Shown: in pieces, positions 1 to 45,771 of the stretch
Layout: every line of letters starts with the position of its first letter
Numbering within the stretch: position 1 is the stretch's first letter
Assembly: GCA_016297675.1 (NCBI GenBank)
Contig: JAEDGE010000001.1
Span: 1 to 45,771, forward strand
DNA length: 45,771 bases
Origin: Oscillospiraceae bacterium
Lineage (GTDB): Bacteria > Bacillota > Clostridia > Oscillospirales > Ruminococcaceae
Direction: 5' to 3'
Translations under genes and position numbers: made by a program
The notes under the pieces: model-generated
The model's database searches: none
Told to the model about the DNA's origin: nothing
Seen by the model: only the letters and a program-made list of their open reading frames with translations

Positions 1-42
1 CTGAGCTTTAATACATACAATTTTAGTTCATATATCATCATG

Positions 43-1020
43 TCAGTACACTAGTTTGGCATAGCTGTAATTTTCACCCTGTTCCCGATAGTATCTTCTG
101 GTTTCCTGAATCAGAAATAACCCTGCAATCCGTTTTTGGAATGTCACAGTATTGCCGTAGCCAGTTAGATTGGAGAATCCGAGAGAAGCCGCCTGTTTGG
201 TTAAAATGGGTTCTTGTAGTTCTGTTCCAAACAGTGTAGAAATTCCACATTGTAGGAATAAAAATGGTTGGTCTGGTTCAGCAGGAACTGCTAAGGCAGT
301 ACATTGTGTATCTTTTCCGCAAACGGAAAGAACTTTTGCAGATGGAATGCTGAGTTCCTGACAAACAGCCGGTGTCAGTGTTCCTTTACAGGAAGCACAG
401 GGAACAATTTCTGGCAGAATGGTTTTTGGAATGGAAAACTGTTTACAAAGTGTGCTGTCCCATGTTTTTTCAGTGATATTGTACAATTGTGTAGTACTTG
501 CAGATGCTGCATCTGTTGTAGCAACGCCAGTCAAAAAATAAGCGAGTAAATCAGCAATCGGCAGTATAGTTCCGGCGAGTGAAAACAGAACCGGCTGTTT
601 TTGATTTTGTGTGAAAAGCTGAAATAGGGAACTGGAAGCCGTGGGTAGTCTTCCAGTTTTTTTATAGAGCGTTGCAGCGGAACAATGCTGTAATGCTGCC
701 TGTTGTTCTTCTGTCTGCATTTCTTGTCCACGCTGCGGATTGCAGAGCAATGTGCCATCTGTCAACAGAAAACCATAATCGCTGCCCCATGTATCAATCG
801 CAAGACTTTCCAATTCACTGATAAAGTTGGCACGCAACAGACTTGTTTTCAATTCATGCAATAGACGCAAGATGTCCCAGAAAACAGTGTTTCCAATGCG
901 AATCGGTTCATTTTCAAATCGATGAACATCTTCTAATTGCAGACGTTCGCCATTATAGTGTGCCAAAACAGCACGACCAAATGTGGTATTATAATCCATT
1001 ACAAGGACATGTCGTTCCAT
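43..1020 (-). CDS. Rhamnulokinase-like FGGY family carbohydrate kinase, degenerate and probably C-terminally truncated
   Basis: RhaB-like motifs 'LEDVHRFENEP', 'WDILRL', 'AIDTWGSDYGFL', 'ASTTQLYN' and 'IAGLFLIQETRR'. ATG at 1020 has GGAG upstream. About 325 aa, ending just after 'YSYAKL', well short of a full FGGY kinase. Confidence 0.7.
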   Translation of the reverse strand: MERHVLVMDYNTTFGRAVLAHYNGERLQLEDVHRFENEPIRIGNTVFWDILRLLHELKTSLLRANFISELESLAIDTWGSDYGFLLTDGTLLCNPQRGQEMQTEEQQAALQHCSAATLYKKTGRLPTASSSLFQLFTQNQKQPVLFSLAGTILPIADLLAYFLTGVATTDAASASTTQLYNITEKTWDSTLCKQFSIPKTILPEIVPCASCKGTLTPAVCQELSIPSAKVLSVCGKDTQCTALAVPAEPDQPFLFLQCGISTLFGTELQEPILTKQAASLGFSNLTGYGNTVTFQKRIAGLFLIQETRRYYREQGENYSYAKLVY

Positions 1021-1254
1021 TTTCTCATCTCCAAATTTGTTCAATTGCAGCAAAAAGGGCTTTTTCGTCATACACTAAAGTCATCTGCGTATGTTTTTTG
1101 TGACAGATGCACCCATAGATAAAAATGCTATTTTTATTATACAATTTTCAGATAGAAAAGTCCAGTCCTTTTATGACAATTTAATATCTTTTTTGATTCT
1201 TTTCCTGAAAAACAGATAGAATCCAGAAGATTTCGGAAAGAACGGAAAAAAGCC

Positions 1255-1283
1255 TTGACGGAAGGAGAAAATTTCGATATAAT
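1255..1283 (+). promoter_or_regulatory. sigma-A type promoter for the rpe operon
   Basis: TTGACG (1255-1260), 17 bp spacer, TATAAT (1278-1283). Confidence 0.75.
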
Positions 1284-1387
1284 AAAATAAGAATCGAATG
1301 AAGCAGCAGTCCGTTTTTGCAGACAGACAGCATACAGCTGCAACGTGTTCTATACTTAGTTTTTCATAAGGCGAGGCGATTTTTTCA

Positions 1388-2056
1388 ATGCGGACAATTC
1401 AAACATCTGCCTCTATTCTGAGTGCAGATATGTGTAATTTAGAAGCAGTGGTACATATGTTGGAGCAAAGTGGTACAGATATGCTGCATTTTGATGTAAT
1501 GGATGGCAGGTTTGTAAATAATATTTCTTTTGGCATTCCAGTATTATCTGCAATCCGGAAAAAGACCGATTTATTTCTGGATATTCATCTGATGATTGCA
1601 GATCCATTGCAATATGCAGCAAGATTTGCACACGCTGGTGCGAATGGAATTACCTTTCATTTGGAAAGTGAAAGCGATCCGCAAAAAACGATTGATGCCA
1701 TTCATGCTTGTGGGATTCCAGCTGGGATTGTAATCAAGCCTATGACACCAGCAGAAGCGGTTTTACCCTATTTGCCCTCTGTAGAAATGGTATTAGTGAT
1801 GACCGTAGAGCCAGGATTCGGTGGACAGGCATTTCTCTGGGATATGCTGGAAAAAGTTCGATTTTTGCATCGTGCAGCAAAAGAACAGGGGCTGCATACA
1901 ATCATTCAGGTGGACGGTGGTATCAATGCAGAAACAGCACCCGCAGCGGTAGAAGCTGGTGCAGATAATCTGGTAGTAGGGAGTTATCTGTTCCGACAGG
2001 AAAACCCCAAGATGGTCATTGATTTTCTGCATCAACTGTCAGAAAATAAGAAATGA
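1388..2056 (+). CDS. rpe: Ribulose-phosphate 3-epimerase
   Basis: Motifs SILSAD, HFDVMDGRFV, DIHLMI, MTVEPGFGGQ, QVDGGIN. Confidence 0.96.
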   Translation: MRTIQTSASILSADMCNLEAVVHMLEQSGTDMLHFDVMDGRFVNNISFGIPVLSAIRKKTDLFLDIHLMIADPLQYAARFAHAGANGITFHLESESDPQKTIDAIHACGIPAGIVIKPMTPAEAVLPYLPSVEMVLVMTVEPGFGGQAFLWDMLEKVRFLHRAAKEQGLHTIIQVDGGINAETAPAAVEAGADNLVVGSYLFRQENPKMVIDFLHQLSENKK

Positions 2057-2106
2057 ATCTCAAAAAACATACATAGAATAGAGAGAAGAAATAGGAGAGA
2101 ACCAAT

Positions 2107-3204
2107 ATGAAAAGAAAATCACCCAAAATATACAAAGTGAAAACAGGAAAAATGAAGTCTGCAACCGCACATAATGTATTGTCAGCTGTTGTGATGATTG
2201 CAGCAGCTGGGCTGGTTGGATTTGTTGGGTACAGTGTTGCCAAACCATTCATTGATGACGGTTCTTCTGTAGAAAACAATGCGGATTTGCAGATGAATGC
2301 AACTGTGACCACGACATCTTCTGACGGCATTTCAACAGATTTTTCTGCAACAGTAACGACGCTATTGGCTTCTGGGAGTGCAATAGAAACCGATACAATA
2401 GCAAAAACGACCGCATCTACCACAACAAAAACCGCTGTTCAAACAAGTACGGTCACTACGGCAGAAACGGAAAAGAAAAGTACTGCTGCAACCACAAAGC
2501 AAACAGAGAGCGAACAGAATACGACCACACAAGCGGTTACAACAGAAGTTGCTGCAAAGAATGGTGTGTCTCTGTCAAACTTTACAGAAGCCGATACAGC
2601 AGAATGGTTGTCTGCTTCTGTTCTGGAAAGCAAAGATGCTTTTGTTTCTGCCTTAAAGCAGGTAAAGGGCAACAATGCAAATGTAAAAGCCGTTGTTGTG
2701 CCAATGAAACTGGAAGGTGGGTTATTGAACTATGCGTCTAATATTTCCTATGTTGCCGGTATGGGAATTTGTGATGGCTCTTTGACAGCGTCTGAGATTG
2801 TCAGCATTGCTAAGGAAGAAGGATTTTCTGTCTATGCCCTGATTAGTGTACTGGACGATTGCCAATTTCCAGAATTGCATCGGGATGCTGGAATTCAGTT
2901 AGCAGACGGCACTGGTAGATGGCTGGATAATTCTCCGGAAAAAGGCGGAAAACCATGGATGTCGCCATATAGTAGTAAAACGGTTTCCTATATGACTGCA
3001 ATGATACAAGAATTAGAAAATGCTGGATTTTCCGCTGCGATTTGTCAAAATTTTGTATATCCATCTTTCTATGAGTCAGATCGAGACTTTATTGACGTAG
3101 ACGATTATTTTGGAGAAAATCGCAATGATGCTATGGTGGCATTGGCAGATGCTATGGTAGAGGCTGCAACTGGAAATATGACAGTTGTATTGGATATGGA
3201 ATGA
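2107..3204 (+). CDS. Membrane-anchored protein with Thr-rich linker and putative glycoside-hydrolase-like (DUF4015-like) domain
   Basis: Basic N-terminus followed by one hydrophobic helix (VLSAVVMIAAAGLVGFVGYSVA), a Thr/Ser-rich stalk, then 'VVVPMKLEGG', 'ISVLDD' and 'WLDNSPEKGGKPWMSPYS'. The domain call is from resemblance only. Confidence 0.55.
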   Translation: MKRKSPKIYKVKTGKMKSATAHNVLSAVVMIAAAGLVGFVGYSVAKPFIDDGSSVENNADLQMNATVTTTSSDGISTDFSATVTTLLASGSAIETDTIAKTTASTTTKTAVQTSTVTTAETEKKSTAATTKQTESEQNTTTQAVTTEVAAKNGVSLSNFTEADTAEWLSASVLESKDAFVSALKQVKGNNANVKAVVVPMKLEGGLLNYASNISYVAGMGICDGSLTASEIVSIAKEEGFSVYALISVLDDCQFPELHRDAGIQLADGTGRWLDNSPEKGGKPWMSPYSSKTVSYMTAMIQELENAGFSAAICQNFVYPSFYESDRDFIDVDDYFGENRNDAMVALADAMVEAATGNMTVVLDME

Positions 3205-3259
3205 TAAAAACAGGACAAAATAGAATTGAACAGAATGGATAAAAAAGGAGTCGAGGACA

Positions 3260-4219
3260 ATGGCAGGCAAATTTACAATTTCACTGGACAAAATTATCGA
3301 AGCATTTAAACTGGAAACCATTTATACCCCGAAGGATGCTGCTGAGATTCAGATTGATGAAGCAGATGTAACCCGTCCGGGTTTGCAGCTGATGGGGTTT
3401 TATGAGTATTTCAATCCAGAGCGGATTCAGATTATCGGCAAAATGGAATTTGCCTATCTTTCTACCATTGATGAGGAAACCAGAATACAGCGGTTGGATA
3501 TGTTGTTTTCACAGCGGATTCCAGCACTGGTCATTTCCAGAGAGTTGCCGTATTTTGAAGAAATGCTGGATCTTGCAAAGAAATATTCCGTACCATTGCT
3601 TCGTAGCAAAGAGAGTACTTCTAATTTCATTGCTGGTTTGATTGCTTTTTTAAATTTAAATCTTGCACCACGTATCACAAGACATGGTGTTTTGATTGAG
3701 ATTTATGGCGAAGGTGTATTTATTACAGGTGAAAGTGGTGTTGGAAAGAGCGAAACTGCAATTGAATTGGTAAAGCGTGGGCATCGCTTGGTTGCAGATG
3801 ATGCGGTAGAAATCAGAAAAGTTTCCAACATCAGTTTGGTTGGTAGTTCACCGGATAACATTCGGCACTTTTTGGAACTGCGTGGTATTGGCATTATCAA
3901 TGCACGTCGTCTGTTTGGTATTGGTGCTGTTAAGAATACAGAAAAAATTGAATTGATTGTAGAGATGGAACAGTGGAATCCAGAAAAAATCTATGACCGG
4001 ATGGGTGTGGATACACAGTATGTCTCTCTACTTGGTGTAAAAGTGCCATCTTTGACGATTCCGGTACGACCTGGCAGAAATCTGGCAGTGATTTTGGAAG
4101 TTGCTGCTATGAACAATCGACAGAAGAAGATGGGGTATAATGCCGCTTCTGATTTGTTGGATCATTTGGGTTTGGATATGGAATCAAAAGAAGTGATTAA
4201 GGATTACGATGCATTTTAA
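3260..4219 (+). CDS. hprK: HPr(Ser) kinase/phosphorylase
   Basis: Motifs RPGLQLMG, HGVLIEIYGEGV, Walker A GESGVGKSE, LVADD, LELRGIGII, PVRPGRN. Confidence 0.98.
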   Translation: MAGKFTISLDKIIEAFKLETIYTPKDAAEIQIDEADVTRPGLQLMGFYEYFNPERIQIIGKMEFAYLSTIDEETRIQRLDMLFSQRIPALVISRELPYFEEMLDLAKKYSVPLLRSKESTSNFIAGLIAFLNLNLAPRITRHGVLIEIYGEGVFITGESGVGKSETAIELVKRGHRLVADDAVEIRKVSNISLVGSSPDNIRHFLELRGIGIINARRLFGIGAVKNTEKIELIVEMEQWNPEKIYDRMGVDTQYVSLLGVKVPSLTIPVRPGRNLAVILEVAAMNNRQKKMGYNAASDLLDHLGLDMESKEVIKDYDAF

Positions 4220-4242
4220 TGATCAAATAGGGAGAGAATGAC

Positions 4243-5151
4243 ATGCAGGAATTAGAATCCATTACAGAATGTTGTAAATCCCATCAGTGCAGTATTTTGC
4301 TGCAGGAACCGCTGGCAAAGCATACGACATTCCGAATTGGCGGAGCTTGTCAGGCAATGATACAAATCAGCAGCCGAGAGGGCCTGCAAGCTGTTTTACG
4401 ATGCTGTCAGGAACAGGGACTTCCGTGGATGATACTGGGAAATGGCAGTAATATTTTGGCGGCTGATGAGGGCTATAATGGGATTGTCCTACAGCTTGGC
4501 AGAGCGTTTTCTTGTGTACAATTATTGGATGAGACGACTGTTTTTTGTGAAGCAGGAGCGACATTATCATCTGTTGGCAAGTTTGCATTGGAATCCTGTT
4601 TGACTGGTATGGAATGTCTTGCTGGAATTCCGGGGACGATTGGCGGAGCGGTTTATATGAATGCCGGTGCATACGGCGGCGAGATGAAAGATGTCGTACA
4701 GACAGTTGAATATCTTGATGAAGACGGTATATTTCAAACCGCAACGCTGGAAGAATTACAGTTTTCCTATCGCCATAGCATGTTTTCCGGCACAAAAAAA
4801 ATTGTAACGGGAGTCACATTGCATTTGGAAAAGGGCAGTTATGCTGCGATTCGGGAAGAAATGCAGAAATTAAAGAATCAGCGGATTGCAAAACAGCCGT
4901 TGGAATTGCCGAGTGCTGGAAGTACATTTAAACGACCAGTTGGCAGCTATGCTTCTTTTTTAATTGATCAGTGTGGATTAAAGGGAGCAAGTGTTGGTGA
5001 TGCCCAAGTGAGTGTCAAGCATGCTGGTTTTGTGGTCAATACTGGACACGCAACTTGTCGGGACGTATTGGAATTATGTGATTTCGTGATAGAAACGGTA
5101 AAAGAAAAAACCGGCTACTGTTTGGAATTAGAACCCGTGATTTTAAAATAA
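4243..5151 (+). CDS. murB: UDP-N-acetylenolpyruvoylglucosamine reductase
   Basis: Motifs HTTFRIGG, GNGSNIL, GIPGTIGGAVYMNAGAYG, PSAGSTFKRP, KHAGF, LELEP. Confidence 0.97.
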   Translation: MQELESITECCKSHQCSILLQEPLAKHTTFRIGGACQAMIQISSREGLQAVLRCCQEQGLPWMILGNGSNILAADEGYNGIVLQLGRAFSCVQLLDETTVFCEAGATLSSVGKFALESCLTGMECLAGIPGTIGGAVYMNAGAYGGEMKDVVQTVEYLDEDGIFQTATLEELQFSYRHSMFSGTKKIVTGVTLHLEKGSYAAIREEMQKLKNQRIAKQPLELPSAGSTFKRPVGSYASFLIDQCGLKGASVGDAQVSVKHAGFVVNTGHATCRDVLELCDFVIETVKEKTGYCLELEPVILK

Positions 5152-5166
5152 TAGGAGGGAAAACAT

Positions 5167-6036
5167 ATGCAGGTCGTAGTAGTAACAGGTATGTCAGGTT
5201 CTGGAAAATCCGTTGTCATGGACGTGATGGAGGATATTGGTTATTATTGTATTGATAATTTACCACCGCAGTTGATTCATCGTTTTGTGGAAATTTGCAG
5301 AGAGTCAGAAAATAAGCTGGAAAAGATTGCAATTGCTGCGGATTTACGTTCTGGGGAGATGTTTGCAGATGCCTATGACTGTGTCTGCCGGTTAAAGGAA
5401 CAAAAAGATCTGCATGTGAAATTGCTCTATATTGAGGCAGATGATGAAGTACTGATCAAACGCTATAAGGAAACCAGACGGAAACATCCGTTGGATGAAC
5501 GGTTTAATGGTTGTCTGCATCAGGCGTTGGCATTTGAACGGGAACAATTGCTTCGATTAAAGGCTGTTGCAGATTATTATATTGAAACTTCCTATCTTTC
5601 TGTCTCACAGTTGAAAGAACAAATCCGAGAAACCTTCTTGGAAAACCGTTCGGATTCTCTTTCGATTAAGGTTACTTCGTTTGGATTCAAATATGGTGTT
5701 TCCACAGAGTCTGATTTGGTATTTGACGTTCGTTGTCTGCCGAATCCCTATTATATTAAGGAATTGCGGCATCATACAGGCTGCGATGCTTGTGTCAGAG
5801 ATTATGTGATGCAATTTGAACAATCTAAAGTTTTGCTGCAAAAAATAGAAGATTTGCTAGACTTCTTGATTCCACTTTATATCAAAGAAGGAAAAAGTCG
5901 ATTGGTCATTGCCTTTGGCTGTACGGGTGGCAAACACCGTTCTATTACGTTTACCGAATTGATTGGCGACTATCTCACTGAAAAGGGGATGCATGTGATT
6001 AAACAGCATCGAGATATTGGAAAAGATCGTCCCTGA
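5167..6036 (+). CDS. rapZ: RapZ/YvcJ P-loop NTP-binding RNase adapter
   Basis: Motifs TGMSGSGKS, CIDNLPP, RYKETRRKHPL, SFGFKYG, FDVRCLPNPYY, GCTGGKHRS. Confidence 0.97.
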   Translation: MQVVVVTGMSGSGKSVVMDVMEDIGYYCIDNLPPQLIHRFVEICRESENKLEKIAIAADLRSGEMFADAYDCVCRLKEQKDLHVKLLYIEADDEVLIKRYKETRRKHPLDERFNGCLHQALAFEREQLLRLKAVADYYIETSYLSVSQLKEQIRETFLENRSDSLSIKVTSFGFKYGVSTESDLVFDVRCLPNPYYIKELRHHTGCDACVRDYVMQFEQSKVLLQKIEDLLDFLIPLYIKEGKSRLVIAFGCTGGKHRSITFTELIGDYLTEKGMHVIKQHRDIGKDRP

Positions 6037-6049
6037 GGCATTGAATGAC

Positions 6050-6085
6050 GCACCGCCTTGCGACAAAAGCAGGGCGGTGTTTTTT
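6050..6085 (+). terminator. Intrinsic terminator after rapZ
   Basis: Stem GCACCGCCTTGC / GCAGGGCGGTGT with a 7-nt loop, followed by a T-tract. Confidence 0.85.
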
Positions 6086-6278
6086 ATTAGAATATGAGAT
6101 AGACAGAGAATAGGAGCAGAGAACCATTTTTCTTTCTATACAAGTTGTTTCTTCTCCAATAAGAAATTTTTCTGAACGGATTTGTGACATTTTACGCTAT
6201 AACTTGTAGTGATAGAAGAAAGGAGGACACTGCTCATTTGTACTGTCATATCAAGCAAAAATGAAAGGAGATCTTGTT

Positions 6279-7196
6279 ATGTCCTTTTCGCAGGATGTCC
6301 GACAGGCATTGCAAAATACCATTTTAGATAAGGATCAATCTTTTTCCTGTTTGTACGGAATGCTGTTGTACAGTCGTACTTTTACACCGCAGCGTATCTG
6401 TTTTCAAAGTGAAAGTGAAACAGTTGCGATATTGTTTCCCAAGTTGATGCATACTGTATTTTCCTTTTCGCCAGAAGCAGTGACATTAGAACGAGGAAGA
6501 GGTGGACTTTATAGTCTTTCTTTACAGAACGAACAGCAGATTGCTACGATTTGTAACCGTTATCATATTCATTTAGATGATCGGCAGATTAACCTTTGCA
6601 ATATTGTTCAAAATAGTATGCCGGCATTTTTTGCCGGAGTATTTTTAACATGTGGGAGTATTATGGATCCGAATAAATCCTATCATCTCGAATTTGTCAC
6701 ACCAACCGCAACACTTTGCAATGATCTTTGTATTTTCCTGAACCAGTTGCTGGGGATTAAGGGGCATATTTTGCAACGAAAGCAGACATTTGTGCTGTAT
6801 ATCAAAGATAGCGAACAGATTGAAGATATTCTGACCTTTATGGGAGCACAACAATGTACGCTTGATTTAATGAATATCAAAATCAAAAAAGACATGCGAA
6901 ATAAAGCAAATCGTGTACGGAATTGTGATGCTGCTAATATTGATAAAGTGGTATCTGCTGCCATGCGACAAACAGAAGAAATTCTCTGGATTGCAGAAAA
7001 AAAGGGATTGGATACACTGCCGCCGGATTTAAAAGCATTGGCAGAACTACGGTTAGAAAATCCGGAATTGAGCTTGAAAGAACTTGGAGAATTGTTACAG
7101 CCGCCAATTGGACGTTCCGGCGTCAATCATCGATTCCAAAAATTATCCCTTCTGGCAAAGGAGTTGCATTTTCATGCCGGAGATCAAACAAGATGA
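6279..7196 (+). CDS. whiA: DNA-binding protein WhiA
   Basis: MSFS start after AAGGAG; motifs GSIMDPNKSYHLEF, RNKANRVRNCDAAN, LRLENPELSLKELG, GRSGVNHR. Confidence 0.95.
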   Translation: MSFSQDVRQALQNTILDKDQSFSCLYGMLLYSRTFTPQRICFQSESETVAILFPKLMHTVFSFSPEAVTLERGRGGLYSLSLQNEQQIATICNRYHIHLDDRQINLCNIVQNSMPAFFAGVFLTCGSIMDPNKSYHLEFVTPTATLCNDLCIFLNQLLGIKGHILQRKQTFVLYIKDSEQIEDILTFMGAQQCTLDLMNIKIKKDMRNKANRVRNCDAANIDKVVSAAMRQTEEILWIAEKKGLDTLPPDLKALAELRLENPELSLKELGELLQPPIGRSGVNHRFQKLSLLAKELHFHAGDQTR

Positions 7197-10100
7197 ATTT
7201 GTACATTTGCATGTACATAGTGTTTATAGTTTACTGGATGGGGCTTGTCGGATTCCAGAGATGATGGAGCAGGTCAAAGCGATGGGACAAACTGCCATTG
7301 CTTTGACAGATCATGGGAATTTATATGCGGCTGTTTCATTTTACAGAGCAGCCAAAAAAGTAGGATTACATCCTATTATTGGCTGTGAGGTCTATGTTGC
7401 CAGCCGTACACGTTTCGACCGTGTGCAGGCATTGGATCGAAAACGATATCACCTTGTTCTGCTGTGTGAAAATCAGACTGGTTATCGGAACTTGGTAAAG
7501 CTTGTTTCACAAGCGTGCTTAGAAGGGTTTTATCAAAAACCCCGTGTAGACTGGGAATTGCTTTCGCAGTATCACGAGGGTTTAATTTGTCTGTCTGCTT
7601 GTTTAGCTGGCGAAGTGCCGCAGTTGCTGCTTGCTGGAAACTATGAACAGGCAAAACAGACCGCACTGCGGTATCAGGCACTATTCGGCAAGGACAATTA
7701 TTATTTAGAAGTGCAGAATCACGGTTTGCAAGAACAGAAGACGATATTGCCACTGCTCTATCAGCTTTCACAAGAAACGGGAATCTCCTTGGTGGCTACC
7801 AATGATGCTCATTATCTGACACAGGATGAGGCAGAAATGCAGCAGGTCTTACTCTGTATTCAAACTGGTAAAACGATAGACGATCCCACAGCAATGCGGT
7901 TTGAAACAAATGAATTTTACCTGAAAAGTACACAGGAAATGCAGCAGCTATTTTCTGCTATGCCAGAGGCAATTATAAATACCAAGCGAATTGCAGATCG
8001 TTGTCATGTGACATTTGAAACTGAGAAGCTGCATTTACCATCCTTTTTTATGGATGGTGTGACAGATAATGTTGCGTTATTTGCTGACCTTTGTCAAAAA
8101 GGGATGCAGAAACGATATGGAACGCCTGTGCCGGAGCATGTTCAGAAGCGACTACAGCATGAAATGGATGTCATCACACAGATGAATTATGTGGATTACT
8201 TTCTGATTGTATGGGATTATGTGAATTTTGCAAAGCAGCATCAAATTCCGGTTGGACCGGGCAGAGGTTCGGGAGCTGGGAGTCTTTGTGCTTATTGTAT
8301 GGGAATCACAGAGATTGACCCGATTGCCTATCATTTATTGTTTGAACGGTTTTTAAATCCGGAACGTGTGAATATGCCAGATTTTGATATTGATTTCTGT
8401 ATTGAGGGCAGACAAGCAGTAAAAGAATATGTGATTCAAAAATACGGAGCAGATCGTGTAACAGAAATCATTACATTTGACTTGATGAAAGCCAGAGGAG
8501 CGGTACGAGATGTCGGAAGAGCATTGAATCTTCCCTATGCCCTCTGTGATCGTATTGCAAAAAAAATCGATCCACATCGTACCATTGCAGAAACGATGGC
8601 AGCCCCAGGGGAAATGGAGTTGCAGCAACTTTATCAAACAGACAGCAATGTCAAAAAGCTGTTGGATATGGCACAAAAAATAGAGGGGATGCCACGACAT
8701 ACCTCTACGCATGCAGCTGGCGTCATTATTTCTGCTGTCCCATTATTAGAAATGGTGCCGCTGCAAAAAAATGATGATACCATTGTAACGCAGTATCCAA
8801 TGGGTACATTAGAATATCTGAAATTAGTCAAGTTTGACTTTTTAGGCTTGCGAAATCTGACGATTATTCGAGATTGCGTTCGGATGATTCATGAAGCAGA
8901 ACCAGAATTTTCGATTCATCACATTCCAATTGATGATGCGGCAGTATATCGTATGATGGCAAAGGGTGACACGATGGGCGTATTTCAATTTGAAAGTGCC
9001 GGTATGCGTCATGTGTTATTGCAAATGCAGCCGGAACAACTGGAAGATTTGACAGCAGCCCTTTCTTTATACCGTCCGGGGCCAAGAGATTCCATCCCAC
9101 AGTATCTGGAGAATCGCAAACATCCTGATACAATTTCTTATGCACATCCTTCATTAAAACCAATCTTAGAAGTAACATATGGTTGTATGGTCTATCAAGA
9201 ACAAGTCATGGAAATTTGCCGAGCACTGGCGGGGTATTCTTATGGCAGAGCCGATATTGTCAGACGAGCGATGTCTAAAAAAGATCAGGCGGTAATGGAG
9301 CAGGAACGAGAGATCTTTCTATATGGTTTAGAAGATGTCTGCTGCGGAGCCATTCAAAATGGTGTTCCAAAAGAAGTAGCAGAATCTATTTTTGATGAAA
9401 TCAGCCGTTTTGCCTCTTATGCATTCAATAAATCTCATGCAGTTGCCTATGCTTATCTGGCATATCAAACAGCTTATCTGAAATGTCATTATTTTTCTGC
9501 CTATATGGCAGCGTTGATGACCAGTGTGATAGGGGATTTTCCGAAACTTCTGTCCTATATCTCAGAATGTCAAAAAGCAGGCGTAGCGGTATTGCCGCCA
9601 CACATCAATGAAAGTCATGCAGTTTTTACCTGTACCAAAAAAGGCATTCGCTTTGGGTTGTCTGCGGTCAAGAATGTTGGCGTGGCTTTGATTGAAAAGC
9701 TGGAACGGGAACGGCAGAGAAATGGCTTGTTCAAAAACTTGTATGATTTTTGTCAGCGAATGCAGGGAATCGAATTGAATAAGCGAGCCTTAGAAAGTCT
9801 GATTCAAAGCGGTGCACTGGATGGATTGGGATGGAATCGGCGGCAAATGCTTCAACAATATGAACAAATTTTATCATCTGTAAAAGAAATGGCTGCCTCC
9901 CAATTAACAGGACAAATGCAGCTATTTGGTATGGTATCAACAAGCAGCTGGCAGGAACCAATGCCAGAGCCAGTGGAAGAATTTTCTCAGACAGAATTGC
10001 TGCATATGGAACGCGAAGTCACTGGCATGTATATTTCTGGGAATCCGTTGCAGCCAGTACAGTATCTTTGTCGTTTGTTGCATACAACTACCGCATCCGT

Positions 10101-10611
10101 GCTTTCTTCCTCACCTGACCAAATGAAAATTTGCATCATTGGTGTATTGCAACAAATGAAAGCACATTTGACAAAAAGCAATGAGCGAATGTGTTTCTTT
10201 CAATTGGAGGACTTGACAGGAGCAGTTGATTGCATTGCTTTTCCAGCAGTTTTTCGTGCTGTCCAACAAAAGCTACAGGTAGATTCTATTTTGTGGTGCA
10301 AAGGAACACTTTCTATCAAAGAAAGTGGTGTTTCCATTTTGTGTGACAGTATTTTGACATTAGAAGAATTGCAAAAACAGGTGGAACAAGGACGGTTTTG
10401 TATAAAATTAGATTCTACGGATACAATGCGTATGCAGCAAGCATTGCAAACGGCAGCCGCCTATGCAGGAAATACAAATATTTGCTTTTACTTTACAGAT
10501 CAAAAACGAATGGTACAACCAAAACAAAAGGTGAAAATGGCAGTAACAGAAAAAAGTGAGCAGGCTTTTCTACAATTTTTTTCCAGTTCAGAGCTGGGAA
10601 TTTTAAAGTAA
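7174..10611 (+). CDS. dnaE: DNA polymerase III alpha subunit
   Basis: PHP domain (HLHVHSVYSLLDG, TDHGN), GPGRGSGAGS, PDFDIDF, KFDFLGL, YAFNKSHA and a C-terminal OB fold. Start moved to ATG 7174, which follows AAGGAG. Confidence 0.97.
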   Translation: MPEIKQDEFVHLHVHSVYSLLDGACRIPEMMEQVKAMGQTAIALTDHGNLYAAVSFYRAAKKVGLHPIIGCEVYVASRTRFDRVQALDRKRYHLVLLCENQTGYRNLVKLVSQACLEGFYQKPRVDWELLSQYHEGLICLSACLAGEVPQLLLAGNYEQAKQTALRYQALFGKDNYYLEVQNHGLQEQKTILPLLYQLSQETGISLVATNDAHYLTQDEAEMQQVLLCIQTGKTIDDPTAMRFETNEFYLKSTQEMQQLFSAMPEAIINTKRIADRCHVTFETEKLHLPSFFMDGVTDNVALFADLCQKGMQKRYGTPVPEHVQKRLQHEMDVITQMNYVDYFLIVWDYVNFAKQHQIPVGPGRGSGAGSLCAYCMGITEIDPIAYHLLFERFLNPERVNMPDFDIDFCIEGRQAVKEYVIQKYGADRVTEIITFDLMKARGAVRDVGRALNLPYALCDRIAKKIDPHRTIAETMAAPGEMELQQLYQTDSNVKKLLDMAQKIEGMPRHTSTHAAGVIISAVPLLEMVPLQKNDDTIVTQYPMGTLEYLKLVKFDFLGLRNLTIIRDCVRMIHEAEPEFSIHHIPIDDAAVYRMMAKGDTMGVFQFESAGMRHVLLQMQPEQLEDLTAALSLYRPGPRDSIPQYLENRKHPDTISYAHPSLKPILEVTYGCMVYQEQVMEICRALAGYSYGRADIVRRAMSKKDQAVMEQEREIFLYGLEDVCCGAIQNGVPKEVAESIFDEISRFASYAFNKSHAVAYAYLAYQTAYLKCHYFSAYMAALMTSVIGDFPKLLSYISECQKAGVAVLPPHINESHAVFTCTKKGIRFGLSAVKNVGVALIEKLERERQRNGLFKNLYDFCQRMQGIELNKRALESLIQSGALDGLGWNRRQMLQQYEQILSSVKEMAASQLTGQMQLFGMVSTSSWQEPMPEPVEEFSQTELLHMEREVTGMYISGNPLQPVQYLCRLLHTTTASVLSSSPDQMKICIIGVLQQMKAHLTKSNERMCFFQLEDLTGAVDCIAFPAVFRAVQQKLQVDSILWCKGTLSIKESGVSILCDSILTLEELQKQVEQGRFCIKLDSTDTMRMQQALQTAAAYAGNTNICFYFTDQKRMVQPKQKVKMAVTEKSEQAFLQFFSSSELGILK

Positions 10612-10638
10612 ATAGAAAATAAAATAGAGGGATTTATA

Positions 10639-12723
10639 ATGAAAGTACATAAAACATGGAATGGCATCATCGGTTTTTTGACAGCTTGCTGCTGTCTTGT
10701 TTCAGGAAGTGGACTATCAGTAGTTGCAGAGGATGCAGTAACAACTTTGACAGTAGAAGAACCGATCGCAGCAGAAATTCTTTCAGAAGGAACACCATCA
10801 ACAGAAGAAACAGAATCACCCACAACTACCACCGCACCGACCACAACAGAAACAACGGTAGAAACAACAGAAACCATCTCTGAAGGTTTGGATGATGAAG
10901 CCATTACATTGGGAGATTTAAACGGAGATGGTGCGGTGAGTGTGGAGGACGCAGTATTTGTATTGACCATTTACGCAAAACAATCTGCTGGATTGGAAGT
11001 AAATCTTTCTTCGCAGCAATTTTTCTGTTTGGATTGTGACCATGATACAAGAATCAGTGTAGAAGACGCTGTTTTGATTTTAGAGTATTATGCAAAACAT
11101 GCAGCTTGTTTAGTAACAGGAACATTTTCCGAATATGTGGACGAGAAACAGAATCCAGTTACAACAACAACTGTTCCAGAACTAACAACGCTACCAGAAA
11201 CCAGTACAGAAATTACAACAGAAACGACAACAAAAAACACTTTGCCGACAACAGACACAACGGAAGATACCACACAGGATACAACAACTGTCGTGATCCC
11301 TTCTGATTTTTCAGACAGCTATGCAGGTTCTTATCTTGTAACTGCTTCTGCTCTGAATCTGAGAAGCGATCCGTCCACCTCTTCTTCTGTTATCACAGTG
11401 ATTCCGAATAATGCAACGGTAACTGTGACAATGGGAAACGGAGCGTGGGCAGCCGTAACGTATGAGGGCAAGAACGGTTACTGCTCGATGGATTATCTGA
11501 CACTTGTACCGGATACCACAACAGTACCGGAAGAAACCACAACGACTACCACTGAAACAACCACTACTACCACTACTACGACCACAACGACTGCTGTGCC
11601 AAATTCTGTAAAGCTTCCGGTTAATTGTATTTTGCAGAATGCATCGCCATCTTTGCCAACTGGTTGTGAGGCAACTGCATTGACAATTGCACTCAATTAT
11701 GATGGATTTACAGCGAAAAAAACAAATATTGCCAAAATATATTTACCAAAAATGGTATTTTATACGTTGAATGATATTTATTATGGTGCAGATTTTCAGT
11801 ATGTATTTCCAGGGGATCCAACGACTTCCTATGGATATGGTTGTTATGCACCAGCAATTGTTGCGACTGCAAATGCGTATTTTACCGCACAGAAAAATGC
11901 TTCTTATGCAGAAAATATCAGTGGGACTTCTTTCTATGATCTTTTTCCATATTTAGCAGCAGGTAGACCCATTGTTTTCTGGGGAACAATGAATATGTGT
12001 GCACCCGGAACCGGCGGCAGCTGGACCACGCCAGATGGGGAAACTGTTACATGGAAAAGTAATGAGCATTGTTTGGTTTTGACTGGATATAATAAATCTG
12101 CTGGAACGGTACAGGTTGCAGACCCATTGAGGGGCAATGTTTCCTATGATATGGAATTGGTTGCACAGCGATATACACAAATGGGAAAACAGGCTGTTGT
12201 TTTGCATAGTACCAGTCAGTCGAAAACAGAAACGCTAGGTGTTACCAATGGCGGTGTTTATCGTTTGCGAAATGCTGGAAGTGGTCTGTATTTGACGGTT
12301 GCAGGTGGTATGGATGTTGATGGAACAAACTTGATTCAGGACACAGCAAACGGGACTGCTTCACAAAAATTCCGCATTTCTTACGATACAAGCAGCAATA
12401 CATATCGGTTATATGCAATGTGTTCTTCTGATGGAACCAATCGTGTTGTAGATATTGTAAAACTGGGCGGCGGAATTGCCAGCGGCTGTAATGTGGAAAT
12501 TTATCGACCAGTAGATGCCCCAGCACAAACATTTGTATTGAGTCCACAGTCTGATGGAACGATGTTGTTATCTTGCAGTGCCAATCGCAGTGCATGCCTG
12601 TCTGTTTGGAATCAAGCCACAGGTTCTAATTATGATACAGGCTTTTATGCAAGTGGAAATGTTGTCATTCGCAACGATATTGGAGATGACTTACAGCGTT
12701 GGATATTAGAACCTGTTTCTTGA
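10639..12723 (+). CDS. Secreted modular protein: dockerin, SH3b, C39-like cysteine peptidase and ricin-type domain
   Basis: Signal peptide; duplicated Ca-binding repeats GDLNGDGAVSVEDA / DCDHDTRISVEDA; SH3b 'ALNLRSDPS...WAAVTYEGKNGYCSMDYL'; C39-like 'PTGCEATAL', 'EHCLVLTGY', 'ADP'; ricin-like 'YRLRNAGSGLYL...SQKF...QRW'. Confidence 0.85.
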   Translation: MKVHKTWNGIIGFLTACCCLVSGSGLSVVAEDAVTTLTVEEPIAAEILSEGTPSTEETESPTTTTAPTTTETTVETTETISEGLDDEAITLGDLNGDGAVSVEDAVFVLTIYAKQSAGLEVNLSSQQFFCLDCDHDTRISVEDAVLILEYYAKHAACLVTGTFSEYVDEKQNPVTTTTVPELTTLPETSTEITTETTTKNTLPTTDTTEDTTQDTTTVVIPSDFSDSYAGSYLVTASALNLRSDPSTSSSVITVIPNNATVTVTMGNGAWAAVTYEGKNGYCSMDYLTLVPDTTTVPEETTTTTTETTTTTTTTTTTTAVPNSVKLPVNCILQNASPSLPTGCEATALTIALNYDGFTAKKTNIAKIYLPKMVFYTLNDIYYGADFQYVFPGDPTTSYGYGCYAPAIVATANAYFTAQKNASYAENISGTSFYDLFPYLAAGRPIVFWGTMNMCAPGTGGSWTTPDGETVTWKSNEHCLVLTGYNKSAGTVQVADPLRGNVSYDMELVAQRYTQMGKQAVVLHSTSQSKTETLGVTNGGVYRLRNAGSGLYLTVAGGMDVDGTNLIQDTANGTASQKFRISYDTSSNTYRLYAMCSSDGTNRVVDIVKLGGGIASGCNVEIYRPVDAPAQTFVLSPQSDGTMLLSCSANRSACLSVWNQATGSNYDTGFYASGNVVIRNDIGDDLQRWILEPVS
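11515..11593 (+). repeat. Low-complexity ACN codon run encoding a poly-Thr linker
   Basis: accacaacgactaccact...accactactaccactactacgaccacaacgact, translating to long T runs between the SH3b and peptidase domains. Confidence 0.8.
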
Positions 12724-12744
12724 GTATGATTTTTAAATTTTTAC

Positions 12745-12773
12745 TTGACAAACTGCATGATGTCTGTTATAAT
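12745..12773 (+). promoter_or_regulatory. Consensus sigma-A promoter with extended -10, driving the MTase-TetR/cob cluster
   Basis: TTGACA (12745-12750), 17 bp spacer, TGtTATAAT (-10 hexamer at 12768-12773). Confidence 0.88.
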
Positions 12774-12798
12774 GATAGTGAACAAACGTTCACCATCA
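12773..12798. promoter_or_regulatory. Palindromic operator, probable TetR-family binding site
   Basis: TGATaGTGAAC-aaac-GTTCACcATCA lies over the expected transcription start, between the -10 box and the RBS. Confidence 0.72.
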
Positions 12799-12813
12799 GA
12801 AAGGGGCTTGAAA

Positions 12814-14280
12814 ATGAAAAAGACATCTTCCAGTATGACCGCTAAAATGTCTGCTTTTGCGAGAGCATATTATGCAGAACATGCAAAGAAACCTGCTTTT
12901 GAGGATGCAATTGCAAAGAAACTATTTCAGAATACAGAGTATCAGGATATGCAGAATATGTTGCAAGACGGTGCTGCTTTTTTTGGAATGGCATCAGATG
13001 CACAGGTGACACAAAGAGATTGTGTATGGGAAATTGTAAAAAATCAGATGGCACCGATTCCAGTTGCGCGTGCACGATATTGTGAAGATTGTCTGCAAAC
13101 AGAAATCCAAACTGGTACAAAACAGTATGTGATTTTAGGAGCTGGGTATGATACTTTTGCATGGCGGCATCCGGAATACCTACAAAAAATCACAGTTTTT
13201 GAAGTAGATCAAGCAGAAACACAAGATGAAAAAAAACAGAGACTTTTACAAGCAGGATTGCCGCTTCCTTCTCAGTTGCATTTTGTGCCAGTGGATTTTC
13301 GTTCTGGTCATTTGCAGCAGCAGTTAGTACAGTGTGGGTTTGATGTGACCCAAAAGACATTTTTCAGTTTGTTAGGAGTAAGCTATTATTTAACAGAAAC
13401 AGAAATAGAAAGACTGCTCACTGAAATTTCTGCTTTCGCAGCAGAAGGCAGTACATTGGTTTTTGATTATGCAGATGCACATCTGTTTCAAACGAACTCC
13501 ATACGAATACGGCGGATGCTTGCATTGGCGGAAGCAAGCGGAGAACCAATGCAATTTTGCAGCAATGCGATGCATTTAACAAAAATATTGGAAGCCTCTC
13601 ATTTTCTGATTTATGAGATGCTTTCTCCAGAGGAAATGCAGGAACGGTATTTGCAAAACAGTGAACTTGTTTCTTTTTCTAATATTCACTATGTTACTGC
13701 AACAATAAAAGGGACAGCCTTTTTGCATACGAAAGAAAAAATTCTGCAAGTTTCTCTCAAACAATTTTCCCAAAGAGGATTTGATGCTGTTTCTGTGAGA
13801 GAAATTGCGGGGGAACTTGGCTTGACACAATCGGCACTCTATAAGCATTATGAAAATAAGCAAGCCATTTTTGAAGCGTTGCTGAAACGGGCAGAAGCGG
13901 TTTTGCCAAAGACCATGATTGCAAAAATGGATACGGTGGAAAGCATACAAGCCTCTATTATAAGCTGGTTTTCTATTTGGACAGAAAACGCTTTTGGTAC
14001 TGCATTTCGGCAAATGATTAATATGGAACGTTATCATAATCCAGCAGCGGAACAGCAGTATGCAGATTATTTTTTACATCAACCGCTTGCAGACTGTACG
14101 CTGCTAATGCAAAAACTGGGAATCACGGCAGCAGAAGAAACGGCAAATTCTTTTTATGCAGAAATCTTTTTTCTGCTGTATGCTTATGATATTGCATCTC
14201 AGAAGAAAATTGTATTAGAACAGCTGCAATCTTATGTGAGTCGCTTTTTCACTTCGAAATTACAGAACAGGGAAGGATGA
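12814..14280 (+). CDS. Fusion of a class I SAM-dependent methyltransferase (LCM/YktD-like) and a TetR/AcrR family regulator
   Basis: N-terminal 'TAKMSAFARAY', 'ARARYCED', 'QYVILGAGYDTFAWR', 'VFEVDQ', 'VPVDF', 'LGVSYYL'. C-terminal HTH 'TKEKILQVSLKQFSQRGFDAVSVREIAGELGLTQSALYKHYENKQAIF' from about 13726. Single open frame. Confidence 0.88.
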   Translation: MKKTSSSMTAKMSAFARAYYAEHAKKPAFEDAIAKKLFQNTEYQDMQNMLQDGAAFFGMASDAQVTQRDCVWEIVKNQMAPIPVARARYCEDCLQTEIQTGTKQYVILGAGYDTFAWRHPEYLQKITVFEVDQAETQDEKKQRLLQAGLPLPSQLHFVPVDFRSGHLQQQLVQCGFDVTQKTFFSLLGVSYYLTETEIERLLTEISAFAAEGSTLVFDYADAHLFQTNSIRIRRMLALAEASGEPMQFCSNAMHLTKILEASHFLIYEMLSPEEMQERYLQNSELVSFSNIHYVTATIKGTAFLHTKEKILQVSLKQFSQRGFDAVSVREIAGELGLTQSALYKHYENKQAIFEALLKRAEAVLPKTMIAKMDTVESIQASIISWFSIWTENAFGTAFRQMINMERYHNPAAEQQYADYFLHQPLADCTLLMQKLGITAAEETANSFYAEIFFLLYAYDIASQKKIVLEQLQSYVSRFFTSKLQNREG

Positions 14281-15689
14281 AAGAGATCATGCAGAAATTT
14301 GTTTCTGTTCCTCGCCTGCTCCTTAGTGCCACTGGCAGCGACAGCGGAAAAACCACCATGGTGTTGGCTTTGTTGGCAGCGTTTCGTCAGAAAAATATTT
14401 CTGTACAGAGTTACAAAAGCGGACCGGATTACATTGATCCGATGTTTCATGAAAAAGTGACAAGACGTCCTGTTTACCATACCGATCCTTTTTTCTTACA
14501 GCAAGATGCAATGCAGCAACTGATTGCACAAACAGCACAACACGAAGATCTTGCTTTAATAGAGGGGGCGATGGGGTTTTATGACGGTATTGGACAAACG
14601 TCAGAAGCCAGTGCCTATACTGTTTCACAATGGCTGCAAACGCCAACTGTATTGGTTGTGAATCCGAAGAAAATGGGACGTTCTGTCGCTGCGATTTGTA
14701 ACGGTTTTTTGCATCTGGAACAGAATCATCTGATAAAAGGATTCCTATTGAATCGTGTCCGAAGCAGCATGGCATCCTATTATCAGGAAATCATTGAACG
14801 AGAAACCGGTTTACCGGTATATGGCTTTTTACCGGAATTGCCGTCTGTGCAGTTGCCGAGCCGTCATCTGGGTCTGCTGACCGCATCAGAAATTGCACAG
14901 TTGGATGAAAAAATAAAGCTGCTTGCTGATACGGCACAAAAAACGATTGCATGGGAGGCATTATTAGAATTGGCAGCAACAGCACCTCCGCTGCCGTTGA
15001 AAGAGAGAATTTTGCCCCATTCCGAACCGTTTCGACTTGGTATTGCAGAGGATGCTGCCTTTTGTTTTTATTATGCGGAAAATTTAGAAATGCTACGAGA
15101 ATGCGGGGCAGAATTGGTTTCCGTTTCGCCTCTTACAGATGTTGTCTTGTCGGAAGATTTAGATGGTCTCTATCTGGGCGGCGGTTATCCGGAACTATAT
15201 TTGCCACAGCTCAGCAGCAATCGTTCTTTTATACAAAGTTTGAGAACTGCTGCGAAGAAAAACCTGCCGATTTTTGCAGAGTGCGGTGGATTTCTATACT
15301 TGCTGCAAGCAATTTCTGATGCAGCTGGTATCTCCTACCCGATGGCAGAACTGCTTTCCGGTACGGCTGCCATGCAGAAGCAGCTTTGCCGGTTTGGATA
15401 TCTTACATTAACTGCACAGCAGGATACCATTTTAGCAGAAAAAGGGACACGGATTCAGGCACATAGTTTTCACTATGCAGACAGTACGGAAAATGGAACG
15501 GCTTTTTTAGCAGAACGTCCAAACGGAAAACAGTGGCAGGAAATACAGCAACAGGGCTCTATTTTGGCGGGGTTTCCGCATTGGTATTTTCCATCCAATC
15601 CTCATGTTCCACAGCGGTTTGCAGAACAGTGCATTGTCTATCGAAAAAGACGTATGCAGGAAGCAGGTGATCTGTCATGCAGATTTTAA
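14277..15689 (+). CDS. cbiA: Cobyrinate a,c-diamide synthase (CbiA/CobB)
   Basis: Motifs SDSGKTT, KSGPDYIDPMFH, EGAMGFYDG, SRHLGL, GGGYPEL, AECGGF. Confidence 0.95.
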   Translation: MKEIMQKFVSVPRLLLSATGSDSGKTTMVLALLAAFRQKNISVQSYKSGPDYIDPMFHEKVTRRPVYHTDPFFLQQDAMQQLIAQTAQHEDLALIEGAMGFYDGIGQTSEASAYTVSQWLQTPTVLVVNPKKMGRSVAAICNGFLHLEQNHLIKGFLLNRVRSSMASYYQEIIERETGLPVYGFLPELPSVQLPSRHLGLLTASEIAQLDEKIKLLADTAQKTIAWEALLELAATAPPLPLKERILPHSEPFRLGIAEDAAFCFYYAENLEMLRECGAELVSVSPLTDVVLSEDLDGLYLGGGYPELYLPQLSSNRSFIQSLRTAAKKNLPIFAECGGFLYLLQAISDAAGISYPMAELLSGTAAMQKQLCRFGYLTLTAQQDTILAEKGTRIQAHSFHYADSTENGTAFLAERPNGKQWQEIQQQGSILAGFPHWYFPSNPHVPQRFAEQCIVYRKRRMQEAGDLSCRF

Positions 15690-16219
15690 TTTCGGGTGGT
15701 TCTGCCAGCGGAAAGTCACAGCTGGCGGAACAGCTTGCTGTGAACCGAAGCCAGACACCGCTTTACTATTTTGCAACCATGCAGATATGGGATGCAGAGT
15801 GTGCAGAGCGAGTAACACAGCATCGCAGACAGCGTACTGGAAAGGGATTCCAAACCATAGAAGTACCAGACCATCTGCTGCAAACTGCACAATCCCTGCC
15901 AACAGGTGGCTGCGGTCTATTGGAATGTGTCAGTAATCTGCTCTCCAACGAACAATTTTGTGTACAGCAAACACATCCGGCAGAGATAATTTTAGATGGT
16001 ATTGCAGCTCTGCACAACCATTTAGACACTTTGGTGATTGTGACAAATGAAGTCTTTACAGACCGAGTGCCACAGGATGCCGCTATGCAGGCATATTTAC
16101 AGCAGCTTGGACGAATCAACTGTACTCTGGCAGAGCGTTCGGAAATTGTCATAGAAGTTTGTAGCGGTATCCCTGTCTGCTGGAAAGGAGCAGCCTTGTT
16201 TCATGAAATCCTATCTTGA
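15677..16219 (+). CDS. cobU: Adenosylcobinamide kinase / cobinamide-phosphate guanylyltransferase (CobU family)
   Basis: P-loop GGSASGKS, YFATM, RVTQHRRQR, ECVSNLLSNE, VTNEV. Confidence 0.9.
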   Translation: MQILISGGSASGKSQLAEQLAVNRSQTPLYYFATMQIWDAECAERVTQHRRQRTGKGFQTIEVPDHLLQTAQSLPTGGCGLLECVSNLLSNEQFCVQQTHPAEIILDGIAALHNHLDTLVIVTNEVFTDRVPQDAAMQAYLQQLGRINCTLAERSEIVIEVCSGIPVCWKGAALFHEILS

Positions 16220-16976
16220 ATCTCTTCTCATTGCACTCTCCATGTACAGTACCCTTCCGGTGAAGTGTCTGAACTGGAATGCGAAAAATCTGCGTCATGC
16301 TATGTTATTTTTTCCGATAGTCGGTTTACTTTGCGGCGGAGCTCTCTGGTTGGTTTGGACAGGTTGTCAGCTGTTGGATTGCTCTGCTTTTTTATTTGCA
16401 GTGCTTGCTGCATTGGTAAATGTATTGATTACAGGGGGGATTCATCTGGATGGATTTTGCGATACTGCCGATGCCTTGTATTCCCGTCGACCGATGGAAG
16501 AGAAACTGCGAATTTTGAAAGACCCAAACTGTGGACCCTTTGCGGTATTTAGTGTTGTATTGATATTGTTGGTACAGGTTGCTGCTTATGCACAGATTTA
16601 TACAACACAAACCAGATGGGCAGTGGGTCTGCTCACGGGTGGCTTTTGGATTGCTCGCTGTTTGAGCGGTATTTCTGTCACACGCTTTCCTTGTACACCA
16701 ACCAGTTCCCTTGCGAAGACCTTTGGCGAACATGCAGGAAAGTATGTTGGGACAGGACTAATGATTTTGACTGGACTTGCAATGGCAGTTCTGGTAATAT
16801 TTTATCAATGGATGGCTGTTGTTTCCATTTTTTTATCTTTACTTGTTTTTCTGGGATATTATCATATGCAAAAAACACAATTTGGCGGTGTAACAGGGGA
16901 TTTAGCTGGTTTTTTTCTTGTGATTTGTGAAACAATATGGTTATTGAGTTACGCAATGTTAGGAGATGTGTTGTAA
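16203..16976 (+). CDS. cobS: Adenosylcobinamide-GDP ribazoletransferase (cobalamin synthase)
   Basis: Multi-TM protein with FFPIVG, TGGIHLDGFCDTADA, ILKDP, FGGVTGDLAG. Confidence 0.95.
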   Translation: MKSYLESLLIALSMYSTLPVKCLNWNAKNLRHAMLFFPIVGLLCGGALWLVWTGCQLLDCSAFLFAVLAALVNVLITGGIHLDGFCDTADALYSRRPMEEKLRILKDPNCGPFAVFSVVLILLVQVAAYAQIYTTQTRWAVGLLTGGFWIARCLSGISVTRFPCTPTSSLAKTFGEHAGKYVGTGLMILTGLAMAVLVIFYQWMAVVSIFLSLLVFLGYYHMQKTQFGGVTGDLAGFFLVICETIWLLSYAMLGDVL

Positions 16977-17377
16977 TGAAACTTGTCATTGGCGGTTATG
17001 CACAGGGACGGCTTGCCTATGTATTGCAGCAGTATGAGAAACAAACGGAAGATGTTTTTGATTTGGCAGAGCATTCTATTTTTGAATGGAACAGGCAAAC
17101 GATATTATACCATATGGAAGAACTGGCAACGCAGGCAGAGCAGGAAAGTCAATCTGTATTTGATTGGCTGGAAAGATACCTACCGTTATGGAACGATTGT
17201 ATTTTAATTACACAGGAAGTCGGATGTGGATTGGTTCCAATTACACCGGAAGAACGACAATGGCGGGAAACTGTTGGACGTATGAATATATGGTTGGCGG
17301 CACAAGCTGAAACAGTAGAACGGATTTTCTGCGGACTGTCTATGCAGCTTTTCCCTTCATCAGGTGGTGTAGTGTAA
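16976..17377 (+). CDS. Short CobU-family paralog
   Basis: Starts MKLVIGGYAQGR; contains EVGCGLVP...ERQWRETVGR and VERIFCGL. The ATG overlaps the cobS stop (TAATG). Confidence 0.8.
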   Translation: MKLVIGGYAQGRLAYVLQQYEKQTEDVFDLAEHSIFEWNRQTILYHMEELATQAEQESQSVFDWLERYLPLWNDCILITQEVGCGLVPITPEERQWRETVGRMNIWLAAQAETVERIFCGLSMQLFPSSGGVV

Positions 17378-18348
17378 TGATACAGTTAAGTATATGCAGT
17401 GTTTTACTTGGGGTACTCTTAGACTTTTGTTTTGGGGATCCGCACTGGATGCCTCATCCAGTTGTTTGGATGGGAAAAGGGATTTCTTTCGGGGAAAAGA
17501 AGCTGCGGCAGTGTTTCCCGAAAACAGAGCGAGGGACATTTATAGCAGGTATTTTTTTAGCGGTATTGTTGCCGCTGATAAGTTTTGGGATTTCCTCATT
17601 GGTGCTTTGGATTGCATATCGGATTTCAGTCTGGCTTTGGTTTCTGATTCACACATTCTGGAGTTATCAGATATTAGCAGCTCGTTGCCTTGCAACAGAG
17701 AGCAGTAAGGTTTACCGTGCGTTACAGGCAAATAATTTACCGCTTGCCCGCAAGCAGCTTTCTTGGTTGGTTGGTCGGGAGACAAAAGACCTTTCTGTTG
17801 AAGAAGTTACAAAAGCATGCGTGGAAACCGTTGCAGAAAATACATCGGATGGTGAAATTGCACCTTTATTTTATCTTTTGATTGGTGGTGTACCGCTTAG
17901 CTTTTTTTATAAAGCAGTAAACACATTGGATTCCATGGTTGGATATCGGAATGAAACTTATGAATACTTTGGAAAAGCCTCGGCAAAGCTGGATGATATT
18001 TGCAACTGGATTCCAGCAAGACTTTCTGCATGGTTTCTTATAGCTGCATCTTTTTTGCTTTCACTGGATGGAAAAGGGGCTTTGCGAATTTACTTTCGGG
18101 ACAGGCGGAAGCATCTATCTCCGAACTCCGCCCAGACTGAATCCGTAGCAGCAGGAGCAATGAGTATCCAGCTTGGGGGAACACATATATATTTTGGAAA
18201 CATAGTGGAAAAACCGACCATTGGTGATGCCATCAGAGCAGCAAAAGCAGAAGATATTCAAACAGCAAATAAAATGCTGTTTGTTGCCAGCATTTTATTT
18301 GCTGTTGTTGTCGGAGGTGGTATGCTGCTTGTTGCTATTATCCTATAA
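17377..18348 (+). CDS. cbiB: Adenosylcobinamide-phosphate synthase CbiB
   Basis: Motifs GDPHWMPHPV, LVGRET, ETVAENTSDG, YKAVNTLDSMVGY, PARL, SPNS. Confidence 0.96.
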   Translation: MIQLSICSVLLGVLLDFCFGDPHWMPHPVVWMGKGISFGEKKLRQCFPKTERGTFIAGIFLAVLLPLISFGISSLVLWIAYRISVWLWFLIHTFWSYQILAARCLATESSKVYRALQANNLPLARKQLSWLVGRETKDLSVEEVTKACVETVAENTSDGEIAPLFYLLIGGVPLSFFYKAVNTLDSMVGYRNETYEYFGKASAKLDDICNWIPARLSAWFLIAASFLLSLDGKGALRIYFRDRRKHLSPNSAQTESVAAGAMSIQLGGTHIYFGNIVEKPTIGDAIRAAKAEDIQTANKMLFVASILFAVVVGGGMLLVAIIL

Positions 18349-18368
18349 AATGTTGGGAGGAGAACTGC

Positions 18369-19469
18369 TTGAAGTCGATACACGGTGGTGATATTTACAC
18401 TGCGAAGGAACGGCTGCACAGTGACCAGCTACTTGATTTTTCTGCGAATATCAATCCCTTTGGTGTACCAGATTGTGTGCAATCCGCAATTTGTGCAGCA
18501 ATTCCGCAATTGTCACACTATCCTGACCCGAATCAAACCATGCTGACCAATGCCCTTGCTGCGTATCATCATGTACAATCACAGCAGATTATCTGCGGAA
18601 ATGGCGGTGCAGATGTATTATTCCGGACAGTACAGGCGATTCATCCAAAACATGTAGTTATTCCGGTTCCGACTTTTTCCGAGTATGGAAAAGCCTTAGA
18701 GGAGAATGGCTGTTCCGTCACATACTGGAAGATGCCAGAACCATTCGTTTTGACAGAATCTTTCCTGACAGAACTGCAAACGGGAAAATATGATTTTCTG
18801 GTACTCTGCAATCCCAACAATCCCACTGGTTCGCTGCTCTCTACTTCGTTGCTGCAAAAAATCCTGACACTTACTGTACAGAAAAAAATCTTTGTTTTAC
18901 TGGATGAATGCTGTTGCGATATGACAGAAACAGCACTTCAATCTTCTATGATTGCTACTTGTAACGATTATCCGAATCTATTCATTCTAAAGTCCATGAC
19001 AAAACGATATGCGATTCCGGGTTTACGGTTGGGATATGGAATTTGTGCGAATACAGCGTTAGCAGAACAAATCCGGCAGACGGGACAGCCGTGGTCAGTC
19101 AATACGCTGGCATCCGTTGCAGGCTGTGCTGCGTTGCAGGATATTGCCTATCAACAGCAGTTTCAGCAGTTCCTACAGACTGAGCGATGGTTTCTTTATC
19201 ACGCATTGCAGGAGCTGGGATTTACAGTTTGGGAACCAGCAGCGAATTTCGTATTTTTTCATGCAAAACAGTTTTATGATTTAGAGAATGAATTATTACC
19301 CTATCATATTCTTCTGCGGAACTGTGGGAATTATCGTGGTTTGGATGATACCTATTATCGGGTTGCAGTGCGGAAACGAGAGGAAAATATATTTTTATTG
19401 CAATGTCTGAAAGAAATTGTACAGAAAAAGTCAGGAGGGAATCTATGCGAGCAAAATCTATCATGGTAG
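18369..19469 (+). CDS. cobD: L-threonine-O-3-phosphate decarboxylase (PLP-dependent)
   Basis: TTG start after GGGAGG; motifs HGGD, DFSANINP, YPDP, GNG, PTFSEY, CNPNNPTG, SMTKRYAIPGLRLGY. Confidence 0.92.
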   Translation: MKSIHGGDIYTAKERLHSDQLLDFSANINPFGVPDCVQSAICAAIPQLSHYPDPNQTMLTNALAAYHHVQSQQIICGNGGADVLFRTVQAIHPKHVVIPVPTFSEYGKALEENGCSVTYWKMPEPFVLTESFLTELQTGKYDFLVLCNPNNPTGSLLSTSLLQKILTLTVQKKIFVLLDECCCDMTETALQSSMIATCNDYPNLFILKSMTKRYAIPGLRLGYGICANTALAEQIRQTGQPWSVNTLASVAGCAALQDIAYQQQFQQFLQTERWFLYHALQELGFTVWEPAANFVFFHAKQFYDLENELLPYHILLRNCGNYRGLDDTYYRVAVRKREENIFLLQCLKEIVQKKSGGNLCEQNLSW

Positions 19470-20965
19470 TTGGAACCATGTCTTCTGCCGGAAAAAGTGT
19501 GATAACAGCCGGACTTTGTCGTATTTTTCAGCAAGACGGCTTGCGAACGGCACCATTTAAGTCACAAAATATGGCACTCAATTCCTATATTACAAGAGAT
19601 GGATTAGAAATGGGACGAGCACAGGTTATGCAGGCGGAAGCTGCTGGTGTAGAGCCAGATGTCCGGATGAATCCGATTTTGCTCAAACCCACCAGTGAAT
19701 TCGGTTCACAGGTAATCGTGAATGGAGAAGTATATGGTAGCATGCATGCAAGAGAATACTATCAGCAGAAACAAAAGCTTATTCCTGTTATTCAGCAGGC
19801 ATATGAATCCCTTGCAGCTGAAAAGGATATCATCGTACTGGAGGGAGCAGGTAGTCCGGCAGAAATCAATTTACGAGATGTAGATATTGTGAATCTGGGC
19901 ATGGCAGCGATTTCTGACTCTCCTGTCATTTTAGTGGGGGATATTGACCGAGGTGGTGTTTTCGCAGCTATTTACGGAACGATTGCCCTATTGCGTCCAG
20001 AAGAACGCCGCCGAATAAAGGGAATCATCATCAATAAATTTCGTGGAGATGTCAGTATTTTGGAAAGCGGTTTAACTATGCTGGAAGAACTGACTGGCGT
20101 TCCCATTTTGGGGGTTGTTCCCTATTTACCGTTGCATTTGGAAGAGGAAGACAGCCTTGCGACTCAATTGCATCAGCATACACGATTGCCAGAAAGCAGC
20201 TTGGATATAGCAGTCATTCGGTTCCCACACATTTCTAATTTTACAGACTTTACAGCACTGGATGGAATGGATACTGTTTCTGTTCGCTATGTTACCAGTG
20301 TACAAATGTTAGGAGAACCAGATTTACTGATTCTGCCGGGTACGAAGAATACATTATCAGATTTGCGATGGCTACGGCAAAACGGATTAGAGGCAGCAAT
20401 TCAAAAATTACATCAAAAAGGTTGTGTTTTATTTGGTATTTGTGGCGGATTCCAAATGATGGGCAATCTGATTTCAGATCCATATGGTGTAGAAGACGGT
20501 GGGAGTCTGCGTGGTATGGAGCTATTGGATATAGAAACGATTTTTCAGACACAAAAGTACCGTCAGCAAGTACAAGGCAGCATTTGCACAATTCCTGGCA
20601 TATTGCAATCCCTTTCGGGATATCCGGTCAATGGTTATGAAATACATATGGGAGAAACCATTGTTCATACAGCAAATCCATTTACCAAGCGGGAAGATGG
20701 TACATACAACGGATACTGTAATCCAGACGGTAATGTGTATGGAACCTATTTGCATGGTATTTTTGATACAACAGAAACCACTGCATATCTGGTGCAGCAG
20801 CTGCTCCGACAAAAAGGTTTAGAAAATCCCGTGCCTTTTTTGGATTTGCAGCAAAGAAAAGAACAGCAATATGATATGTTGGCAGACACCTTGCGAAAGC
20901 ATCTGAATATCAAACAAATCTACAAAATAATAAATGAATGGGGACAAACACATGAAACCACTTAG
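19445..20965 (+). CDS. cbiP: Cobyric acid synthase (CbiP/CobQ)
   Basis: Motifs GTMSSAGKS, PFKSQNMALNS, EGAGSPAEINL, DIDRGG, NKFRGD, GICGGFQM, GYEIHMG, GTYLHG. Start at ATG 19445 after GGAGG. Confidence 0.97.
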   Translation: MRAKSIMVVGTMSSAGKSVITAGLCRIFQQDGLRTAPFKSQNMALNSYITRDGLEMGRAQVMQAEAAGVEPDVRMNPILLKPTSEFGSQVIVNGEVYGSMHAREYYQQKQKLIPVIQQAYESLAAEKDIIVLEGAGSPAEINLRDVDIVNLGMAAISDSPVILVGDIDRGGVFAAIYGTIALLRPEERRRIKGIIINKFRGDVSILESGLTMLEELTGVPILGVVPYLPLHLEEEDSLATQLHQHTRLPESSLDIAVIRFPHISNFTDFTALDGMDTVSVRYVTSVQMLGEPDLLILPGTKNTLSDLRWLRQNGLEAAIQKLHQKGCVLFGICGGFQMMGNLISDPYGVEDGGSLRGMELLDIETIFQTQKYRQQVQGSICTIPGILQSLSGYPVNGYEIHMGETIVHTANPFTKREDGTYNGYCNPDGNVYGTYLHGIFDTTETTAYLVQQLLRQKGLENPVPFLDLQQRKEQQYDMLADTLRKHLNIKQIYKIINEWGQTHETT

Positions 20966-22034
20966 AGAGGGGCATACCACGGGTGTCTGTGCAGCAGCTG
21001 CTGCATTGGCATCTGTATTGTGGCAGACAACAGGACGATGTCCGGAACAGGTTGCCTATACGTTGCCTTCTGGAAAAACACTTTCTCTGCCGATAGAAGC
21101 AGCAGAAGCATATATATGTGGTGTACGGAAAGACAGCGGTGATGATCCCGATCAGACAAATGGATGTTTGGTTTGTGCGACGGTACAGATTTTGGAAGAT
21201 GAAGGTGCCATCTGTTTTCAAGCTGGAAAGGGCGTTGGGACAGTAACCCGAAAGGGGCTTCCAATTCCAGTAGGAGAACCAGCAATCAATCCCATTCCAC
21301 GGGAGATGATTATAAAAGCAGTCCGTTCTGTCATTGGCACACGCGGTGCAGTGGTAACTATTTCTGTACCCGAGGGAGAACGGATTGCAGAACGCACATT
21401 TAATGGTCGACTTGGTATTGTTGGTGGCATTTCTATTCTTGGGACGACTGGTATTGTTCGTCCAATGAGTGAGGAAGCTATACGGGAATCCTTGCGAATG
21501 GAATTATCTATGTGTCGTGCAGAATATGGGACTGCCTGTGCAATGGTAACAGGGTATGCTGGAGAAAGTTATTTGAAAAAACGGTTCACAGATGGCGGCA
21601 GTATTATATTGTGCAGCAATTATTTAGGTTATCTGCTTGACTGTGCGGAAGAGATGGGAATGCAAACGATTCTGCTTACTGGTGCTGCAGGAAAACTTAT
21701 CAAACCCGCAGCAGATATTATGTATCTGCACAGCCATACAGCAGGCGGACAACGAGAAATCATTTGTACACATGCTGCTCTTGCAGGTGCTTCAATGGAA
21801 CAGGTACAGCAGCTGTATCATTGTAATACGACTGTAGAAATGCAAGAACGATTGTCCAGAATGCCGTTTGCAGAAACCGTCTGGAAGCAAATTACTGAAT
21901 CAGTTTGTAAAAATTGTGAAAGAAGAACGCATTTTCATATTAAAATAGGAGTGATTTTGTTGGATCGGGAGCAGCATGTATTAGCAGAAACGGCATCTGT
22001 ATCGGATGTATTAAAGGAGTGGCGAAGACATTGA
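20952..22034 (+). CDS. cbiD: Cobalt-precorrin-5B C1-methyltransferase
   Basis: Motifs LREGHTTGVCAAAAA, KDSGDDPDQT, GKGVGTVTRKGL, TFNGRLGIVGGISILGTTGIV. Confidence 0.95.
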   Translation: MKPLREGHTTGVCAAAAALASVLWQTTGRCPEQVAYTLPSGKTLSLPIEAAEAYICGVRKDSGDDPDQTNGCLVCATVQILEDEGAICFQAGKGVGTVTRKGLPIPVGEPAINPIPREMIIKAVRSVIGTRGAVVTISVPEGERIAERTFNGRLGIVGGISILGTTGIVRPMSEEAIRESLRMELSMCRAEYGTACAMVTGYAGESYLKKRFTDGGSIILCSNYLGYLLDCAEEMGMQTILLTGAAGKLIKPAADIMYLHSHTAGGQREIICTHAALAGASMEQVQQLYHCNTTVEMQERLSRMPFAETVWKQITESVCKNCERRTHFHIKIGVILLDREQHVLAETASVSDVLKEWRRH

Positions 22035-23245
22035 GGAATCCGTTATGGCTGGTTGGTGGTGGTAGTGGAAATCCGGACTATTTATTACCAGTTGCAAAAA
22101 AAACATTGGAGCAAGCAGATTGTGTCATTGCTTCTCAACGATTTGGAAAGATGTTATCTGTCAAGAAATTTTTACCGTTGATTGACCTTTCCAATTTATT
22201 AGAGCAGCTTCCAACTATGCTCGAAGATGAATCCATTGCTATTCTGGTATCAGGAGACCCTTTGCTCTATAGTTTTTACCGTACTATAAAAAATCACTAT
22301 CCGGACTGGCAGATTCCTGTCATTCCTGGTATTGGTTCCTTGCAATTGTTAGGGGCGAAATTTGGTTTGCCAATGGAGCAGGCATATATTTGCAGTTTAC
22401 ACGGGAAATCTTATACAGCTGGTTCGATTGCCTATGCAGTGACACAGCATTCTCTGACGCTTTTTTTCTGTTCAGCAACAGACGGTGTGAGAGAGATTGC
22501 AAACGCACTTTGCTCTTATGGATTAGAGGACACAACGTTATTTATCGGTGCAAATCTGACTTATGAAACAGAACAGCTCTGGAAGGGAGAACCAAAGCAG
22601 TTTTGTGAGATGGAAAATCCTTCTCTTTGTGTGGTTGCTGTATCCAATCCAGCTCCCAAAAAAATTGGGAATATTGCTTTATTGCCAGATATCGCATTTC
22701 TACGAAATAGTGCTCCTATGACAAAAGAAGAAGTTCGTGCTGTGATTCTCAGCAAACTGCAATTACAGCCGGATAGTATAGTATGGGATATTGGTGCAGG
22801 AACAGGTAGTGTTTCCATTTCATGTGCAAAATGCTGTCCATATGGAACCGTATATGCCATTGAGTATCAGGCATCTGCATTGGAAATCCTGAGAAAAAAT
22901 TGCACCTATTTGCAAGCAGAAAATGTAACCATTTTGGCTGGCAGGGCAGAGCAGGTAATGGCTACGCTTCCTGTACCGGATTGTATTTTTATTGGTGGAA
23001 GTGATGGAGCTTGTTCGTCCATTTTGCAGCAAATACAATCTCTTCCGAAAACGGTTCGGCTTGTTGTCAGCAGCGTGACGTTAGAAACGCAGGCAGAATT
23101 GATGACATTGCTGCAAGATATGCCGCAGTTAGAGATCGTACAAATTGCAGTGGGACGCAGTCGGGCAGTGGGAAAATATCATGTATTGGAAAATAATCAT
23201 CCAGTGATGCTGTTTTCCTGTTTAGCAGGAGGAAAGCGAGAATGA
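22031..23245 (+). CDS. cbiET: Fused cobalt-precorrin C5/C15 methyltransferase-decarboxylase CbiET
   Basis: CbiE part (LVSGDPLLY, PGIGSLQ, SLHG) and CbiT part (MTKEEVRAVILSKL, WDIGAGTGSVS). Start is either TTG 22031, which overlaps the cbiD stop, or GTG 22019. Confidence 0.92.
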   Translation: MRNPLWLVGGGSGNPDYLLPVAKKTLEQADCVIASQRFGKMLSVKKFLPLIDLSNLLEQLPTMLEDESIAILVSGDPLLYSFYRTIKNHYPDWQIPVIPGIGSLQLLGAKFGLPMEQAYICSLHGKSYTAGSIAYAVTQHSLTLFFCSATDGVREIANALCSYGLEDTTLFIGANLTYETEQLWKGEPKQFCEMENPSLCVVAVSNPAPKKIGNIALLPDIAFLRNSAPMTKEEVRAVILSKLQLQPDSIVWDIGAGTGSVSISCAKCCPYGTVYAIEYQASALEILRKNCTYLQAENVTILAGRAEQVMATLPVPDCIFIGGSDGACSSILQQIQSLPKTVRLVVSSVTLETQAELMTLLQDMPQLEIVQIAVGRSRAVGKYHVLENNHPVMLFSCLAGGKRE

Positions 23246-23931
23246 AAAAAGGTATTTTTTATGCAGTTAGCGTGGGAACAGAACCAATGGATTTGACTTT
23301 GCGTGCAAAACAGGTTTTAGAACAAGCAGATGTGATTGTAAAGCCAGTCAGGCAAATCGGTGTTTCTTCGGTTGCTTATAGCATTGCAGCAACAGCTGTA
23401 AACTTGGAACAGACGGAAACATTAGAACTGGTGTTTCCCATGCAGATACAAACAGATTACCGCAATCGGTTACAAGACGGCTGTCTTCAGCCAGTTTGTG
23501 ATTACTTAGAAGCTGGAAAAAATGTAGCAATGGTGACATTGGGCGATGTTTCTATCTATAGTACTGCAACCTATGTGCGACAGGTTTTAGCGGAAAAGGG
23601 ATATGAAACGGTTGTTATTGCAGGAATTTCTTCTTTTTCTGCCGGAGCCGCAAAGGCAAAGTGCAGCCTGTGTGAAAATCAGGAATCTCTGGTGGTATTA
23701 CCTGCTGTGACAAGCAAAGAAGAAGTTGAAGCGGCTTTAGAACAGTTTGATACTTTGGTGTTGATGAAAGCCGGAAGGGCATTGTCATGGTTAATCCCAT
23801 TGCTGACGGAAAAACAGATGCTTTCTCGTACAATTATGCTTTGTAATATTGGAATGGAAGGAGAATATATTGGAACGCCTTTTGTTACGAACACTTCTTA
23901 TTTTACAACGCTCATAATTAAGAAAAAATAA
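23242..23931 (+). CDS. cbiL: Cobalt-precorrin-2/factor II C20-methyltransferase
   Basis: Motifs FYAVSVG, LTLRA, LVFPM, TLGDVSIYST, GISSF, VLMK. Confidence 0.9.
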   Translation: MKKGIFYAVSVGTEPMDLTLRAKQVLEQADVIVKPVRQIGVSSVAYSIAATAVNLEQTETLELVFPMQIQTDYRNRLQDGCLQPVCDYLEAGKNVAMVTLGDVSIYSTATYVRQVLAEKGYETVVIAGISSFSAGAAKAKCSLCENQESLVVLPAVTSKEEVEAALEQFDTLVLMKAGRALSWLIPLLTEKQMLSRTIMLCNIGMEGEYIGTPFVTNTSYFTTLIIKKK

Positions 23932-23966
23932 TTTGGTTAGAAGTCGGAAGGGAGTTCAGATTTAGG

Positions 23967-24722
23967 ATGATATATTTTGTAGGTGCAGGAGCAGGGGATC
24001 CGGAATTACTGACCATCAAGGGAAAACGTTTGATTGATCATGCAGATGTGATTATTTATGCTGGTTCTTTGGTAAATCCAGCTGTTCTGCAAGATAGAAA
24101 GCCGGATAGCATCGTTTATGACAGTGCGGGAATGACTTTAGAAGAAGTGCTTTCTGTCATGCAGACAGCAGAACAGGAAGGAAAGACGACTGTTCGAGTG
24201 CATACAGGGGATGCTTCTATTTATGGAGCGATTCGGGAACAGTTGGATGCATTGGATCGTATGGGAATTGCTCATGAAGTAGTGCCGGGTGTTAGTTCTT
24301 TTTTAGCAGCAGCAGCTGTTTTGCAAAAGGAATATACACTGCCTGACGTTTCTCAGACAGTGATTTTAACCAGAATGGAGGGACGTACACCTGTTCCGGA
24401 AACGGAACAGGTGGAATCACTGGCACAGCATCGTGCAACTATGGTCATTTTTTTATCAGTAGGACAAATTGCAGAATTGGTGCGTCGGTTATCCATTGCT
24501 TATCCAATGCATACTCCTGTAGCAGTGGTTTATAAGGCAAGCTGGCCGGATCAGAAAATTGTAACAGGTACACTGGAAACCATTGCACAACAAGTTGAAA
24601 AAGCTGGCATTCATAAAACTGCACTGGTATTAGTTGGTGAATTTTTAGGGGATACCTATACGCTCTCTAAACTCTATGACAAGACATTTACGCATGGCTA
24701 TCGAAAAGGAATTGTAAAATGA
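23967..24722 (+). CDS. cbiF: Cobalt-precorrin-4 C11-methyltransferase
   Basis: Motifs FVGAGAGDPELLTIKG, YAGSLVN, RVHTGDASIYGAIREQ, SQTVILTR, YKASWPDQ, SKLYD. Confidence 0.96.
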   Translation: MIYFVGAGAGDPELLTIKGKRLIDHADVIIYAGSLVNPAVLQDRKPDSIVYDSAGMTLEEVLSVMQTAEQEGKTTVRVHTGDASIYGAIREQLDALDRMGIAHEVVPGVSSFLAAAAVLQKEYTLPDVSQTVILTRMEGRTPVPETEQVESLAQHRATMVIFLSVGQIAELVRRLSIAYPMHTPVAVVYKASWPDQKIVTGTLETIAQQVEKAGIHKTALVLVGEFLGDTYTLSKLYDKTFTHGYRKGIVK

Positions 24723-25723
24723 AAATTGCATATTACTGTTTGACACCAACGGGAGAACAGCTTGCAAAACAGATACAAACAGCATTTGGTGGTGTTTTGC
24801 GAAAAAAAGAATGTTTTACAGATACTGTTCTTGCACAAGATTTTCAAAGCAAAGATGTCATGGTATTTGTTATGGCAACTGGCATTGTGGTACGAAAAAT
24901 TGCACCGCTACTGCGGTCTAAATTGACCGATCCTGCTGTAATTGTGATGGGACAGGACGGAAAATATGTCATCAGTCTGCTTTCGGGTCACATTGGCGGT
25001 GCAAATGAAATGACGAATGCAATTGCAGCATTGCTGCAAGCAGAACCAGTAATTACAACTGCCACCGATTTACAGGGACAAGTGGCATTTGATGTTGTTG
25101 CAGTAAAAAATCATTTGGTGATAGAAAATCCCAGCATGATTAAAACGATAAGCAGTGCCTTGCTTGTTGGGGAGTGTGTGCAGTTGCAGTCAGATTTATC
25201 TGTACTTAGTGCAGAGAGATATCCACAAATAGTATGGACAGAATCACGGAAAACGACTTGCAAAGTGGTAATTTCTGACCGTCTATTTCCAGAAGAAAAG
25301 AATGCAAAACCAACTTTGTATCTACGTCCAATAGATTTAGTAATTGGTGTGGGATGCAAAAAAGAAATTACATTTGATCATTTAGAATTTTGTTTTCTTT
25401 CCTTTTTGCAGACCTACGGCTATGCAATCTCATCTGTGAAAACCATTGCTACTATTGAACGAAAACGGGCAGAGCCAGCCATTTTGCAGTTGTGTGAAAC
25501 TTATCAGATTCCACTGCAAATTATTTCGGATGAAGCAATTTGCAATTGCCAATATCCATTTGAATCGTCTGATTTTGTCAAGCAAGTGACTGGATTGCCA
25601 GCAGTCGCAGAATCATGCAGTTATCTTGCATCAGAATGCGGAACCGTTTTAACAGGCAAAGTAAAGTATTCAGGTGTAACACTGGCAGCCTGTCGTTGTC
25701 ATCTGCCGCCGGTTCGGCTATAG
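24719..25723 (+). CDS. cbiG: Cobalt-precorrin-5A hydrolase
   Basis: Motifs MATGIVVRKIAP, DPAV, LLSGHIGGAN, ITTATD, GVGCKK, SDFVKQVTG. Confidence 0.94.
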   Translation: MKIAYYCLTPTGEQLAKQIQTAFGGVLRKKECFTDTVLAQDFQSKDVMVFVMATGIVVRKIAPLLRSKLTDPAVIVMGQDGKYVISLLSGHIGGANEMTNAIAALLQAEPVITTATDLQGQVAFDVVAVKNHLVIENPSMIKTISSALLVGECVQLQSDLSVLSAERYPQIVWTESRKTTCKVVISDRLFPEEKNAKPTLYLRPIDLVIGVGCKKEITFDHLEFCFLSFLQTYGYAISSVKTIATIERKRAEPAILQLCETYQIPLQIISDEAICNCQYPFESSDFVKQVTGLPAVAESCSYLASECGTVLTGKVKYSGVTLAACRCHLPPVRL

Positions 25724-25752
25724 AATCACCAATAGAATGGAGGAAAAATAAA

Positions 25753-26505
25753 ATGCAGCCTATCATTTATGCAGTTGGTTTTGGTCCAGGTGACCAGTTG
25801 TATATGACAACACAAGCTGTTTCTGTATTACAAAAAGTAGATATTATTGTTGGATATACTACTTATGTCAAGTTGTTACAGGAACAATTTCCAGAAAAAC
25901 AATTTCTCTCCACTCCTATGCGGCAAGAGGTGGAACGTTGTCAGCTTGCAGTGCAAGTTGCCTTGCAAGGGAAAACAGTCGCAATGGTTTCCAGTGGGGA
26001 CAGCGGCATTTATGGCATGACAGGAATTTTATTAGAGGTAGTTGCTGCACAGGGAGCAAATATACAAGTGGTTGCAGTTCCCGGTGTAACGGCTGCCAGT
26101 GCGGCGGCTTCTCTTTTAGGAGCACCCTTAATGCATGATTTTGCAGTTATTAGTCTGAGTGATTTGATGACCCCCCGTTCTTTAATTGAAAAACGAATTA
26201 CCTGTGCAGCAGTGGCAGATTTTGTTATCTGCCTTTACAATCCCAAATCCAAAAAACGAACCGATCATCTTGCACAGGCAACAGATTTGATCGCACAATA
26301 CCGGAAACCAGAAACACCCGTTGGCATTGTACGGCACGCTGGAAGAGCAGAACAGGCAGTGTGGCTTTCTACCTTGGAAAAACTGAAGGAAGAACCGGTG
26401 GATATGTTCTGCGTGATTCTAATTGGTAACTCTCAGACCTATGTAAAAGACGGAAAGATGATTACGCCACGAGGGTATCAGTTGGAAAGTGAAGTAATGT
26501 TATGA
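25753..26505 (+). CDS. cbiH: Cobalt-precorrin-3/factor III C17-methyltransferase
   Basis: Motifs VGFGPG, VGYTTY, SSGDSGIYGM, GAPLMHDFAVISLSDL, YNPKS, TPRGY. ATG 25753 follows GGAGG. Confidence 0.96.
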   Translation: MQPIIYAVGFGPGDQLYMTTQAVSVLQKVDIIVGYTTYVKLLQEQFPEKQFLSTPMRQEVERCQLAVQVALQGKTVAMVSSGDSGIYGMTGILLEVVAAQGANIQVVAVPGVTAASAAASLLGAPLMHDFAVISLSDLMTPRSLIEKRITCAAVADFVICLYNPKSKKRTDHLAQATDLIAQYRKPETPVGIVRHAGRAEQAVWLSTLEKLKEEPVDMFCVILIGNSQTYVKDGKMITPRGYQLESEVML

Positions 26506-27236
26506 GAAAATATCGAGTAGCAGTCATTGCTGGAACCAGTGATGCCACAGATTTGATTGCTTCTTTGCCAAAATCGTGTGAAGTGACCGCTTTTGTAGCA
26601 ACGCCTTATGGAAAAGAAATTTTAAACGGTACAAATTGTCAGGTTCATGTTGGTCGGCTGGATGCAGATGGATTTTCTGTTGCTTTGACTGGTTTTGATG
26701 CAGTATTGGATGCCTCGCATCCTTTTGCAGTTGTAGTAACAGAAACAGTAAAGACTGTGTGTCAAGCAAAACAGATTCCCTATTATCGAATTGGCAGACC
26801 GACCTTGCAGTATGATTATGAGAAATTATATTCTGTTCCTACCAAGGAAGATGCTGCAGCATGGCTGTCTTCCATTTCCGGCAATTTATTTTTTACTGTT
26901 GGAATCAATACACTTCCGTTTTATGCAGCACAGGTAAAAGATTTTGCAACTCGTTCGTTTGCAAGAGTATTGGATACATCTTCTTCTCATCAAGAAGCAC
27001 AAGCCATTCCGTCACAGTTTTGGTTTGCGATGCCGCCGTATTCTGTAGAAGAAACGGTGCAATTTTTGCGGAAGCATAAAATTGCAGTACTAATTTCTAA
27101 AGATAGTGGTGCAAGAGGCGGTGTGCCGGAGAAAATCAAAGCTGCCAGTATTGTAGGAATACCAGTTTTATTGATACAGTCGCCAGAAGCTACTATTTCA
27201 AAATTTATAAGAGAAAATAATGAAAATAGTTTTTAG
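26502..27236 (+). CDS. cbiJ: Cobalt-precorrin-6A reductase (CbiJ/CobK)
   Basis: Motifs AGTSDA, VATPYG, DASHPFA, SKDSGARGG, EKIKAA. Confidence 0.93.
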   Translation: MRKYRVAVIAGTSDATDLIASLPKSCEVTAFVATPYGKEILNGTNCQVHVGRLDADGFSVALTGFDAVLDASHPFAVVVTETVKTVCQAKQIPYYRIGRPTLQYDYEKLYSVPTKEDAAAWLSSISGNLFFTVGINTLPFYAAQVKDFATRSFARVLDTSSSHQEAQAIPSQFWFAMPPYSVEETVQFLRKHKIAVLISKDSGARGGVPEKIKAASIVGIPVLLIQSPEATISKFIRENNENSF

Positions 27237-27253
27237 AAATATTATTAGATTAT

Positions 27254-27296
27254 AAAAACAGTCTGAGAAGATGATTTCTCTTCTCAGACTGTTTTT
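27254..27296. terminator. Bidirectional intrinsic terminator between convergent cbiJ and dapB
   Basis: Perfect inverted repeat AAAAACAGTCTGAGAAGA / TCTTCTCAGACTGTTTTT with A and T tails. Confidence 0.9.
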
Positions 27297-27315
27297 GATT
27301 TATACAGCTTTTAAT

Positions 27316-28074
27316 TTAAGAAAGTTCAATCAGTTGTTTCATATCGTACAGCCCAGCAGGCTTTCCGCAGAGAAAAACAGCAGCATTTATAGCGCCTTCT
27401 GCAAATACAGTTTTAGAAGCGGCACTATGAGAAAGTGTAATCACTTCATCGTGCCCCGCAAAAATCACATCGTGTTCTCCGACAATCGTACCGCCACGAA
27501 TGGCATGCATGCCGATTTCGTTCTTTTCCCGTTTCATTCTGCGTGCATGACGGTCGTAGACATAGTGATAGCGATTTTCTTTCACTTCATTGATCGCATT
27601 GGCAAGCATAATGGCTGTACCGCTTGGTGCATCAATTTTCTGGTTATGATGCTTTTCTACAATCTCAATGTCAAACTGATCTCCCAGAATGGCAGTTGCA
27701 CGTTTTGCCAGTTCTACCAGTAAGTTAATACCAAGAGACATATTAAAGGTAAAGAATACTGGAATCTGTTCGGCAGCCGTTTTGATTTGTGAAATTTGTG
27801 CTTCACTGTAACCTGTCGTTGCCAGAACCAATGCAACGTTATGGGTAAAAGCATAGTTTAGCAACATATCCAGAGAAGACGGATTAGAGAAGTCAATGAT
27901 AACATCCGGCTGTTCTGGCAGCTGTTCTGCCGTTTCTACAATCGGAAATACATCATATTGTTTCGTGTAGCTGTCAATTCCGCCGATGACTTTGCAATCT
28001 TCTCGATTGGCAATGCAGCCAGCAAGCGTGTGTCCCATTTTTCCGTTTGCACCGCATAAAACAATTTTTGTCAT
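27316..28074 (-). CDS. dapB: 4-hydroxy-tetrahydrodipicolinate reductase
   Basis: Motifs GANGKMG, DVIIDFS, ATTG, NMSLG, EKHHNQKIDAPSGTA, RGGTIVGEH. Start at MTKIV (28074). Confidence 0.97.
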   Translation of the reverse strand: MTKIVLCGANGKMGHTLAGCIANREDCKVIGGIDSYTKQYDVFPIVETAEQLPEQPDVIIDFSNPSSLDMLLNYAFTHNVALVLATTGYSEAQISQIKTAAEQIPVFFTFNMSLGINLLVELAKRATAILGDQFDIEIVEKHHNQKIDAPSGTAIMLANAINEVKENRYHYVYDRHARRMKREKNEIGMHAIRGGTIVGEHDVIFAGHDEVITLSHSAASKTVFAEGAINAAVFLCGKPAGLYDMKQLIELS

Positions 28075-28105
28075 TTGTTCACATCCTTTGTTTTTCAGAG
28101 AGCCC

Positions 28106-28993
28106 TTAAACCAGACCGTGTGCAGCAAGTGCATCGTGCAAAGCAACCTTATGTTCTTCTGTCATTTCATAGAGCGGCATTCTGCATGGACCAGCCGGCA
28201 TTCCCATCTGATTGAGTGCATCTTTCACTGGAATCGGATTTACCTCAATGAATAATTTGTTGATCAAATCCAAGTATTCCAGCTGCATTTTCGTAGCAGC
28301 TGCAAAGTTATTTTCGAGGCAATACTGTGTCATTTGGTGCGTTTCCTTTGGCATGACATTGGACAATACAGAAATAACGCCCTTTCCACCCAGAGACATA
28401 ATTGGCACAATCATGTCATCATTGCCGCTGTAAATATCCACCAAATCACCGCACTGTGCAGCCAGCTTAGCTGTATAACCAATATTGCCAGAGGCCTCTT
28501 TAACAGCAACAATGTTCTTGTGCTGACCGAGTGTCTTTACGGTTGCAACGTCAATGGCAACACCCGTACGACTTGGAATATTGTAGAGAATGATTGGAAT
28601 ATCAACACTGTCTGCAATCATGGTATAGTGCGCAATTAAGCCACGTTGTGTACATTTGTTATAGTATGGTGTAACCAGAAGCAGACCATCTGCACCAAGT
28701 TCCTGTGCTTCTCTGGAGAGTTCAATGGCATACTGTGTGTCATTGCTTCCTGTTCCAGCAATGACCGGAACACGGTTATGCGTATGCTCGACTGCACAAC
28801 GGATGCAGTCACGATGTTCTTCATCACTTAGTGTGGAAGACTCGCCGGTTGTACCACAAATAATAATGGCATCTGTTCCATTTTCAATCTGGAAGTCAAT
28901 TAGTTTTTTCAGTCCCTCAAAGTCAACTGTACCATCTTGCAGCATCGGTGTAACAATAGCAACGCCAGCACCGGTAAAAATTGTATTTTTCAT
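28106..28993 (-). CDS. dapA: 4-hydroxy-tetrahydrodipicolinate synthase
   Basis: Motifs GTTGES, AGTGSN, PYYNK, LYNIPSRTG, VKEASG, SGND, NPIPVK. Confidence 0.98.
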   Translation of the reverse strand: MKNTIFTGAGVAIVTPMLQDGTVDFEGLKKLIDFQIENGTDAIIICGTTGESSTLSDEEHRDCIRCAVEHTHNRVPVIAGTGSNDTQYAIELSREAQELGADGLLLVTPYYNKCTQRGLIAHYTMIADSVDIPIILYNIPSRTGVAIDVATVKTLGQHKNIVAVKEASGNIGYTAKLAAQCGDLVDIYSGNDDMIVPIMSLGGKGVISVLSNVMPKETHQMTQYCLENNFAAATKMQLEYLDLINKLFIEVNPIPVKDALNQMGMPAGPCRMPLYEMTEEHKVALHDALAAHGLV

Positions 28994-29035
28994 AGTGGGA
29001 ACGCTCCTTTCAAATTTGTTGTTTTGTGAGAGAGT

Positions 29036-29488
29036 TTATGAAATGGGTTTCATAAAAGTCAGCCAAGTGTCAGAAACGTCTCCCTGCATTGCATGATAAA
29101 ATGCAATGGCAGATATATTTTCCTTTAAACATTTCCATTCTATTCGCAAGCAATTTTTTTCTTTTGCAATCTGTTCCAGATTCTGAAATAATTTTGATGC
29201 AACACCTTTGTTACGATATGCTGGTTCCACCCAAAGCTCTTCCAGATAGAGAACTGTTCTACCTGAAAGCATCGCAAGCGGAATGAAAAAATAAGCAGCC
29301 AGTCCAATGGTTGTTCCATTTTCTGTTTCTGCCAATAATGCAAAGAGACTATTTTCTTCTTGTAGCATCTTGTGAATCGTTTCTGCTGTTAATTCACAGG
29401 ATGCAGAAAGCCCTTCAAAATCTGCTAACTTGTGTATCATTTGACAGATGACTTCTGCATCATCGGATGTAGCAGGTCGAATGTTCAT
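29036..29488 (-). CDS. GNAT family N-acetyltransferase (SSAT/diamine acetyltransferase-like)
   Basis: Motifs IRPAT..D, LADFE, LYLEELWVEPAYRNKGVA, RIEWKCLKEN..AIAFY. The ATG overlaps the asd stop (ATGA). Confidence 0.88.
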   Translation of the reverse strand: MNIRPATSDDAEVICQMIHKLADFEGLSASCELTAETIHKMLQEENSLFALLAETENGTTIGLAAYFFIPLAMLSGRTVLYLEELWVEPAYRNKGVASKLFQNLEQIAKEKNCLRIEWKCLKENISAIAFYHAMQGDVSDTWLTFMKPIS

Positions 29489-30564
29489 GCAAAGTAGCCC
29501 TTTGCAGCCAGCAATTCTGCCAGTAATACCGCACCGCCAGCAGCACCACGCAGCGTGTTGTGAGACAGGCAAACGAACTTATAATCAAACAGAGAATCTT
29601 CTCGCAGACGACCAACAGAAACAGCCATGCCGTTTTCCAGATTGCGGTCAATCTTTGCCTGCGGGCGGTTATCTTCTTCAAAATAGTGGATAAACTGCTT
29701 TGGTGCACTTGGCAGCTGCAATTCCTGTGGCACACCTGCAAATTCCTGCCAAGCCTTTAGAATTTCTTCTTTTGATGGCTTCTTGTCGAACGAAACAAAT
29801 ACTGCCGCAGTGTGCCCATCAGAAACGGGTACACGCAAACACTGTGTGGTGATGAGTGGAGAAGTAACCGAAACAATCTGGTCGCTTTCTACGCTGCCCC
29901 AAACCTTCAAAGGTTCTTTTTCTGACTTTTCTTCTTCACCACCGATGAACGGGATCACATTATCCACCATTTCCGGCCATGACTGGAAGGTCTTTCCGGC
30001 ACCAGAAATTGCCTGATAGGTGCAAGCGAGTACCTGCTTGATGCCATAAGCACGCAGTGGAGAAAGTGCTGGCACATAGCTCTGAATGGAGCAATTGGAC
30101 TTGACAGCAATGAAACCCTTCTTTGTACCAAGCCGTTTTTTCTGGCTTTCGATGACATCCAGATGTTCCGGATTCACTTCTGGAATAACCATTGGTACAT
30201 CCGGCGTAAACCGATGAGCAGAATTATTGGAAACGACAGGACATTCTGCCTTTGCATACGCTTCTTCCAGTGCACGGATTTCCTCTTTTTTCATGTCTAC
30301 TGCACAGAAGACAAAGTCTACCATGGAAGCAATTTTTTCAATGTCTGCCTGTGCATCCAGCATTACCATATCCTTCATAGCAGACGGCATTGGGTTTGTC
30401 ATTGCCCAACGGCTGCCAACAGCTGCTTCATAGGTTTTACCAGCAGAGCGAGGAGAGGCTGCCAGTGCGACAACCTGAAACCACGGATGACCGTCCAGCA
30501 AGGTTGCAAACCGCTGACCTACCATGCCTGTTGCACCAATGATACCAACTTTCCACTGTTTCAT
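29485..30564 (-). CDS. asd: Aspartate-semialdehyde dehydrogenase
   Basis: Motifs GATGMVGQRF, SNNSAHR, PEVN, catalytic KSNCS, QAISGAG, RVPVSDGH, HNTLRGAAGGA. ATG 30564 follows GGAGG. Confidence 0.97.
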   Translation of the reverse strand: MKQWKVGIIGATGMVGQRFATLLDGHPWFQVVALAASPRSAGKTYEAAVGSRWAMTNPMPSAMKDMVMLDAQADIEKIASMVDFVFCAVDMKKEEIRALEEAYAKAECPVVSNNSAHRFTPDVPMVIPEVNPEHLDVIESQKKRLGTKKGFIAVKSNCSIQSYVPALSPLRAYGIKQVLACTYQAISGAGKTFQSWPEMVDNVIPFIGGEEEKSEKEPLKVWGSVESDQIVSVTSPLITTQCLRVPVSDGHTAAVFVSFDKKPSKEEILKAWQEFAGVPQELQLPSAPKQFIHYFEEDNRPQAKIDRNLENGMAVSVGRLREDSLFDYKFVCLSHNTLRGAAGGAVLLAELLAAKGYFA

Positions 30565-30594
30565 TTGTAAATCCTCCAAAAATCATTAAAAATA

Positions 30595-30621
30595 AAAAAA
30601 ACCGGTTGAAAACCGATAGAG
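30595..30621 (-). terminator. Regulated terminator (expression platform) of the lysine riboswitch
   Basis: Minus strand reads ATCGGTT-TTC-AACCGGT followed by a U-tract. The overlapping CTCTATC is complementary to the aptamer 5' GATAGAG and can act as antiterminator. Confidence 0.75.
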
Positions 30622-30654
30622 TATGCGTTATAATAGATATGTTGGCATTTTGTA

Positions 30655-30826
30655 TCTGCCGATAGCTCTCCATCACAACGATGACAGTCACAGACCTGTT
30701 CGGAGCTGTGACCAGAAAAGAAAGGACCAGATTCTTTTCTTCGGCACTCGCACCTTTTTGTTCTGCATTGACGATTGGTCAGATCCAGTCAGAACATACT
30801 CATTTTGAGTGCACCTCTATCTTAAG
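30655..30826 (-). ncRNA. Lysine riboswitch (L-box)
   Basis: Minus strand: GATAGAGGTGC...ATGAGTA...AAAGG...GCCGAA...CTGTCATC...GATGGAGAGCTATC. P1 is GATAG/CTATC. Located upstream of asd-dapA-dapB. Confidence 0.93.
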
Positions 30827-30830
30827 TTCC

Positions 30831-30859
30831 ATCATACCATTTTTCCGGTGGTATGTCAA
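30831..30859 (-). promoter_or_regulatory. sigma-A promoter of the lysine riboswitch/asd operon
   Basis: Minus strand TTGACA (30859-30854), 17 bp spacer, TGgTATGAT (-10 hexamer at 30836-30831). Confidence 0.8.
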
Positions 30860-30889
30860 TATTATTTTGAAAAAAATTAGGAGTGAACC

Positions 30890-31918
30890 ATGAAAAAATC
30901 AGATTTTTATTATAATTTACCGGAATCGTTGATTGCACAGACACCAGTGACACCAAGAGATCATTCTCGTTTGATGTTGGTCGACAAAGAAACCGGTGCA
31001 ATTTCTCACCGCCATTTCTACAATTTATGCGATATTCTGCAAAAGGGTGACTTACTGGTTATGAATGATTCCCGCGTTCTGCCAGCGAGACTGTATGGAG
31101 AAAAAATAGAAAATGGAACCTTTATTGAATTTCTGCTGCTCGAACAAAAAGGCGATCAGTGTTGGGAAATTATTTGTCGACCTGGCAAGAAGGCAAAGGT
31201 GGGTACACGATTTTCTTTTGGTGACGGAAAATTGATAGCAGAGGTAATGGAAGTGAAACCGGATGGCAATCGGATTGTTCAGTTTCAGTGTGACGGCAAT
31301 TTCTATACAGTATTGGATGAAATCGGACAAATGCCACTTCCGCCGTATATCACAAAGAAATTAGAAGACAAAGAACGCTATCAGACTGTTTATTCCAGAG
31401 AACTTGGTTCTGCAGCAGCTCCCACTGCTGGATTGCATTTTACAAAAGAAATGCTGCAAACGTTACAGGAAAAAGGAATTGATACTGCATTTGTAACTTT
31501 ACATGTGGGACTTGGCACATTTCGTCCGGTTAAAGAAGACGATGTCTTACAGCATAAGATGCATAGTGAGCATTATCATCTGCCGCAGGAAACAGTAGAT
31601 AAAATTTTACAGACAAAGCGGAACGGTGGACGAGTCATTGCTGTTGGTACAACTTCTTGCCGCACATTGGAGGCAGTTGCAACGATGCATGATGGTGTAT
31701 TAGAAGCATCAGACGGTTATACAGATATTTTCATTTATCCGGGTTACCAATTTAAAGTATTGGATGGACTCATTACGAATTTCCATTTGCCGGAGAGCAC
31801 ATTGATTATGCTTGTATCTGCATTGTTGGGTTATGAAAAGACCATGCATGCTTATGAAGTTGCGGTACAAGAACAATATCGCTTTTTCAGCTTTGGCGAT
31901 GCGATGTGTATTTTATAA
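30890..31918 (+). CDS. queA: S-adenosylmethionine:tRNA ribosyltransferase-isomerase
   Basis: Motifs [69 protein letters not shown]. Confidence 0.98.
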
Positions 31919-32036
31919 TTACAAATCTGTCTGAGTATCTTCACAAGATATTTTTAAGAAATTCCCATAAAAATAAAAGGAATCGAAACTTTTTAAGCGA
32001 ACAACCTGAAAATGATTTGAAATATGGAAAATTGCA

Positions 32037-32066
32037 TTGACAACAGAAAAAACAGCGTGCTAAAAT
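32037..32066 (+). promoter_or_regulatory. Candidate sigma-A promoter for sdaAB-sdaAA
   Basis: TTGACA (32037-32042), 18 bp spacer, TGcTAAAAT (-10 hexamer at 32061-32066). Confidence 0.65.
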
Positions 32067-32188
32067 GAGCAAAAAGAAAGTGTTTCCATTTCTCATTTGC
32101 AATTGGTTTTAGAAATAAATCAGATAGAATGGAAATACTATCTGTAAAAATATGAACATTGCAGCCGTGTGATTTCAGGGAGGACGTT

Positions 32189-32857
32189 ATGCATATTTTT
32201 GATATTATTGGACCTGTTATGATTGGACCATCCAGTTCCCATACAGCTGGTGCGGCAAAAATTGGATATGTTACAAGAAAATTATTGGGGGAACGTCCAG
32301 TAGAAGCAGAAATTATGCTGCATGGTTCTTTTTCTGCAACGGGTTCGGGACATGGGACAGATCGTGCAATTGTAGCAGGACTACTCGGTTATAAACCGGA
32401 TGATGAACATCTACCCAATAGTTTTGTAGAAGCAAAACAAGCAGGACTTGCATTTGAATTAACACACGGAGTGATTCGAAATGCTCATCCAAATACAGCA
32501 AAAATTCATGTTTTTGGAGAAAGTGGGAAAGAGTTAGAGGTTGTAGGCGCTTCTGTTGGCGGCGGTCGGATTCAAATTTGTGAGATTGATGGAATTTGCA
32601 CGAATTTTTCCGGAGAATATAATACGATTATCGTGCACAATACAGATACACCAGGACATGTCGCACAGGTTACTACTGTATTGGCACAGAAGAATGTAAA
32701 TATTGCTTCAATGCAGCTTTACCGAAATATGCAAGGCGGTTACGCAGTTATGATCATTGAATGTGATGATGTTATTCCGGAAAATATGTTGGCATGGCTG
32801 AAAGATTTGGATGGCATTATTAAAATTACCAGTTACAATGCGGAAGAGGGGGTATAA
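32189..32857 (+). CDS. sdaAB: L-serine dehydratase (Fe-S) beta subunit with ACT domain
   Basis: Motifs FDIIGPVMIGPSSSHTAGA, GHGTDRA, HPNT, SVGGG, C-terminal ACT domain. ATG 32189 follows GGAGG. Confidence 0.96.
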   Translation: MHIFDIIGPVMIGPSSSHTAGAAKIGYVTRKLLGERPVEAEIMLHGSFSATGSGHGTDRAIVAGLLGYKPDDEHLPNSFVEAKQAGLAFELTHGVIRNAHPNTAKIHVFGESGKELEVVGASVGGGRIQICEIDGICTNFSGEYNTIIVHNTDTPGHVAQVTTVLAQKNVNIASMQLYRNMQGGYAVMIIECDDVIPENMLAWLKDLDGIIKITSYNAEEGV

Positions 32858-32862
32858 GTAAT

Positions 32863-33744
32863 ATGGCACTGAAATCTGTGGCAGAATTGATGACAGCTTG
32901 TGAGATTTCCCAAAAACCACTGTGGGAAGTCATTCTCATGCAAGACTTGGAAATTGATACGCCGGAAGCCAGAACTGTATCTATGCAAAGAATGGATCAT
33001 ATGTGGAATATTATGTGTGCCTCCGTAAAAAATTATGATAAAGAACAGCATTCTTTCAGTGGTTTGGTCGGCGGAGATGGTGCAAGGTATCTGGACGCAA
33101 TGCAATCTGGAAATATGATGTGTGGACACTATTTTAACTTGGCGATTGCAACTGCGTTAAAGGTGAGTGAGTGTAACGCTTGTATGAAACGAATTGTAGC
33201 CGCACCAACTGCCGGTTCCTGTGGTGTCATACCAGCTGCTTTGATTCCCTATCAGGAAGAATACCATACAACGAAAGAAGATATGCTGCATGCACTTTAT
33301 GTTGCAGGTGGATTTGGCAATATCATTGCGGAGCGAGCTTCTATTTCTGGTGCAGAGGCTGGATGTCAGGCGGAGATTGGAGCGGCTTCTGCTATGGCAG
33401 CCGCCGCTTTGACGTTTTTGTGCGGCGGCACACCGGAAGCATGTGAAAATGCCTGTGCAATGGCACTGAAAAATTTGCTTGGATTGGTTTGTGATCCGGT
33501 TGCCGGATTAGTAGAGGTGCCATGTGTAAAACGAAATGTCGTTGGTGTTGTCAATGCCATTGCTTGTGCCAATATGGCGATTTCTGGCATCACCAGTCGA
33601 ATTCCAGCCGATGAGGTAATTGATGCAATGGGGGATATTGGACGGCATATGCCAGAAACATTGCGAGAAACTGCAACTGGTGGCTTGGCAGTCACACCGA
33701 CTGCACAGAAAGTAGCAGAAAGGTTTTCCAAAAATACAGAATAA
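32863..33744 (+). CDS. sdaAA: L-serine dehydratase (Fe-S) alpha subunit
   Basis: Motifs AAPTAGSCG, SGAEAGCQAEIG, LGLVCDPVAGLVEVPCVKRN, LRETATGGLA. Confidence 0.97.
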   Translation: MALKSVAELMTACEISQKPLWEVILMQDLEIDTPEARTVSMQRMDHMWNIMCASVKNYDKEQHSFSGLVGGDGARYLDAMQSGNMMCGHYFNLAIATALKVSECNACMKRIVAAPTAGSCGVIPAALIPYQEEYHTTKEDMLHALYVAGGFGNIIAERASISGAEAGCQAEIGAASAMAAAALTFLCGGTPEACENACAMALKNLLGLVCDPVAGLVEVPCVKRNVVGVVNAIACANMAISGITSRIPADEVIDAMGDIGRHMPETLRETATGGLAVTPTAQKVAERFSKNTE

Positions 33745-33818
33745 TTTTTTACAAAAAAATAATTTAATATAAATTTTTCATACAAAATTGTAGAGTATAA
33801 TAAAATCATAAAAGGCCT

Positions 33819-33888
33819 TGAAATGAATTACCATTTGGAACAATGACGTCCCATACAGTAACCAATTACTGTATGTGGGCGTTTTTTT
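33819..33888 (+). promoter_or_regulatory. ANTAR-type twin-hairpin leader overlapping an intrinsic terminator upstream of amtB
   Basis: TGA[AATGAA]TTA (33819-33830) and TGGAAC[AATGAC]GTCCCA (33836-33853), both hexaloops with A1 and G4. The second overlaps the terminator GACGTCCCATACAGTAA / TTACTGTATGTGGGCGTT plus T-tract. TATAAT at 33796-33801. Confidence 0.72.
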
Positions 33889-34007
33889 ATGTTTAAATTA
33901 AGTTTCCGATTGGTAGACACCGGTGCGACTGTAATTATTTATGTAAATCTATTTTACGTAAAACTGCAAGACATCGCAGAAAAGCAAGTTTGAGGAGGAC
34001 AAAATCA

Positions 34008-35255
34008 ATGAATTCTGGTAGTATTGCATTTGTAATTATTTGTGCAGCTTTGGTATTTTTTATGACACCGGGCTTGTCTTATTTTTATGGCGGTTTGGTT
34101 CGTCGTAAAAATGCGGTAAACACGATGTTTGCCTCTGTGATTACGATTGGTATAGGAATTGTAATGTGGGTATTGTTCGGATATTCTCTTTCCTTTGGAA
34201 CGGATCACTTTGGTATAATTGGTGATTTTAGTTGGTTGGGACTGGAAGGTGTGTCCAAGACTGAACCATATGTGGAAGGACAACAAATACCAAATATGGT
34301 GTTTTGTCTGTTTCAAATGATGTTTGCTGTCATCACACCAGCATTGATTACAGGTGCGGTTGCTGGAAGAATGCGGTTTAAGTCTTTATTTTTCTTCATT
34401 ATTTTCTGGAGTATTATCGTTTATTATCCAATGGCACATATGGTATGGGGTGATGGTGGATTTTTAGCAAAAATTGGTTCTGTCGATTTTGCTGGAGGAA
34501 ATGTTGTACATATTAGTTCTGGTGTTTCTGCATTATTACTTTGCATTTTACTTGGGAAACGATATGACTATACAAGAACAAATTATAGAATTCATAATAT
34601 TCCATTCGTAGCAATGGGTTCGTTTATCCTGTTATTTGGTTGGTTTGGGTTTAATGCTGGTTCTGCATTGGCGGCAGATGGTTTGGCAGCACATGCCTTC
34701 ATCACCACAGCAGTTTCTTCTGCAGCTGGTATGCTTTCTTGGATGCTTTGTGATGTAATTGCAGATAAAAAACCGACTTTTGTTGGTGCTAGCACAGGTT
34801 TGGTTGCTGGTTTGGTTGGTATCACACCGGGGGCAGGATTTGTACCAATTTGGGCGGCTATTATCATTGGATTTACAACCTCTCCAATTTGCTTCTTTAT
34901 GATTTCTTTTGTAAAGAAAAAACTGGGTTATGATGATGCATTGGATGCGTTTGGATGCCATGGAATTGGTGGTATCTGGGGCGGTATTTGTACTGGTTTG
35001 TTCACAAGGTCATCTATTAATGACATTGGACAGGGAAATGGTCTTTTCTTTGGTGATACGAAGTTGTTTTTGATGCAGTTAGTGAGCATTGTTATCACGA
35101 TTGCAGTTGCAGTTGTTGGCACATTAATCTGTTATGCGTTGACAAAATTAGTAAGTGGTGGACGGATTCGAGTAGATGAACGAACAGAACGTGCTGGTTT
35201 GGATCGTGCAGAACATGGTGAATCTGCTTATCCGTCCTTTACAGGATTAGACTAA
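34008..35255 (+). CDS. amtB: Ammonium transporter
   Basis: Motifs MTPGLSYFYGGLVR, FQMMFAVITPAL, DFAGGNVVH, GWFGFNAGS, DDALDAFGCHG. Confidence 0.97.
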   Translation: MNSGSIAFVIICAALVFFMTPGLSYFYGGLVRRKNAVNTMFASVITIGIGIVMWVLFGYSLSFGTDHFGIIGDFSWLGLEGVSKTEPYVEGQQIPNMVFCLFQMMFAVITPALITGAVAGRMRFKSLFFFIIFWSIIVYYPMAHMVWGDGGFLAKIGSVDFAGGNVVHISSGVSALLLCILLGKRYDYTRTNYRIHNIPFVAMGSFILLFGWFGFNAGSALAADGLAAHAFITTAVSSAAGMLSWMLCDVIADKKPTFVGASTGLVAGLVGITPGAGFVPIWAAIIIGFTTSPICFFMISFVKKKLGYDDALDAFGCHGIGGIWGGICTGLFTRSSINDIGQGNGLFFGDTKLFLMQLVSIVITIAVAVVGTLICYALTKLVSGGRIRVDERTERAGLDRAEHGESAYPSFTGLD

Positions 35256-35275
35256 ACAGGAGGAGAGACATCATA

Positions 35276-35632
35276 ATGATTATCAAAGTAGAAGCAATTA
35301 TTCGCGAAGAGAAGCTGCAAGATGTATTGGATGCACTCGCAGAAATGAATGTACATGGTGTTACTTGCTATCAAGTTATGGGATGTGGCACGCAACGTGG
35401 AATGAAAAGTTATGTGCGTGGACATCAGGAAGTAGAAATTCATATGCTTCCAAAGATTAAGCTGGAAATTTTAGTTTCATCAGAAGAATGGGAACAAAAG
35501 ACAATGGAAACCATTCAAAAGGCAGCCTATACAGGTAATATTGGAGATGGTAAAATCTTTAGTTATGATGTGCGAAATGCGATGCGAATTCGAACGAAAG
35601 AAACTGGTCCCGGTGCAATTCAACCAGAATGA
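35276..35632 (+). CDS. glnB: Nitrogen regulatory protein P-II (GlnB/GlnK family)
   Basis: Motifs KVEAIIR, GCGTQRG, LPKIKLEI, TGNIGDGKIF, RIRT. Adjacent to amtB. Confidence 0.93.
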   Translation: MIIKVEAIIREEKLQDVLDALAEMNVHGVTCYQVMGCGTQRGMKSYVRGHQEVEIHMLPKIKLEILVSSEEWEQKTMETIQKAAYTGNIGDGKIFSYDVRNAMRIRTKETGPGAIQPE

Positions 35633-35649
35633 TTAGAATATACTGCAAT

Positions 35650-35683
35650 AAAAAGACTGGTTCAAAAGGAACTGGTCTTTTTT
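35650..35683 (+). terminator. Intrinsic terminator after the P-II gene
   Basis: AAAAAGACTGGTTC-aaaag-GAACTGGTCTTTTTT. Confidence 0.82.
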
Positions 35684-35685
35684 GC

Positions 35686-35715
35686 TTGACGATATGCAAG
35701 AAAACATGTTATAAT
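35686..35715 (+). promoter_or_regulatory. sigma-A promoter for trmO-cobT-cbiC-cobO
   Basis: TTGACG (35686-35691), 18 bp spacer, TGtTATAAT (-10 hexamer at 35710-35715). Confidence 0.72.
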
Positions 35716-35745
35716 AAATAAAAATCATGTAGGAGGGATCTGCTT

Positions 35746-36447
35746 TTGCATATTATCGCACATATTGAAAACGCTTTTCAAACAAAATTTGGAATTCCAC
35801 GCCAAAGCGGTCTGGTTCCTTCTTTGCAATCCAAGATTGTTTTTGAACCATTATACCGTAATCCGGATGCATTTCGCGGTTTAGAAGATTATTCTCATAT
35901 CTGGCTGATTTGGCAGTTTTCTGATGCCATTCGGGAGAACTGGTCTCCTACTGTGCGTCCACCACGGCTTGGTGGGAATCAAAGAATGGGCGTGTTTGCA
36001 ACCCGTTCCCCATTTCGTCCAAATCCAATTGGACTTTCTGTTGTTCAGCTTGATCGAATTGTATGGAATGAATCTGATTCCCCTGTGCTATATGTTAATG
36101 GTGCAGATTTAATGAATGGGACTCCTATCTATGATATCAAACCATATCTTCCGCATATTGACAGTTATCCAGAAGCAAGTGGCGGATTTGCCTTGCAAGT
36201 TGCAGATCATGCCTTGCAAGTTGTTTTTCCACAACATTGGTTGTCACAGGTACCAGTGGAGTTACAGCAGGCATTGCGTGAACTTTTATCACAAGATCCC
36301 AGACCATCCTATCAAAATGACCCGAATCGTGTATATGGATTCTATTTCGCAGATTTGGAAATCCGATTTACTGTGCAAGAAGATATTTTAACAGTTTGCA
36401 GCATAACAAAACAAACAGAAGACTACAAAGGAGAATATGCAAAATGA
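35746..36447 (+). CDS. trmO: tRNA m6t6A37 methyltransferase TrmO (TsaA family)
   Basis: TTG start after AGGAGG; motifs KFGIPRQSGL, VRPPRLGGN, GVFATRSPFRPNPIGLS, GTPIYDIKPY, QDPRPSYQ. Confidence 0.93.
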   Translation: MHIIAHIENAFQTKFGIPRQSGLVPSLQSKIVFEPLYRNPDAFRGLEDYSHIWLIWQFSDAIRENWSPTVRPPRLGGNQRMGVFATRSPFRPNPIGLSVVQLDRIVWNESDSPVLYVNGADLMNGTPIYDIKPYLPHIDSYPEASGGFALQVADHALQVVFPQHWLSQVPVELQQALRELLSQDPRPSYQNDPNRVYGFYFADLEIRFTVQEDILTVCSITKQTEDYKGEYAK

Positions 36448-37502
36448 TGCTATCAGAATTATGCAATACAATACAGCCATTAGATGAACAAGCTATGAGA
36501 ATGGCACAGAAACGATGGGATCAGATTGCAAAACCGTTGCATAGTCTTGGAAGATTGGAAGAAATGATTGTGCAGCTTGCTGGGATTCATAGAACAGCAG
36601 ACTTGCAACTGAGAAAAAAAGCTGTTTTAATTTTTTGTGCAGACAATGGCATTGTAGCAGAAGGAGTAACACAAACAGGACAGGAAGTAACAGCAACTGT
36701 TACAGAAAATTTTACAAAGGGACTTGCCACCATCAATACCATGGCAGCTGTTTGTGATGCAGATGTCTTTCCAATTGATATTGGAATCGCCAAAGATATG
36801 CAGTGTGCGGGGTTGGATGTTCGGAAAGTCGCTTATGGAACAAAAAATTTTGCAAAAGAGCCAGCAATGACACGAACAGAAGCAGAACGTGCGATTTTAA
36901 CTGGAATAGAACTGGTAAAAGAAAAGAAGCTACAGGGATATAATCTTATTATCACAGGAGAGATGGGAATTGGAAACACCACTACTTCCAGTGCAGTATT
37001 TTCTGTTTTATCTGGTTTGTCCCCAGAGATGGTTACCGGAAGAGGAGCTGGTTTATCCAGTGAAGGTCTGCATCGAAAAATAAACTTGATTCAACATGCA
37101 ATTACAAAATATCAGCCAAATCCAAAAGATATATTAGATGTACTTTCTAAAGTAGGAGGATTTGATCTTTGTGGAATGATGGGGGCATTTCTTGGTGGTG
37201 CAATTTATCGAATCCCCATTTTGATTGATGGTTTTATTTCAGCGGTTGCAGCAAATTGTGCTGTTTACTTTGCACCGCTTTGCAGAGATTTTCTCTATGC
37301 AACACATTGTTCTGCGGAACCGGCTGGGAAATTGGCACTGGATGCAATTGGGATGCAGGCGTATTTAGAATGCGGAATGTGTCTGGGTGAGGGAACCGGT
37401 GCTGTAATTGGTGCGAAATTATTTGATTTTGCTTGGGCAGCCTACGCAGAAGTGGCTGATTTTCATGCTGCCCATGTGATTCCTTATCAACCATTGCAAT
37501 GA
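36444..37502 (+). CDS. cobT: Nicotinate-nucleotide--dimethylbenzimidazole phosphoribosyltransferase
   Basis: Motifs KPLHSLGRLE, ADNGIVAEGV, GEMGIGNTT, GRGAG, DGFIS, MCLGEGTGA. ATGA overlap with the trmO stop. Confidence 0.96.
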   Translation: MMLSELCNTIQPLDEQAMRMAQKRWDQIAKPLHSLGRLEEMIVQLAGIHRTADLQLRKKAVLIFCADNGIVAEGVTQTGQEVTATVTENFTKGLATINTMAAVCDADVFPIDIGIAKDMQCAGLDVRKVAYGTKNFAKEPAMTRTEAERAILTGIELVKEKKLQGYNLIITGEMGIGNTTTSSAVFSVLSGLSPEMVTGRGAGLSSEGLHRKINLIQHAITKYQPNPKDILDVLSKVGGFDLCGMMGAFLGGAIYRIPILIDGFISAVAANCAVYFAPLCRDFLYATHCSAEPAGKLALDAIGMQAYLECGMCLGEGTGAVIGAKLFDFAWAAYAEVADFHAAHVIPYQPLQ

Positions 37503-37517
37503 TTGGAGAGTTTACAT

Positions 37518-38156
37518 ATGCATCAAAAAATAGGACTGGAAAAACCAATGGAGATTGAAAAAAAAAGTTTTTCCATCATAGAGAGACATCTACAACATGT
37601 TTCATTACCGGAAGCAGAATATAGTATTTTAAAGAGAGTGATTCATACAACAGCTGATTTTGATTATGTGGAGAATCTTACCTTTTCAAAAGGTGCTGTT
37701 TCTATCGCACTGAGAGCCTTACAAAATGGAGCAGATATTGTAACAGATACAAATATGGCATATGCTGGAATTCATAAATCCGCATTGCAGACGTTAGGCG
37801 GAACGGTACATTGTTTTATGGCAGATGCTGATGTTGCAAAAGCAGCGAAAGAACGTGGTGTTACAAGAGCAATGGTTTCTATGGAAAAGGCATGTACGCT
37901 GCAAAAAGAGTTGATTTTTGCCATTGGCAATGCACCGACTGCTTTGATTCGGCTGACAGAATTGATAAAAGAACAAAAAATTCAGCCAAAATTGATTATT
38001 GGTGTACCAGTTGGATTTGTTAATGTGATAGAAGCAAAAAATATGATTTTAGAGGGCAGCACGCCATATATTGTTGCAAAAGGGAATAAGGGAGGAAGCA
38101 ATGTTGCAGCAGCCATTTGCAATGCGTTGCTTTATCAACTGATCACTCGAGATTAA
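37518..38156 (+). CDS. cbiC: Cobalt-precorrin-8 methylmutase (CbiC/CobH)
   Basis: Motifs EIEKKSF, RVIHTTADF, TDTNM, IGNAPTAL, GVPVGFV, KGGSNVAAA. Confidence 0.96.
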   Translation: MHQKIGLEKPMEIEKKSFSIIERHLQHVSLPEAEYSILKRVIHTTADFDYVENLTFSKGAVSIALRALQNGADIVTDTNMAYAGIHKSALQTLGGTVHCFMADADVAKAAKERGVTRAMVSMEKACTLQKELIFAIGNAPTALIRLTELIKEQKIQPKLIIGVPVGFVNVIEAKNMILEGSTPYIVAKGNKGGSNVAAAICNALLYQLITRD

Positions 38157-38178
38157 AAAATCAAAAGGAGTATGCTGA

Positions 38179-38694
38179 ATGATACACATTTATTGTGGAG
38201 ATGGAAAAGGAAAAACCACCGCTGCTGTTGGTTTGGCTGTTCGCTGTGCTGGTGCTGGTGGCACTGTGCTGTTCTATCAATTCATGAAGCCGGAAACCTC
38301 TAGCGAACGGATCGCTTTACAGCAAGTAAATAGAATAACAGTACTGTCAGGATATGCTATTCATAAATTTTCTTTTCAGATGCAGCCGCAGGAAAAAGAG
38401 GCAGCTGCAAAAGGGTATCAGGAACAGCTTTCTATTTTACTGGATATGGTCAGACATGGTGCATATACCATGTTAGTTTTAGATGAAATCATGTCTTGTA
38501 TTTCCGCTGGTTTTCTGACTATAGAAATGGTACTGCATTTTCTACGCGATTTGCCGAATGCATTGGAAGTAGTTCTAACTGGTAGAGATCCAGATGTACG
38601 TTTGCTGGAACAGGCAGATTATATTTCTGAAATTCAAAATAGAAGACATCCCTTTGAAAAGCAGATTACAGCCAGAAAAGGAATTGAATTTTAA
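38179..38694 (+). CDS. cobO: ATP:corrinoid adenosyltransferase (CobO/CobA/BtuR family)
   Basis: Motifs YCGDGKGKTTAAVG, QFMK, LDE, EVVLTGR, ADYISEI, HPF, RKGIEF. Confidence 0.94.
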   Translation: MIHIYCGDGKGKTTAAVGLAVRCAGAGGTVLFYQFMKPETSSERIALQQVNRITVLSGYAIHKFSFQMQPQEKEAAAKGYQEQLSILLDMVRHGAYTMLVLDEIMSCISAGFLTIEMVLHFLRDLPNALEVVLTGRDPDVRLLEQADYISEIQNRRHPFEKQITARKGIEF

Positions 38695-38704
38695 TGGAAA
38701 TTGC

Positions 38705-38733
38705 TTTACAATTGGAATCGGATATGATATAAT
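38705..38733 (+). promoter_or_regulatory. Candidate sigma-A promoter upstream of the cobC-hem genes
   Basis: TTTACA (38705-38710), 17 bp spacer, TGaTATAAT (-10 hexamer at 38728-38733). Confidence 0.7.
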
Positions 38734-38790
38734 AAAGATTACCTTTTATCGAAACGAAAAGAAGGATAATTTCTACAAGCATTCTATTTT

Positions 38791-38828
38791 GGGTGCCCAT
38801 TTTTCTTTGAATGGGTGTTTTTATTTTT
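38791..38828 (+). terminator. Terminator-like hairpin in the leader of the cobC-hem genes
   Basis: GGGTGCCCATT / AATGGGTGTTT (several G-U pairs) followed by TTATTTTT. Confidence 0.55.
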
Positions 38829-38850
38829 GATATAGAAAGAAGCAGAGATA

Positions 38851-39432
38851 ATGCAATTGCTTTTTCTTCGTCATAGCTTAACAAACGGCAACTTAGAACA
38901 TCGGTATATTGGCTGTCGAACAGATGAACCACTTTGCTCTGATGGCATTGCTTTGATTGATCGACAAGCTCCTATTTTACAAAGATATAAACCAGATTTA
39001 TTATTTGTAAGTCCGATGATACGATGTCGAGAAACGGCATCAAGAATATTTCCAAACCTTTTTCAAATAATTGTACCAGATTTCAGAGAATGTGATTTTG
39101 GGCAGTTTGAAGGAAAAAATTATCAGGAGCTTTCTGATCATCCTGCTTATCAAGCATGGATTGATAGTGGTGGGACACTGCCATTTCCAGAAGGGGAATC
39201 CAGAGAAGATTTTGTTGTTCGTACTTGTAAATCGATTTCTGCTATTGTACAGGAAAATACAGCAGATCGGATTGCAATTATTGCACATGGCGGTACAATG
39301 ATGTCTATTTTATCTGTATATGAAATACAAGGAAAAGATTATTTTGACTGGAATATCCCACATTGTACTCCTTTTTTCTGTGATGTTTTGAAAAAAAATC
39401 CGCTGCAATTGCAGTGGAAGGAGATGAAATAA
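38851..39432 (+). CDS. Histidine phosphatase family protein, probable alpha-ribazole/adenosylcobalamin-5'-phosphate phosphatase (CobC-like)
   Basis: Motifs LRHS, SPMIRCRETA, FRECDFGQFEG, PEGES, AHGG; cob cluster context. Confidence 0.82.
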   Translation: MQLLFLRHSLTNGNLEHRYIGCRTDEPLCSDGIALIDRQAPILQRYKPDLLFVSPMIRCRETASRIFPNLFQIIVPDFRECDFGQFEGKNYQELSDHPAYQAWIDSGGTLPFPEGESREDFVVRTCKSISAIVQENTADRIAIIAHGGTMMSILSVYEIQGKDYFDWNIPHCTPFFCDVLKKNPLQLQWKEMK

Positions 39433-39435
39433 CAA

Positions 39436-40647
39436 ATGTATTTGCAAATGGCAGGGTTGGATCATCATACGGCATCCACTGCACAGCGGGAAGCATTTTC
39501 TTTTTCAAAAGAAAAACAAAAAACGATTCTCAAAAGCTTAAAATCATCTGGAATTTGTGCTGTTTTACTGAGCACCTGCAACCGTACGGAGTTATATCTT
39601 TCTGGAATAGAACCTTGCCAGCCAATACCGTTGTTGATGCAATATGCGAATATATCGGGAATAGATGCAACTGTTTTTTATGAAAAGTTCGAACAGGAAG
39701 CAGCATTGCATTTAATAGAGGTGGCTTGTGGTCTGCACTCGCAGGTATTGCATGAAGAACAAATTGTGACACAAGTTAATCAGGCAATCTGTAATGCCAG
39801 AATGCTGCACACATCTAATGCTGTATTAGATACCTTATTTCGGATAGCTGTTTCTGCTGGGAAATATGCCTTGACGCATATTTCTGATAAGTCTGTACCA
39901 CTTTCGCTTTCTGAAAAGGCAGTACGTTGTGTAGAACAACAATATGGCAGTCTGGAATATGCGTCTTGCCTTGTCATTGGAAATGGAAAAATGGGACAGC
40001 TTGCTGCAGAGCAGCTATTACAGCGTGGCAGCAAGGTATATATTACACTGCGTTCCTGTCATAATGGAAACAGTGTGGTTCCGTTCGGTGCAATTCCGGT
40101 TCCATATGAATCACGTTTACAATATTTAGAAAAATCAGAAATTGTCATCAGTGCGACAAGAAGTCCGCACTATACGATTACAGCAGAACAACTGCAGGCA
40201 GTACAACACAAACCAAAATATTTAATCGATTTGGCATTGCCAAGGGACATTGCAGAAGATTGCAAGCAGGTAGAAGATGTTTGCTGTTGGAACTTGGATG
40301 ACTTTTCCGAACCAACAGAGCAAAAACTTGCATTGCAGTCTGCATTACAGGATGTTGCAGAAAAATATATAAATGACTTTCAAGCTTGGTGTCAGTATCG
40401 CAATGCCATCCCACATATTACAGAATTAAAAGAACTAATAACTGCCAATTTGATGCATAGTACTACCTTAGCCACAGCAAGAGAACAGAAAGATGTGGAT
40501 GCAGCTGTTCAAATAGCGGTACAGCGTACGGTTGAGCTGCTTTTAGGCGGTATGCGAGAGAATGTCACACCGGATTTGATTGCAGGATGCTGTAAGAAAA
40601 TCGAATCACATACCAGATTGCCAAAAAAGGCGGTGAAACAGTCATGA
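39436..40647 (+). CDS. hemA: Glutamyl-tRNA reductase
   Basis: Motifs GLDHHTA...REAFSF, LSTCNRTELY, VACGLHS, EEQIVTQV, VIGNGKMG, SATRSPH, IDLALPRDI. Confidence 0.94.
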   Translation: MYLQMAGLDHHTASTAQREAFSFSKEKQKTILKSLKSSGICAVLLSTCNRTELYLSGIEPCQPIPLLMQYANISGIDATVFYEKFEQEAALHLIEVACGLHSQVLHEEQIVTQVNQAICNARMLHTSNAVLDTLFRIAVSAGKYALTHISDKSVPLSLSEKAVRCVEQQYGSLEYASCLVIGNGKMGQLAAEQLLQRGSKVYITLRSCHNGNSVVPFGAIPVPYESRLQYLEKSEIVISATRSPHYTITAEQLQAVQHKPKYLIDLALPRDIAEDCKQVEDVCCWNLDDFSEPTEQKLALQSALQDVAEKYINDFQAWCQYRNAIPHITELKELITANLMHSTTLATAREQKDVDAAVQIAVQRTVELLLGGMRENVTPDLIAGCCKKIESHTRLPKKAVKQS

Positions 40648-41576
40648 AAGAAACCTGCATTCGGATCGGCAGTCGTGCCAGCCGGCTTGCAGTGTTGCAA
40701 AGCGAATGGATTATGCAGCAAATTCATTGCATTGCACCAGATGTTCGATTAGAGTTGGTAACGATGAAAACCACTGGTGATAAAATTTTACAAAAAACAT
40801 TGGATCAAATCGGTGGGAAGGGACTTTTTTTAAAAGAACTGGATGCCGCTTTGCTTGCTCATCAGGTAGATCTTTGTGTGCATAGTTTAAAAGATGTACC
40901 AATTGCAGAAAATCCACTTTTACCAATTGGAGCTTATTCCAAGAGGGCAGCACCCAATGATGTGTTGGTATTGCCAAAAGGCGTTTCACTTTCTGATTGG
41001 GATTCCAGTACTCCTATTGGCTCTGCTAGCAGTAGGAGAACACTACAATTTCAATTACGATATCCATCCTGTCAAGTTCGTCCAGTGCGTGGAAATGTAT
41101 TGACAAGATTGGAAAAACTCGACAACGGAGAATATAGTGCCTTGATTTTAGCAGAGGCTGGATTGGAACGGTTGCACTTATGTGACCGTATTTCTTATCG
41201 GTTTCTCCCGACAGAGATGGTGCCAGCGGCTGGGCAGGGTATTCTGGCGATTCAGGGAAGAGCTGGAGAATATGCAGATTTATTAGAAAAGTTGAATGAT
41301 AAAGCGGCTGCTCTTTGTGCAAAAACAGAACGTGCTCTTTCAAAGGCATTGAATGGAGACTGCACCGCTCCAATTGGTGCATATGCAGACTTACAGGGAA
41401 CAACAATACAGTTGTATGGATTTTATGCGGAAAGTGGAAAAACAGCAAAGGAACAGTGCTGTGGAAATCCTACACAAGCGATACAGTTGGCAGAACAACT
41501 GGCAGTAAAACTGAAGAAAAATGTGCAGAAAAAGGAAGCGATAGAATGGAACTCATCCAACGGCCACGTAGGCTGA
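40644..41576 (+). CDS. hemC: Hydroxymethylbilane synthase (porphobilinogen deaminase)
   Basis: Motifs IGSRASRLA, TTGD, GGKGLFLKEL, VHSLKDVP, RGNVLTRL, PAAGQG, GDCTAPIG. Confidence 0.96.
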   Translation: MKETCIRIGSRASRLAVLQSEWIMQQIHCIAPDVRLELVTMKTTGDKILQKTLDQIGGKGLFLKELDAALLAHQVDLCVHSLKDVPIAENPLLPIGAYSKRAAPNDVLVLPKGVSLSDWDSSTPIGSASSRRTLQFQLRYPSCQVRPVRGNVLTRLEKLDNGEYSALILAEAGLERLHLCDRISYRFLPTEMVPAAGQGILAIQGRAGEYADLLEKLNDKAAALCAKTERALSKALNGDCTAPIGAYADLQGTTIQLYGFYAESGKTAKEQCCGNPTQAIQLAEQLAVKLKKNVQKKEAIEWNSSNGHVG

Positions 41577-42529
41577 GAAGCAGTGCATTATTACGCAGTA
41601 TGGTACGGGAAACACGTATTTCTGCGGACACGTTAATTTATCCGATATTTGTGGTAGAAGGAACAAACCGTAAGGAAGAAATTGATACCATGCCGGGACA
41701 ATATCGCTGGAGTATTGACTGTTTGGGGGAAGTATTACAATCTGCTGTAGATGCTGGTGTACACAGTGTTTTGTTATTTGGAATTCCAGCAGAAAAAGAT
41801 GCAATCGGAAGCAGTGCATGGGCAGAAAACGGCATTGTGCAGCAGGCAATTCGCTATATCAAGCAGCATTTTCCGCAACTATATGTAATTACTGATGTTT
41901 GTATGTGTGAATATACCTCTCATGGACACTGTGGTATTCTTTGTGGGGAAACCGTTGACAATGATAAAACGCTGGAAGTACTGGCAAAAACAGCATTGTC
42001 TCATGTACAAGCAGGGGCAGATATGGTCGCACCATCTGATATGATGGATGGCAGAGTGGGGAAAATTCGGACAGTATTGGATGAACATGGTTTTTGTAAT
42101 GTTCCAATTATGGCGTATTCTGTAAAATATGCTTCTGCTTTTTACGGACCGTTTCGAGATGCTGCGGATTCTGCACCGACATTTGGTGATCGAAAAGGCT
42201 ATCAAATGGATCCACACAATGCCAGAGAAGCGATTCGAGAAGCGGAATTGGACATACAGGAAGGTGCAGATATTCTTATGGTAAAACCGGGATTGGCATA
42301 TCTGGATGTGCTGCACACATTGAAAGAACGTTTTTCCCAGCCAGTTGCATTGTATAGTGTTAGTGGAGAATATGCCATGATCAAAGCGGCTGGCATGGCA
42401 GGTTATGTGGATGAAGCAGCTTTAATTTGTGAATCTGCGGTTTGCATGTATCGGGCAGGGGCAGACTTGCTGATTACTTATTTTGCACGGGAACTGGCAC
42501 AATTCATACGGGAAGGGAGAATCGGATAA
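41546..42529 (+). CDS. hemB: Porphobilinogen synthase (ALA dehydratase, Zn-type)
   Basis: Motifs RPRRLR, DVCMCEYTSHGHCG, APSDMMDGR, KYASAFYGPFRDA, MVKP, VSGEY. Start at MELIQ (41546). Confidence 0.97.
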   Translation: MELIQRPRRLRSSALLRSMVRETRISADTLIYPIFVVEGTNRKEEIDTMPGQYRWSIDCLGEVLQSAVDAGVHSVLLFGIPAEKDAIGSSAWAENGIVQQAIRYIKQHFPQLYVITDVCMCEYTSHGHCGILCGETVDNDKTLEVLAKTALSHVQAGADMVAPSDMMDGRVGKIRTVLDEHGFCNVPIMAYSVKYASAFYGPFRDAADSAPTFGDRKGYQMDPHNAREAIREAELDIQEGADILMVKPGLAYLDVLHTLKERFSQPVALYSVSGEYAMIKAAGMAGYVDEAALICESAVCMYRAGADLLITYFARELAQFIREGRIG

Positions 42530-43827
42530 TGCAAACAAAAAAGTCGGATGCGTTATTTGAGAGAGCAAAAAAGAAAATGCCGGGTGGTGTCAATTCTCCG
42601 GTTCGGGCATTTCAATCTGTCAGCGGTTCGCCAAGATTTATTTGCCGTGCAAAAGGCAATCATCTCTATGATGTGGATGGCAACGAATATATAGATTATA
42701 TTGGTTCTTGGGGCCCTATGATATTGGGACATAATCCGGATTTTGTACTACAGGCAGTACAGGAACAAATGCAAAATGGATTAAGCTATGGTACTGCAAC
42801 GGCATTGGAAGTGGAAATGGCGGAACTGATTTCACAATTAGTTCCTTGTGTAGAAATGATTCGTATGGTAAATTCTGGAACAGAAGCTGTTATGAGTGCG
42901 GTTCGTGCGGCAAGAGGATTTACAAAGCGAAATAAAATCATTAAGTTTGCCGGTTGTTACCATGGGCATGCGGATGCTATGTTGGTGAAAGCGGGTTCTG
43001 GTGTGATGACTGCTGGCATTCCAGATTCCAGTGGTGTGCCAAATGGCTGTACAGCGGATACTCTCTCTGCTATTTATAATGATGTTGAGAGCGTAGAAAA
43101 ACTATTTCAGGAATATCCAAATGAAATTGCTTGTGTGATTGTAGAACCAGTGGCAGCAAATATGGGGGTTGTTCCTCCAAAGGAAAGCTTTTTGCAACAA
43201 CTGCGAATACTTTGTGACAAATATGGTGCTCTATTAATTTTTGACGAAGTTATTACAGGGTTTCGTTTACAAATAGATGGGGCGGTTGGTTATTATGATG
43301 TCACACCGGATTTGATTACCTATGGAAAAATTATTGGTGCTGGTATGCCGGTTGGAGCTTATGGTGGCAGAAAAGAGATTATGCAGCTGATTGCACCACT
43401 TGGTTCTGTTTATCAGGCAGGTACCCTTAGCGGTAATCCAGTTGCCATGCGTGCTGGTCTGACACAGCTGCGATATTTACAACAACATCCGGAAATTTAT
43501 ACACAAATAGAAACTCGTTCAGAACAATTAAGGAATGGCTTACAACAGCTCCTTACATTCTATCATCTGCCGTGTACAGTGACTGGTGTTGGCTCTCTTT
43601 CTTGTCTGTATTTCACTTCGGAACAAGTGACCAATTACGAAACTGCAAAAACTGCGAATACAGATTTGTTTCGGCAGTATTTTCATTTCATGCTGGAACG
43701 TGGAAACTATTTTGCTCCCAGTCAGTTTGAGGCGATTTTTCTTTCTGCTGCACATACAGAGGCAGATATCTTAAAAACCTTGTCTGATGCAGAATCGTTT
43801 TTTCAAACATTTTCTGATTGGATATAA
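42529..43827 (+). CDS. hemL: Glutamate-1-semialdehyde 2,1-aminomutase
   Basis: Motifs PGGVNSPVRAF, SWGPMILGH, NSGTEA, GCYHGH, FDEVITGFR, GKIIG, QAGTLSGNP, PSQFE. TAATG overlap with hemB. Confidence 0.97.
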   Translation: MQTKKSDALFERAKKKMPGGVNSPVRAFQSVSGSPRFICRAKGNHLYDVDGNEYIDYIGSWGPMILGHNPDFVLQAVQEQMQNGLSYGTATALEVEMAELISQLVPCVEMIRMVNSGTEAVMSAVRAARGFTKRNKIIKFAGCYHGHADAMLVKAGSGVMTAGIPDSSGVPNGCTADTLSAIYNDVESVEKLFQEYPNEIACVIVEPVAANMGVVPPKESFLQQLRILCDKYGALLIFDEVITGFRLQIDGAVGYYDVTPDLITYGKIIGAGMPVGAYGGRKEIMQLIAPLGSVYQAGTLSGNPVAMRAGLTQLRYLQQHPEIYTQIETRSEQLRNGLQQLLTFYHLPCTVTGVGSLSCLYFTSEQVTNYETAKTANTDLFRQYFHFMLERGNYFAPSQFEAIFLSAAHTEADILKTLSDAESFFQTFSDWI

Positions 43828-43923
43828 TTGTATATATGAATATTTTGATAACATGGTAATGTGAATATTACATAGCAAGAAGGTGGGGGACAAAAGAACC
43901 AATTAACAGAGGAGGAAAGGAAT

Positions 43924-45417
43924 ATGAAAAAAGGAAATGTCTATCTGGTAGGTGCAGGTTCCGGTGATCCGGCACTGCTAACAAAGAGAGGACAGCAATG
44001 CTTACAGACAGCAGATGTGGTTATTTATGATGCTTTGGCATCTGTCTCTGTTCTCAATATTGTTCGCCCGGATTGTAAACTTTGTTTTGCTGGAAAACGA
44101 GCTGGCAATCACAGCAAGTCACAGGATATGATAAACCAAATGCTGATTGATTATGCAAAGCAGGGAAAACAAGTGGTACGGTTAAAGGGGGGTGATCCAT
44201 TTGTGTTTGGGCGTGGTGGAGAAGAAGCACAGGCATTGGTAGAGGCAGGAATTTCCTTTGAGATTGTTCCTGGTGTCTCTGCTTGTTACAGCGTTCCAGC
44301 ATATGCTGGTATTCCAGTAACGCATCGGGATTATGCCTCTTCGTTTCACGTCATCACAGGACATACACAGTCAGATCCCAAGAATGAGCCGGACTATGCA
44401 GCATTGGCAAAATTGGACGGAACATTGGTTTTTCTGATGGGCTTGACAAATTTGCCGCATATTGCTGCCGCACTAATGCGAAACGGAAAAGCAGCTGATA
44501 CACCGATTGCTGTGATACAGAAGGGAACAACTGCACGGCAAAAGACAGTAACCGGAACGCTTTCCAATATTGCAGAAGCGGTTACACAACAATCTTTACA
44601 AGCTCCTGCTACAATTGTCATTGGAGAAGTTGTTTCTCTTCGGAATGAATTGCAGTGGTTTGAACGTGGAGCATTGTTTGGAAAAAAAATTCTCCTGACA
44701 GGAACACCGCCACACAGCCGTCATTTGGCAGAACACCTTCAGCAATATGGTGCAGAGACGATAGAAATCAGCCTGATTGACACTGTTCCGACAATAGACC
44801 ATGCACTCCAGTCTGTGGATTGGAGTATGTATACATGGATTGTATTTTCCAGTGCAAATAGCGTGCGCATATTTTTTGACAGCTTACAACAATATGATAT
44901 TGATTTGCGAATGTTGATGCATCTACGTTTTGCTGCGATTGGAAATGGAACGGCGTGTGAACTGGCAGCAAAGGGCATTTTTGTAGACTGTGTGCCTGAA
45001 CGTTTTGAAAGCCGTTATTTGGCAGAAGCATTGATTTCAAAATTGGAGCCGCATGATCGTGTCCTGTTAATTCGTTCTAAAAATGGTTCTTCTGTTTTAC
45101 CAGATATGCTGAAAGCTGCTGAAAAAAACGTAGATAGCATATTACTGTATGAAACAAAACCACTGCTACAAAAGAAGGAACTGTTACAAGCACAATTGTC
45201 AGATGTAGATTATCTTGTCTTTTCCAGTTCCTCAGCAGTACAAGCCTTCGTACAGATGTGGGAAAAGGATATGTCATATCGGACAAAAGCGATTTCAATC
45301 GGTGATGTTACCACAAAAACAGCAATAGAATTGGGTATTTCCATTGCTGCAACTGCACAGGAAGCAACTGCGGAAGGAATTTCGTCCTGCATTTTGCAGG
45401 ATGTGGAACAAAGCTGA
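43924..45417 (+). CDS. cobA: Fused uroporphyrinogen-III C-methyltransferase / uroporphyrinogen-III synthase (CobA/HemD)
   Basis: Motifs VYLVGAGSGDP, RLKGGDPFVFGRGGEE, AGIPVTHR; HemD part WIVFSSANSV, AAIG, FSSSSAV. Confidence 0.95.
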   Translation: MKKGNVYLVGAGSGDPALLTKRGQQCLQTADVVIYDALASVSVLNIVRPDCKLCFAGKRAGNHSKSQDMINQMLIDYAKQGKQVVRLKGGDPFVFGRGGEEAQALVEAGISFEIVPGVSACYSVPAYAGIPVTHRDYASSFHVITGHTQSDPKNEPDYAALAKLDGTLVFLMGLTNLPHIAAALMRNGKAADTPIAVIQKGTTARQKTVTGTLSNIAEAVTQQSLQAPATIVIGEVVSLRNELQWFERGALFGKKILLTGTPPHSRHLAEHLQQYGAETIEISLIDTVPTIDHALQSVDWSMYTWIVFSSANSVRIFFDSLQQYDIDLRMLMHLRFAAIGNGTACELAAKGIFVDCVPERFESRYLAEALISKLEPHDRVLLIRSKNGSSVLPDMLKAAEKNVDSILLYETKPLLQKKELLQAQLSDVDYLVFSSSSAVQAFVQMWEKDMSYRTKAISIGDVTTKTAIELGISIAATAQEATAEGISSCILQDVEQS

Positions 45418-45455
45418 GTATCTTCTCATAAAAAGCAGCCTACTGTATTTTTATT

Positions 45456-45489
45456 TGCCGTTGGTCAGATTTCCACCAGCGGCATTTTT
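45456..45489 (+). terminator. Intrinsic terminator-like hairpin after cobA/hemD
   Basis: TGCCGTTGGT / ACCAGCGGCA stem followed by TTTTT. Confidence 0.7.
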
Positions 45490-45532
45490 ATCAATGGGCC
45501 TATTTAATTTATCATAACAAAGGAGTGTTTCA

Positions 45533-45771
45533 ATGTATCCAGTTTTTTTAAACTTGCAGCATTTTCCTTGTATTATAGTGGGAGCCGGTAAAACAGCACA
45601 GAGAAGAATTTTTGCATTATTATCAGAAAAGGCAGTTGTTAAAGTAATTGCACCGGAAACAATCCCATTTGCATTAAAGGGACAGCCTTTGCAATATCTG
45701 CAAACTGCATACCAACCGGAATTGCTGCATGGTGGACGTTTGGTTTTTGCTGCAACGAATGATAAAGCGTT
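45533..45771 (+). CDS. sirC: Precorrin-2 dehydrogenase (SirC/CysG N-terminal-like), partial, running off the window end
   Basis: Not in the ORF track. After AAGGAG it translates MYPVFLNLQHFPCIIVGAGKTAQRRIFALL...VIAP...LVFAATNDKA, with a Rossmann GxG motif and the AATND motif. Confidence 0.85.
   Translation, partial: MYPVFLNLQHFPCIIVGAGKTAQRRIFALLSEKAVVKVIAPETIPFALKGQPLQYLQTAYQPELLHGGRLVFAATNDKA

Follow-up and report, generated by a model that had tools for sequence, protein, structure and literature searches.

A putative self-regulated methyltransferase-TetR cassette at the head of a cob/cbi cluster that probably uses its promoter

The 1.5-kb stretch at positions 12724-14276 of the window (the whole 45,771-nucleotide stretch of DNA analysed here) is, on balance, a self-contained and autoregulated enzyme-repressor cassette whose promoter probably also drives the cob/cbi operon behind it. 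The stretch is present or absent as a unit, and such a cassette is its best reading. Its parts would be a promoter, an operator and a single gene that encodes the enzyme-repressor fusion. It sits between the gene for a secreted protein of the cell-wall type and cbiA; nothing occupies this place in the closest congener. In the proposed mechanism, the C-terminal TetR part would dimerise via its last helices, bind the motif GTGAAC-N4-GTTCAC and shut off its own gene. A small-molecule ligand in the TetR ligand domain would then make the repressor leave the DNA, and more fusion protein, which also means more LCM/YktD-type SAM methyltransferase, would be produced. The methyltransferase would most likely modify the TetR ligand or a related compound, and the cassette as a whole would form a sense-and-modify circuit contained in one polypeptide. 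The features of the locus are compiled in Table 1.

Table 1. Positions of the cassette elements and of the downstream cob/cbi genes in the window.
Feature	Position	Strand	Details
Extended sigma-A promoter	12745-12773	+	-35 TTGACA 12745-12750; spacer 17 nt; TG 12765-12766; -10 TATAAT 12768-12773
Operator palindrome O2	12773-12798	strandless	Arms 12773-12783 and 12788-12798, 11 nt each, 10/11 complementary, 4 nt apart
Shine-Dalgarno-like AAAGGGG	12800-12806	+	7 nt before ATG 12814; read from the sequence
Fusion gene P0001	12814-14280	+	488 aa; stop 14278-14280; open reading frame and profile matches
LCM/TIGR00027-type class I SAM methyltransferase domain	12835-13683	+	Residues ~8-290; profiles and Foldseek
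TetR-family repressor, complete	13720-14277	+	Residues 303-488; HTH residues 310-356 (13741-13881), then an all-helical ligand/dimerisation domain
cob/cbi cluster	14277-27236	+	14 tightly packed genes
cbiA	14277-15689	+	First gene of the cluster; followed by cobU and cobS
CobU-like ORF	16937-17377	+	146 aa; followed by cbiB, cobD, cbiP, cbiD, cbiET, cbiL, cbiF, cbiG and cbiH
cbiJ	26502-27236	+	Last gene of the cluster

The fusion gene encodes a single protein (P0001) with two domains at curated cut-offs, LCM and TetR_N; DUF6262, with 16.6 bits, stayed below its cut-off of 29, and profile searches detected no B12-binding or other corrinoid-related domain. The N-terminal part matches Pfam LCM (PF04072; 163.1 bits, cut-off 22.3, residues 11-205) and TIGR00027 (161.6 bits, cut-off 93.55, residues 8-280, model positions 2-257 of 259). 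Its best structural matches in Foldseek were Rv0731c (6id6) and ML2640 (2uyq, with SAM), with E values of about 1e-13, and it shares 42-49% identity with stand-alone Bacillota proteins of 300 aa. Residues G109, G111 and D113 (motif I), E130 and D132 do not vary among 32 fusion proteins; we take them to be the SAM-motif residues, that is, the glycine-rich motif and the acidic residue after strand 2. The C-terminal part matches TetR_N (PF00440; 53.8 bits, cut-off 24, residues 310-356), the highest of six TetR_N matches in the genome. Its HTH begins at residue 310 of the 488 and is thus internal, not N-terminal in a protein of about 200 aa, while the TetR unit itself is of normal size and can be aligned over its whole length with stand-alone TetR homologs (33-36% identity). 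The closest HTH sequences with a solved structure are those of Mce3R, AcrR and MtrR. The TTG at 12745, where the mechanically called open reading frame begins, was rejected as a start codon: it is the -35 box itself, and the true start is the ATG at 12814. The base composition of the gene (GC 0.393, GC3 0.309) is not distinct from that of its neighbours and gives no sign of recent import. Likewise, the plasmid search gave no sign of a plasmid-borne fusion, since none of its 47 matching records covered at least 80% of the query and all were stand-alone methyltransferases.

An AlphaFold2 model of P0001 (mean pLDDT 90.1, pTM 0.63) shows both domains with confidence, joined by a low-confidence linker at residues 301-304 and without a confident contact between them. 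The TetR part is modelled as nine helices over residues 306-487. A homodimer was predicted with a score of 0.50, compared with 0.00 for the best of three controls. Of the proteins with solved structures, 20 of 30 one-chain pairs reached the mark, as did 1 of 23 single chains. Between runs, at least 86% of the contacts agree, and the partner pLDDT is at least 85. The predicted interface (residues 319-325 and 400-470) involves the TetR part only and contains no methyltransferase residues, and the passing score may reflect likeness to solved TetR dimers.

The promoter in front of the fusion gene is the sole 12/12 match among 45 promoter-like sites at positions 10000-29000, carries the TG element and is the only perfect promoter on the 45.8-kb contig. 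However, the genome contains 123 perfect TTGACA-N16-18-TATAAT sites, compared with about 3 expected from base composition by our estimate, so the promoter is not exceptional for this organism. The palindrome O2 overlaps the expected transcription start, which would lie near 12780. Its core GTGAACAAACGTTCAC (12778-12793; GTGAAC-AAAC-GTTCAC) is a perfect palindrome of 16 bp, and GTGAAC-N4-GTTCAC has one exact match in the 2,126,153 bases of the genome, at 12778, against a background of 46 sites with up to two mismatches in 2.13 Mb. Two sites with one mismatch (C107:13952, where an open frame ends, and C269:5796) were considered as further operators and dismissed, as neither is promoter-like. The elements of this upstream region, as well as the single reading frame joining an LCM/YktD-like methyltransferase to a TetR domain with an internal HTH, had been recognised in the original prediction and were recovered here throughout.

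Promoter and operator were aligned for 16 related loci, comprising 14 fusion loci and two stand-alone TetR homologs (L016 and L017). All 16 carry TTGACA-17-TATAAT with 11 to 12 of 12 matching positions. Of the fusion loci, 13 of 14 carry the operator motif at the matching position of the promoter, as do both stand-alone TetR loci, and two copies of it are present in 13 of the 16 loci (11 fusion loci together with L016 and L017). When up to two mismatches to GTGAAC-N4-GTTCAC were allowed, 11 of the 14 fusion loci had two sites at the promoter, two had one such site plus a site with three mismatches, and L003 had none. This conservation strongly backs autoregulation of the fusion gene, in line with the self-repression through the palindrome that had been put forward initially, as far as sequence comparison can tell. 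The promoter spacer, which forms the first operator (O1) in the relatives, does not match the motif at our locus. As only one of the two family operators survives, repression may be weaker here than in the relatives, and the loss of O1 may have left the promoter largely constitutive.

At the downstream end, the TGA of the fusion gene overlaps the cbiA ATG by 4 nt (ATGA, 14277-14280), as originally described; cbiA could alternatively start at an in-frame ATG at 14289. No terminator-like site was found on the plus strand from 12814 to 14425, and the 14 packed genes continue to 27236 without a gap, so that the fusion gene indeed heads the cluster. The lack of a terminator and the overlapping stop and start argue that the cassette promoter most probably drives the 14-gene cob/cbi operon as well. 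RNA-library contigs from four runs in three studies cover the fusion gene. The junction to cbiA is spanned by a clean contig (X14, 14165-14550, with 3 differences) and by an odd one (X15, 14236-14328), with the reservation that such contigs may stem from contaminating DNA and that a contig across two genes is not proof of a single transcript. Positions 12397-12792 are without a contig from the four RNA runs, and one contig starts at 12793, a position that cannot be taken to mark the transcript start.

No cobalamin riboswitch was detected in the whole window at the Rfam gathering scores (RF00174, RF01482), nor at positions 12300-14600 with E values up to 10. The single cobalamin riboswitch of the genome precedes cbiK on another contig, which suggests that B12 feedback is kept at cobalt insertion. 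By comparison, three of eight congeners have AdoCbl-type riboswitch matches 60-124 nt upstream of cbiA (L109, 51.8 bits with a gathering score of 50; L104, 45.4 bits; L105, 44.0 bits), and none of the eight congener regions upstream of cbiA contains a promoter match above 10/12. In the closest congener, G590, CbiA is 85% and the protein encoded upstream 83% identical to their counterparts here. There, the stop codon of the upstream gene is followed after about 36 bp by cbiA, with no fusion gene between them, and the fusion was not found anywhere in this genome, which is 87% complete. The contrast fits either an insertion in the present genome or a loss in G590.

The original prediction had regarded the fusion as a regulator of corrinoid synthesis. 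In that case the protein would have evolved for cob/cbi control, would sense a corrinoid, an intermediate or the SAM/SAH balance, and would replace the riboswitch as a protein-based feedback. This is consistent with a fusion gene that comes first in the cluster, with overlapping stop and start, and with the lack of a riboswitch before cbiA, a place where an AdoCbl-type match is present in three of eight congeners. Corrinoid synthesis uses many SAM-dependent methylations, so a SAM-binding sensor would suit the pathway and would be physiologically sensible. However, a tblastn search with 14 cob proteins found cob genes beside none of the 14 homolog loci, five of which have a flank of only about 1.5 kb, in a sample drawn from homologs other than the closest ones, P0002 (99%), P0003 (92%), P0004 and P0005 (58-60%) and P0006 (50%); the homologs of 58-99% identity could still speak for such a role. 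The sole match at these loci was a class I/II aminotransferase in L024, 31% identical and on the opposite strand. Moreover, two of the three congeners with a riboswitch match, G601 and G602, have the fusion on one contig and, on another, a cob cluster in which cbiA is preceded by this AdoCbl-type match. The neighbourhood in the closest congener agrees with that seen here except for the missing fusion, stand-alone TetRs with this operator accompany a GNAT or a radical SAM gene, and no corrinoid-related domain was detected in P0001. We hence regard a dedicated corrinoid regulator as highly improbable. As its homologs in the sample are never linked to B12 genes, the fusion looks like an unrelated cassette whose promoter feeds the B12 operon, a possibility that the prediction had named as its alternative and that fits better. 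Judged by the gene neighbourhoods of the relatives examined, the cassette family appears not to be dedicated to corrinoids: the fusion gene is solitary or precedes a GNAT gene (L018, L021, L027) or a second class I methyltransferase gene (Methyltransf_11; L019, L023, L121), and never cob genes, while in L117-L120 convergent genes lie downstream.

If the cassette were instead transcribed alone, the two units would be mere neighbours, the cob operon being served by a promoter in the 3' part of the fusion gene or by read-through from upstream, and the repressor would have no real influence on B12 synthesis. A weaker promoter-like site within the TetR coding region (13822-13851, TTGACA-18-CATTAT, 10/12) could be an independent cbiA promoter, and the cob cluster of G590 presumably works although just about 36 bp precede it and the 450 nt upstream of cbiA contain no promoter match that reaches 10/12, so the cob operon of this lineage may run from weak or distant signals anyway. 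This explanation is nevertheless unlikely given that no terminator-like site separates the start of the fusion gene from cbiA, and given the 4-nt overlap and the RNA-library contig across the junction; in addition, the unimpeded 12/12 extended promoter 1.5 kb upstream would be expected to outdo a 10/12 site with an 18-nt spacer. Another question is which part of P0001 senses the ligand. Binding of substrate, SAM or both in the N-terminal domain, about five residues from the HTH, might move or block the DNA-reading heads. The very short linker to the TetR HTH (301-304) would suit this arrangement, as would the occurrence of YktD-like LCM domains at the effector-domain position of MerR (P0125, P0141), AraC (P0104, P0133) and XRE/HTH_3 (P0139, P0161) fusions. 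Against it, the TetR C-terminal domain is of full length and conserved relative to stand-alone TetRs, and therefore a conventional ligand pocket is available. The model shows no confident contact between the domains, and the predicted dimer interface contains no methyltransferase residues. Sensing by the methyltransferase domain is consequently rather improbable, and we favour the cassette described above, with the ligand bound in its TetR part.

The putative cassette shares several traits with known systems. It resembles TetR-family repressors of the TetR, QacR, AcrR and MtrR type in its TetR_N HTH, its nine helices, the predicted dimer via the last helices and the palindromic operator over its own promoter that is conserved in relatives. 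Unlike in these proteins, however, the HTH of P0001 is internal and preceded by a 300-residue enzyme at the N-terminus, and the regulated product would be the repressor polypeptide itself, here followed by a biosynthetic operon. The N-terminal domain is similar to TIGR00027/LCM methyltransferases (M. leprae ML2640, M. tuberculosis Rv0731c and B. subtilis YktD-like proteins) in profiles, structure and invariant SAM-motif residues, but those are single-domain proteins whose substrates are not established, whereas the P0001 domain is fused to a repressor. BirA, PutA and NadR combine a catalytic and a DNA-binding domain in one polypeptide that controls its own or related genes, and the ligand state of the enzyme is known to control their DNA binding. 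The likeness of P0001 to them lies in the presence of both functions in one chain; the folds and DNA-binding families differ, and no homology is claimed. Finally, the cobalamin/AdoCbl riboswitch, which occupies the cbiA leader in three of eight congeners and controls cbiK in this genome, is absent before cbiA here, where a candidate protein-controlled promoter is found instead.

If our reading is correct, the locus represents a case of regulatory rewiring, in which a 1.5-kb cassette takes the place where relatives have nothing or a B12 riboswitch, and the B12 production of a bacterium from a gut or digester may answer to a signal other than B12. It would also reveal an uncharacterised enzyme-repressor family with the operator consensus GTGAAC-N4-GTTCAC, in two copies around the -10 element of a perfect promoter; such a consensus would ease a reporter-based search for ligand and substrate and could yield a compact inducible switch. 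A more far-reaching proposal, which we put forward tentatively and with considerable doubt, is that a ligand-responsive fusion has replaced the AdoCbl riboswitch at cbiA, so that an unrelated small molecule switches de novo B12 synthesis via a promoter lacking one operator, and that the YktD-type LCM domain is a portable sense-and-modify module placed on TetR, MerR, AraC and XRE proteins. Were the module indeed portable, these proteins would form an undescribed class of one-polypeptide enzyme-regulators. The recurrence of the domain on MerR, AraC and XRE proteins hints at a role of YktD/TIGR00027 proteins, which are widespread but unstudied, in sensing or neutralising small molecules.

The methyltransferase-TetR fusion family is small and uncharacterised. 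Literature searches found no functional study on YktD or TIGR00027, and nothing relevant on fusions of TetR with leucine carboxyl methyltransferases or on TetR architectures with a fused methyltransferase. The search for a TetR repressor of cobalamin biosynthesis or cbiA gave one relevant paper, which reports that a TetR-like gene follows the norcobamide genes in Sulfurospirillum and gives no hint that it regulates them (PMC7755780). A search of metagenome contigs with P0001 returned three stand-alone TetR relatives and no locus of a close fusion homolog. In a tblastn search with the TetR part, TetR-like matches were restricted to nine fusion loci (those in the set at that time) and four stand-alone TetR loci; there were none beside about 86 stand-alone methyltransferase genes, and an ancestral pair of adjacent methyltransferase and TetR genes was not seen among them. 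Two loci were set aside: L034, which appeared as a split fusion in the tblastn table, consists of an LCM gene followed by an AIM24 gene, and L026 contains a stand-alone gene of 300 aa.

Re-examination bore out the promoter, the palindrome and the methyltransferase-TetR reading frame at 12745-14280 as observed, with one correction: the fusion starts at ATG 12814. The TTG at 12745 is part of the -35 box, opens a mechanical ORF only, and was rejected as a start. A scan of 10000-29000 gave 45 promoter-like sites, of which this promoter alone matched at 12/12 positions. It is almost certainly a real promoter, though one among many perfect ones in this genome, whose repertoire is unusually rich in consensus sites; a genome scan counted 123 perfect TTGACA-N16-18-TATAAT sites, with about 3 expected by our estimate from base composition. 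The spacer is 17 nt in nearly all of the 123, and 65 carry the extended TG. In the inverted repeat that follows, the arms of 11 nt pair at 10 of 11 positions across 4 nt, with the perfect palindrome GTGAACAAACGTTCAC at 12778-12793 as their core.

Features of the fusion gene and its surroundings, with riboswitch matches in congeners
Feature	Position	Strand	Details
Upstream ORF	10639-12723	+	694 aa; SH3_3, Peptidase_C39-like and ricin-type lectin domains
Extended sigma-A promoter	12745-12773	+	TTGACA 12745-12750, 17-nt spacer, TG 12765-12766, TATAAT 12768-12773
Inverted repeat (operator O2)	12773-12798		directly after promoter; arms 12773-12783 and 12788-12798
Fusion gene (P0001)	12814-14280	+	ATG behind AAAGGGG; 488 aa
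LCM/TIGR00027 class I SAM methyltransferase domain	residues 8-290		Pfam 163.1 bits vs 22.3; TIGR00027 161.6 vs 93.55
Complete TetR repressor	residues 303-488		TetR_N at 310-356, 53.8 bits vs 24
cob/cbi cluster	to 27236		14 packed genes: cbiA, cobU, cobS, CobU-like ORF, cbiB, cobD, cbiP, cbiD, cbiET, cbiL, cbiF, cbiG, cbiH, cbiJ
CobU-like ORF	16937-17377	+	146 aa, between cobS and cbiB
dapA	28106-28993	-	downstream of lysine riboswitch
Lysine riboswitch (RF00168)	30655-30827	-	101.7 bits
Congener AdoCbl riboswitch matches			L109 51.8 bits (gathering score 50), L104 45.4, L105 44.0

An AlphaFold2 model built with 32 fusion homologs shows both domains with confidence (mean pLDDT 90.1; pTM 0.63), with a linker at 301-304 below pLDDT 50, and it depicts two independently folded units joined by a short tether. 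The TetR part has the canonical nine helices. Prediction of two copies gave a score of 0.50 (best control 0.00), a mark attained for 20 of 30 proteins with solved one-chain pair structures and for 1 of 23 with solved single-chain structures; since TetR dimers are present in the structure database, this score expresses likeness and is not new evidence. The runs agreed in at least 86% of contacts with a partner pLDDT of at least 85, and the predicted interface consists exclusively of TetR residues 319-325 and 400-470. By sequence and by fold (E about 1e-13), the methyltransferase domain is nearest to mycobacterial ML2640 and Rv0731c, followed by LCMT1/PPM1 and TYW4. Residues G109, G111, D113, E130 and D132, which we take to be the SAM-binding motifs of a class I methyltransferase, are invariant throughout the family, so that the enzyme seems to be intact.

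We compared the DNA surrounding 14 fusion homologs (L003, L018-L024, L027 and L117-L121) and two stand-alone TetR homologs (L016 and L017). All 16 loci carry a consensus promoter with a 17-nt spacer, matching at 12/12 positions in fourteen and 11/12 in two. In the aligned relatives the spacer doubles as an operator, O1 (aGTGAAC-N4-GTTTAC; diverged in L003), with another copy, O2, 3-13 nt past the -10 box. Two promoter sites within 2 mismatches of GTGAAC-N4-GTTCAC were found in 11 of the 14 fusion loci and in both stand-alone TetR loci, while in two further fusion loci one such site is joined by a copy with 3 mismatches, and L003 (34% identical) lacks any; the background at this stringency is 46 sites in the 2.13-Mb genome of the window. 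This phylogenetic footprint strongly supports autoregulation of the fusion. The window promoter retains both hexamers, their spacing and O2, and its spacer (12751-12767, AACTGCATGATGTCTGT) has no match to O1, leaving a single operator. Across the 2,126,153-base genome, the fusion promoter has the only exact copy of the motif, and the two 1-mismatch sites elsewhere are not promoter-like; the only predicted target of the repressor is therefore its own promoter with the genes transcribed from it. At L018 (3120-3275), a double-operator promoter precedes an RNHCP-domain ORF, followed by the fusion and a GNAT gene. The first residues read past this promoter are similar to those with which the fusion proteins begin, which may be a trace left by a rearrangement.

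The family is small. A search of 5.8 billion proteins listed 38 clusters with both Pfam domains (39-99% identity), those with names being called only 'SAM-dependent methyltransferase' and coming from Oscillospiraceae, Ruminococcus, Porcipelethomonas or Clostridiales assemblies. About 10 full-length representatives were among the best 150 of an exhaustive search of 1.84 billion representatives, and the ESM Atlas has one cluster of 66 proteins, 100% of which combine the two domains. Its distribution is patchy: a full-length fusion occurs in 6 of 42 genomes of the genus, 2 of 201 sampled in the family and 1 of 401 sampled in the order, the last being the window's own. Our literature search found neither an LCM-TetR fusion nor the function of a YktD/TIGR00027 protein described, and we regard the fusion as a modified form of an established type, the TetR repressor, distinguished by an enzyme at its N-terminus and a promoter with two defined operators.

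The original prediction cast the fusion as a candidate protein-based regulator of corrinoid synthesis, and gene neighbourhoods do not favour this. Around the 14 fusion loci (five with only ~1.5-kb flanks), no relatives of the 14 cob proteins were found, aside from one class I/II aminotransferase, 31% identical and on the opposite strand, in L024. The downstream gene encodes a GNAT acetyltransferase in L018, L021 and L027 and a Methyltransf_11 protein in L019, L023 and L121; in L117-L120 it is convergent, making the cassette monocistronic. The stand-alone TetRs with the same operators accompany a GNAT gene (L016) or a radical SAM gene (L017). We regard the gene order of the closest congener, G590 (CbiA 85% identical), as the decisive comparison. 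There, a homolog (83%) of the upstream 694-aa protein ends ~36 bp ahead of cbiA with no fusion gene between, and none was found elsewhere in this 87% complete genome; promoter, operator and fusion gene are therefore present or absent as one 1.5-kb unit. The 694-aa protein and its G590 homolog differ in their C-terminal residues exactly at the cassette boundary. The product of the upstream ORF is probably secreted or cell-wall-associated, and its NCBIfam match to EntFM is weak and far below threshold.

The cluster opens with cbiA in other congeners as well. Three of eight have an AdoCbl riboswitch match 60-124 nt before this gene, and no promoter match above 10/12 was found in the eight leaders. 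In two of these three, G601 and G602, a fusion gene with its own pair of operators resides on another contig. The comparative evidence thus speaks against a corrinoid regulator, at least as a family property. The one TetR gene that our literature search found reported beside cobamide genes is in Sulfurospirillum, and that report shows no regulatory role for it (PMC7755780).

No cobalamin riboswitch was found in the window. The only one in the genome (RF00174, 99.9 bits, C103:13263-13464, minus strand, locus L001) precedes the cobalt chelatase gene cbiK, away from the main cluster, so B12 feedback is kept in the genome and may be exerted at the cobalt insertion step, with no riboswitch in the 14-gene cluster. 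Neither cbiC nor a uroporphyrinogen methyltransferase gene was seen in this cluster. The match of the CobU-like ORF to CobU is confined to the C-terminal part (profile positions 97-168 of 168). This ORF is conserved at the same position in congeners (36-78% identity) and appears to be a CobU paralogue, either truncated or divergent, retained in the operon.

Within the window's genome, the cassette probably drives the cob operon, because no terminator-like site was found from the fusion start to cbiA, the fusion stop overlaps the first cbiA ATG (ATGA, 14277-14280; an alternative in-frame ATG lies at 14289), the cluster is packed throughout with overlaps or gaps of at most 35 nt, and RNA-library contigs span the junction. 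Contigs from four libraries in three studies cover the fusion gene; a clean 386-nt one (14165-14550, 3 differences) and a short, oddly structured one (14236-14328) cross into cbiA, which is consistent with co-transcription but not conclusive, since RNA libraries can hold DNA and a spanning contig does not prove a single transcript. A 10/12 promoter-like site within the TetR coding region (13822-13851) leaves room for cbiA being transcribed independently of the cassette promoter. We propose that the arrangement reflects promoter capture by the cob operon. The original prediction had named this as its alternative, and it gains from the lack of cob linkage in relatives and from the cassette-free junction of G590. 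We judge the cob linkage to be a chance placement peculiar to this lineage, which may nevertheless have real effects on regulation.

We suppose that the TetR part dimerises and binds O2 over the transcription start, repressing its own synthesis, until a ligand frees the promoter. More fusion protein would then be made, and its methyltransferase domain would modify this ligand or a compound related to it. For the relatives, such an autoregulatory loop would be the whole circuit, sometimes with an acetyltransferase or a second methyltransferase, a pattern that suggests small-molecule modification or detoxification. In the window's genome, release of the repressor would likewise increase transcription of the 14 cob genes, and basal expression may be high through the loss of O1.

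A mechanistic rival is that the methyltransferase domain may itself be the sensor. In MerR, AraC and XRE regulators, the position behind the HTH is that of the effector domain, and among the best 150 representatives a YktD-like LCM domain takes this place behind MerR (P0125, P0141), AraC (P0104, P0133) and XRE/HTH_3 (P0139, P0161) modules; it also stands behind an SCP2 domain (P0188). This suggests that the YktD-like LCM domain is a repeatedly used effector or sensor module of one-component regulators. In the ESM Atlas, TetR_N and Methyltransf_11 occur together in a separate cluster (74 proteins of ~447 aa; score 0.79, a lead only), and a Methyltransf_11 protein is also encoded downstream of the LCM-TetR fusion at three loci.
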